Source: Hamiltosporidium tvaerminnensis FI-OER-3-3 (Eukaryota > Fungi > Microsporidia). From it: 64,000 nucleotides of DNA. The stretch lies in assembly GCA_022605425.2 (NCBI GenBank), contig CM061253.1:62001-126000 (forward strand), read 5' to 3'. The notes under the pieces were generated by a model. It worked only from the letters and a program-made list of their open reading frames with translations, had not been told where the DNA came from and ran no database searches. Shown in pieces: positions 1 through 64,000 of this stretch (its first letter is position 1; every line of letters starts with the position of its first letter). Both the position numbers and the translations under genes were made by a program.

Positions 1-1276
1 TAAACAGAATTGAAGAAAGCATATTTAAAATTTTTTTTAACATTTCTAATTTTTTTTTTGTTTTTTCAGTATTTTTTTCTTTCATTTGAATTTTAAAATA
101 TTTTTCTAAACCTTTTCTTCCAATTATAGGTTTATCAAGTTTATAATCTTTTGGATGAACAGAAGATTCTGTCATTTCTATTTGATCAGAAAAATCTAAC
201 AAGTCAAAATTATCAGTTAATTCAGTCAAATCATCATTTTTTACATTGAAAAATTGATTTTCAAATTTTTTTGATATCGAAAAATCAATATCTTGAAAAA
301 ATATCTTTTCATAAAAATTCGAACCATCATTTTCTTCAATAAATTCTTCAGTAAAAAAATTCTTAGAATTTATTGAATTATTTATATTTGGTTTATTAAT
401 AGAAATACAAAAATTAGAATTTTTACTTTCAATAATTTTTTCGATATCAGAAACAGAATTCTGAAAATAAATATATCCCTTTAAATCTTCATCTTTTAGG
501 TTCATTATTCTGTCATACAAATTATCAACTTCATTTATAATTAAACTTTTATTTCTCATCATTTCTTTAATTCTTATTGATTCATAAACTAAATGCCAAT
601 AAATACAACATTCAATAATTCTTAATTTAACTCGAATATCCGATTTATAAAATCTTTTTACTAAATTATTCATATCTATCGTTAAAATATTTTCTTTATC
701 AATTATTCTTTCAATGAATGGTAAAAGATATAAAATATTAAATGAATTATCTAAAATCGATTGATTTACAATTTTTATAAATTTTTTAGATTTAAAAATA
801 CCTAAAATTGATAAATTTTCTGAAATTATTTCAAATATTCTAAACAATTCATTTTTATGATAAGAAGATTCAAAATCGAATTCAATTTTGTTTTCAATAA
901 TTATTATTAAAACTTTTACCATTAAAAAACTTACTGGTGGCATTAAATTACCAATTATAATTCTAAATGCAGAAATCAGTTTCAAAAAATATTTTTTGTT
1001 TTCAGTATCAAAATTTTTTAAAATAAAATAAATTTTCTCAAAAATTATTTCATGAATTTTAAATTCTTTGATTGTTTTGTTTATTTCATCATTTTTTATT
1101 GTAGTTAGTAACGATGAGATTTCACTGTATAAACTAAATATTTCTAAATCTTTCATATTTTTATATTTTTCAATATTGTTTGTTATAAATCCCTCTTCAA
1201 ATAATCTTATCTTCTCTAATTTATTACCTATAATTCTGTTTTTTATTTCTTTTAAATATTCTACTTTAAGTTGCAT
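1..1276 (-). CDS. Partial ORF (>=425 aa, open to window edge); possible ARMC8/Vid28(Gid5)-like armadillo-repeat protein
   Basis: Manual translation from ATG at 1276 gives MQLKVEYLKEIKNRIIGNKLEKIRLFEEGF... with no stop to base 2. It is absent from the track because it has no stop. The N-terminal LKEIKNRIIGNKLEK resembles the KNxIIGNxxxK motif of ARMC8/Vid28; the product call is tentative. Confidence 0.75.
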   Translation of the reverse strand, partial: MQLKVEYLKEIKNRIIGNKLEKIRLFEEGFITNNIEKYKNMKDLEIFSLYSEISSLLTTIKNDEINKTIKEFKIHEIIFEKIYFILKNFDTENKKYFLKLISAFRIIIGNLMPPVSFLMVKVLIIIIENKIEFDFESSYHKNELFRIFEIISENLSILGIFKSKKFIKIVNQSILDNSFNILYLLPFIERIIDKENILTIDMNNLVKRFYKSDIRVKLRIIECCIYWHLVYESIRIKEMMRNKSLIINEVDNLYDRIMNLKDEDLKGYIYFQNSVSDIEKIIESKNSNFCISINKPNINNSINSKNFFTEEFIEENDGSNFYEKIFFQDIDFSISKKFENQFFNVKNDDLTELTDNFDLLDFSDQIEMTESSVHPKDYKLDKPIIGRKGLEKYFKIQMKEKNTEKTKKKLEMLKKILNMLSSILF

Positions 1277-2032
1277 TCTTCTTATTTTTTATGCCTTGCG
1301 TTTTATTTTTATTATTTTTTTAGTTTTATTTTTATTGGTTTTCTAAAAAAGGTATTTTTTTATTGATAATTTTAGTTTAGTAAAAAGGGTTTCCTAATAT
1401 TTCATTGGACAACAATGAATAATAATACATTTTGAATATATTAATACTAATTATTGGTATAAATGAAATCATTTTTTGTTATAAATTCATTTTCCTTTAT
1501 GAAACAATAAGACAAATGAGTTTTTTAAAGTAATTTAATTGTAAAATTTGAGTTTTGAATTTTTTTATTGAATTATTTCATTTAAAGAAAGAATCTTGAC
1601 TTCAATTTAAATGAAATCAATGTTTATTTTAATTAGATTTTAAAATTTTAAATTTTGAATATCAAATTAAACTGTAGGCCCTTAAAAACTTGCATAAAAA
1701 CAAACGCAAACCGCTTTTAATATCAAGCGAGAAAGATATTGTGTAAATAGTGTGAGATTTAGAAAATTACGGGGGAAAAGCAATGTGTTCTTTATAAATG
1801 AACTCATATATTATTTCATAAATATATTTATATAAACTTTCTTTTCTGTTTCATATCGAAAGTTTGATACTAATCTTTAAACAAAAGCAATCATTTTAGG
1901 TAAAATTCTTGAAAAAAGAACGCACAAATGAATTACGAACAGAAAATTTAAACAAATTACCAGTATGAAAAAAACTTCGAGCGAAATTTGAAGAAAATAT
2001 TTATAAATGCTTATTACTATACAAACCACTTC

Positions 2033-2259
2033 CCGGGTGCAGAATTGGCTTGTAGTATTCTCTGCTTGTCGTAAGAGGCAACTAAAAAAGACTGATCCTC
2101 CATGTTAGGTTGCGCGTAGGGCTAACAACCCACCCTTTAAAACTACCTTGTTACGAAACCCGATAAGTAAACAAACCCACTGGAAAAAGACCGGTGGGCG
2201 ATATTACTAAGGGAGGCCAAGGCTCGCACAGGGCTGTAGTGCCAAGGATGAATGAATGA
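2033..2259 (+). mobile_element. RTE-derived bipartite SINE-like element, copy 1
   Basis: Head matches the RTE 5' end (~30745-30900) and tail matches the RTE 3' end (~33752-33830). It has a (TGAA)n tail and a 14-bp TSD ATACAAAYCACTTC at 2019-2032 and 2260-2273. Confidence 0.85.
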
Positions 2260-2599
2260 ATACAAATCACTTCAAAGAAATTTTTTTGTCTACAAGAACT
2301 ACGCAGCTCAAGCCTATAAATATTCAAAATAGATTATTAGGCGAATGAATATTTACTTTTTTATATTCTGTATTTTTACAGAACAAAAGACAAAAACGTT
2401 TAAAACGAACAAAGTTCATTTAACTTTAAATTTTTGGATGGGAGAAGATATATCATTTAAATTTGAATATATATGAATTTGGTAAATATTTGAATAAATT
2501 TTCTAAGGCGTCATAATAATTACTTGTTGACGTTCGAGTTATTCCAAAAAAATTAGTTATGATTATATTTTGACAAATTTTCAGCTTTATTCAGTATAG

Positions 2600-3290
2600 A
2601 AATTTATTATAGTAGGCATGGAAAGTTTACACTGCAATCATTTTGGTAAACCAGTAGATAATTTGATTATCTGAATTTAAAAGGCTGGATGTTACTGAGC
2701 AGGTGGCACAACGAAGTGGGGAAAACATACATTTACTCTCACTAAATAGAATAAATTTAAGTTTACAAAACGAAATTTAATTCACACTGTCCGAGAAGTT
2801 CTTGAAACAGGTACAATGAAAAAATGTTGAAGAAGAAGTGATTAAAACCGATTCAAATTTGTAATAATTTATTGGATATTCTTAGTTTTTATAAGAAATA
2901 AAATTAAGTACGCTTATCTAAGTGGGAATACCTTCATAAGATTCATCTCAAATAGTTGAAAATGTAAAAACCGGAGAATCATAGTCTTTAATTGGCTAAT
3001 AAATTTAATCTTGTATTTAAATTGGTTGTGAGATGATCGCTCATGTCATAAACTTGAGGTTTATTGGGCTAAAATACAGTAATATGTATGCTAAAAAAAA
3101 CGCAAGTACGTGAAAAAACAGAGACATTCATTCAGTCGATACAGCACAAAAAGACTCGGAAACGATTTTTTGACCAAAAAAGAAAGTGCGAGTGAAAATC
3201 AAATCTCGGGAGGGTTTAAAGAGGACTATAATTGAGTTTTATATATTGTGTTTAAAACATTGAAACTAAATTTTCATGCGAGTCCTCCAA
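2600..3290 (+). mobile_element. Highly decayed 3' fragment of the RLE non-LTR family
   Basis: Collinear remnants of HNEV, HSVQEIL, ITLIEVGITSQDSLQIVE (gattcatctcaaatagttgaaa) and LANELGL. Confidence 0.65.
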
Positions 3291-3339
3291 GTAAATAGGA
3301 ATTTGTTTTAAACAACTAAAAACAAAAAAAATAATATTC

Positions 3340-3850
3340 TATATTTTAAATCAAGTATCTAAATTGATGAAACGACGAGATATAAAATAAAAAGTCTAAT
3401 TAATGAGATTACGTTGGCCGAAACTTAACCAATCATAAGATAATGTCTTTGGGACGCCTATAACTATGCGAAGCTATGATTTATTCTTTGATTGTCTTTC
3501 ATTCGTAGGGAAGGAACGAGCTAAAAAAGATATAATTAGATGAGCCAAAGATGTTGATAATTGCAAGAAACTGCTGATATACATGCGATATGCAAAAGAA
3601 AGAAAAATGACGGGCAAATTTTTATTTTGTAAGCCACGAAAGTGCTATTTTCATTGCAAAAAGATTTTAATTAGACTATCTATTACAATTGAACTTGCTA
3701 GATCAATATGCATCAATGGAACTCCAGCAATCTTAGGTATGCATTCTGGATTTTTTTCCTACATGAAGAAATAATTTACACAATCTATAATAACACATTG
3801 CATGTACATCACTATACATTTGTGTTGAAAACTTTCAAGATGATTTTTAA
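3340..3850 (+). mobile_element. hAT (Buster/ZBED5-type) transposase remnant, interrupted by the 125-bp repeat
   Basis: Broken translation LDE..DVDNCKKLLIYMRY..KFLFCKP..SICINGTPAILGMHSGFFSYMKK..IITHCM matches the Buster-type LDESTD/FLFCKPL/CTDGAPAMLG/THC motifs. Confidence 0.7.
3409..3530 (+). repeat. ~125-bp retroposed repeat E, copy 1
   Basis: Homologous to 45062-45190 and 50199-50320; A-rich end; flanks TAATTA(G)ATGAG look like a TSD. Confidence 0.7.
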
Positions 3851-6519
3851 AAAAATATCTACTTACTTCAATAAACTATGTAAAATATATCTGTAGGCGA
3901 GCTTCTGTTGATTCTATTTTCTTTGTGTTTTTCTAAAGAAATTGTTGTTGTTCACACCGTGGTTCTATATCACACTAAATATGATGGCTCTCTAAATATT
4001 GCATGCTTAGCTGGGTTGTTGAATTAGTGGAAGAAATTATTTAGTTACAGACTAGTTGAAACTGTTATTTAATAAAAGGTATTGATAGCAAAGACGCTTT
4101 TCTTAGAATAGTCTACTTTGTGGATATATATTTCTACTTGAATTAATCGAAGTATTTGGTGCAAATATAATAGACGGTGCAAAATTATCTGCATTTTGGG
4201 AAGCCTAGAAATTTTAGTAGGTCAAGTTGTCATTTGGAATTTTGTAAATCTTCCATTGCTTGATTCAATTTTTGTCGAAAATCCAAAACTAACAATTATA
4301 CAAATATTGCAAGGCATTGTAATTTTTTTTAGCAAATAATTCGATTGATATTTTTCTACAAGGAATATTATTAAGACTTAAAGTGATAAACCGATTTTTT
4401 TCTCTATAACCTAAATTTGATAGATGATGGTGATTTAAAGAAAGCCAATTTAATTGAAATGTGAGACATTGGGCATATTCAAAAAAAATTCAAACATTAT
4501 AGTAAAAAAATTATTATGTAAGCACTTAGAACGTTTTCTACATTTCGCAAAATAGATATTACCATTACCTCTGCTATTTGCTATTGACTACTTGTATAAA
4601 TAGAGTTTCCCTAAGTTCTGCACACAATACTTAAAGCGAAAAATCGCTCAAATAAAATAATAACCCCGCGTGTCTCTTTCAAAAAAAAGACTCGTTTCAC
4701 GAATATTATAATAAACAAGCAACAACAATCTAGTCATTGGAAAAAAATATTTTAACGTATTTGATACAAAACATGCTTATTTTCTTAAAAAAACTATAAA
4801 TTTACAAAAATCGTAAAACTTTTTCATTAGGGTGTAGATACCAATTTTTATTCAAAGGAAGGCGGCCTCAAAAAGCTACAAACCCATGAATAAAATGAGT
4901 ATCTTCTTGGAAATCGGAATTGATTTTTATAAATATAATCAATTATACCATCCAAGACTAATATTCTAAAAATCAATCAAGAGGGTTCAAAAACACATAA
5001 TACTATAACAAGGCTTTACACTATTTATGAACACAATAGAAAACTAAATTCAAAGCTTGTTTATTTAATATAATAAATTTAAGATAGAATTTTCATGTTG
5101 TTCCTTAAGTTATCAATATAATCTTTATCATGTTTTGATACAACATAAACACCAAGGAATATAAATTAAAGAGAGTGAAATCAACTATAAAACTTTATAA
5201 TGAAAGAATTAAGATTTATATTTTCCTAAAACAGAAACTAAAAATATCGTAAATGAAAAGTTTTAGATAAAATTTAGTGATAATTTGATCCAAAAACAAA
5301 CAAATATATTCCACAAAACATCAAGAAACAAAAAAAATTTATAATACATGTAGGCTTTTGTATATATATTTTTCTTTTTTTTCTTCTTAATATGTCAGTG
5401 GGTAGTATTTTATTCGTAATAAATGTTTTCAATTAGTATTTATTTACCTTATCATAAAGAATAAGCTGTAAAAAAAAAACTAAATTTTTCTTTTTCGGCC
5501 ATACTTACTTAATGTTAAGACAAGGTTTTTATAATACATACATATTGGTGGAATTTATTTTAGTGAATTTTTGTATTTAGCTGTTAATTATTATATTTTA
5601 GTGATTTTCCAACGTATGCTTTAAAAGTATTAGATATTATTTTTAAATGTTAAGATTACAATTATAATAAAGCTTATCTTACAATCTAAAATTATGATTC
5701 TTACTAATCCATAAAAAATAAAAATTTATTCAGATTTCTTTCTGCTTTTTGGTTTAAAATGCGAAAAAAACTATTCTTAAACTAAATTATTCATCTCTTT
5801 ATTATCCACCAGGAGCAATATTCATTCGTAATAGAATTCACAACTCAAACATAAGTATTTTCATTTAAATAGTATTTACAGACAAATTAAATAAAGAAAC
5901 ATTTCAATTTATTGACTAAAATTTTTATTTAAAATTTCTCAGAAAATTTGCTTGAAATTTAAATTTTTAATCAGAGAAGTATATTAGACTTGCCATTTTA
6001 AAAATAATTTAATTATTAGATTTATATTTTTTTGGATTCTATCAGTAAAATTAGAAACATGATGTTTACTTCTTAATTCTTAAAACATATTATACTAATT
6101 ATAAATTATTCCTACCTTGCAATAAACAAATTATTTTTAATTCAAGTTTAATATTTGCATTTTTACCTCGAAACTGTTTTTAGTCATTGTAAATAAATGT
6201 TCTTTCAATATTTAAACTTTTTTAAGCAAACATCACTTGGAAAAATAAAATTAAAAAACTTTTTTATATTTAAAAGATACTTTTCCCAAAAATACATATA
6301 TTTTTATTATTACATCGAATACTTACTTAAATATATTATAAAAAATCTAGGGATCTTTATTTTGCCAGAAATTAGATATATCGATAAAACATAGGATTGT
6401 GTTTTAAGCCGCATATAATACTTTCGAAACATATAATTTTATAAAATCTCTTTTATATTTGCTATACATTCTTCTCATAAATAATATCGTGTAAGAATAA
6501 ATAAAAATGACTTTATTAT

Positions 6520-7091
6520 TTTTTATTTAATAAAATTCTGGGTTAAAATATTTTTTACCATTTTTTACATGTTTTCTTCTACCTCTTTAACCACTTTTGT
6601 CTCTTCTTCCAAATCCGACTCTTCATTTATGTTATTGGTCGGTTCCTCTAAAGTGGTTCCTCCTTGTAAAATAAAGGGGGCTTTATATTTTGGTTTAAAA
6701 TTTTTGGCACCATCTTCCTCTGTTTTCGCTTCTTTTAAAGGGGGTATTGGTTCCTCATGCATCTCTGATCTCATAATAACACCCATTGACGCTCTCTCCC
6801 AGCTCTCTTCGGCATTTAGTCCTGACTCAAGTCCTCTTCGTCGATCAAAGGAAATAGTTTCGACTGTCTTTTTAAGTACTATAGACTGAATGTATGCTTC
6901 TACATTCATGGGTATTTCTAGTCTTTTAAGATGAGATTTATGGTATTTTGTCACAATACCGTCCCAGGTCATCACATAAGGGATTATCTCAACACTACAC
7001 TTATAAATAAGGCCCAACTCATTGGCTAGCAGGTCATACTTCCTAAGTTTTTCAGTTTCAACTATTTGAAGTGAATCTTGGGAAGTGATTC
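6520..7091 (-). mobile_element. 5'-truncated young copy of the RLE non-LTR retrotransposon
   Basis: Near-identical to 12590-13158; 13-bp TSD ATGACTTTATTAT at 6507-6519 and 7092-7104. Confidence 0.93.
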
Positions 7092-7894
7092 ATGACTTTA
7101 TTATAAATTCAAAAGCCTAAAAATTATAATCTTACAATAATTCGTAATTTTTCTATATTTAGTATCTAGAAATGAAAATATACCAAGCAAGTTCTTTATA
7201 AAACTATACATAAAAATGTAAACCTTTTTTTATAAAAATTTACCTTTGGCATAGTAATTAAAAGTTATCTAAATTTATATTATTTTTTGAATATCATAAC
7301 CATTGAGTATAGAGTTCTACCTTTATAATTGTGATTATAGAATACTTACAAACAATCGAATTTTAAAATAAAATAAATTTTTATTTAATAAAACCTTTGT
7401 TATATAAAATCTATTATATAACCAACAGTGTCTATATGAAAGCTATAACTCACCTGGAACTATAAAATAATTCGAAAAAAATGGGACCCTTTAGAAATAG
7501 TGTTCTGATTAAGAATATGACTCTTATATTAGTTCCTTGATCTTACACAGCTAATAAGAGTGTGTAGAAGTAGAAAATAAAACGTCTCGAAACATTCATA
7601 CTCCAAATAAACATTTGCATTGACTATCGGTAACTATTCTTTTTAGATTGTAGCACATCATATGAACAGAATTTTTTTCATATTTTTTAAAGTTTTAATT
7701 TTAAAAATTGCATTCAATTTTAATCATTTCGTTCGGATTTTGTTTCTAATTATTTTAAAAATCCATGAACAACTGTAAATAATATTAATATTTAAAAGCA
7801 TCTTTACTGGAGATTTATTTATATCCTTTATAATATTTCAATAATTTTATTTAAAAATATCACATCTTTTAAACAAAAATCGCAAGTGTTATAT

Positions 7895-8570
7895 TTTTTT
7901 CATAACATTAACGTAGTTCTGGTTTTAACATAAATAGCTGCCGGCAACACTACATTAGTACCTCTTACGATACTTACTCCCAAAGTCTCTCATCTAAAAG
8001 GTATGTAGAACCCAATTAACGGGCGAGGTAGTTGCCAATAATTTGTTAATTTTGTTGCATAGAGTGTGATCGTAGGTCTAAACCTCCCATAAAACTTTTA
8101 AGTCTATCAGATTCCACTTACTCTATACTTTTCGAACCGAATAAACTTACTGCTAAAATATTTATCTCGGTGACTTATATGAAGTCCATTTAACAGTGCA
8201 ATGTCATATTAACAAGTATTCTGCTATTTAGCTTCCTGGCTTTTTAAAAGGTATGCTTTTCCGTATCCTCTAAACACTAAGTTTTCAACCCAAGTAATAA
8301 GGCTAGGTTTACATGCTTCTACATGGAAATTACCTACAGATTCACTCGTTGTTTCCAATCTAGTTACATGGAAATAAAAACCTAACTCTTTAGAAAAAAA
8401 ATTCACAATTTTATAGATTTTCTCTTCTTTCTAAAACTCCCCTAGAACAACTTAAAATCTAATATGTTATTGTATTGCAGGAATCCAAACAATGCCATAG
8501 ATCAATTTCATCTGATAATTACTAAGTAGATAGTTTTTAGTGCGGTTATCTTCTATTCACAAATTATTCT
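7895..8570 (-). repeat. ~650-bp dispersed repeat C, copy 1
   Basis: Collinear with 53020-53665 and 59875-60530 (e.g. acagtgcaatgtcata, aaggctaggtttacatgctt, gtgtgatcgtaggtc); strand assigned by the A-rich end. Confidence 0.85.
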
Positions 8571-8904
8571 TTCAATAACATCATAAAATTGTATACTTGA
8601 CTAAATTAAAAAATTTAATAAATTTAATTAGGAAGTTATACAAGAATGAATAAATCAATCCAGCATATCACTAGCAGAAACTGTTTTTTTCTGACAAAAA
8701 AAACAAATCACACGAATTAAGATTAGATGTAAAGTGAAAGGAATAAACGGAAAATAAATAGCTTAATCCTCAAAAAAATAAAACAAAAAACAGCAGAAGA
8801 GAAATATACTGACTTAAAAAAACAATAAATTTTTAGTAGTAAATTCCTCAAAACCCTTTTACGAATTCCGAATTCAAAAAAAACTAAATAAAAAACAAAT
8901 ACAT

Positions 8905-9072
8905 TTATAATTATCTAAATTAAAATAGTAAAAGATTATAATTCAGTAATATATATAATAGTAAATTATCTAAATTAAAAATGTAAATGATTATAACTGA
9001 GTAATAAATATTTATAAATTACTAAATTTAAAGTGTAAAAGATTATAAATTAGTAAATTAAGATTATAAATA
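8905..9072. repeat. AT-rich degenerate tandem repeat (~55-bp unit, ~3 copies)
   Basis: Recurring AATTATCTAAATTAAAA..GTAAA.GATTATAA. Confidence 0.6.
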
Positions 9073-9267
9073 TACTCACAAATATTTTTTCTGTAGAATA
9101 TAAAATTCAGTTAGTTTTTATAAGATTGACACCTAATACATTATAATTTATCTATAATTTTACCAAAAAAAATGTTAAAATATTTATTTTAATTATTTGA
9201 TTTCATTTAGATAAAAATAAATAGAAATATTCTTTAAATATAATTTTAATGTAAAAACAATCTCTGT

Positions 9268-9378
9268 TCTTATCAATCCTTATTCTTCTTATTCTTATTC
9301 CTCTTATTCTTCCTATCAATCCTTATTCTTATTCTTCCTATCAATACTTATTCCTCTTATCATTATTATTCTCATTCC
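9268..9378. repeat. Pyrimidine-rich simple repeat (TTATTC / TATCAATCC), the insertion site of the RLE element
   Basis: Direct reading; C/T-rich sequence resumes after the element at 13159-13389. Confidence 0.7.
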
Positions 9379-12300
9379 ATATGAGTAGAAGGAAAAAAGT
9401 AGACAGCGAAAATATAAAAATTGAAAAAATAAAGGCTGTAAACAACTTGGAGAACAGCGCAGGAGAGATTTTGATGTGTGATGTAGATGTAGCAATGTTA
9501 TCCGAGAGAATTCCACCTCCACCGACCTTCCATAACACCACCCACCAACCACCAAGAAGTAGTTGCCAGACTAGTCTAGTCTGCTTGGTTGACACCATAC
9601 CCTCGTCTTCTGGTACCGATGCCACTGCGTTTGGACCAGCCAACGGCATGACAAACCTCAATACAGATGCCATTCTAGAAGGGAATCGAATGATGGTATT
9701 GCACTCAATACTTGACTCTGTCACAGTCGTAGAGCAGGAATGGCCTAGATCTGCTATTCTAGAGTTCAAAAGGGTTTGATAGAATGCCCAGAAATGGCTG
9801 GCTCGCTACTCTGAGGTACTATAATGAGAAATTTAGCTGCACACTAGATATAGATGCGTTTAAAAAATTCCACAAAAGGCGGCAGAAAGAGAAACTAAGC
9901 AAGAAGAGAACAGAGAGATATGTAGAATCGCCATTTTTCTGACTGAGCAATGTACCTTTACTGACACGGAGTACATAAACCTGTGAGATAAATTTTTGAG
10001 TAAAATCAAACAAATCTCACAGAAGAAAATTAGAAAAGAGGTGGTCAGAACTCGAAATCTTCCAAGTGAATTGGTTGAAAGTAAAGTTTTGGACCTTATT
10101 AATCGAATTATCGGTGATATGCTGATTCTTATGTGCCGATGACGATAACATAAGTAGCACGGATAATCCAGGCAGCCCAGGTATGCTATGACGAGGCAAC
10201 ACGCAAAGAAAAGCCTAGATCCGCTTGGAAGGAAAACATAGAAAGTAAAATTTCTAAGTTAGTACTTTCCAAAGATCTTCTCGAGAAGGCTTGTAAGCAG
10301 GAAAAGCTCTCCACTTCTGAAACGAAGAGCCTTAGAAAATCATGCGAGAATTTAATTTAAACTTGAGCAGTGTAACTGATCTTTCTGAGGCTTTAGTTAA
10401 GAAGAATGAATCTTTGAATGTTTACGAGAAAAAAATTGCGATACATGAAAGTAGGAAGCAATTCCGAAAAGAGAATCGTATGTTTGAGCTTTTCCATGGT
10501 CAATTTTATCGTGGGTTATCTGAGCGTATAGAATCCGAGCATGTGGTTAGCCGTGATGAAATTGTGAGTTTTTGGTCTACAATGTGGAACAAAATGATGA
10601 GACAGTCACGTATGATGATTATTTGATTCCATTTGTATCAGATAATCATCTGACCACGTTTCCTTCACTTGATGAATTTGTAAATATCATTAATTGGTTC
10701 CCAATTGGAAAGCTGCTGGAATTGATGGTATTTACAATTTTTTCATCAAGAAACTTACAACTCTTCACAAATATATTTATGATATTGTGAAAGTTATACG
10801 TTTAGAAGGAACACCTCAAGCTGATTGGTTTTACTGCGGGCTTACGTATTTGATACCGAAAGGAATTCCATGAAGAGGCTCTGACTACAGGCCAATCACT
10901 TGTATGTCCAACCTTTTTAAGTTAACCACAAAGTGTGTAACGAAAGTCGTTCAAATTGAAGTGGAAAGGCGAGGGTTGCTTACAGAGAACCAATTAGGGG
11001 CGGTAAGAGGTGTGCAGGGAGCGAAAGAGCAGGCTCTACTGAATATTGCCTTAAATAAAGAGTATGGAAACAATCTTAAGGCAACATGGATTGATGTTAA
11101 AAAAGCTTATAATTCAATAGATCATGCTTATTAAACTCAATGCATTGAAAACCAAAATTTACCTGATCTGATCTTAAAATTTATTGCAGATAATTATGTA
11201 AAAATAGATAGTTGATATATCAGTAGGGCCTGAAAAAATCATGAGCAAGAAGATTGATAGAGGGATTCTACAAGGAGATAGTTTGTCACCATTGTTATTT
11301 GTGTTGTGTATGGATCTATTAAGCCGAAAGCTTAATGAAAAACGCACAAAAGTGACAGTACAAACAGATGCAGAATCCCATTCTACTAATCATCTCTTGT
11401 TTATTGATGATCTAAAGCTACTTGCAAAAGACAGTTCCACATTGAGTGCTATGACAGGCGAGGCAAAGGAATTTTTAGAGGTGATTGGCTTTGAGATTAA
11501 CAAAGAGAATTCAGCCACAAATGATACGTGTTGTGAAGATACTGCTACTCTTCTAGAAGGTGTTAGTGTTTACAAATATTTAGGAATAATGGAAGATAGC
11601 AGAGGAATTCCAACACGTAGCTCATTTGAAGAAGTACAAAGCAAACTGATAGCAAAAGTTGAAAGACTTTGTCAGGCTAGATTAAACGCAAAAAAATTAT
11701 TTTCAGCAATCAATCAACATGCGATATCGTTAATCAACTACCACATAGGAGTACTTCGACTTGAACCGGCTGACTTCTCTAAGTTAGATGATGCACTGCG
11801 TGCGGTGTATGTGAAAAATAAGATACATATTCGCCCAGGATGTAAAGAGCGTTTGTATCTTCCTAGAACAGAACTTGGAAGAGGCCTACATAGTGTTTAG
11901 TTGCGAAGCGAACATATGCTTCTGCAACTCTTGGATTGTCTGAAAAAAAGTAAAGAAATATCAACTAGACGAGCAGCAATCCTCAAGGTGGACAATAATA
12001 ATAAAACCCATCTTGCACTAATAAAAGGCTTCTTAAAAGTAAAGTACAGGTTGGTAGAAGAAGTCACTAAGAAAAGTTTAGAAGAAGCTCAACTTGCAAA
12101 ACTATATAACGAAATAGAAAAACGAAAACTACATTCAAAGTTATATAATGCAAGGAAAAATGAGCTTGTGAGTGTTAGTGACTCTTCAAGATGGCTAAAG
12201 AGAGGAAATATTAGGCCACGAAATGAAGCTGTGTTCTGCTATATCCAGGATATAAATGTATTCTGGGGAGCAGATGGTGTGTGTCAACATTGCGGGAAGG

Positions 12301-13158
12301 CTGGTAAGACTGTAGATCATCTAGCAACTAGATGTGAAAAAATGCTAGGCCATGATTACACTAGACGGCATAATGAAGTGGTTAGATGCCTACACCTACT
12401 TCTTCTAAATAGATATAAGTTTAAGTCTTCAAAACGAATAAGGAGTCACTCAGTTCAAGAAATTCTTGATAATGAGTATGCAGAGATAAGAGTAGACACC
12501 AGAATAAAAACTGATGTTAAAATTCGGAATAACAGACCGGACATATTTATTTTAGATAAGAAGAAGAATAAGATAACACTCATTGAAGTAGGAATCACTT
12601 CCCAAGATTCACTTCAAATAGTTGAAACTGAAAAACTCAGGAAGTATGACTTGCTAGCCAATGAGTTAGGTCTTATTTATAAGTGTAGTGTTGAGATAAT
12701 CCCTTATGTGATGACCTGGGACGGTATTGAGACCAAATACCATAAATCTCATCTTAAAAGACTAGAAATACCCATGAATGTAGAGGCATACATTCAGTCT
12801 ATAGTACTTAAGAAGACAGTCGAAACAATTTCCTTTGATCGACGAAGAGGACTTGAGTCAGGACTAAATTCCGAAGAGAGCTGGGAGAGAGCGTCAATGG
12901 GTGTTATTATGAGAGCAGAGATGCATGAGGAACCAACACCCCCTTTAAAAGAAGGGAAGAGAGAGGAAGATGGTGCAAAAAATTTTAAACCAAAAAATAA
13001 AGCACCCTTTATTTCACAAGGAGGAACCACTTTAGAGGAACCGACCAATAACATAAATAAAGAGTCGGATTTGGAAGAAGAGACAGCAGTGGTTAAAGAG
13101 GTAGAAGAAAACATATAAAAATGGTAAAAATATTTTAACCCAGAATTTAATTAAATAA
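9379..13158 (+). mobile_element. Full-length but inactivated non-LTR retrotransposon with RT, CCHC knuckle and restriction-like endonuclease (R4/Dong-like clade)
   Basis: RT motifs YRPITC, ENQLGAVRG, WIDVKKAY, GILQGDSLSPLLF, HLLFIDDLKL, YKYLG; CQHC..TVDHL..C; RHNEV; RPDI..IEV..EKLRKY. 14-bp TSD ATTATTCTCATTCC at 9365-9378 and 13159-13172. Several stops and frameshifts. Confidence 0.95.
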
Positions 13159-13373
13159 ATTATTCTCATTCCTATAATTTTTTTTCTTATAAATTTAGAT
13201 TTTTATCTAATAAATATTCTTCCTCCTTACTAATATTCTTCCTTCTATTAATATCCATCCTTCTATTAATATTTTTCCTCCTTATTAATTCTCACTCTAA
13301 CCTCTATCCCCCCTTCTTCACCATCTTTACCCTCCTTCATATCCTTTACCACACTAATCCTATTTATTTCTTT

Positions 13374-13389
13374 AACCCTTAAATCCTTA
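13374..13389 (+). promoter_or_regulatory. CCC-type microsporidian translation/transcription start signal upstream of NTE1
   Basis: aacccttaaatcctta immediately before ATG 13390; a similar CCC lies ~16 nt upstream of the LRR gene ATG (37573-37575, minus strand). Confidence 0.45.
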
Positions 13390-16300
13390 ATGTTCAACTT
13401 CTTATTTATAAGTATTTCATTTCCTCTCTTCATTTTCATTTATCGAATATTTTTTAAATCAAGCAAAAAGAAAGAACAACCTACACAGATACAGACACCA
13501 CATCAACACACAAACACACTTCTAACAAAAATACCAATTTATTTCTTTCATCCTTCACCACACATATTCTTCAAAACACATATTTTACAACCACAAAGTA
13601 TTTTTTCATTACCTTGTATTTTACTAAACGGAAAGATACAAATAAAGACACATCTACCACCTTACATAACCACTACCACTCATACATCCACACCTATTCT
13701 TATAAATGGTCCGTTACATTTACTAACCAATACTTCTCTTTCTTTTACTTGTTTAGTAAGTACAAGTGTTATTTCTTTTAATCAAAATATTTATCCTTCT
13801 TTATATTTAACACCCATACTTATTTATCATTTGAGAAGTGTTATTTCTATGTTAATTTCTTATTTTCATTTAATGGTTTATTTAGCAGCTTTGGATGTTA
13901 AAATTGAGACTTGTTTGACAAATTTTATTCTTAAAAATAAAAATATTAAAGAAATTAATTTACCGGCAGGTTATATTTATAAGAGGTATGGGGTACCACT
14001 TGATACTGTTTTTTATGTAGTTAAAGGGTCACTTGTAATCGAGTGTGATAGAGGAATAGAAGGATTTGGGGTAGGACAAGGGTTAGGGGGGGTGATAGAG
14101 GTATGTCGGAGGGTGATAATAACAGTAGTAAATTAGAGGGTGATAATGATAATGATATGTTAGAGGGTGTTAATAATAAGGATATGTTAGAGGGTGTTAG
14201 TGAGAAGTATGGTAGCCAACAGGGTGTTAACAAACTATCTAATGAACAACAGGGTGTTAATAAGAGTACTAATGAACAACAGGGTGTTAATAAGAGTACT
14301 AATGAACAACACCCCTTTAATCACACACCTAATAACAACTCTTCTGTCCTTTCAGATACTGAAAATACAAAATTCGTTTTGCAAAAAAACACTTTTTTTT
14401 CGGTTTTGAATATTTTTACACCCTGTTACACCAACACAACAATACGTACACTAACACCTGTTACTCTTAAGGTACTTAATATTTGTCATATAACACTAGA
14501 ACCTATAAATAACACCCCTTTATTTAGTAGTCATATAAATAACACCCTTATAACCAACAGTACTGATAATAACACCCCGTTAACCACACCACATCTAAAT
14601 AACACCCCTTTATTTACTACTACTCTTAATATAACCCCTTTGTTTGCTAGTCTTATAAAAGACCCTATATTAACACTAGCTGATAGACACTGTGATTGGA
14701 TACGTTATATGCCAGGAGATATTATAGTAGAAAAGGGGTGTAAATCCTTATACGCATATTTTATAGCATACGGGTTGGTAAAAGACAATACAAATAACTC
14801 CTTTTACTCTAAAATGACTTTAGGAAGTAAAGAGGTTATTTCTAACAGTAAATATATTTGTACTTATACAGCTGTTAAAATAACTGATATAATAAGAATA
14901 CCAAGAGTTTTTATTGATACTGTGTTTTGCACATGTCCTGGTGTTAGTATGATGTGTGTTAGTGATGTGTTTAAGGGGGATGTTAAATTACCTGGTAAGA
15001 CTGTTATTGTAGTACCTGGTGGTAAAGGTAGGGGTGTTAGTGATAGGAGAGTTGATGGTTATATGGGTGTTAAATATAAAGATAGAGATTATAAGGGTGT
15101 TAATAAGAGAGTAGATGATTTTAAGGGTGTTAAATATAGATATAGTAATATAAAGGGTGTTAATAATGTGAATCGTAAGGAAGAGGGTGTTATTAACAGT
15201 AGTAATGAACAACACCCTATTATTGACTCTAGTAATGAACAACACCTTGTTAACACCAGTACCTATGAACAACACCCTGTTAACACCAGTACCTATGAAC
15301 AACACCCTGTTAACACCATATCTAATAAACAACACCCTATTATTAACAGTAGTAATGAACAACACCCTGTTAACACCATATCTAATGAACAACACCCTGT
15401 TAACACCAGTACTGATAAACAAAACCCTCTTAACAACCCATCTAATGAACAACACCCTGTTAATAACACACCCCTCTTAAAGTATAACTCTGGCTGTAAC
15501 AGTGCAGATTATATACTACAAAACACAGTAAACCATAACACCTGCCTAGACACCCTTTTATTTAGCTGTAGATTAAGAACAGTAATAGGTAAAAGGTGTT
15601 ATTTTATAACAAGTACTACAATAACACGTATTCTTAATAGAAATACTTTTAACACTCTAAGTAGTCTTATAATGACTCAATATTTAGAACATATAGAACA
15701 ATCATATAGTGTTATTGTTATTTATATAGAGAATAGATATTCTCGTATGTTTAAGATGTTAAGTAAGATGTGTAATGTTATATTAGTTGTAGGAGAAGGT
15801 GATATTCTGTTGGAAGAGGGGTGTTGTTGTAGTGTAGAACGTGTAAGGCTATATGAAGAGAGGGTGGGTGTTAATGACAGGTGTGATAAGGATAGTAATA
15901 TAAAGGGTGATAGTAATGATACTAATATAAAGGGTAATAATAAGGGTGATAGAGATACTAGTATTTTAAAGGGTAAGAGTAAGGATAGTAATATAAAGGG
16001 TAATAAGAGTACTGGTGATATAAAGGATATTATGAGTGTTAATATAAGTACTAGTAATATAAAGGGTGTTAATGATAGGGATATGTTAGAGGGTGATAAT
16101 GATAATGATATGTTAGAGGGTGTTAGTAACACTATTAATGAACAACAGGGTGTTAGTAAGAGTAGTAATAAACAACAGGGTCTTAACAATGTCACAAGTA
16201 CTTATCACCCCCTTAATAATACACCTAATACTTATCACCCTCTTAATCATCTAGACAATAATCCCACTGATAAATCCATTGGAAAATACCTTATGTACGA

Positions 16301-17327
16301 TAAAAACCCCAACCCTACTATAACTAAGTACCTGATACCTACCTATACTAGAATACACCACGTTGTTTCACCTTCTCGTAACGACAGACTCTGTTTAAAA
16401 GATTATGAGAGACTAGCAAGATATCTTTTGAACAAAAGAATAGGACTCGTTTTAGGAGGAGGAGGAGCACGTGGATATGCACATTTAGGAGTAATACGTG
16501 CATTAGAAGAGAACAACATACCAATAGATGTAGTAGGAGGTACCAGTATGGGAGCATTTATAGGTGGTTTATACAGTAAAGATATAAGTAGTATTAGCTG
16601 TTACAAATGGTGTAAAAAAATGAGTGAATTTATGAGCAGCAAATGGAGATTTTTTACAGATCTGACACTTCCCTTGTGTTCCATGCTTAGCGGTTACAAT
16701 TTTAATAGAATTATAAAATATTTTTTTAAAAATTTAAATATTGAAGATTTATGGTTGGAATATTTCTGTATCAGTACTTGTATTAACAGATATGAAGAAG
16801 TAGTACATGATAAAGGAATATTATGGAAATATATACGATCTAGTATGACACTAAGTGTATATTTACCACCAATGAATGATAAAGAAGGAATGCTTATGGA
16901 TGGAGGGTATACAAATATTGTACCTGGAGATGTTATGATTAAGAAAGGAGTTAGTAGAGTTATATGTGTAGATGTAGGTAGTGTTAGTGATAATAAGTAT
17001 GAGAAGTATGGGGAGTATTGTAGTGGGTGGTGGGTTATTTGGAAGAGATTGTGGGGTAAAAGGGTTATAATGATGGGTGATATACAATATAGGTTAGCAT
17101 ATGTTAATAGTGAAGGGAAACTTAGAGACTTGGAGAAGAGTGGGGTGTTAATTATTAAGCCTGATATACCTTTTAGTGGAATGGATTTTAATAAATTTGA
17201 TGAGATTGTTGAGTGTGGGTATCGGTACGGGTTAAAGGTTGTGGAGGAGTGGAGGAGAAATGGGGTTTATAAGAAGTACTTTAGTGGGTGTGGGTTTAGG
17301 GTTAGGAAAAGGAGGTTTTCAGTGTAG
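13390..17327 (+). CDS. NTE1: NTE1/PNPLA6-like lysophospholipase (N-terminal TM, cNMP-binding-like domains, patatin domain), split into 13390-14136 and 14103-17327 by a frameshift in a G7 run
   Basis: Patatin motifs GLVLGGGGARGYAHLG, GTSMG and DGG; cNMP-like segments LPAGY..FYVVKGSL and YMPGDIIVEKG..YFIAYGLV; hydrophobic N-terminus. One extra G at 14086-14092 joins the two ORFs. Confidence 0.9.
14090..14640. repeat. In-frame GGGTGTTA / AACACCC minisatellite block 1 inside NTE1
   Basis: 30-bp units AATGAACAACAGGGTGTTAATAAGAGTACT, followed by AATAACACCCC units. Confidence 0.9.
15010..15480. repeat. In-frame minisatellite block 2 inside NTE1 (KGVN units then NEQHPVNT units)
   Basis: About 10 exact 30-bp-period units AATGAACAACACCCTGTTAACACC preceded by AAGGGTGTTAA units. 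Confidence 0.9.
15865..16265. repeat. In-frame minisatellite block 3 inside NTE1
   Basis: AATATAAAGGGT units, GATATGTTAGAGGGTG units, then ACTTATCACCC units. Confidence 0.85.
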
Positions 17328-17329
17328 GA

Positions 17330-17640
17330 ATGGGGTGTTTGGGTGATGATAGAGGATTGTAGGGTGTTAGTCCTTAGATAATAGAGAATAGGGTGTTATT
17401 ATAGAAATAGTAAGTAAGAGGGTGTTATTATAGAGTAAAGAGGATTATAGGGTGTTATTCCTTGGATAATAGAGAATAGGGTGTTATTATAGAGGTAGTA
17501 AGTAAGAGGGTGTTATTATAGAGGCTGAGGATTATTAGGGTGTTAATAACAGTATAGATGATTATAGGGTGTTGGTTATAGAAGTAGTAAGTAAGAGGGT
17601 GTTAGTAACAGTATAGAGGATTCTAAGGGTGTTACTACAG
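17330..17640. repeat. Non-coding AGGGTGTTA minisatellite 3' of NTE1
   Basis: About 11 AGGGTGTT cores at ~29-30 bp spacing with variable spacers. Confidence 0.9.
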
Positions 17641-18455
17641 TATAAAGATTTGTTTATAAATAAAACATTTATTTCCAGTTTTTATTTTTTAAAATAATTT
17701 TATTTATAACTGTTTTTAGATATTAAAGGCATGTTAATACACATGATTTACTACTCACACTGTATACTTAAAACTCTTAGAAAAAGCTTAGAACGGTTTA
17801 ATGATTTATTTTAAGGAAATGTAAATAGAAAATAAGTTGGTAACTAAAAATTCTGAATATTATTTTCTTGTTTTTATTTACTTTTTTCTATTTTGTTCGA
17901 CAATTTTTTTATATTTCTACTTCTTTTTTAATATTTTTAGTCGTTGCTTGGATTTCAATTCTTTTTTCTTTTTTCTTTTTTTTGTTATTTATTTTGTTTC
18001 TGTATGTAATAGGGTATGGGTTGTTTGTTCACCCGGCTCTGTTTATGATATTCAGTGATGCGTTTTCGACTCTTGTGATCATTTAATATTTAATACGATT
18101 TTATTTGGCTATAAAAGAAAATTTTTCTCTGGTGTTTTTTGGCTAATGATACCTAAATATATAATTATACTTTAATAAACTTTAAGTTTATAGCAAAATA
18201 TTTTATTATATTTAATTTAAATATCATTCCAGGTTATGATATAAGACAGTTTTTTCTTAACTATGATTAGCGGTGGCGATTCAGACATTGGTTCTATCTA
18301 AGCCATAATTTTATTGTAGAATTGGTGTTTTTTTAAGCTAAAACAACGTTTAAAATTCTTGTACATTACACAAAAAAAATAACAATTACATACAAATCAT
18401 ATTATGAATTTGCTAAAATAAAAATTTATTTGGTTCATACCGAATGCTTTATTAT

Positions 18456-21400
18456 TTTATTTAATTAAATTCTGGGTTAAAATATTTTTACCATTTTTAT
18501 ATGTTTTCTTCTACCTCTTTAACCACTGCTGTCTCTTCTTCCAAATCCGACTCTTTATTTATGTTATTGGTCGGTTCCTCTAAAGTGGTTCCTCCTTGTG
18601 AAATAAAGGGTGCTTTATTTTTTGGTTTAAAATTTTTTGCACCATCTTCCTCTCTCTTCCCTTCTTTTAAAGGGGGTGTTGGTTCCTCATGCATCTCTGC
18701 TCTCATAATAACACCCATTGACGCTCTCTCCCAGCTCTCTTCGGAATTTAGTCCTGACTCAAGTCCTCTTCGTCGATCAAAGGAAATTGTTTCGACTGTC
18801 TTCTTAAGTACTATAGACTGAATGTATGCCTCTACATTCATGGGTATTTCTAGTCTTTTAAGATGAGATTTATGGTATTTGGTCTCAATACCGTCCCAGG
18901 TCATCACATAAGGGATTATCTCAACACTACACTTATAAATAAGACCTAACTCATTGGCTAGCAAGTCATACTTCCTGAGTTTTTCAGTTTCAACTATTTG
19001 AAGTGAATCTTGGGAAGTGATTCCTACTTCAATGAGTGTTATCTTATTCTTCTTCTTATCTAAAATAAATATGTCCGGTCTGTTATTCCGAATTTTAACA
19101 TCAGTTTTTATTCTGGTGTCTACTCTTATCTCTGCCTACTCATTATCAAGAATTTCTTGAACTGAGTGACTCCTTATTCGTTTTGAAGACTTAAACTTAT
19201 ATCTATTTAGAAGAAGTAGGTGTAGGCATCTAACCACTTCATTATGCCGTCTAGTGTAATCATGGCCTAGCATTTTTTCACATCGAGTTGCTAGAAGATC
19301 TACAGTCTTACCAGACTTCCCACAATGTTGACACACACCATCTGCTCCCCAGAATACATTTCTATCCTGGATATAGCAGAACACAGCTTCATTTCGTGGC
19401 CTAATATTTCCTCTCTTTAGCTATCTTGAAGAGTCACTAACACTCACAAGCTCATTTTTTCTTGCATTATATAACTTGTAATGGAGTTTTCGTTTTTCTA
19501 TTTCGTTATATAGTTTTTCAAGTTGAGCTTCTTCTAAACTTTTCTTAGTGACTTCTTCTACCAACCTGTACTTTACTTTTAAGAAGCCTTTTATTAGTGC
19601 AAGATGGGTTTTATTATTATTCTCCACCTTGAGGATTGCTGCTCGTCTAGTTGATATTTCTTTACTTTTTTCCAGACAATCCAAGAGTTGCAGAAGCATA
19701 TGTTCGCTTCGCAACTCAACACTATGTAGGCCTCTTCCAAGTTCTGTTCTAGGAAGATACAAACGCTCTTTACATCCTGGGCGGAGATGTATCTTATTCT
19801 TCACCAACACCGCACGCACTGCATCATCTAACTTAGAGAAGTCAGCCGGTTCAAGTCGAAGTACTCCTATGTGGTAGTTGATTAACGATATCGCATGTTG
19901 ATTGATTGCTGAAAATAATTTTTTTGCGTTTAATCTAGCCTGACAAAGTCTTTCAACTTTTGCTATCAGTTTGCTTTGTACTTCTTCAAATGAGCTACGT
20001 GTTGGAATTCCTCTGCTATCTTCTATTATTCCTAAATATTTGTAAACACTAAGACCTTCTAAAAGAGTAGCAGTATCTTCATAACACGTATCATTCGTGG
20101 CTGACTTCTCTTTGTTAATCTCTAAGCCAATCACCTCTAAAAATTCCTTTGCCTCGTCTGTCATAGCATTTAATGTGGAACTGTCTTTTGCAAGGAGCTT
20201 AACATCATCAATAAACAAGAGATGATTAGTAGAATGGGATTCTGCATCTGTTTGTACTGTCACTTTTGTGTATTTTTCATTAAGCTTTCGGCTTAATGGA
20301 TCCATACACAACACAAATAACAAAGGTGACAAACTATCTCCTTGTAGAATCCCTCTATCAATCTTCTTGCTCATGATTTTTTCAGGCCCTACTGATATAT
20401 CAATTTTCCATTTTGATATAATTACCTTAATAAATTTCAGGATCCAATCAGGTAAATAAAGTTTTAAAATGCATTGAATTAAATAAGCATGGTCAATTGA
20501 ATCATAAGCTTTTTTAACATCAATCCATGTTGCCTTAAGATTGTTTCCATATCCTCTATTTAAGGCAATATTCAGTAGAGCCCGCTCTTTCGCTCCCTGC
20601 ACACCTCTAACTGCTCCCAACTGGTTCTCCGCAAGCAACCCTCGCCTTTCCACTTCAAGTTGAACGACTTTCGTTACACACTTTGTCGTTAACTTATAGA
20701 GGTTGGACATACAAGTGATTGGCCTGTAGTCAGAGCCTCTTCGTGGAATTCCTTTCGGTATCAAATACGTAAGCTTGCTGTAAAACCAATCAGCTTGAGT
20801 TGTTCCTTCTAAACATATAACTTTCACAATATCATAAATATATTTGTGAATAGTTGTAAGTTTCTTAATGAAAAAATTGTAAATACCATCAATTCCAACA
20901 GCTTTCCAATTGGGAAGCCAATTAATGATATTTATAAATTCATCAAGTGAAGGAAACGTGGTCGGATGATTATCTGATACAAATGGAATCAAATAATCAT
21001 CATATGTGACTGTGTCATCATTTTTGTTCCACATTGTAGACCCAAAACTCACAATTTCATCACGACTAACCACATGCTCGGATTCCACACGCTCAGATAA
21101 CCCACGATAAAATCGACCTCGGAAAAGCTCAAACATACGATTCTCTTTTCGGAATTGCTTCCTACTTTCATGCATCGTAATTTTTTTCTCGTACACATTC
21201 AAAGACTCATTCTTCTTAACTAAAGCCTCAGAAAGATCAGTTACACTGCTCAAGTTTAAATTAAACTCTAGCATGATTTTCTTAAGGCTCTTCGTTTCTG
21301 AAGTGGAGAGCTTTTCCTGCTTACGAGCCTTCTCGAGCAGATCTTTGGAAAGTACTAGCTTAGAAATTTTACTTTCTATGTTTACCTTCCAAGCGGATCT

Positions 21401-22240
21401 AAGCTTTTCTTTACGTGTAGCCTCGTCATAGCATACCTGGGCTGCCTGGATTATCCGTGCCACTGCAGTTATCGTCATCGGCACATAAGAATCAGCATAC
21501 TCACCGATAATTCGATTAATAAGGTCCAAAACTTTACTGTCAACCAATTCACTTGGAAGCTTTCTAGTTCGAACCACCACTCCCCAATTTCCTTCTCCGA
21601 GATTTCTTTGATTTTACTCAAAAATTTATCTCTCAGGTTTATGTATTCGGTGGTGTCAGTCAGGGTGCATGGCTCAGTGAGAAAAGTGGCGATTCTACGT
21701 CGCTCTCCATTCTCTTCTTGCCTTATTTCCTTTTCTGCCTCATTTTTTGCGAGTTTTTAAAACGCATCGATATCTAATGTGCAGCCGAATTTCTCATTAT
21801 AGTACCTCAAAGTAGCGGGCAGGCCTTTTCTGGGCATTCTCTCAAACCTCTTTTGCACTGCTAGAAGCAGATCTAGGCCATTCCTGCTCTACGACTGTGA
21901 CAGAGTCAAGTATTGAGTGCAATACCATCAGTCGATTCCCTTCTAGAATGGCATCTGTATTGAGGTTTGTCATGCCGTTGGCTGGTCTAAACGCAGTGGC
22001 ATCGGTACCAGAAGACGAGGGTATGGTGTCAACCAAGCAGACTAGACTAGTCTGGCAACTACTTCTTGGTGGTTGGTGGGTGGTGTTATGGAAGTTCGGT
22101 GGAGGTGGAATTCTCTCGGATAACATTGCTACATCTACATCACACATCAAAATCTCCCCTGCGCTGTTCTCCACGTTGTTTACAGCCTTTATTTTTTCAT
22201 TTTTTATATTTTCGCTGTTCACTTTTTCCTTCTACCCATA
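18456..22240 (-). mobile_element. Second full-length RT+RLE non-LTR retrotransposon copy (inverted)
   Basis: 719-aa RT ORF 19421-21580 plus in-frame downstream ORFs separated by two point stops (TGG>TAG at 19421, TAT>TAG at 19136); same 5' start as copy 1; no TSD found. Confidence 0.95.
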
Positions 22241-22755
22241 GATAGTATATTGAGTAAAACAAAATATAATATATTTTTAATTAACTATAAATTATAGAAA
22301 ATAATCCTTAAATAAAATATTAAGTAATCGATTTATTATAGTTGAGAGCAGTGTGTAAAAACTTTAGAAGAATTTAATGATTTATTAGAAATCAGCCCAA
22401 TTATTCTATTTTATACTAAAAAATTTCAGTTCTACATTTACATTTATTATGCCACAATAAAAATTTATATTGTTTAAATTGATATAATTGTACCAAAATA
22501 CGTTATAGTTCATTTAAAAAAATATAAATCCCAAAATTGGTTTTTAAAGGGAATATAAAAATTAATTTTAATTTAAGATTTATTTATTAAAGATTGAATG
22601 GAGAAATATCTTTCAATTCGTTCTAAATCATTTATCGAACAAAAATAAAGGCCTAATTATGTTTAATGTTGGAAAAAAAAAATTCGAATCATCAAAAAAT
22701 ATTTTTAATTTCAATTTGAATTTAAAGTATATATATATTTTAAATTTTAGTAGAT

Positions 22756-24300
22756 ATGTATTATATTCTTACCTGGTTGTATTTTATAGGTTTTGCTGTT
22801 TCAATGGACGTATATTCACTTCTTAAATTTGATGGTATACCTACACGTAAGGAAAACATGTTTAAATTTTATTGTAATAACAATGGCTCGGAGAATAGCC
22901 ACATGGGTTCGCTGTTAAACAAAAATAAATGAAAAAGGTGTTCCGAACATTATATCTGATATAATAAAATTGGCAAAGAAAAAACCAGCTCCGAAACCCC
23001 AGAATTTCAACCATTTCATCAGATCTTTCTAAAATATATCCCTTTTCTCTTTTATATTATTCAAAAATATAATTTATTCTTACTTTAATAATTTTTGAAA
23101 GTTACGGTGTTGATGAAATAGCAACTTACTCTATGACTTCGAGGCGACTTAAAAAATAGAACCTGTTTTTATGTAAACTATTACCTTTTGCTATCAAGAA
23201 ACCTTTTAATATTCATATATACCGATTCTAATTTTTAATTTCATTCAGCAATCTACTTTTCATATGAAATATAATCTTCAACCTTCGAAATTACATGCAC
23301 AGTATTTGAATATTCATATTTCTCTTTTTCCATAACATAACTACGCTTAGTCCTGGTTCTTGTGACTTTATTTACAAATTTTAATTCTAATAGCAACTTT
23401 TCAAAACGATATTGCCGCATATTCTCAGTATCTTTACTATTTTTTACTGTGTAGTATATTTTCTTTAAAATGACGTCACCAAATTACTATCATCGTATCA
23501 TTACATTTGGCAAATGGCTATGTCTCACAACCATACATCTCTATATCTAAGACGAATTTCATATGTTTCATAGTTCCTATTATAGAATTATGATTATCGA
23601 TTTCCAATTGCCTAGGAAGTATATGTATGCCTTATATCCTGTATATAATCTTTTCTATTTCTCTACTATTTTCGTTAAGATTCTTCAGAAGAACACCTAG
23701 ATACTTATTAGATTATATGGTTTTTTAATAGTCATTTATCTACTTAAAAGTAATGAGTTTTAGTTGCTTGACTAATGAAATATATTTTATTCATTAATAT
23801 CAGAAACACATTTTTTCATTCGTACTCTACCGATTTATTTTCTATTTCGCCTTAATTTCTCGCGTTTCGACTTATGCCATCAGGATGTTTCAAGAGTTTT
23901 CTCTTTTGTTATACAAAGTTTTTTTTATGCCATTTATAAGATTCTAATAGCCTTTTTATGATTATATTTAAGACATATAAAAGAATCTCTTCGTATCAAC
24001 GCACAGCTTATTTCAAACTATTTTAAACGTACGAGTTTTCATTTGGATTTCTATATGAAGGCTTGTTTTTGTTAGTTTCTTTTTTTATTTTGGCCAAGAT
24101 TAATGTCATTTTCTTTAAGTGGTTTTTTATTTGAAACAATAAATAAAATTTTTTTTACCTTCAGACTATCTATAAGCTTATGAACACTTTTAAATAACAC
24201 AGATATCAATTGCACTTTTACTTGTAATCAAACCTTGAACCTGACATGAATTATAAATATTTCATTTTTTAATTAAGCTCTGGATTATCAAATTTTTTAC
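22756..24300 (+). pseudogene. Decayed gene with hydrophobic N-terminus and multiple TM-like segments (MFS-like possible)
   Basis: MYYILTWLYFIGFAVSMDVYSLL is paralogous to ORF 45350; later hydrophobic pieces end in TPRYLL; many stops. Confidence 0.45.
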
Positions 24301-24329
24301 CTTTTAAAAAATTTATTCCACCATTTGAA

Positions 24330-25095
24330 CAATGTAACCACCTTCCACCGCATCAGACTCTTCATTTTTATATTGGCGGGTCCCTCGAGTAGTTATGCCA
24401 TCTAAAATATTACAGAAGAAAATATTTTTCGCATATAATTTTTTAACACTATTTTCTCCGTTTTACTTGCTTTAAAGAAGAGTTGGTTGTTTTGCATCTC
24501 TACGTTGGTAATAACACTTACTGAAATTTTCTTTTTACTCTCTCAGCATTTGGTCCAGACTCAAGTCTTTTTGTCCGATCAAAGGAAATAGTTTCTTGTC
24601 TTATTGGATACTATCGACTGAATGTATGCCTCTATATTCCTATTTATTTGAATTATTTTAAGGTATGTTGTGTGGTACTTTGTCAAAATACATTTCAGAA
24701 TTATTCTTTAAGGGTTTATCTCGAAACCAATCTTATAAGTAAGACCCGACTCATCGAATAATCGACCATACTTCCTAAGTTTTTTTATTCAACTACTTCA
24801 AATGAATCTTAGGTCGTGGTTCCTACTTCAATGAAGGTTATTGTATTGTGAATCTTGTCCAGAGCGAAAATATCGAGAAGATTATTTCGAAGTTCGACTT
24901 TTGTTCAATTCCGCTCTCGACTCTAAATTCTCCATATTCTTTATCAAGAGTTCCTTAAACTGTGCGACTCCATATTCGTTTTGTAGAAATGCACTTAATG
25001 CTATTTACAATAATATAGTGCAGACATCTTACCATTTCATTATGCCACCTGGTGTAGTCAAAACAGAGCATTTTCTCACATCGCTTCGCTAAATA
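24330..25095 (-). mobile_element. Decayed 3' fragment of the RLE family
   Basis: Remnants of RHNE, IEVGTT, KLRKY, EAYIQSIV, ETISFDR, GLESG. Confidence 0.8.
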
Positions 25096-25149
25096 ATCGG
25101 CTTATCAAATTATGTTTATATTACATAATTATTAAATAAGATATTTCGT

Positions 25150-25825
25150 TTTTATTTTTTTTGAAGAGATTAACTACAATAAAATTTTTCTGCTTAATAA
25201 TGAGCATGTTAAATGCATGTAGATATAATTGTTGGAATTTTAGGTGAGAATAAAAACACGTTAGATTTTTGGTTTATTCATGGGTTGTTAAAAAAGATAA
25301 AAAACTTGCTGAACAGTTTGCTACAATTCAGCTTTAATGTTTTTTTTATAAAACTAGACCGCAGCCTGTTGCCGAACTTATATGTATTTACAATTTTAAG
25401 AGTGGACACCTAGACTGGATTACTCAAGTTATAAGACTATACGCTCTAGAGATACAGAAATATTAACTTTAAAAACCAGGAAACCAAATTGGCAGCTTAA
25501 AGATCTTGGGATAGCATGCATTTCTAAATAGACTCATGAGAGTTGGCCTGATATTTATATCTAGAAGTCTATTGAGTTTAGAAATTCTAGAGTAGTTAGA
25601 AATGATGCAAAGTTTTAGAGGGCCTAGAGTGGTTTAGATCTGCGATCACACACCGGCAACGAATATAATAAACGAACTTCTGGCAACCAGTACGCTCACA
25701 AAATACGCTCTAAACTTTGTAGGCGAAATGCTAGGAGTTGAAGTATCGTAAGAGATCTCGATAGAGTATTGGAGAAAACAAGCATGGTATACATTAAACC
25801 TAGAATCTTCTTAATGTTCTAAAAA
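25150..25825 (+). repeat. ~650-bp dispersed repeat C, copy 2 (diverged)
   Basis: tctgcttaataatgag...ggtttagatctgcgatcacacacc...aagtatcgtaagag...ttaaacctagaa match the other copies. Confidence 0.7.
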
Positions 25826-26404
25826 AAAATTACGGTTGCCAATGTAAAAGATGTGATATTGTTTAAATAAAATTTTATCAGATATAGCAATGGAAGGAAA
25901 TATATTTTAAATTTTCTCATAAATAGCTTGTTATAGCTGAATATCCTCGCTACCAAACAATAGTAAATAACTATAGAACAATTTAAAAACCTCTTTTTAG
26001 GCATTTGAGATGAAAGACATAAGGATTTATTAAAAATTAGCTAAACCGTAAAACACAATCAAATAACATAATATTGGCTAATTTTGAAACATTAAAGCAC
26101 AAAATGAAAATATTAAAAAATAATAGTAATGCAGCACTTAGTTGATGAAAAACGATATAAAAAATATAGCCAGAAAGTATTTAATAGATACTAGTACTTT
26201 TTATGAGCTAACTTTAATATGCATTTAATTTGAAGAAATCTAATCTAAAAAGAAAAAAATCGTTATAATACTAATTTTCAATTTTAAAAAATGAATAAAA
26301 TATTTTTTTATAAAAAAAAACTTTGAAAACATCAATAAATAATAGAACAATTTTTAAAAAATATCAAAGTATATAGTTTTTAATGCAATAAAAACGTGAA
26401 CTTT

Positions 26405-26914
26405 TCATCTAAAACAGCCTGTATAATTATTTGTAATCAAAAATGCATTTGCTAATATAATAAAAATGACAATACCATGGAAAAGATATTCAATATTTTT
26501 ATTCTTTTTTATATATTTGTAAAATATAAATAGAATTACCAAATAGTTAAGGGAAAAAATTGTAATAAAAATATTTCCAAAAGTAGAAGTTGCTAATAAA
26601 AACATAAAAATCGTATTTTGAAGGAAAAGCAAGAAAATGTATTATAACTTTAGCTTTAAAACCAACTGATAATGTTGATTTTCATAGTGTAGTTCTCGAT
26701 TCGAAATTTTAAGATTATTTTGTGTAGCTAGGCTTTGGTTAAAAGATTTTTGGCTGTACGTTTGTTGGCTATTAGAAAAATTATTCCCAAATATATAATT
26801 GTTTATAACAATCTCGTAGGCGCGAGCAGAATCACTTGATTTTGTTGGTATGACACCAGTAATCGTATTTTCTATTCTATAGCTTCTATTAGGTCTCAGA
26901 TTATTCAAATTCAT
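26405..26914 (-). pseudogene. Small 3-TM protein family A paralog with one in-frame stop at 26642
   Basis: ORFs 26642-26914 and 26405-26632 are in frame; VLKLKL*YIF..QNTIF..IFSLNY..FIFYKY aligns with 50693-51181. Confidence 0.8.
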
Positions 26915-26919
26915 ATTTT

Positions 26920-28850
26920 TTTGATGCTTAACAGTATTTTTTTAAAATAAATACATCACTGTCCAAAAAATCAATTTTGAATTTACTAAATAGGGTTTAA
27001 AATATCTTTTTGATTGCAATTTTTTTTGATTTCTTTTTTTGATCAAAATGGCAGATAAAACATTGCATATAATTTTGTAGTAATGATTTATAATGGTTAC
27101 TAATGCAAAAGAATTTTTTTCAAAAGTATAAAAAGCCAAAATATTATTTTATAAATGTTTTTTCGGATAGAAATAACGGATTGTTCGATAGATTTTTATT
27201 ATTCTCTTATCCAGCTGTCCATAGAGACCAAATAAATTTAAAATTAAAGTTAATTTTTTTTTTTTTAAATATAGCAATAGCGACAAAAAATATCGATGAG
27301 TTGCATTATTAGTTACAAAATACTTTTCAAATATTTAAACACTAAAAACACGTGAAAAGGCCAAAATACAAATAAATTAGATTTATATCGCATCTTTGCA
27401 TCGTGAAACAGTTTTTAAGTCACCTTAAACTTTATTTATCTCAACTAACTTTATCCTGAAATAGCCCTAACGGAAAAATTCGAATTTTTTAAAAACGTTG
27501 AAAAAGCTACTATATTCAAAATATTTATACTAATGCTTTTTATTGCTAAATTATATCTCAAAAGAAAAAAATATTTTGCGATTACTTAAATTTTGGCTTA
27601 TATGTTTATTTCTCTGTTCGATTAGAAATAAATACCTAGCTTAGTAGACAATTACTATCATTTAATGCATTTTCATGGGTGTGGCATGACAAATATGTTT
27701 CTAATTAACGTTTAATTTTGCACTTCCAAGAAAATCTTAGGTATTGAGAAGGTTTTAATATTATTTTAATCTGTATATGTTGCATGGGACCACTTAATTA
27801 AAGTTATACTTGTATTTTTTTTTCATATTAGGATTTTAGAGATATACAGTTAAAAAAATAAGATAGACGAAAGATAAAAATAACTTCATGTTTTTTTTCG
27901 AATATATATATTATAGTATATGCCAAGACTATATTTTTTGGATATCCAATTTATCGTTATACCTAATTAAAATATCTTTTTTGATGTTTTATTTTTAATT
28001 ATGATTTGTAGGTTTGACCCAACCTTGATATTTTTGATCGTGTTACACCTAAGATAAATTATTTACTAGTGTAGTTTAAAACGTTCAGAAAGTGAGATTT
28101 CATATATTTGGTCATGATTAAATTACTTCACTATCGAAATAGGTTAGTCACAAACAGAAAATCAAAGAATTTTAAAATCTGAAAGTCATTTTACTATTTT
28201 AAACCAGCAAATATGTTTGTGTGTATGCTAATCACGTGCACAACCGCGATTTATTCTTTTGCTCCATATAAATTCAAACATTTACATAATTTATACAAAC
28301 TAATCCTATTTCGATGATTTTTTGAATTTATAACAGTTAATTTTTTATTTTCGAAAAACTAATATAAACAACGCTCAACATATTGATATGTAGTTAAATT
28401 TAATACCATGGTAATTTATTCTAATTTGATCTATAAATTCATTTACCTAATGATGCATTTATCGGGATCCGTTTAAATAATAAGTCAAATTGAATTAAAG
28501 AAAAAACGACTATTCTCGTCAAATTTACATTTAGCAACAAAGATCATCTCTTTAGCTAAATAAGACTTTTGTTCTTTTTCTAATTAATTGCATTCTCATT
28601 TTGTATGCAATCGTATATGGACAGCTTATAAAACGCTAATAAAAAATTTTTTCTTTGAACACTTAAAATCCGTGCATTGTAATTTATTTAAATTTATTTA
28701 CATAACTGAAATGCCAATTTAAACAAGAAATTAAAAATTATATTTTGAATGTAGAGGGAATTCTTACATATATTTTCTTACATCTTGTAGCTAGAAAGTC
28801 TGAAAATCTTTTTGTATGGTTAAAAACTGCTATTTCGAAAAATTCGAAAC
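26920..28850. repeat. Duplicated upstream flank of family A genes (paralogous to 61480-63540)
   Basis: Collinear blocks ttatctcaacta, tttgcacttcc, tgtgtgtatgctaat, aaagatcatctc, aactgaaatg. Confidence 0.75.
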
Positions 28851-30744
28851 CACAAACAACTTAGAATTTAATGTACCATATTTCGGTATCATTTCTATTT
28901 AATAACTTTTTTTAGCCTTTTTGGTAAAAAAACGCTAAAAAGATCTGAATAGGAAGTGGCAAACCGGAATACATAAGACATAAAGGTATAAAATAAAAAA
29001 ACATAATATAAACAAGAATTTTACAAAGAATTAAAAATAGTAAATATAATATAAAAACTAATAGTATTATGAATTACTAGTTACCTCGATATTAATATAA
29101 TAAATTTTATATTTCTTGATTAATCAAATTATTTATTACTATTTCAGGTTCATAATTTAAATACCATATATGTATTATTTGCATCTTTCTTTTACATCAA
29201 AAAACCTTAAAATTTATGTTTCATTACTGTTTATCTTAAACTATAATTCATTAGGTAATGAAGACTGCGTTTAGAATAAAAAGTTTTCATACTTAGAAAC
29301 TCTAATAAAATGAATGGAATTAAAAGGGAAATGCATGCGAGAGTATTGCTAGCTACTCACAAGCTACGTGTTTTTTCACATTCAAACGCAGCTAAAATCA
29401 AGCCAACTCTCTTTTATACTACAAATATCAAGCATAACGCACCAAATTGGTCTCAGAAACCATTTTTTTAGATTAGAGCTTCTAGAGAGAATTATCTTAT
29501 GAAAAGACAAACCTATTTATTTACTACTTCGTGGAGTAACTGCTAAGTTTAATTTGATCGATCTTGCTTTCATAAAGATTTATCCACAAGAAAAGAACCA
29601 ATTTGTTTTTGGAAATACAGAAAGATCCCAAAAAAAGTTTCTGAGCAAGCGTTAACTGTTTTTTAAAATATCGAAGCTGAAAAGAATCATACACAATTTA
29701 AATCTGTGTTTGAAGGATTGATTGGATATAAGAATGCAAAAAATACGAAGCCGACTGAGAAATAATAGCTACTTACAGGCGTTCCGTGCCACATTGAGAA
29801 TTTATTTGTCAGAACACACCCTTAATAAAGTTGAGAGAAATGTATTTTGGCTATGTAAAAGACCATGGGTAAAGAAAATAAAAAATTTATATAAAGTTCA
29901 AGAGCTTCACAATAAATTTTCAATAGAAGTGTTTTATCAAAGAAATCAAAAAAGCAAGCTATGTAATCTTTTATTAGAAGTACTGTATTTTCGACGCAAA
30001 TATATTATAAAGCTAAATAGATATGGCAACATATAATACAACGGAAAAAGCCTAGATTTATTGCATAAGACCATAATAGTTTGATTTAAATGAGTTCATC
30101 TTAAAATTTACACGAGTAAAAATGTATATAGAACCCGGATTTTCTGTAATGAATTTTTTAAGAAAATTATCCTTAGTCTAAATTAATATGGAATATAAAA
30201 ATAGCGATTTTGATGGCTTCAATTAAAAAATAGGTTGGTGTATTTCATGGTTTAAAAATTACGATTTTATAAAAAGAAATTGAAAAAATCAATCGTATCT
30301 GAGATTGTTCTTGAATGGCTTCATTATTATAAATAAAAATATGATGTCAAATATTGGTTAATTCAGAAGGAAATTAAAGCTGTGATTTAAAGTGCAGACG
30401 GAGTAATTATGAAATAAGTAGGAAACAAATAGTTGGTTTTTGTATCAGATACGGTTTTTCCTAAATTTTTTTTATTGGGTGAGTTTAATAAACATTATGA
30501 GTTTGCTTTCCAACTGAGAGATGCAGACTTCATGTTTTATACTTTTTATGAAATAATTCAAGCCTTTTTACCAAATTCTTTATTAAGTTTAAAAGAAGGC
30601 TTCTTGATAAAAAGTACTATAGGTTAGCTGCTTTATTGTGAGCCTACGTATTTCATCTTAAAAAACATGCTAAGCAAGGGTTCTTTGTTCAAACCGATCA
30701 TTTGCAATCAAACCTCAATTTGATAACATATATAGGTTTGATCG

Positions 30745-33700
30745 GTCTCTCCTTGCCGGAGACAGAATTGGTCTAGAGTATTCCTTGCCTGTCGTAAGTA
30801 AGAACTAGAAGGAACTAGTTTTCCAGGCTTGGGAGTAAGGCTAACAAGCCACTCTTTAAAACCAACATGTTACGAAACCCAAAAACTTAATTAAACTCAG
30901 ACGGAAATTCCAAAAATAGCTAGCGTAGTTAAACAAAAAACCAAAATTCTACTTGTAACATGAAATAAGCGTTCACTACATAGACTCGAGGCCCGCGGTG
31001 TATGTCTACTGTGCTCTCTCAACGTAATATCGTCATTGTAGGCCCACAAGAACTGGAATCTACAGGAAAAAGAAATGTGAATAAGAAGAGCATTTCACTC
31101 TACTATAGCTGTCAGGAAAAACACCACCTACTGGGGGCAGAATTCATGGTTGGAAACAAAATAAAACCGCTTGTAATTGATTTTCAGAGCAACAAACCCA
31201 GGCAATCTAGAATCAAAATAAAAGAAAAAATTGAACTATATTATCCTCAATGCATATGCTCTCGCAGAAGATTCAACTGGGGAGGAAAAGAAAGCCTTAT
31301 ATGCTCTCTTAGGGAAAGTATATGAAGATTGTCCTAGAAAATACATTCAATTTCTGTTAGGAGACATGGACGCAAAAATAGGAAAGGATTATGTCTGTAG
31401 CAGAATTAGAAATTATAATTTACATAAGGAGCATCCCGAAAATGGATTCCGATTACTTAATTTTGCAATAAGAGGAAATTTAATTTTGGGAACAGTTTTT
31501 GATCGTGGGAACATACACAAGGGTACTTAAACGACCCACGACTAAGATACGGTCTACCAAATAGATCATACACACATTATCAAACGTCACAAACCATCTT
31601 ACAGTATATTAGATTACAATGCAATGCAAATATCGACAGGGATTATTTCCTCCTTGTTGCACAACTAAGAGCAATAATCTCAGACACCAGAAATAAAAAA
31701 TGAACGAGTTCTGTTGGATATAACACCTGTATGTTAAAATATGAGAAAGGGAAGAAACTATATGAGTCAAAAACCAGCGAAATAGTTAAAGAACCGAGTA
31801 AGGAAGTTATAGATGACATTAGAACATGCTTAAACATGATATAGTAGCAGCAGGCCGTGTATTTATTTGATTTAAGCGAAGTATTGTAAGAAATGAAGGG
31901 TTTGATAAGGAATTTGCAAGCATAACCAAGGCTAAGAATGAGGCCTACAACTTTCTGATACAAAAAAATGGTCTAGAGTAGATACTGAAATATATATAGA
32001 TTGAGCAATATTGGAAAAGCGATACACCGAGCTAAGAAGAAAAGGTTCATGATGACGCAAATAGATCTCATTCAGAAATATAATGCCAAACATCTAGCAG
32101 GGAAATGTTTAGAAAGGTAAAAAATACCAGAAAAGCTTTCATTCCGTGAACAAACAGCTGTGGAAGTAAAACTTGTGAGCCTAAAGAGGCATTCAAGGTG
32201 TTATAAATATATGGTCAGATCATTTTTTCGGACTACTGGATGAATGCGGAAATCAAGCAGACCTAGACAAATGTTTGACGAATTAGAAGATACTGGTAGC
32301 CATGAAGACACTGTGCCTTCATATGAAGAAGTACATAAAGCCGTGGAAAAACTGAAAAATATTAAAGCCCCAAAACAGTCTAAATTCATATGAACAGTTT
32401 AAAAACGCTAGTAGAAATTACATTAATGAGCTGACGCATTTACTTCGAGAGAAATGATAAGAAGAGAAAATTTCTTAAGAATGGGGTACAAGTCTCGTCT
32501 TTTTGATTTACAAAAAAAGGCACACACTGAATCGTGAAAATTACCGAGTAATATCTCTTCCGAGCACAACCTAAAAAGTTCTGTCTAGCGTTTTTTTTAC
32601 ACGACTGCTATCTTGTGTAGAGAACATCATTTGAGCATACCAATGCAGGTTCCCGGTAGATAGATCGACATCGGACCAGCATTATTCACCAAAACAAATT
32701 TCAGAAAAAAAATTGGAATATAAGATATGTTTTATCCACCTTTTTATAGACCACAAGCAGCCTATGATAAAGTCAATAGAAAAATGCTTTACAGAGCCAT
32801 GAAAGAATTTAGTATTCCCCATAAATTGATAAGATTGACTAAAATGACAATTTCTGGATCAAATTGCAGAATCAGAGTACAGTCTACTCTGTCAGAACCG
32901 TTAGAACATTTAATAGTCTAGAGCAGGGACCTCACTGGCTGGCTACTTTATAATTAGGCTTTTGAGAAAGTAGTCCTTGATTCTGGCCTACAGATCAAAG
33001 TCTTGAATTTAACAAGCAAATTCAAATAATAGCCTACGCTGAGGGTATTGATCTTATTGCAAGATCTGAAGCTAGTCAGCAAAGAGCGTTCATAGCCTTG
33101 GAATTTGCAGCCAAGAAGATGCACCTGATTATTAACATTCGCAAGACCAATAAATGACATTGAGTAATAGCCGAAGACTCCCTCAATTCAAGTTCAGAGA
33201 TTATATCTTTAAACAGTAGAAGATTTGTCTATTTAGGATCTTGAATAGATCTAAACAACGGCAGCTCGCACGAATTTTAAAGTAGAATTCAGGCAACGAA
33301 CAAGTGCTATTAGTGTCCCTTCAAGCACTTTAAGTCTAAGCTCATCACTAGAAAGACAAAAGTCATGCTCTACAAAACGCTGCTGCGAATTATTCTCAGT
33401 ATGGATCAGAATCTTGGGGTGTGAAGAAGATTGATGAGCAAAAAAAAGCGGTGTTCGAAAGAAAAGTACTAAGACATATTTATGAACTTAAATAAGAAAA
33501 TGGCAGGTGAGGGGAACGAAACAACAAGGAACACTACACCGAATTAAGGTATATGCCAATAGTAGATTTAGTCTGCCTGAACAGACTTCGCTGGGTAAGA
33601 CACCTCCTAAGAATGAGAACATCGCATACCTTCTTAAGTTTCGAACCTTATACCAGTCGGAAAAGGAAAGTGGGAAGACCGAGAACTGGCTGGATTGATC

Positions 33701-33830
33701 AAATCAAAAGACGGAACGATTTCTGGCAGTAGAAGACTTGTGGAATATTGCGCTAGAAAAAGACTGGTGAGCTACATTACTGAAGGAGGCAAGGGCTCGT
33801 TAAAGCTGTAGCACTGAGGATAAATAAATA
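30745..33830 (+). mobile_element. Full-length decayed RTE-clade LINE (APE + RT)
   Basis: APE remnants LGDMDAKIG, NGFRLLNFA, HKGT, QIDH; RT remnants NYRVISL, YQC.F..DRSTSDQ, AAYDKVNR, AYAEGI, VYLGS; C-terminal RLRWVRHLLRM and GRPRTGW; TAAA tail. Confidence 0.9.
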
Positions 33831-33858
33831 TAAAGTATGGAGTGATAGCGGAGATATT

Positions 33859-34332
33859 ATGGATAGAGATAGTAATAGATTAGAGGTTTTTAGTGATAGA
33901 ACTGGATTAGAGGGTGTTGGTGACAGTAATAGATTAGAGGTTGTTAGTAACAGTAATAGAATAGAGGGTGTTGATTATAGTACTAATACCTTGCACCCTG
34001 TTAATACCAATACTACTTCTTTTACTCTTTGGAATAGCTTTGTCTTTGGTGACTGTAAATTATCTGAAATATTAAAATATTTTAAAAGGGTGTGGAATGT
34101 AGATATAAGTATGGTAACAATAAGAGATACTGTTGTGTTTTGTACGTTTTATGATAATGAGAGGTTTAAAAATTATTTAGAAAAATTTATAAGTGAATTG
34201 TCTTGTAAGAAAGAAGGTGATGGTATTATTTACTGTGGTGTAGAGTGTTCGTTTGATATTGATGGTTATAACTTTCCTGAGGTGCTTGTTAAGTTTAGGA
34301 GAGAGAGAAAGGGAGGTATTAGGATTTTATGA
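33859..34332 (+). pseudogene. UBA1: Isolated C-terminal ubiquitin-fold domain of ubiquitin-activating enzyme E1, preceded by GGGTGTT-type repeats
   Basis: FTLWNSF..CKLSEILKYFKRVWNVDISMV..FISEL..C..D..FPEVLVKF follows the E1 UFD pattern FTLWDRF..TLxEFLxYFK..xVxML..SEL..C..VPYV; no upstream E1 domains in the window. Confidence 0.7.
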
Positions 34333-35259
34333 GAGTTATTAGTGATTTGTGAGGCCATATAGGAAGTTAATAAGAAAGTTTAATGAATAGATTATGAGAT
34401 GGGATATGTGTTAGTAAAGAGCGTAAACTCTTTGGTTCTTCCGTTCTTTTTTTTAATTTATATCTCAGAGTTTATTATTTCTTTATTTATCTTTTATTTC
34501 TTTATGATTTTTACTTATTTTGAACGGTGACATGTGTTTTATTGTTTTTATGACATTAGGAAATTCTATGTTTAATATAGATGATTGCTTATACGACCGT
34601 AGGGGGGATAGCCACATAAAAAACTACTAACTTTTTCGTATGAAAAAAACCACACAATCTTGCAGTTCATCTTTTCCTCATACAAATTTTAAGAAATGGT
34701 CAAAGATATAGCCTGTTTATCATTCGTATCAAAAATCCAAACAATAATTTCCTTATAACCCATATATACAAGTTACCAAGCAGATGCTTTTATTTATATG
34801 TGATTATCCAACATCCACCTTTAAATAAATTATTTTTTTTAAAAGAATGAAAACATTGATTTCCTACAAAAAGATAAAGTGTCAATATATTAGAAATTCC
34901 AAACGAAGAACATATTTATTACGAATAGTAAATTGTTTATTTTATGAATGAGAAAAATTTGCTTTTGGTTACAGACCGTTTAATTTCAGCCCTTAAAATT
35001 TAATGAGACACACCTTAAATAGGGTAACAAAGCTCCAATTCAAATATAGACTGTCTGTCATACATATTGAAAAGAAGTAGCTAATAAGAAATTTTAATAA
35101 ATTTTATTAGAAAACTGATTATATCCATACATCTGTTTTTTCTACAGATTAAATCTAAATATTGACTAAAAATGAAAAATACCGTAAAATTTTAATTTAA
35201 ATTCTTAAAACCTATAATTTACATATAATTTTAAAAGGCACAAATTTATTTAAATATTT

Positions 35260-37557
35260 TCAAAGCCCTAAACTGTCCCTTATAACAATATATTTCGTTT
35301 TAAATTTCTCTTTTATATATTTAATAGTTTCTTCTGATAGTACATCTTCTTCATAATATATCAGTTCAATGTAAAATTCATTATAAAAATACATACGTAT
35401 CCAAGTGTAATCCTTTCCCTGTATACCATAGCTCCACAATTTGATATATTCAATCTTCTTTAAATTCGCAATAAATATTAAATCTTTTTCTGATATATTT
35501 ATTTCATCTAAATACATTCTACTTATTTTATATTCTTGTTTAGCTAAAAACAATTCTGAAAAACTAATATTTTGAAACCAAATTTTATGAATTTTTAATT
35601 CTTTTAGACTCAATAAAGTACTAAATGCTTCTACATTTGAATTATTGATATTAAAATCGGAAATACTTAGTTTTTTTATACTGCTTATTTCATAGTTTTG
35701 AAATAAAAACTTTAAAGGACTTAGAGATAATTTCAAATCTGCTTTAGCTTTATTTGTGGATTTAAAATCAAATTTTTCATTTTTTTCTGATTGTTTTAAG
35801 AAATCAATCATTTCATTTATATCATAAAGATCTAACTCTTTAATATAAAAAATTTGATCTACCGAACGGTTTAACTTTATAATATTTAGTTGGGTAAAGT
35901 ATATTTCTTGAAGACCTATCATCATATCTATCGGCTTGAAAAATCTACAAATATTATTACGATTTTTATGCCAGAATCTAAAATATTTTATAGATTCGTT
36001 TAAAAAAATTTCATTTTCAATATATATACCTGAATTGATTATTTCTAAGGTTTCTAGCCCTTTAATATTGAAAATATCTCTTAGAAAATCAGATTTTATT
36101 TCTGAAGATGAAATTTTAATAGATTTTATATTTTCTTCTAAAATAGTATTTTCTGTTATAATAAACCGTTTATGATATAATTTTTTGAAAGCAATTGAAA
36201 TATTATTAAAACACCCTTTATATTCATAAAAACACTCTACATCAAAATTATTTTGCTTAACTTTAAAATTTTCAGTTATGTTAACTTTATTTCTAAATTT
36301 TTCTTTATTAAGTAATTTTAAATAGAAATCTTTATTTTCTTTTGGTATTTTTTTATCTTTCTTGATAGATTTTTCGATGGAACGTTTTTGGTGTTTATGC
36401 AACAGACTTTGTATTATAAACTTTGCTATATTAATATCCCTTTCTTCGATTTCAGGAACTTGATATCTTACAGATTTATTTTTTTCATAAAATATAAATT
36501 CCTCTATATTACTTAAATGCTCTGTAAATATGAAATTTGTATCAAATTTAGATTCAATAAAAACTATCTTTTTTAAATTTTTAAAATTTAAATTTGCATT
36601 TAGAGAACGAATTACCTCATCAGATATGTAACTCCAAAAGAATACAATCTCATCAATCATCTTTTTTAAATTTTGTAAAATAAAACAAAAACTCTTCGAA
36701 TTCGCTCCGTTTAAATCGTTTATATGCAAATATTTTATATCTAATGTATTTAGAAACATTAAAAATAAACATTGACTTTTATGATTCACACCCACTTTTT
36801 TGGAAAAAAATAAATCAAAATGTTTGTTAATTACTAAAGTATGTTTTTTATCTTCTGTAAATAAAATTTTATATTGATCAAAGCTATCATATTCATGTTC
36901 TTTAGAAAAAACCAAAAAATTGGAATTCCTTTCGATAATAACTAGTTCAAAATATCCTCTTGAAATTTTTTTGAATAAATCATATGAAAAATAGTCTTGC
37001 TTTGAAAAATGAAACGATACTTTTTCAATGTTAAAATTATTCATTTCATCAGACTCAACCAAAGAATACAAAATCGATTTTATCACATTCTGCAATTTAT
37101 TATCATCTTTAACTTTAAAATATTCTAAAAAATAAAATATTGTGTAAAACTTCTCAATTGTCATTTTATCATCTGGTAAATAATATGAAATTATAAACTC
37201 ATAGAATATTAAAAAATCAGATTTCTTTATATTATGACAGAGATATATTTCTATATTATTGTTCATATTGTCAAACTTTTCGAATATATCAAACTTAAGA
37301 CCAATTCTCTCAATAAATTCTATATAATACTGTTCATATTGCCTATTTGAATCTCTGACAAGCATTCTTTCTAAACAGTTTTTTTCGTCATTTTCATTAG
37401 TCTCATCTCTTTTGATTTGACATAGACATTCGGGTTTGTGTTCATTATTAATTGAAGCTATGTACGACTCTTCATTTTCATTTACAACATTAAATATAAT
37501 ATCTCTTTCAATCGAATAATAGATAAACATAAAAATAAGTGGTTTATATAATAACAT
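35260..37557 (-). CDS. LRR-like protein (family B) with signal-peptide-like N-terminus and possible BTB-like domain
   Basis: Intact 765-aa ORF; repeats such as FKNLKKIVFIES, IKGLETLEIINS, LLSLKELKIHKI, LKKIEYIKLWSY. Confidence 0.85.
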   Translation of the reverse strand: MLLYKPLIFMFIYYSIERDIIFNVVNENEESYIASINNEHKPECLCQIKRDETNENDEKNCLERMLVRDSNRQYEQYYIEFIERIGLKFDIFEKFDNMNNNIEIYLCHNIKKSDFLIFYEFIISYYLPDDKMTIEKFYTIFYFLEYFKVKDDNKLQNVIKSILYSLVESDEMNNFNIEKVSFHFSKQDYFSYDLFKKISRGYFELVIIERNSNFLVFSKEHEYDSFDQYKILFTEDKKHTLVINKHFDLFFSKKVGVNHKSQCLFLMFLNTLDIKYLHINDLNGANSKSFCFILQNLKKMIDEIVFFWSYISDEVIRSLNANLNFKNLKKIVFIESKFDTNFIFTEHLSNIEEFIFYEKNKSVRYQVPEIEERDINIAKFIIQSLLHKHQKRSIEKSIKKDKKIPKENKDFYLKLLNKEKFRNKVNITENFKVKQNNFDVECFYEYKGCFNNISIAFKKLYHKRFIITENTILEENIKSIKISSSEIKSDFLRDIFNIKGLETLEIINSGIYIENEIFLNESIKYFRFWHKNRNNICRFFKPIDMMIGLQEIYFTQLNIIKLNRSVDQIFYIKELDLYDINEMIDFLKQSEKNEKFDFKSTNKAKADLKLSLSPLKFLFQNYEISSIKKLSISDFNINNSNVEAFSTLLSLKELKIHKIWFQNISFSELFLAKQEYKISRMYLDEINISEKDLIFIANLKKIEYIKLWSYGIQGKDYTWIRMYFYNEFYIELIYYEEDVLSEETIKYIKEKFKTKYIVIRDSLGL

Positions 37558-39361
37558 TATGAGATTGAAGCAGGGATTAAATTTCCTAAATTTTAGAAAA
37601 AAATACGTATTTATAGTTTTAAAATCAATTTACTATTTTAGTTCTTAGTTAAAAAAATTTTGATTTATCAAAAAACGTCAAAAATGATTTGTCCTATAAA
37701 TCACAATTAATTAAAATTTTATAAAATATTTTAGAAGTTTTTAAATTAAAAGGTGTAAGTAGGAAAAATTGTTGTATTTCTAAACGTCAAAATTTATTGA
37801 ATAAAAATACTATTTTTAAAATTTAAATAAACGAATGTTTCTTATGATGTTCGATTTTTTTTTGTAGTTAAAGAATCAATAATTGACTGATACTTAGATT
37901 TCAGAAAGTTTTATATTACTAATTAAACAAAAATTAGATTCTTTTATTTTTTGCAGAATTTCTCTCAATAAAAAATACAAATTTTGATTATTCTTAAAAT
38001 CAGAATTATATTTCTTAAAATGACAGTTTTCTTTTGTTTTATTTTGTATCGAATGGCAATTTATGGTATAAAAAATGTAAAGAAAGTTGATAAAATGTAA
38101 TAATATAGATTGTATGTTCTCGAAACATAAATTTAACAAATGAATAAAACAAGTCTTTTGGAAATACACTAAATATATTTTTAAACAAAATTTTAATATT
38201 TTTTTTAATGACCTATTTTACTAAGAATTTTCTATTTTGTTTATATATTAAAAGTATTTTTTCATGTTTACTTACACTTATAAATTATTAAATTTATACT
38301 TGTTTAATTACATTTCTTGAGCTAATTGGAATTCAGCAATTATTATGTTATTAGGACATTTTTTCGAGAAGCAAAATTCGTTACTTTAAACAAAATTTTA
38401 AATGCTTTTGTTAGCGTTCGAAGATTTTAGTGAAGAGAAATTTAAAATACGATTATAAAATACACAGAAAACCCAAACAAAACGGGATAAGAATGTCAAC
38501 GAAGAAACATTAAAAATATTCGCTATTATACTTATTATATATAATTTGCCTTGTAAAACTAAGAAGTATTAATAGACTTGTTCGTATATTCAGAATACTA
38601 TCTTTTATTAAAACACTTTTCATAAATTCAAGTCTCTGTACGTATAGACAGCTAAAAACTTCTAGATATTTGTATTTAAGTGATTTTTTTTAAAAACAAT
38701 TGTTTATTTTGTGCCAAAAATTAGACGGATAATAACCAAAGAGCAAAAATCGCCTGAAATTTTAAAACGAATTAAAGATTATTTTTAAAGAAAGCATAAA
38801 GAAGATTAGGAATTTTAAAATATTATGATGATTTACTTTTATATTGTTAGGTTTAATTTACCATAAAAGATGCTTATGTTTTGAAAATATTTTAAATTAG
38901 ACTAGAAAGAACGAAGAACATACATTTTCTTTACAATTAGTTATTTAACAACTGCTAGATAGTTCAATTTTCTTTAAAAAACTAACATAATTTTCTACAG
39001 GTAGCATATTTCATATTTTTTTTAGATATTGACACAGTTTTGAGGTTTACTCATGATTGTACTTTAACAAAATATCATTATTCCATAAATAACATAAATT
39101 ATAAACCTTTTAATCTAAAAATCTGTAAAATTAAATAAAAAAACAGGGAAAGTGCCTAAAGTTTGTTAATTTTTGTTGCTTTAGTGTTTCCTAGGACCAA
39201 ATCAAACCTGGGTTCTCCCGAGATTTTAAATCTCTCTTATCACTCTAATAAAAAGGAATCAAATAAATTTTTAGCTAAAATATATCTTGGAAGTTTTTAT
39301 AAGTTTACCAGACGCCGCAAGATCATATCAAAGGGTATAACCTGATACGTGGCTTCACATG

Positions 39362-39590
39362 TTATCATCAACATTCACCCTTGTACGAGCCTTGGCCTTC
39401 CTTCTGAATCTCGCTCATTAGTTTTTTTCCAGGGAGTTTTTCTACTCTTTCGGGGTTAGTAACAGTGTAGTTTTAAAAAGTGAGTTGTTAGCCTTATGCC
39501 TAAAACGGGGGACCGGTCCCTTTTAGTCGCCTCTTACACAAGCAGTGTATACTCTAAGCCAATTCTTTCCCGGCATGGTGGGGGAAACTA
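39362..39590 (-). mobile_element. RTE-derived bipartite SINE-like element, copy 2
   Basis: Reverse complement of the head (gccgggaaagaattggcttagagtat..gtaagaggcgactaa) and tail (ggaaggccaaggctcgtacaaggg); TSD GCTTYACATG at 39352-39361 and 39591-39600. Confidence 0.8.
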
Positions 39591-40929
39591 GCTTTACATG
39601 CTCTATAAAATATATACTTTTCTGCGTTTCTTTGTCTCTCTTTCTCCTAATCTAAAGAGGGAAGGCTAGGTCTCTATGCTTATACATTATAATTATCATA
39701 AAGTTCAATGGTTTTCTTCATTTTATTTTTATAAAAAAAATACAAACTATGCTTTTAGAAAAAAGTTTTAGCATTTTGTAGACTTTCTCCTCTTTATAGT
39801 TTTTTATAAAATACCGAATATTAAGTGTGATTATCATTCTAAAAGAAATCTTTAGATATCATTTTTGCATGTTTCAAATACAAATTTCATCAGATTGTTT
39901 TTAAAAGTGTTATTCTCGACACAATCTTAAAAATAATATAAATATTTTTCTAAAATAGTAAGAAGAAGATAAATATTTGTGTATAGCTTACACGAAATTA
40001 CTATAAAAAAACCAGAATTAAGGGTTTTTTGCTGTTTTCTTCTAAAAAAAGGAATATCTATGCGAATTATTTTTTTATTTATTCTATTTCTTTAAACACT
40101 TGCTCTATTGGTCTTAAGCTAGGTGGTTTTTATTTTATTCTTATATTTGATTAAAAATGAATGGTAACCCATAGCATCAGAATAAACGTTTTTTTTTGCA
40201 TGATTTAACAAGAAAACGACACTAAAGACTGGTTTTCTATAAATTCTTATATTGACTTGCAAGTACGCAATTCGACATGTATTTAACCTGATGATAAATA
40301 AAATGCATTTTCTCCTGCTTGGCTTCATATTTCTGGTTTTCAGATCTAAAGTCTGGGGTTTTGATTAATATGCTAGGCTGTTCGTGCTTATCAAAAAAAT
40401 AACATAGCATTATGGGTTAGTTATTTTTTAAACAGATTTTTATCATTACCTGCAATAGAAATTATTGTATAATATTAAATTATAAAAAAAAGTTTTGTGG
40501 CTTTGAGTCTTAGGAGATATAAAGATCACTTCTTAATGAACTTTACGTTGTGTTAGTTGCTCTTCAACTGCTAAATAAACGCACCTTTATTTTTTTTAGT
40601 TAAAATCTAGTAGTGTACCTTACTGTGATCTCGTTTTATTTTTATATTAGGTTGTTTCTTTCTTTATAGATGGAATACAATCCACGGGGAATTAGAGCTT
40701 CGTTAAGGGTAGGCGTCTCAGAGACATGTCTTCTTTTGATTGGCAAGGCTTCGGCAAAACATAAACTTTCTTTTTAAAAGATTAAGAGCGTATTACCATG
40801 AAACAAACCAGCATTTCATAAACAAATTTTGATATTCTCTCTAGCTAATGCGTTGTATTTTCTTATTTCCCTAATTTAACTTAATATTCGTACCGACAAA
40901 ACAAAATAGATAATAAATACAGAAAGAAA

Positions 40930-41535
40930 AAACAGAAGTGGAGTTGTTTTTGCTTTATGTAGTAATATCAAGTTTTGTCTGAGGAAACTACATATCTCGC
41001 GAATCAATAGTATCAAATGCTTCTTCTTAAACTAATCATTCTCTGAATCTCGGAATAGTCTGTAGATTTTAGGAACGAAATTTCAAGCTTAAAAACGAGG
41101 ATGTAAATTCCAATATAATTTATTATAGAAATTAAGAGCTGGACAGGATGTAAGATACATAAAATTTTTATGTAACAATAATTTCCTGGGAAACATGGTA
41201 AACTAATTAAAGAAGTAGAATTATTCAAATCTTATCAAAAAATAAATCTTGGGGATATTGCCTTAAAGGTTTCAATACATTTTAAATGATTTATTTATCT
41301 CCAAACACAGTAGCAAGAAGATTTATGGACATTACATTCTATATAAATCAGACCCTCGGATAGTTTTATTTGGCTCTGGATGTGCTAAATGATATTTCAA
41401 ATATTACTGAGAATTTATTTTATTCGAAAATTTTATTGACAAATAGAAGGTTTGTAAAGAACCATTAGATGTTTTTAGTATTCAAAGCACGGCCAATGGA
41501 CAAGATATTTTTGATCAAGTCGAAAAATCATAGAA
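40930..41535 (+). mobile_element. hAT (GTF2IRD2/SPIN/Buster-type) transposase remnant
   Basis: GKHGKLIKEVELFK, LSPNTVARRFMDI, YLALDVLNDISN..KEPLDVFSIQSTANGQDIFDQVEKS. Confidence 0.75.
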
Positions 41536-42759
41536 GGTGATATTCAAATTATATTACAACTAAATAAGGAAAGATATAATGCGAGGAAATATGTTTTTGT
41601 TACTCTTATATTTCAATTAGGAGATTAAGGTAATTAAAAATCATTTATAATACATTTATTATTTCTAAAAAATCGTTATATGGAGTATACTTGAAACTGT
41701 CACAGCTTATATACCAGTCATTTTACCTTCAACTATATAGAATTGCACGTACTTAAAACTCGTCAATTACGTGAGTAAATTTGGGAAATTTCCGAAGATG
41801 ATTTACAACAGACTAGTTCAGTTCGCTAACTTGCCGTACAAACATTTATATGCAGTTTTAAAGTTATTGCAATCATTCAATTTTTTCTGAAATGAATCAG
41901 CTTCTTTCTGATTCACAAAGCAATAAATGAGTATGGAAGTTGTTTTTTTGTACGGATTTAACTGAATTATCGAAGCATTATAATTTTAAATCTCAAAGAA
42001 ATAAAAAAAGACAGAGCCCGAATTTTAAATCATATTTAAAAATTCTATCAAAATAGTCTTCTTTATGCGAGGGCTCGAACAAATGTCTTATTCATTTGAA
42101 TAGGTGCGCAATATTTATTCAAAAAAAATGAAGCTGTTTATAAGACCTGTAATAAAAACTTTAGATACTTTGAAAATATATTTTGATGTAGTTTTTCTGG
42201 TTTCATTTTGCAAAAAAATCATATTTAAATTCTTTAAATCTCTTTTCGGCTGATCTTGAAAGGCTAGTACCGGAGTTTAATTGTAAGTAATACATATGCA
42301 ATGCACAAATGCTTTTTAAAAAAATAATTGAATTCAAAAATAATTGAATTGGATAAGAGTCTTTTAACTTCGTATTTACACCAAGTTCATACATTTTCTC
42401 GAAGGTTTATTTACGCTTTTAACAAAATCTATCTGTTTGAAGAAACATTCACTAAAATAAAATATAAAAAAATGTTGAAAAGCTAAATAAGAGACAAACA
42501 CTTGGTCTTTTTATTGATTATTTCTCCAATAAATTTAACTGAATTTATTACATGTTGGGGAACTCCTTAACTATATTAATTTCTGAAAAAATATGCTTTT
42601 ATTTTTTGTTATTATATTTTTTGACATGAAATGATGAAAAATATGATAAATTGTTTAAAAAATGTAGAAAACCATATTAATTCTCTTTTATTACAGCTTC
42701 TTCATAAAAATACCTAAATATTTTCTTTCTTTGTATTAATTTTTGTATTTATTTCTTTT

Positions 42760-44582
42760 TATTGTGTATTGATCTATGGAGCCGAAAGCTTAATGAAAAA
42801 AACCCAAAGATGACATTAAAGACATATGCAGAATCTCGTGAGGCTAATAATATTATTATTTGATGATCTCTGATCCCTGAAAAAGATGAACAAACATTTT
42901 AGAAAATGACGGAAGAGGTGAATGAAAAATATACGATTAGAAATAAACAAAGAGAAATCGGCTACAAAAAACCCGTGTTTTGAAGATACAGCCACTCTTT
43001 TTCAATGAAAAGGTTATTAAAAATACTTAAGAACAAAGGAAAATAGCAGAGGAATCCCAAGAAGTATGTCGTTCGAGGAAGTACAATAAAACATAAAGCA
43101 CGAGTAAAAAAACTTTTTCGCAACAAAATTGAATGCTAAAAAATTATTTTCTGCAAAAAATCAACATTCGATATTGTCAACCCACTGCCAAATAGAAGTA
43201 CCTTTTCTTTAACAACTGACTTCTTTAAGTTAGATTATGCAGTGCATGCACTGCTAGTACAGAATAAATGCATCTACGCCTAGGATGTAAATAACGTCTA
43301 TACTTTCCCCGTAAAGAACTATGAAGAATTTTATATAGTGTAGACTTTAAAAGCGAATATGATTTTGCAACACTTGGATTGTCTTAAAAAACATAAAAAT
43401 ACATCGACCAGAAGAGCAGCAATCCTAAAGGTTGAAAATAATTATAAAACCCACTTTTCACTAAAAAAACTTTTTAAAAATTAAATACGAGTTGGAAAAG
43501 AAGTCACAAAGAAGAATTTTGAAGAAGCTCAACTAGCTAACCTATATAACGAAATCAAAAACCGAAAAGTACATTCAATGTTATAAAGCTAGTAATAACG
43601 AGCTGGTAAGTGTAAATGACTCCTCAAGAGGGTTAAAGAAAGGAAGAGTAAGACCACCTGATGAAGCAGTGTTCTGTTCTATATAAGATAGAAGTAGATT
43701 GCCGCGGTGCCGAAGGTATTTCACACACAGCAACTAAATCTGTCTAACGGTAGACTCTTAGCAACAAAATGTAAGAAAAAGCCTGGAGTGACTATACTAG
43801 ACCAAATAATGAAGTTGCACAATACAAATACTTACTCCTATTAAATAAATATTAATTCAAGTCTTTAAAACAAATTAGGAGTCACTCAGTTCAAGAAATT
43901 ATTGATAATGAGTATGCAGAGATAAGAGTGGACACCAGAATAAAAACTGATGTTAATTTCGGAATAACAGACCCGACATATTTATTACTGATAAGAAGAA
44001 GAATAAGATAACCCTCATTAAAGCAGGAATCTCATACTAAAACTTTCTTCAAATAGTTGAAAAGGAGAAACTTTAGAAGTACGAACTAGTAGCAAATAAG
44101 TTCGCCATCGTTCATAAATGTAGTGTAGAGATAGTTTCTTATGTGATGACTTGGAACGTTATTGGAACAAAATACCATAAGATGTTGTTAAAAGACTACA
44201 AATACCCATGAATGTAGAGGCAGTTATACAATCTATAGTACTCAAAAAGACGGTCGAAAAAATTTCTTTTGGTCAACGATGAGGACTTGAGTCAGGACTA
44301 AATACCGAAGAGAGCTGGGAGAGAGCGTCAATTGGTGTTATTATGAGATCAGAGATACATGAGGAACCAATACCCCCTTTAAAAGAAGCGAAAAGAGAGG
44401 AAGATGGTGTTAAAACGGAAATTAGAAAAAGTCTTTTACCCCTTATTTTAGATAGCATAATCACAGCAGAGGAATACAATTAATGCAAATGAAAACTCGG
44501 ATTTAGAAGAAATGATGGAAGTGGTTGAAATAGTAAAATAATTATTTAAAAGATAAAATTTGTTAACCCAGAATTTTATTGT
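42760..44582 (+). mobile_element. 5'-truncated, decayed RLE family copy with patches of near identity to young copies
   Basis: Collinear with 11300-13155 from gccgaaagcttaatgaaaaa to ttaacccagaatttt. Confidence 0.9.
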
Positions 44583-45061
44583 ATAAATGTATATCTCAAA
44601 TTACTTTATTATAAAAATAATTTACGACAAACCTAATTTGCTATATTATATTCTAAGTTAGTATTGAATTTTATCAATTAATGTCTTTTGAATATACTTC
44701 GTTCAAATTTACTTATTTTATTTATCTAGAAAGAAATACAATATTTTTATCAAGTACAAATTAAAAAAAATAATCTCTAAATAAAATATTTAGTAATCGA
44801 TCGGTATTGGAGGTTTATTGTAAGAGTTTACGTGATTTGTTGACAAACCAACCAAATAAGTTCATTTTATATTGAAATCCTCCTGTTCTACATATACATT
44901 CATTCTGCTATAATGTAGATTAAGTAAAATTTAGATGTTTATAATCTTATCGAATTACGTTATAGTTTATTTCAAAAACTATAAAAAGTCAAAAATTGGT
45001 TTTTTAAGAGAATATATAAATTGATTTTGATTTAAAATTTATTTAATTAAACATTACATGG

Positions 45062-45190
45062 TTGCGTTGGGCTGAAAACTTAACCAATCCAAAGAAAAAT
45101 CTATTTGGAAAACCTGTTTTTTTGGCAAATTTATGATTCATTCTTGGATTGTGTTTCTTACACAAGGAAGAAGCGAGCTATTAAAAAATA
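45062..45190 (+). repeat. ~125-bp retroposed repeat E, copy 2
   Basis: TSD TACATGG at 45055-45061 and 45191-45197; absent at the paralogous site near 22600. Confidence 0.8.
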
Positions 45191-45349
45191 TACATGGCGA
45201 CATATATTTTAATTCGTTTTAAATTATTTCATAATTTAAAAATAAAGACATATTTATTTTTAATGTTGGAAGGAAATTTAGAAATCCTCAAAAATATTTT
45301 TAATTTATATTTAAAATTTAAACGTATATTTATTTGAAATTTCGTAACT

Positions 45350-46880
45350 ATGAATTCTATTCTTGCTTTGTTCTATTACATAGGTTTTGCAGTTTCGATA
45401 AACGTATATTCACTTCTTACGTTTTATGGTAAATATACACGTACACAAAACAAATTTAATTTAAATTATAACGACAATGACTCAGAAAATAACCCAAATA
45501 TTTCGCGGTTAAACAAACTGAAGCAAGAAATAGATGTTCCGAGGATTATATCTAATATAGAAAAAATTAAAAAGCAAAAAACGACTCCAAAACCCCGTGA
45601 CTCAACCATTTCCTTAGATCTTATTAACTCTTATCCTATTTTTCTCTTGTATAATTAAAAAGTATATATTGTTTTAAAATTATTTTTTTTTAATTTAAAC
45701 GTGTTGTTACTTACTAACTTATTTGCTCAATGGCTTAGAGCTGACTGCGAGATTAAACCATTTTTTCTAAAACTTCTTCTTTTTGTGATCAATAGACTGT
45801 AATATTCGTTTATACCAAGGATATTGTGATTTTTATATTTCCTTATGCAAGTAATTTTTGTACGAAAATAAAGTCGTCAACGGTCGAAATAACATTTTAA
45901 GTTATTTTTAAACTCGTGTTTCGGACGTTTTTAAATATAGCACATCTGACATCTGGGGCTTTTTACCTCGTTTACAAATTTGAAATTTCATAGTATTTTT
46001 GAAACCGATATTCCCGGAGGTTCTCAGTCATCTTAATAGGTTATTGCTAATTCATACATGAAATTAAAGATGGTTTACCATACATCCATCGTCGCTTCGT
46101 TACGTTTGGCGAATTTCTATGTCTTACAAGCATGTATTCCTTTGTCTAAGAAAGGCTTGATATATGTCTTGGCTACCATCGTTTAATTGTGACAACCGAT
46201 TTGCAATTTATAGTGGGTTCATGTATGCGAGTAATACTAGATAAAGTCTTTACTTTTCCTGTGCAGTTGTAGTTTTAATTCTTTTTGAGATACCTAGATA
46301 CTATCCGATTAGATGGTTTTTAAACAATATTTACGGTGTTTAAGATATGGTTAATAACTAGTTAATCACATAAACGTGCTTTTATTCATTTATTTAGACC
46401 AATTTTTTTATATGTGCTCTACTTATTTCTTTTCAAGCATCGCCCGAATTTCTCACTATTCTACCGATGTTTTGAGGATATATCAAAGATCCTATCTTTT
46501 TTTTTACAGAGTTTCTTTCATGCTATTTCTAAGATTTAAATAGCTTTTTAGAGCTTTAATTTAAGACAAACAAAGAATCTCTTTATATCAAAGCATGGCA
46601 CTTAACAAACTTTCTGAAACCACCTTTTCTTGCCGAATTTATCTTAAAACTTTGTTGATTAGGCTTTATTATGCTATTTTTCTACGTAGCATACTATATT
46701 TGTCACTTTGTTACAATATTCATTTGAAAGGATAAATAAAATATGTCAATTAACTGCAGATTATTTTAAAACTTATGAATATTACAAAGCTTGGATATCA
46801 TTGCACCCATATTCTCGATCAAATTTTCACAAGACATGAAACAAATAATAAATTATGTTTATATTAACTTCTAAGTTAAC
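45350..46880 (+). pseudogene. Decayed paralog of the 22756 gene (first 102 codons open)
   Basis: MNSILALFYYIGFAVSINVYSLL; downstream homology continues through stops. Confidence 0.5.
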
Positions 46881-46949
46881 AAATATTCTATCTTTTTTAC
46901 AATTTTTTTGATCATTTTTAACACCCTCTACTTTTCTTCAAATTATAAA

Positions 46950-49330
46950 GATTCTTTAAATAGGCTTGTGCCTCCAAATATGTTATGAATCTAAAATAAA
47001 AAATAAAATACTTTTCTGTATTTGCTTGTTTAACACATCTTTTTTGTTATTCGCTTGCCCTAGGAAGTTTTTTGATAGTTAAAGAATCTAAGATTTAAAA
47101 ATACAACTTTATGGCTCACTTTAATAGCTCTCTTCGGAATTTTCTTCTGACTGCTATTCTCTTTATCTATCAAAGAAAATAGTTTTATTCTCTCCTTATA
47201 AGCTTTCGACACAATATATGCTTCATAATTGCTGAAATTTTAGTCTTCACGCTACTTCTTTTGGTATTTTTAAACAACCCCATTTATGTTATTGAATAGA
47301 GGATTACCATAACCTTATATTTATTATGTAATCTAATCTGTTTTTGAAGCCTCAAATTTGTTCGTTTCTCTGTTAAATCATTTTAAATATGTCTCTAGTT
47401 CTTATTTCACTCCATGTGGATCATCTATTTTTGCTCTTATCAAAAATAAATTTCTAAACCCTTTATTGCAACAATCGATATCTTTTTTATCAGTATTTCT
47501 CTTTTCTACCTCTAACTCGTTTTCAAAGAGTCCTTCAACGGATTTAGACCTATTTTTTTACAAGCTTAATCTATATGCAAATACATACATGCTCGAGATA
47601 TCTAACCCTTCCTTATGCCGTCGAATTTTCTTTAAAATGTAATTCTACTACATAATAACTAATCAATAATTTTTTAATAACTATAAAATTATATCATATT
47701 TAACTCATGAATGATAGAAAAAGGTAAGGAATATAAGAACTCTAAAAACAATACTACTTTTTTTGAGAAAAAATATTTCTTAACAAATCTTAGTTACCCG
47801 TTGCAGATAGATATTTCGAAAATAGAAGTAGTATCTGTCATAGGTTGGTTTAATTTTGATGGCAGGCGAGAGGTTATAACAATGGCATGCGTTTTATCAT
47901 TTTGTTGCATAAAGCGTAATGTTTAATGACTGACTACGATGTTACATATACATAAGCTCCCCATAATACATATATACTTAAAATATAGCAGAATACTTTT
48001 CTCATGTGCTCTTTAGAATGATTTCTTGACCATATTGGGGAGTAATTTACCTAATCTAGCTCTTTATTTTATATATAATGTCATTTTCATATTGGTTTTC
48101 ATTGTTATTTCTTTAATAAGTTAAGTGACTAAGCTTCTTCATCTCATTCCTCGAATTTTCATTTATAATTTTATTTCACCTTTAAGAAGCTTTATATAAG
48201 TACAATATCATGTTTGGTATTTCTCTACCACGTAGAATTTCTGCTTTTTTTATGATGTTTCTTTTTGTCTTTGATTATCGGAAAGTAGCTTTGAGTATAT
48301 TTTTACTTTGAACTCTATACTAACTTAAAGTCTTCAATATTTTCAGCTGGAAATTTAGAAGTTCTTTACATAGTTGAGATTGATGTATCTTTTTCATTAT
48401 TAGCAAAGCACTTTGATTCTTTCAAATTCAAAAATTCGCCTGGTCGAAGCCATAGTAAAGATATACGATGCTTTTTAGAAGAGGTTTCCTGGTTCTTGAT
48501 TGCTTAGAATATATTTCTTGATTTAATTCAATCTTATAAAATTTCTCTAATCTTTAAACGGTTTTATATTTTATTTTTAAATGAACTGCTTGCTGGGGTA
48601 CCAATGATATATTTTATTACTACAGGGTAGTTTCAAGCAGTTATTATTCAAGAAGAGATGCTTTATTTTATGAGAATGGATCGTTTAGGGCTTAATTCTC
48701 TCTATATGTTTCCAATCTTATATTTTTCTTAGTCAATTACTCTTGTCGGTCTTTTTTTTTGATTTTTATTTAACTTTTGCTAGGATCTTGAAATCAATAA
48801 TAAATTCGATATAAATAATGAGTGAATTCGTGATCTTTTTCTTTTGTCACCTTTTTGTATTTACCAGTGGGCTTTTGGCTTAATAAATACATATAAAACA
48901 CAAAAAAATGAGGTAAATACATATAGTAAAGTACTATTTTCTTTAATATGTTCTTTTTCATAATTTTTTACCTCTAATCTAATTTTCCAGCGCATTCTTT
49001 TTACCAAAAATCATATCTACTCAGGAAATAAATATTTCTATGCATTCTGTTAGATAACTATAAAGTACTGATTCTAATCAGTTTTTCCATAGTCCTATGT
49101 TTTCTAAGGATGTTCTCGTTTTCTGTATTAAAGAAATGCAATGATGACATTGTACTTTTCTTCTCACTGCACCCAACTGAGTATCTGATAAAACTCTGGT
49201 ATTTCACTCTGTTACTTACAACTTTCGTCACAATTTCTCACTTCGGCTTATACAAGTTTGAAATATATAGGCTAAATGCTCAGAACTTTGCTTTGGTCTA
49301 AATTCGGGTATCAGATAGCTGCCTATAATA
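46950..49330 (-). mobile_element. Old, heavily decayed RLE family sequence (RT through 3' end)
   Basis: Minus-strand remnants of SNLYK, QLGAVR, FVL..LS.K, KIH...CKE, VFCYI...WGA, RRH.E and SFDR..EES. Confidence 0.7.
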
Positions 49331-50198
49331 CTAATTTTAAACCCAAAGGGTCATTCCAAACACAAGACTTGTAGAATTTCATAAAGTATACAGGAAGAAT
49401 CGCAGCATTTTTGAAATATAATTTTGCAATATTCGGGGAATTTTCTTTGTATAACAGATAAATGATATCCGAAGACCGATCAAATGAATGAAATGGCCTG
49501 ATTAATACCCGAACAAATGAAACCAAACCCTAATCATATGTACACAAGTTGTCTTTTTCGTTTTACTGTAGATTAAAATTTCGTTACGTTTGACACGAAG
49601 CTCGATGTTTCATGCCTAGATAACAGGCGAAAAAAGTAACTTCAGCATAACATAACACAAACATAGTTTATCTTTTGGGTATCTCTCTCTACTCTCATAA
49701 TTCTCATTTATTTTTTTAAAGATTTCCATCGTCTTTCTTTTAAATAAGAGCAATTGAAGATCACCTAAACTGCTCATCTTAAATTATGCTTTCACTTGGT
49801 TTTTGTAAACATTTTTTCATCGAAGCGATAGGTTTTGCTTCTTAGGCATTCTCGGGGAGATCCTTGCAAGGTAAATACTCAAAACTTTCCTGATATATTT
49901 TACTTTCAAATTATCTAGGTTTTAATAAAGCATCTTTTGCATGATACCAGGCTTTTTAAATACTTCTTGTTTTGCGATTAGAGTCTTCGGAACATAATAC
50001 TAAACATTTTACGAGTAATTTGGTGAATAGAACGCACTCTTTAAAAAAGAAACACTATTTTTACAATATTTGTTTCTGAGATGAAAAAAACCAAACAAAA
50101 GCAAATCATACAAAAACTATCTATAGTAAAGAAAAAACCGATAACAAGATTTTTATGCTAAATAAAGCAATCCAAAACCTAACGAAATAGCCAACTTT

Positions 50199-50320
50199 TT
50201 TGAATAAATCGTTCTGCTCTACGGATTGAACACAATTCAATAATGAATTATAAATTCGCGGTGTTATAGGCGTTCTAAAGACAAATTACCTTTGATTGAT
50301 TAGGTTGTCAGCCTAGCGCA
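50199..50320 (-). repeat. ~125-bp retroposed repeat E, copy 3
   Basis: Reverse complement gcgctaggctgacaacctaatcaatc..gtctttagaacgcctataac..; possible TSD AACTTT at 50193 and 50321. Confidence 0.7.
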
Positions 50321-50692
50321 AACTTTCCGAACGAAAGATAAAAAGAGCATTTACAGGAGAACGAAAAACAACTAAACTTGTATAAAATATATTTATTAAG
50401 TTAATCTTTTAATAAGAAGATTACTATCTCAGTAAAATTTATTTTACTGTCCAAATAAAGTCCTCATTTGCAGTTATAAATTAAAATCATAAAGACAAAG
50501 CTTATTAAAAGAAATATTGAAGCTATGATAAAAAAACCTTTATCTTTTTTAATTAATAATAATATGCGATAAAAAAAGGAAATCGAGATAACATTAAATA
50601 AATTAAAATTGATTTTTTTGACAGTAATATATATGTAACAAATAAATCGGTGGGTATGAATAGGTGTCCGATTTTAAGTAGTATATCTGACA

Positions 50693-51181
50693 ATGAAAGC
50701 TATAGGAATGGAACAAGAGCAAATGCTTTTTAATCAACAAGTGAACAGAGTATTATGCAAACTTGACCAAAATCGTATAAATAACAATATTGTTGTTACT
50801 ACCTATTCTCTAGCCGAACGAACACTAATTCAGCCATCGATCCTACCAGAATTTGATAATGATAATAGCCTTCGAATTTTGAATCTTGAATCATCTAATA
50901 GTCATCGAAACAACATTTGCGTTTTAAAGCTAGAATTTAAATATATTTTCATGCTTTTGATTGAAAATACACTTTTCATATCTTTATCAGTAATGTCAAA
51001 TAATAATGACATTTTTACAATTGTTTTTTCCCTTTACTATATGATAATTATATTTATATTTTACAAGTATATGAGAGGAAGTAAAGATTTCAATTATCTA
51101 GTGTTTGGTCTTTCCATTTTTTTTATACTGGTGAATATTTTTATGCTACGCATTTTTTTAAATATTTTATTAAAAAATTAA
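50693..51181 (+). CDS. Small membrane protein, family A (polar N-terminus, ~3 C-terminal TM helices), intact copy
   Basis: 162-aa ORF; paralogs at 26405-26914 and 60950-61474. Confidence 0.75.
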   Translation: MKAIGMEQEQMLFNQQVNRVLCKLDQNRINNNIVVTTYSLAERTLIQPSILPEFDNDNSLRILNLESSNSHRNNICVLKLEFKYIFMLLIENTLFISLSVMSNNNDIFTIVFSLYYMIIIFIFYKYMRGSKDFNYLVFGLSIFFILVNIFMLRIFLNILLKN

Positions 51182-51289
51182 AACTTCTATTGAGTTGATA
51201 TATTTTTTTTATATATTTTATTGTTGCTATTTTTACAAGAGCTGATGAATAATGGTTTTTAACTGTTATTATTATTAAATTAAAACTGG

Positions 51290-51600
51290 GAGATCTAAGA
51301 CAAAAAAACTGTGTTGTAATTTTACCCCCATTTTTTTAGATGTTGATTTTTTCAATAGATGAGCATAAAAAAGATATCAAAGGTGATTTTCCTGTTAATC
51401 ATTATAATAGGCACCATAAAAGCAAATAGAAAGGGTTGAAAGGCTTTGTCGTTAGAGGTAGCGTCAAAAACCATGTTATCTTTGCAAATTAACAAATCAA
51501 TATCGTTAATTATTTATCATATAGAACTACTTTGACTTGAACAGGTTGTGCACTCTTAAGTTGAATGATGCAATGTGTGCGATGTTGGCAAAAAAAATTA
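51290..51600 (+). mobile_element. Probable piggyBac transposase remnant
   Basis: IGTIKANRKG resembles piggyBac GTxRxNRKG; the rest is badly decayed. Confidence 0.4.
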
Positions 51601-52199
51601 TACACTTCGGACTAGTTGGAAAGAGAGTTTACCTTTTTGATTCGGAACTTAGAAGTGGCCTTACAATTTGATTCGAAGTTACAATGTGATTCTGCCGGTA
51701 TAGAATTGTCTGGTAAAAAAGGTTAAGAAATATAATTCTGAAGCCATAAATCCTTAAGCTGATAATACAAAAAATTTCCATATTGTTTTTTAGAAATTTC
51801 TTTGATTTAATTTATAAGTAGATAAAATAATTCTGTAGCTTCTCAACTTGTAAAATTCTACATTAAATTAAAAAAGCGAAAACCTTATAAAAATTTATAT
51901 ACGTCGAAGAAAACGAGCTTGTAAGTGTTATTGCTCCTCTAAATGGCGAGAAAATGGAATATAAGAAACGGTTTTGCTGCTATATCTAAGCTAAAATATA
52001 TTCCTGAGGGCAAAAAGTATGTTAAACACTGTAATAAATTTGGTAAACAGTAGAAAGTTAAGCAACGAGATTAGAAAAATTAGTTGGTCATGACTAAACT
52101 AAACAAAATACTGAAGAAACACGATACATGCCTTTTTTTCCTAATAAAATGATATAAATATAAACCTTCAAACGCATTAGGAATTACCCAGTTCAAAAA

Positions 52200-52880
52200 A
52201 TTCATAATAACCAGAAAGCAAAAGCAGGTATAGACAATAGGATAACAACTGATGCTGAAAGTTGGAATAATAAGCCTGTTATATTATTTTTGGACAGAAG
52301 ATGGAATATATAAACCTCATTTAAGTATGTTTTACTTTCTAAGATCCACTTCAAATAGTTAAAACGGAGAAGATTAATAATTATGACCTAATAGAAATGA
52401 GTTAAGTCTTAACTATAAATTAGTTAGGAGATACTTCTGTAAGAGATGGTCTAGGACGATATTGTAAAAAAATACCACAAGACGTTTCTTAAAAGATTGC
52501 AAATATCTTATGGATGTAGAGGAATACATCTAATTGATAGTGTATATAACGACTTCGGTCAATTTCTTTTCATTGACGAAGAAAACTTAAGTCGGAACTA
52601 AAATCTTAAGAGAGCTATAAAGTGCGTCATCTAGTGTTATTATAGAGCCGAGTCGCATAAACAGCCATAAATTACTTCAAAGCAAATGAATAAGCGGAAT
52701 ATAGTGGCTAACGATTAAATACAAATTTTATTCTTTCATATTTTAGATGGGATAAACATACCGGAGGAACCATAAATATAGATAAATACAGTGTCGAATT
52801 TAGAGGAAGACTTTAGGGTGTAAAATAATGCGAAAAAATATTGAAAATAAAGAACTATTAACCTATAATTATATTTAATT
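52200..52880 (+). mobile_element. Decayed 3' fragment of the RLE family
   Basis: aactgatgctgaaagttggaataataagcctg, gatccacttcaaatagtt, gatgtagaggaatacat, gacgaagaaaacttaagtcgg. Confidence 0.75.
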
Positions 52881-53019
52881 GGGATTTAAAAGCGGTTAGT
52901 GATTATTTCTTTTATTCTCTGTAATCAAGATCAAATAGAGAAATTTGTTTAAAATTATATAATAAGTCTTTATTTAAAAGCATCACATGTTTTTAAAATA
53001 TTGGCAAGTATTAACTTTG

Positions 53020-53665
53020 TTTTATGACATTAACGCAGTTCTAGGTTTAACATAAATAACCGCTACCCCAAAATTCCATCGATAACCCCTGCGATACCTA
53101 CATCCCAAAGCCTTTGATCTACCAAGTGTGTAGAACCTAATTACTAGGAGATGAATTTGCCCGGTGTTTGTTAATGTCCGTTGCATGGTGTGTGATCGAA
53201 GGTCAAACCCCCCGGGCCCAAGACTATGCAGAATTCCCACTTACTCCACACTTTCTGAACCCAATAAACTTCTATCTAAGATATTTTAGAGATTTCATGG
53301 GGTTCACCTAGACAGTGCAATGTCATACCAACAGGTATAACCTGCTACTTAGCTCTCCCGGCTTTTAATGGTTTCTATTTTTATATCTCCCAGGCGCTAA
53401 GTCTTCTAACCCGAGTGAGCAAGGCTAGGTTTCCATGCTTTTACATGGCAATTACCTAGATGTTCAGCTGCGGTCTGCAATCTGGTTACATAAAAAACTA
53501 CAAATAAATTTGTAGAAAAAGTTTCTCCATTTCTTAGACCTCTCCTCTTCATAACAAGTCTCATGAACAATCGAAGATCTAGTGTGATTGTATTTCCACT
53601 AAAAATCCAAGCAATGACCTCACACCAGTTTCACACACTCATTGCCAAGCAGAAAGTTTTTTATG
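53020..53665 (-). repeat. ~650-bp dispersed repeat C, copy 3
   Basis: Shares long near-identical blocks with 60170-60300 (cctgctacttagctctcccggcttt, cccaggcgctaagtcttctaaccc). Confidence 0.9.
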
Positions 53666-54269
53666 TCTTGATTTTGAAAATATATATTAAAATATGCAAA
53701 AATAAACATTTTATGTGAAGTTTTTTTCCAGAACCAAACGAGTTTGTAAATTTTTTTTTATTTCCAAGATAAAAAAGAAAGTGAATACTAAACTGCTAGC
53801 GGCAGCTTTTTTCTGCTGCTACAGAAAACAAATATATATGAAAAAAGAAAGGATATTTTTAATCCCGATTTTTTTGGTAAAAAAGCAAATAATCTAGCAC
53901 CTCGAGGTCAGAAATTGTTCAGATATGACTTTAATGGAAGGCAAAATATAATGCTATAATACGTGGCCAAATACTGTCCGAAAGATATAAGATTGTATAA
54001 AAAGCGAATTGGTACATTCCGTTCAAGAAATTATATCAAACAAATATGGTAAAATGAGACTAAACGATATAATAAACATTTAATCTAGGATCCAGTCCAT
54101 ATATCATAACTTTTTTCCCGATGATAAGACAAAATATGAGCTCAGTTACTAAAGAATGAATGACCTCTAAAGAGTCACGTAAGAAGTGAAAAGGAAAAAA
54201 CAGGGTAAAATGACTCGTAATAAAACAATTTTTGTCTTTTTATAACCTTTGTGGTGATTTAATCTTTAT

Positions 54270-54715
54270 TGACTAGCATGGGTAGGTATTGTGGCCAAAT
54301 TTACAAAATATATACTACAGACTACGAATACCCATAGGAGTGGAGGCCTTCACGTAGTTAAGTTACGCTTAAGGAAATGTGAATTTTTTTTATTTGATCA
54401 CGAAGAATACGTGAGGCGAGAATAAAAGCCGAAGAGCACCAGGAAAGAGCCTTGGTAAGGGAATTAAAAAACTTGAGATACACGAGGAACCAACATCTAG
54501 CTCTAAAACGAGGGATTAACCAGGAATATTGCGTTTAACAAATGGAAATGAAATTTAAGCCTATTATAATTTTAAATGGAAAAACTACATTATGAGAATC
54601 GAAAATAAATATAAAAGAAAAATCAGATGATAGCACCGAGGAATTGTCATTAAACAGGATAAAGACAATATATAAAAAAGGGAAATTGGATTTAACCAAA
54701 TTTAATTAAATAAAT
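54270..54715 (+). mobile_element. Decayed 3' fragment of the RLE family
   Basis: agactacgaatacccataggagtggaggc, tttgatcacgaagaa, gaggaaccaacatct, ttaaccaaatttaattaaataaa end. Confidence 0.7.
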
Positions 54716-55099
54716 AATAATTTAATGGCAGTCTCCTCTAATTGACTGCTAATTATAGTGTCTCGAAAATTGAAATTTTTTTACAACAGAATTCGGATTA
54801 TCGAACGGTAAACTCTTTGATCATCAAAAAAGAAGGTTTGTGTTTGATTAAAAACTTTCTAATCAAAATATAATATCTCAAAAAGCTTTACGAAGCACGC
54901 CATTCCTTTGACTTGTGAATTGTGTTTTATTCTTACAAATAAATAAGCTAAAGAATTCTGTATTTTATCGTGTTAGAAAGCCAAAAATAGTTCTACCGTA
55001 GTTTTTTCATTATACAATAAAATTTTTATTTACTTGCTTTTAAATTTGATTCTATAACAAATCTTTATAAATCAAAATTTATTTATATTTCAAAGAAGC

Positions 55100-57456
55100 T
55101 ACAAATATATATTTTTTGATACCCCGAAGCCTTGGATGACATTTATATCGCTATTTTTAACTTTAAATGCTTCTTTTATAAATTGAATTATTTCTTCTGA
55201 AAATAACTACATATAAGTTCGATATAAAATACATTTATGAACAACATTTTTATACAGTGGAGATAAGTCTTCTGCTGGATATAACATCCTTCAAATTCAA
55301 GTTCTTTAAGGTTCTTATAATTCGCAATAAATATTAAATCTTCGTCAGCTATATTTATCTTTTCTAACTTTATTCTTTTGATGTTTTATTCCCGTGATGC
55401 ACAGAATAATTCTGAAAGAGAAATATTTTCAAAATTAATTCTAAGAAAGTTTAATTCTTTTAAATTTAGTAAATTACTTAATGCTTTTAAATTTGATTTA
55501 GTAACACAAAAATCATAAAGACTCGGTTTATTTATACTGCTTAGATCATAATTTTTGAATAAAAACTTTACTGAATCCGAGTGACAATTAAAATCCGAAA
55601 TGTCGTTATTTGCAGATTTTAAATCAAATGTTTTATTATTAGCTTAAATTTAAAAACGTCAATCATTTTGCTAACTTCTGAGACCTAAATTCTGTAATAT
55701 AAAAAAACTGACTTAATGACAGGCTTAACTTTAAAGAATTGATCCATGTTAAGGATGCTTCTTCGAGACCTATCATCATATTTATTAATTCGATAAAATA
55801 GCCTAACGCTTGGCGTGTTTTAAGCCTGAAATCAAAATATTTGATAGATTTATTCTTAACACACATATCATTTTCGAATAATATATCAGAATAATTTATC
55901 CCTAGGGTTTTAAGTCCAATAACACTTAAAATCTCATTTAGAAAGATAGATGTTAGTGTCGAAGATGCAATTTTAAGGCATTAAGTATTTTTATCAATAA
56001 TAGTATCTTTGCTTTTAAGCAACTCTTTCGAATTTAACCTAATTAAAGTAATTGAAATTTTATTGTAACATCCATTATATTCATAGAAATACCGGAGGCT
56101 CAAAGAAGAAGATACATAAACAAAGGATTCAAATATTTTAAATTTGGCTTTGGATTTCTCGTCGTTAAGTAGCTTTAAATAAAAATCTTTATTTTTATCA
56201 AGAAAATTACTATTTTTACTGATTACTTCTTCTGGAGTGGATTTATGGTATGTACGTTTTAGAATTTCTACTATATTATCCACTATATCAAGATTTTTTA
56301 TAAACAGTATTTCATAAACTGAATAATTGCCTTTTGACGCATTTTCTGCAAAAAACATACATTCGTTTATTTTGCTTGAATTTTCATTAGAAACCAGACT
56401 TGTTCCCATCCCACATTCTATAAAAACAATTTTTTTCCAAATTCACAAAATTTAAATTAGTATTATTTCGAGATTTAATAGTTTCATCAGATATATAACA
56501 CTGAACGAATACGATCTCATCTATTCTTTTTTTTGGATTTTATAAAAAAATACAAAACGCTTTCGAAATTATTATGCATATATCGCAAATATGTAAATAC
56601 CTTATATCTAATGTATTTAAAAATTAAAAATAAACATTTGCTTTTTGGATGCATATCCACTTTTTTAGAAAAAAATAAATCAAATTCGTAATTAATTATT
56701 GTTAAAACATGCTTTCCTTCTATGGTATATAAACATTTACCTTTATTAGAAATATAATTTATTTCTTTTTTACTAAAAAATGAATTGATAGTATTCATTT
56801 CAAATTTTATAACTTTAAAATATTTCCGTGATATTTTTTTGAACATTTTATGTGAAAAATAGTCTTGTTTTGAGAAATGAAACGAAACCTTTTCAATATC
56901 GAAATTGTTTATTTCCTCGGATTTTACTAATGAATACCAAATTATTTTTATCACATTTCGCAATTTATTATCGTGTTTAACTCTAAAATATTCTAAAAAA
57001 TGCATTATTGTGTAAAACTTCTCAATAGTCATTTTTTATACCGGGAAATTATATGAAAGTAAATATTCATAAAAAATTAGGAAATCAACTTTCATTATAT
57101 GTTTTACATAGAAATATTTCAATATTTTCACTAATATCTTTAAATATTTCAAATACACCAAACTCAAAACCAATTCGTTCAATATTTTTTATAGTATATT
57201 AATCATATTGCCAATTTACATTTTCAATAGCCATTTTTTCTATGTAAATTGAGTCGTTTCTTTCAGGCAGTACATCTCTTTTAATTTTATTGCAACATTT
57301 CGTTGAGAATTCTTTATACATTAATTCACAAATAGTTTCTTTAGTATCATTTAATATATTGAATACTACATTCATTTCCCTCGAATGATTAATATATATG
57401 AAAAGAAATGATTTATAAAATAACTTTATATAACGAAAGCATGTGTTCAATTTCAT
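55100..57456 (-). pseudogene. Frameshifted paralog of the LRR family B gene
   Basis: MTIEKFYTI..FLEYF.VK.DNKL.NVIK and EKVSFHFSKQDYFS are shared with 35260-37557; fragmented into several ORFs; upstream flank also homologous. Confidence 0.85.
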
Positions 57457-58989
57457 GGATTTTAGAAAAAAAATCGTATTTATATATTCAAAAATCAATT
57501 TACTACTTTCGATAAAATTAAAAACTTTCATTTTTCTTTTATAAAGATTAAAAAATGTATCTAATTTATCTAAATTTTATAAATTTTATTGAATTTGAAA
57601 CAATTTAAAGAACAAAGACTTAAAAAACTCTTAATACCAAGATTCGTGAATTTCTAATATGGTTTTACGAACTTTAAATAAAATACGAAGATTTTTTATA
57701 ACTTTCGAATTTTCTTTTTAATTTAAAGAAAAAAGAATTGACAGTTATTTACACAATCTTAGCTATAAGTTGCTAATACTAAAAAAGGAAGATTCTTAAT
57801 TTTTTCTAGAATTTCTCTCCTTTAAAAAAAATTAAAAACTAGATCGTTCTTAAAATCAAAATGATCTTTTTTTTTTATCACAGTTCTTTTCTTTGCGTTT
57901 TTTACATAATTACAATCTAGCTGTTTAGCTTGTAAAAGCAGACTTAAATTTACGTTAAATAAATAATATAAAAATAAAGTCTATTAGCATCCAAAACATA
58001 ATTTTCAAAGCTATAATTGCTAAAGATTTTCTTTTTGCTTATTATAATTTCACCTGATCTGTTTCATCGTGTATTTTTTTAGTCTTTATATTTGCAGCTT
58101 TGTTTTCTTGAATTTATTTATAGTAAAACCTCAGGAGCTTTTATAGTATGAAAAATTTCACTCTTCTGCACACATATGCTTTTGGTTTTGTAGAGCTTCA
58201 ACTTACTATATCCTTTCTTTTGCTATTTTATGTCTATTATATATTTTATCGCATACATTTTTTCTTTAGTACTTATTCGTGTGAAATATTTTCTTAGTCT
58301 GTCAAAAACATTTTTTATGAGCAGCATGATGTAATAGTTTATTAAATAAATATATATAACTTCTTTATTTCTTTACTGAACTATTTTAGTTTAAACAGGT
58401 ATAGAATAATTGAATTATTCGAAGCCTTTTCGTTTTGTTAAATCTCTATCAATAATATGAAGAAATGGCATCGATAAAATGTATTAAATGCTCTTTCATG
58501 ACATACGATTATTTTTTTATTCGTAAAAAAAACTTAAAAATAAATTAGGAAAAACTTGATTTTAATCAAATCATATTTTAAAAAAATAAAAATTGTTCAT
58601 TAATTCTTTTAGTATAATTTATTGGATTTTTAAAGGACTTTTGACAACATTTAATGTAATATTTTTTTAGCTTAATAAACATTCCAAAATATTTATATTC
58701 TATTCTGGCTCACCTTTATTGGTACGTAAAATTAATAAAAAATCTTAAGAGTCATTTTGTTATCAAAGAAACTATTATTTTTGCCTTACACTGTTCAAAA
58801 TAATTAAACTTTCAGAAGTGCTTGTCCCCGCCATCTCTATAGTTTATGAAATATATCGATTATGTAAAGGAAAGATATTATAAAAAAAATCAAAAACCCA
58901 ATTTGATAAAATGTACGAATATATATTTGAAAACCCAAATCTTATATGATTTAAATACTAAACATGTTTTCTTTAAAGGTTAATTAATG

Positions 58990-59640
58990 AAGCAGAACAC
59001 AACAACAAACTATCTGCTTGGCAATGAGTATGTGAGGTTGTAGTAGCGCCCATTGTTTGTATTTGATTAGGATGAAAAGTACGATATTTTGATAGAAGCA
59101 TGATACTTTTCACAGGCGGGAGACGTAAATTAAATTGTGAAACTTTTTTTACAAATTTAGTTTAAAGATTTTTATTTGGCTAATTGTAAAAATCGACTAG
59201 AGTTTTTGCTAATCACTACGCAAAAATAAGGAAATCTAACCTTGCTCACTATGTTAGAAAACCTGGAGTCTGGAAATATTAAAAAAACATACCATTTAAA
59301 AATCCAGAAATAAAAAGTAGCAGGATCCACCTGTTGTTATGAAATTGAAAAATTTCGATATATCCGAAGTAATTCACGCAGATATACATACTTTAAGAAT
59401 CCATTTGGTTTGGAACGTGTGATTAGTTTGAAATACTGCTAGTCCTGGATAAACTTAAGGCAAGTTTCGCTCTGAAATACCCACCAACCACCGGAATTTA
59501 AAAAACCACGCGCAATTACATCGCCTACTGCATAGATTCTAGACATTTCTTAATGACCGGCTTTGGTATATAGGTATCTCAGGAATACTCATATAATTTT
59601 GGGTGCAATCTCATGTTTAAACTAATAATGCAATAACATA
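58990..59640 (+). repeat. ~650-bp dispersed repeat C, copy 4
   Basis: aactatctgcttggcaatgagtatgtga, aaccttgctcact, agtagcagg..acctgttg, ggctttggtatataggtatc. Confidence 0.75.
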
Positions 59641-59874
59641 AAAAAATATTAAACTTGCCACTATTGTAATAAATGCGATATCTTTAAGTAAATTTTATAT
59701 TTAAAGGCTCTATTAATATTATTCCAAGGATGATATATTGGCAAATTTGCATTTATTGCATTATTAGAAAATGAATTAACATATTTTTTTGTATAATTTT
59801 AACCAAATAATACTTTACTTAAAAAATTAACATTTTATTAAAACATTGGTGAGTGTTATATTGTTTTTAGGGCA

Positions 59875-60530
59875 TCAACTCACTCTAAGTTTAATATAAA
59901 TAACTGCCATCCCAACACTCTATCGATACCTCTTAAAATACCTACGTCTCAAAGAATTTCATCTAAAAGATGTTTAGAACCTAAAAAATGGAGAGGCAGT
60001 TGCCTAGGGTTCGACAATATCTATATGGTGTATGATTGAGGTCGAAACCTAAAGGAGCATCCCACGGAATATGTAGCCTTCCCACTTACTCTATACTTTC
60101 CGAGCCTAATAAGCTTTCGTTTAAGATATATCTCGGCGACTTATATGGGTTCCAACTAGTACAGTCAATGTCATATTAACAGGTATAGCCTGCTACTTAG
60201 CTCTCCCGGCTTTAAATGGTTTTAATTTTTATATTTCCCAGGCGCTAAGTCTTCTAACCCAGTAAGCAAGGCTAGATTTTCATGCTTTTACATATAAATT
60301 ACCTACGAATTAGTCGAATTCTTCAACCCAATACATAAACTACAAAATAAATTTGTAAAAGAAGTTTCGTCATTTCATAGACTTTCTCCTCCTCATACAA
60401 ACTTTCATGGAACCACCATATTTGCAATGTTTTTTTATCCCAGCCAAAATCTAAACAATGAGCTTCATATATCAATCTCGCATATTCATTGCCAAAAAGA
60501 TAGTTTTTTATGCGGTTATCTTCTTTTCAC
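59875..60530 (-). repeat. ~650-bp dispersed repeat C, copy 5
   Basis: Collinear with copies 1 and 3, including the tagtttt..tgcggttatcttct..tcac end. Confidence 0.9.
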
Positions 60531-60949
60531 TAAAGAATAGAAAATAAATATTCATTAATTTAAAATTATATTTCTGACTCATTTAAGGAGAAGAAAAAAA
60601 ATATATTAGTGCTTAGCAAGATAGAGAAAGATGATAAAATAACTCAATATTGGAAAATTCTAAAAAATAAAATATTAAGAAAATATTATAAAATCAGCAC
60701 TTGACTTATGATAAACTATAAAAATAATATTCCAATAAACTTCGATAGATATTTAGAAATTTTACCTTTTAAAGGAATTATTCTAATGATATCGAATTTA
60801 AAAGCAAATTATTGCTTATCTTTTACTTTTTTAGAAAAAAACCCCGAAAATAAATTTAATAGATTTTTTATGAAAATACCCGTAATATCCATAAAAAAAG
60901 AAAAAGATTTATAAATTTTTTTCGCCTTAAAATTTTAAATATCATAAGC

Positions 60950-61474
60950 TAAACCGTTTCTCTAATATAACCTGTATAAATATATTTAGCAAAAAAGAAT
61001 TTGCTAATATAATGAAAATCTAAATGCCTAGAGCAAGATATGCAATACATTTACTTCCTTTCATATATTTATAAAATATAAAAAGAACTACCAAATAGTA
61101 AAGCGAAAAAATTGGCGTAAAAATATAACTATTAGAAGAGGTTGCTGATAAAAACATAAAAAATGTATTTTGAAAAAAAAGAAACAAAATATATATAAAT
61201 TTTAGCTTGAAACCAAATAAATTTTTTGGTTTCCAGATATAGTTTCGCGATTTGAATTATGAAGATTATTTTCTAGATTTAAGTTTTGGTTAAAAGATTT
61301 TTGGCTCAACGTTTGTTGGTTAGGAGAAGGATGAACAAATATATCATTGTTTATAACAATCTCGTGGGTGTGAGCAGAGCCATTTGAGCTTGTGCTTGGG
61401 GCTGTGATTGCCTCTGTTTCTATTCTAAAGCTTCTATTCGGAACTAAATTTTTGAAAATTATATTTTTATCCAT
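60950..61474 (-). pseudogene. Family A paralog with a frameshift near 61205
   Basis: NL.PNRS.RIE..EIVINN.IF..QQT.SQKSFNQ shared with the 26914 ORF; the TM region continues in another frame. Confidence 0.8.
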
Positions 61475-62340
61475 AAAACCTATTTTTTTTTCTAAATATA
61501 TACTTCTCTGTCAAAAAATCAATGTTTAATTTACTTAATAAGGCTAAATATTTTTTTTATAACAATGTCATTTACAATTTCTTCGATTGCTCGTTTTTGA
61601 TCAAAATGTGTGATTAAACATTGCATAATCATTTAAAAATTATTTTCAACGGCTTCTAATACGATGCATTATTTTAAAAAATATAAAAATTGGTCTATAA
61701 ACTATTTCCGAACAGAATAAACCTCTTTATCTAGTAGATCTTCCTTTATCTCTAATCCATTTCTATCTAAATATCAAAGAAATACAATATTCTAAGTGAA
61801 TTTTTTTGTTTAATATCTCGCGAATAGAAAAAAGCCTATGTATCTCACAACATCCAAAAACATTATTAAAGAATATTTTAACAATAAAAATGCGTGTAAA
61901 TGTAAGAATACGAAATAAATTATATTTAAAAAAACTTTATTACGCCTTTAAACAGGTTTTTTGAACGCCCTAAAGTTTTTTTATCTCAACTACTTAAATT
62001 TTATAATTGATATCAAGGATAATCTCGAATTTTTGTGAAAAGAGTCAGAAAAGTTACCTAGCTCCTTATTTCCACACTGATATTTCAATTATAGCAACCA
62101 TAAATTTTTCTTTGTTCCATATAAAATGCTTGGCTGTTATACAGCGATTTAATTTTGTTTGATGCATTATTTTCGTTTGGCATGGCCTACGTGTTTCGAA
62201 TTTTGTTTAATTTGCACTTCCGAGCTAATCTCTAAGCGCTATATGTATTTTTTAAGCATTGCAATCTTGAAAAGGTTACAAAAGCCTACTGTATATAGGT
62301 TACATTTGAATATTTTTGAGTTTAGGTATCATGGTTTTGG

Positions 62341-62575
62341 TTCCCCGACATTCCGGGTACAGAATTGGTTTGGAGTATTCTTTGCCTGTTCTAAGAGGCG
62401 ATAAAAAGGTCTGTACTTCTGGCTGTAGGTTGGGAATAGGGCTAACAATCTATCTTCTAAACCCGCCATGTTACGAAACCAAAATAAACGAACTCACCGG
62501 AAAGAGAGCAGTGAGCGGCATTACTGAGTGATACCAAGACTCTTACGGGGATGTAGTGTCGAGAATGAATACTTT
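62341..62575 (+). mobile_element. RTE-derived bipartite SINE-like element, copy 3
   Basis: Head and tail homology as in copy 1; TSD ATGGTTTTGG at 62331-62340 and 62576-62585; absent in the paralogous flank near 27830. Confidence 0.85.
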
Positions 62576-64000
62576 ATGGTTTTGGATTGACTGTTATAAA
62601 AACCAGATAGATAGAAGAAAAAAATAGATACAAGTATCTTTTTACATATCTATTTTACATTATATGTAAAAATCACATTATTTAGATAATCGATATATCG
62701 TTTTGCAGATACAGTATACTTCTGTATATTTTTCTTTTAATGGTATGGTTTATAGACGCGACCTAGGCTTGGGCTTTCAAATGGAAATCACTTCCTAAAT
62801 TATTTACTAGTTGGGTGCAAAACGTCCCAAAAACTCCATTACATACATTCAGTCGTAGGCAAATTGGTTCATATTCAAAATGTTAAGGCGAAAAACGGCT
62901 AATTATAGTGAATATTTCATGGACTGCAAAGTCGTTTTAGTTATTTTAAAGATGCATATATAGGTTGTGTGTATGCTAATTACATGAAATACTTACAATC
63001 TTGTTGTTTTGATCAGTAAAAATCCAATTATTTATACATACTAATCATACTTTGGGGATGTTTTAAAGTGAAATAGCTGATTTATTTTTCTTAAAAACAT
63101 ATTTATGACTTATGTTGTAGCATATCACTTTATGCCTGTCAAATGAAAGCTATAGTATTCTGGCCTAATTCAGGCCATTACTTAATTACTTAAAAATATC
63201 AAAATCGTGAAAAGTTTAAATATTAAGCTTACTTTAAGTCGGGTAAAACAAGAAAGATATTCTCGTATAAATTAAACTGTAACAAGAAAGATCATCTCCG
63301 AAGAAATCAAGTATTTTTTTTATTTTGCTCAAGCGATTTCTCTTATCTTTTTTGAGTACGATTGGATATCAAGGGTTTGAAAAACATGTACAAAAATTCT
63401 TTTTAGAATTTACGATCCTTAGCATTAAATGTTACTATAAATTTATTTATACAACTGAAATGAAAATTTATACAAAAATAGTTCGTAAAATAACAAGTAA
63501 ATTTTTACACTTATATTTTACTTGCAGCTTGTGGGTGATTGGTTAAAAGCTTTTTTACTTACTTAAAAAATATTATCACTACATGATCAAAGACCGAAAA
63601 ACGATTTTATATCGAATGTGTAATTTTATTCCGCATTATTTCTATGTGATAATATTTTTGATTGTATAGTAAAAAGAATGCTAAGTAGAGTGGGATAGGG
63701 AATTGAACCAAAATACATAAGACCCAATGGTATGACCTTACCAGAATATTGCAGAATAGTTTTTCAATCAAAATGAAAAGGTAATACAAAAAACCAATAA
63801 ACACGCGGATACGTAATGGCGTCGATATTATATAATGACTTTCTATGATTTTTTGGCGGACAAAATTAGCTAGCATTTAAAGTAAATATTAAAAATTATA
63901 CCTACAAATATTCTTTATATTTTATTTAAATTGGAGAACAATAGATAAAATTGTTTCACTACTATTTATCTTAAAATATAATTTATTAGGCAGTAAAAAG

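Follow-up and report, generated by a model that had tools for sequence, protein, structure and literature searches.

Human hypervariable (Jeffreys-type) minisatellites are dispersed arrays of 10-60-bp units with one short G-rich core in common, and there, as for the repeats described here, it is debated whether that core serves as a signal or arises as a by-product. Low-complexity insertions in Plasmodium are commonly ascribed to slippage under weak selection. Rickettsia palindromic elements are selfish, in-frame, single palindromes of 100-150 bp with real hairpin potential. In foldback elements and head-to-head telomere fusions a G-strand array is followed by a C-strand array, an order that is the same on either strand. 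Within the genus Hamiltosporidium, MCM proteins have conserved motifs interrupted by in-frame Asn-rich expansions (Haag et al. 2020, PMC6944219); in the passage concerned, the authors leave undecided whether these are inteins or tolerated expansions, and give the case as "only one clear expansion", data not shown.

Here, we describe a repeat family in the microsporidian Hamiltosporidium tvaerminnensis (genome assembly of 21.64 Mb, 17 contigs), whose core, GGGTGTTA, has thousands of copies genome-wide within a tandem repeat of ~30 bases. The window is the 64,000-nt stretch of contig CM061253.1 that was analysed. We consider it probable that the family is a genus-specific set of dispersed minisatellites with one shared core, and this locus one member. 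The reading that we favour, with rather more confidence than doubt, is that these core-sharing minisatellites turn over by whole units, undergo a rare micro-inversion, and are copied in part between units. On this mechanism, arrays would lengthen and shorten via slippage or unequal exchange, with short stretches additionally copied from unit to unit. Within coding DNA, versions would survive only if they are in frame, free of stops and hydrophilic, and coding arrays would for that reason be disordered linkers between the domains of housekeeping proteins, while intergenic arrays would drift to periods not divisible by three.

The likeness to Jeffreys-type minisatellites lies in the G-rich core, the differing units, the strong G/C strand asymmetry (in the oriented arrays, 15.6 kb in all, G makes up 29% and C 4.7%) and the variation in copy number by whole units. 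The family differs in that its arrays not only occupy intergenic DNA but also lie in frame within conserved housekeeping genes, that its core occurs in both orientations with G-then-C order preferred, and that it belongs to a microsporidian with a 21.6-Mb genome. With the Plasmodium case it shares an AT-rich parasite genome and in-frame, disordered, copy-number-variable insertions between conserved blocks, but the Plasmodium insertions are mostly homopolymeric or short codon repeats, without a G-rich 9-nt core, a 27-42-bp unit or an orientation rule. Like the Rickettsia elements, it is a dispersed and apparently translated repeat inside conserved ORFs; unlike them, it consists of tandem short units without a stable hairpin. 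It departs from foldback elements and telomere fusions in that its arms lack the corresponding complementarity and its unit is not TTAGGG. The MCM expansions come from the same genus and are probably the same phenomenon as the GGGTGTTA arrays, although the passage that reports them mentions neither a repeat unit nor a core motif, and neither spread through the genome nor copies in non-coding DNA. Term searches in the text of two Hamiltosporidium genome papers found no description of the family beyond that aside on MCM, and our literature search found no paper connecting the motif with microsporidia.

Microsporidia are the standard example of reduced genomes and proteins, and this large-genome member has about 8,000 copies of the core, with arrays lengthening highly conserved eukaryotic proteins (PRP8, CPSF1, TAF2, ATR/TOR-type kinases and NTE1). 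The arrays offer a sequence basis for the "expansions" of Hamiltosporidium and for the doubtful ab initio introns, hundreds to thousands in number, noted in the genus.

The core family across the genome

Counted on either strand, GGGTGTT has 50 copies in the window (2.9 expected), of which 41 lie within 14165-17633, and 7,941 in the genome (816 for the control). The majority of these cores sit in arrays with periods of 27, 30 or 39 bp, and neighbouring cores in the same orientation amount to 3,600 pairs genome-wide (control, 6), separated by varied spacers. The longer form AACASSSTGTT has 9 copies in the window (0.08 expected) and 742 sites in the genome (11 for the control), so that the motif is dispersed, as the initial annotation had proposed, and not confined to this locus. 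The 18-mer of the NEQQGV unit, AATRAACAACA-SSS-TGTT, is found at 175 sites on at least eight contigs, and at none in the control.

TRF reports tandem periods of 27, 30, 29/88 and 39 bp in the window, and spacings of the 27/30/39-bp type recur at 10 further loci of the genome. The units run head to tail and fall within the 10-100 bp of minisatellites; the arrays are dispersed, differ in their spacers and share one short core, as do core-sharing minisatellites. Eleven loci were sampled, ten of them chosen for containing the 11-mer. Arrays were found in frame in the ORFs of unrelated conserved genes (NTE1, PRP8, CPSF1, TAF2, an ATR-like kinase and a PI3/4-kinase), which agrees with the suggestion that the repeat spreads through conserved genes. 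A unit length divisible by three had been named as something to look for: at the sampled loci, core spacings are a multiple of three in 283 of 315 pairs (90%) in ORFs and in only 51 of 98 outside them.

The NTE1 locus and its insertion blocks

The NTE1 (patatin-like lysophospholipase) gene occupies 13390..17327 on the plus strand (Pfam Patatin, 2.5e-23; NTE_Ploop). Its best match is an H. tvaerminnensis "putative phospholipase", and it can be aligned with 8 other microsporidian orthologues, with which its true C-terminus, KRRFSV, agrees. In the window the gene is split at a G run into the frames 13390-14136 and 14103-17327, and this apparent frameshift arises because the G7 homopolymer at 14086..14092 (+) is one base short; all four other Hamiltosporidium assemblies have one extra base there, and the aligned protein P0001 continues through the site. 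The missing base is probably a mistake in the assembly of the long reads. The ORF at 14103-17327 stays open across all the arrays of the gene, and the units thus keep frame within NTE1 as first described.

Four insertion blocks lie on the plus strand of this gene. Block A (14109..14340) begins with 27-bp LEGD/LEGV units and goes on with 30-bp NEQQGV units that have GGGTGTT on the coding strand, its last unit, at 14308, being of the CCC type. Block B (14500..14665) is built of 30-bp units with AACACCC on the coding strand, which read NNTPL. Block C (15020..15470) has six G-type units (xKGVN) and then nine CCC-type units (NEQHPVN), all in one 30-bp phase, and block D (15862..16290) has IKGx and LEGV units, two QQG units and then C-type YHPLN units. 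The blocks are alike in the order of their unit types (g, then Q, then H/c), and blocks A and D have a 36-nt identical stretch in common. The two forms from which the initial annotation started are both present, AATGAACAACA-GGG-TGTTAA at 14241-14260 and 14271-14290, and AATGAACAACA-CCC-TGTTAA at 15354-15373 and in neighbouring units. Its further observations, that the units go on as non-coding DNA past the stop and recur about 17 kb away, are also correct: a non-coding array at 17330..17640 (+) adjoins the NTE1 stop codon, with 11 perfect GGGTGTT cores spaced 29-30 bp apart and a higher-order period of 88 bp (TRF, a 29/88-bp array at 17351-17634), and a 27-bp array of the GGGTGTTA family at 33864..33972 (+) opens a 157-aa ORF (33859-34332).

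Alignment of the orthologues, which had been put forward as a check, identifies the four blocks as insertions, missing from all 8. NTE1 of Edhazardia also has long insertions, but these are non-periodic and without the peptide signatures of the repeat. AlphaFold2 models the arrays as coil between domains with pLDDT of 80-97; the value is below 50 for residues 1-52 (block A), 126-186 (block B), 310-478 (block C) and 597-727 (block D). The repeats encode low-complexity protein, as was claimed for them, and the blocks are predicted to be disordered linkers. The public annotation of this assembly retains the arrays within an intron-less CDS and, taken with frame and periodicity, suggests that they are translated. 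Such arrays also make it possible to ask how much disordered insertion essential proteins will bear where selection is weak.

Other identities for the blocks were considered. The single ORF through all four blocks, the predominance of threefold spacings and the intron-less public CDS argue against an intron, and a Pfam search of NTE1 found no intein domain. The idea of mini-introns drew on a mean intron length of 28 bp given in the literature and on a TACTAAT...CAG string in the repeat spacer, and was dropped because the frame is open, the periods are multiples of three, both orientations occur and the public CDS has no intron.

The comparison of NTE1 took in five assemblies from two species, H. 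tvaerminnensis and H. magnivora. Its arrays are identical base for base in four independent short-read assemblies, unit indels aside. The indels measure 30 and 60 bp in the coding arrays and 27 and 88 bp in the non-coding array: one 30-bp unit of block A is absent from three of the four other assemblies, H. magnivora included, block C has independent 60-bp deletions in H. magnivora and one further assembly, and the non-coding array has its 27-bp and 88-bp deletions in H. magnivora. Two paralogous copies of an array-bearing locus differ by 57- and 60-bp indels. Whole units are gained and lost between lineages in this manner, in CPSF1 as well, as is the rule for minisatellites, and the arrays are candidate hypervariable markers for a host-parasite model (Daphnia magna).

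Core conservation and array polarity

The unit consists of a nearly invariant core of 8-9 nt, R-GGGTGTT-A, and a variable spacer, for a length of 27-42 bp. In the slots between flanking cores, which give an unbiased estimate, the core matches at 0.90-0.98 per base and the spacer at an identity of about 0.64; core positions carry 2 bits each, and spacer positions 0.1-1.3 bits. The two four-fold synonymous T positions of the core match at 0.93 and 0.98, although elsewhere GGT supplies 25% of the codons for Gly and GTT 42% of those for Val. Within ORFs the core is present in all six frame/strand classes, and it is present in non-coding arrays too. Since the core is held even where the change would be synonymous, whichever of several frames is read, and also in arrays that do not code, the constraint or drive acts on the DNA.

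This bears on whether the protein is what is selected, with the peptide repeats EGVN, QQGVN and QHPVN favoured as such and DNA identity secondary. The encoded peptides are indeed hydrophilic, and 84% of the sense cores in ORFs lie in the one frame that reads G-V, but part of this bias exists because the TAA/TAG after GGGTGTTA shuts one of the remaining two sense frames. Other frames, the antisense strand and non-coding arrays hold the core too, its synonymous positions are as fixed as the rest, and the regions concerned, which differ in copy number, are predicted to be disordered. The synonymous sites and the non-coding data largely refute selection on the peptides, and we consider it very improbable.

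What, then, might maintain the core? One option is that it is a putative functional cis-element, a site for a DNA- or RNA-binding protein whose coding copies are a tolerated by-product, with the arrays kept for, e.g., chromatin organisation, boundaries or replication. Conservation far above that of the spacer, at synonymous sites and in non-coding arrays included, is consistent with such a site, as are the regular ~30-bp spacing and the non-random orientation relative to conserved blocks. Yet copy number is free to vary between strains and species, the arrays sit in unrelated housekeeping ORFs with no common regulatory logic, and no candidate binding factor emerged. Moreover, a copying bias in favour of intact cores predicts the same pattern of conservation. 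We thus regard a cis-element, whether as a binding site or with the arrays kept for these wider roles, as unlikely. The mechanism that we favour would leave upkeep of the core at the DNA level to either constraint or such a copying bias, and the family is a natural system in which to ask whether minisatellite cores persist through function or through copying.

The arrays also tend to have G-type cores first and C-type cores second. Close G-then-C junctions number 256 genome-wide (about 164 once a retrotransposon 43-mer is removed) against 58 C-then-G junctions, and the sampled loci show 25 against 11 (p=0.03). Slippage alone accounts neither for this polarity nor for a core that is conserved 10-fold better than its spacer.

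Polarity of this kind would be expected if the blocks were products of a symmetric insertion at the DNA level, either of a foldback-type mobile element with inverted tandem arrays as its arms or at a double-strand break at which both 3' ends were extended with G-strand repeats and then joined. Either version yields G-then-C whichever way the gene points, and the order of unit types common to the blocks, the long identical stretches in blocks A and D and the telomere-like G/C strand asymmetry fit both. The arms, however, are complementary only at the core and a few bases: inverted matches at a non-coding block of another sampled locus are 18-33 nt long and centred on the core, the fold of block C is no more stable than those of its shuffles (z -1.39), and a foldback element with long complementary arms is thereby rejected. 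In the central QQGV/QHPV units the spacer does not change direction, adjacent full 11-mers are unpolarised (8 vs 5), and inspection by eye of the NTE1 block edges revealed no terminal repeats or other terminal sequences. The contig ends carry CCCTAA/TTAGGG, the telomere repeat (PMC10542269). This plain TTAGGG differs from the unit and, with 20 copies in the 15.6 kb of oriented arrays where composition predicts about 14, shows no enrichment there, which rejects an origin from telomeric or interstitial telomeric repeats. In sum, we consider symmetric insertion quite unlikely in either version.

A related and bolder proposal, for which we see only a slim chance, is that the core GGGTGTTA is the signal or template of an active DNA-level process that writes arrays into chromosomes with fixed polarity. 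Arrays would then arise by 3'-end extension, triggered by a nick or break and templated by RNA or a repeat, or as a symmetric foldback-like mobile element; both may be candidates. If this were true, conserved gene segments would resemble miniature chromosomes, closed off by the C-strand at their left end and the G-strand at their right, through a new kind of selfish, repair-borne repeat that splits even PRP8 non-lethally.

Loop states and their changes

The full 11-mers AACAGGGTGTT and AACACCCTGTT are exact reverse complements, so that counts of 11-mers alone are no proof of a loop flip: the GGG and CCC "loop states" are one core in its two orientations. The palindrome-framed sub-family makes up 723 GGG/CCC sites of the 7,941 cores (9%). 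Genome-wide, 723 of the 742 loops of AACASSSTGTT are GGG or CCC, and 19 are intermediates, CGG, GCG and CCG among them. The initial annotation had reasoned that intermediates as common as GGG and CCC would imply ordinary point mutation. The few that exist are what point mutation or an assembly artefact can point to; their rarity and the reproduction of the NTE1 arrays in four short-read assemblies refute both, and we give this explanation practically no credence.

The left flank of AATRAACAACA-SSS-TGTT is not palindromic, and the spacer thus reveals a flip. Among the first 100 of its 175 sites, 69 have GGG, 29 CCC and 2 CGG. In the sampled ORFs the flanks of CCC units match those of GGG units at 0.49 in the same orientation and at 0.29 when inverted (11 of 15 units). 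GGG and CCC are thus exchanged between AACA and TGTT while the flanks stay unturned, as in a template-switch micro-inversion, and flank orientation rejects inversion of whole units as the origin of the QHP class. The claim that the 3-nt loop is inverted and not the unit therefore holds for the QHP sub-family, but fails for the NNTP class, whose CCC units arose by whole-unit inversion.

For the NEQQGV/NEQHPV sub-family, in which the 4-bp inverted repeat AACA/TGTT frames the core, a 3-nt micro-inversion would make a plus-strand core a minus-strand one with the spacer unturned. We infer that it came about by a template switch across the short inverted repeat, probably as a rare origin, and that later changes of state would mostly reflect copying between units that share flanks. 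Template-switch inversion of loops at perfect hairpins is on record, and the change seen here, a reverse complement between short inverted repeats with flanks intact, resembles it (PMC8794818, PMC5453318). It differs in its stem of only 4 bp and in that the inverted product would then be amplified and shuffled by tandem-repeat dynamics, because of which most differences in state need not be fresh inversions. The stem is worth -0.9 kcal/mol (z 0.18 and -0.42), and 99 and 61 of 200 shuffles equal or exceed its stability. This refutes a stable hairpin or a REP/RPE/MITE-like palindrome and leaves the proposal of a hairpin-driven repeat unsupported; AACA/TGTT is also a poor substrate for template switching, since it has only this short stem and no measurable hairpin stability.

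Among the five assemblies of two species, NTE1 shows no loop flips, only gain and loss of whole units, and none was found between the two paralogous copies. Polymorphism of loop state between isolates, named at the outset as something to look for, is instead found in the array of CPSF1. De novo inversion was not caught directly there, because all of the CPSF1 flips can be explained by copying between units. Such arrays can show how short inverted repeats may allow a motif to switch strand inside a reading frame. The CPSF1 array is a mosaic in which units with identical flanks differ in the loop alone. Several of its units differ in GGG/CCC state from H. magnivora, and at unit 9 this genome has CGG where another H. 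tvaerminnensis strain has CCC. The changes probably result from copying between units and not from repeated fresh inversion: identical donor units lie 60-90 bp from the changed ones, one loop change has a linked SNP 11 nt upstream, and the rare CGG state is found twice in one strain.

The core family and its two loop states

The strings quoted in the initial annotation are all present in the sequence and correctly placed. The 11-mer AACASSSTGTT (SSS being a loop of G and C only) has nine copies in the window where 0.08 would be expected, and is a minority form of a shorter core, GGGTGTT (G-type) or AACACCC (C-type), which is found 50 times in the window when GGGTGTT is counted on both strands (2.9 expected). 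Most of these cores (41 of 50) lie within 14165-17633, spaced 27, 29 or 30 bp, and the window arrays are detected by TRF. Genome-wide, GGGTGTT occurs 7,941 times compared with 816 for the reversed control, and 3,600 cores have a same-orientation neighbour at 10-40 nt (control, 6). What units have in common is the core plus its flanking bases, A-x-R-GGGTGTT-A; the spacer of 17-30 nt varies, and core-oriented arrays are 29% G and 4.7% C. In a sample of 11 stretches of this genome, 10 of them picked for containing the 11-mer, arrays were found in PRP8, CPSF1, TAF2, an ATR-like protein, a duplicated PI3/4-kinase and NTE1 (a patatin-like lysophospholipase gene), bearing out the proposed in-frame placement in conserved genes, and also in intergenic DNA. 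Among the nearest analogues are core-sharing hypervariable minisatellites, the low-complexity insertions of Plasmodium proteins, and the Rickettsia palindromic elements.

AACAGGGTGTT is the reverse complement of AACACCCTGTT, so that 11-mer counts cannot distinguish reversal of the loop from reversal of the whole unit, a distinction for which the spacer was used. The 18-mer AATRAACAACA-SSS-TGTT, whose left flank is not palindromic, occurs 175 times genome-wide (control, 0), at about 30 loci on at least 8 contigs, and the first 100 of the 175 listed have 69 GGG, 29 CCC and 2 CGG loops. When CCC units on the coding strand of the 11 sampled stretches were compared with GGG units, their flanks were more alike in the same orientation (mean identity 0.49, best 0.71) than when inverted (0.29 and 0.45). 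This same-orientation likeness is seen in 11 of 15 CCC units, the remaining four forming a second class that is the true reverse complement of G-type units. Loops made only of G and C are GGG or CCC in 723 of 742 cases genome-wide. Thus, the central observation of the initial annotation, one flank with a reversed loop and few intermediates, holds, and the motif is not confined to this locus.

In the 2020 Hamiltosporidium genome paper, in-frame Asn-rich expansions are named in MCM proteins only, with their intein status left open by the authors (PMC6944219). A term search of the 2023 assembly paper (PMC10542269) found no description of the core family, and a full-text literature search for the motif together with microsporidia returned nothing relevant.

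Conservation of the core and probable translation of the arrays

To avoid ascertainment bias, a slot was scored only if cores were present at -60, -30 and +30. A perfect core is present in 49 of 61 such slots, with a per-base match of 0.90-0.98, and adjacent units agree at just 0.50-0.84 at spacer positions. Read in its usual frame, xxG GGT GTT, the core has two four-fold synonymous T positions, with matches of 0.93 and 0.98; in the rest of the window, GGT accounts for 25% of glycine codons and GTT for 42% of valine codons. All three frames are used by sense-strand cores (278, 32 and 19) and by antisense cores (77, 46 and 7), and the stop created by GGGTGTTA-R closes one of the two other sense frames. 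In the non-coding array 3' of NTE1, 11 of 11 cores are perfect and the 88-bp higher-order copies match at just 83%. Selection on the peptide cannot account for this combination of fixed synonymous sites, multiple frames and non-coding cores, which could be explained by constraint acting on the DNA or by copying that favours intact cores.

Of 315 same-orientation spacings inside frames free of stops over at least 250 codons, 283 are multiples of three, with 30, 27, 39 and 60 the most common; outside such frames the count is 51 of 98, and 28, 29 and 31 are common. This supports the expected 3n unit length in coding DNA. Coding arrays differ between assemblies by indels of 30 and 60 bp, the non-coding array by indels of 27 and 88 bp, and the arrays of the kinase paralogues L003 and L004 by indels of 57 and 60 bp inside the ORF. 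According to PMC10542269, Iso-Seq data supported the public annotation of this assembly, which places all arrays inside an intron-less CDS. Taken together, the 3n spacings, the 3n coding indels and the intron-less CDS make it very probable that the arrays are translated.

The NTE1 locus

The window corresponds to bases 62001-126000 of contig 8 in an assembly of 21,638,905 bp in 17 contigs. The best match of the NTE1 product is a "putative phospholipase" of H. tvaerminnensis, and the protein cluster to which it belongs contains the two gene models of this contig and, from short-read assemblies, two entries each for H. tvaerminnensis and H. magnivora. The ORF at 14103-17327 is open through the arrays and carries the Patatin and NTE P-loop domains, the N-terminal quarter being in a different frame (13390-14136). 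The break falls at a G7 run (14086-14092) that has one more base in each of the four short-read Hamiltosporidium assemblies, which makes a homopolymer error in the long-read assembly the probable cause of the frameshift. In the annotation of this assembly, NTE1 is split at the run into the genes P0123 and P0121. The array after the stop codon is non-coding, given that the true C-terminus, KRRFSV, corresponds to KRRYSV in orthologues. In the older models (P0001, P0122 and P0125), the conserved C-terminus is swapped for this array (17330-17640) via a predicted intron, probably a mis-annotation due to the several open frames of the array. The 2020 genome paper doubts the long introns, in the hundreds to thousands, that were predicted ab initio in Hamiltosporidium (PMC6944219).

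Alignment with eight other microsporidian orthologues bore out the proposal that the repeat stretches of NTE1 are insertions: they separate conserved blocks, and all eight orthologues lack the largest one, of about 175 residues. In an AlphaFold2 model built from 38 sequences, the four repeat blocks (residues 1-52, 126-186, 310-478 and 597-727) are predicted as coil with pLDDT <50, and the cNMP-binding-like, P-loop-like and patatin domains have pLDDT 80-97. Long insertions are found at comparable positions in the Edhazardia orthologue, but these are non-periodic and without the signature peptides. As far as these data go, the core family is specific to Hamiltosporidium.

NTE1 is flanked by two 3.8-kb copies of a non-LTR retrotransposon (9380-13162, + strand; 18453-22240, - strand), 95% identical and with their 3' ends toward the gene, and further fragments lie at 6522-7098 and 42937-44409. 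The element encodes an RVT_1 domain followed by a C-terminal ORF with zinc-knuckle and PD-(D/E)xK-like domains. A fixed 43-mer in its ORF, in which GGGTGTT and AACACCC are set 29 nt apart in convergent orientation, is present at 12899-12941, at 18674-18716 and at many genome sites. Between the retrotransposon 3' end and the NTE1 start codon is a C/T-rich 18-bp tandem repeat of about four copies (13213-13289), which is not a member of the core family.

Loop-state change and polarity

The initial annotation invoked a hairpin, which did not survive folding: as single-stranded DNA, the AACA/TGTT stem reaches -0.9 kcal/mol, no better than shuffled sequence, and "hairpin" thus describes a symmetry, not a structure. 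The symmetry may nonetheless act as microhomology for a template switch, and loop inversion by template switch is documented at perfect hairpins (PMC8794818).

The loop polymorphism sought between isolates was found at one gene and not at another. Across five assemblies of two species, NTE1 differs by unit indels and a few substitutions only, with no loop-state change, and none was seen between L003 and L004. The array in CPSF1 is a mosaic of 30-bp units with a higher-order period of 90 bp. The loop of its unit 9 reads CGG in this genome but CCC in another H. tvaerminnensis strain, the flanks being identical. Several aligned units differ in loop state between H. magnivora and this genome, one of them the third counted from the anchored 3' end (CCC versus GGG), which has a linked SNP 11 nt upstream. 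Loop states thus change over times as short as those that separate strains. Two CPSF1 units of this genome, 60 bp apart, have the rare CGG state, which is seen only once among eleven comparable units of the other strain; both the doubled CGG and the linked SNP point to short-tract copying between units. Most changes may be a shuffling of existing states, and the original loop reversal a rare event.

A G-type core is followed by a C-type core within 10-40 nt at 256 sites (about 164 once the retrotransposon 43-mer, roughly one third of convergent pairs among the matches listed, is set aside), compared with 58 sites in the opposite order; in the sample the counts are 25 versus 11 within 60 bp (p=0.03). 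Adjacent full 11-mers have no such polarity (8 versus 5). The G-then-C order is identical on both strands and is therefore uninformative on transcription direction. On the coding strand, blocks usually run from plain G units through AACA-framed G units to CCC or C units. Complementary arms were rejected as the source of polarity, the arms not being complementary beyond the core. Contig ends carry CCCTAA repeats, and the unit differs from this telomere repeat. A non-coding block in one sampled stretch (L006) has a C-type arm (6440-6810) rich in CCCTAAT and ACCCTCTAA, resembling the telomere C-strand, with a G-type arm of 39-42-bp units 1 kb to its left.

At two other sampled loci, array-filled PRP8 (L002, G000:C1:855001-865000) runs through four successive stop-free frames (864-2657, 2900-5536, 5469-8156 and 8141-10000), whose changes may reflect genuine frameshifts or additional homopolymer errors, and the PI3/4-kinase gene lies in an inverted segmental duplication (L003, G000:C1:1165001-1175000; L004, 1262001-1272000), its copies about 97 kb apart and 95-99% identical across 8 kb.
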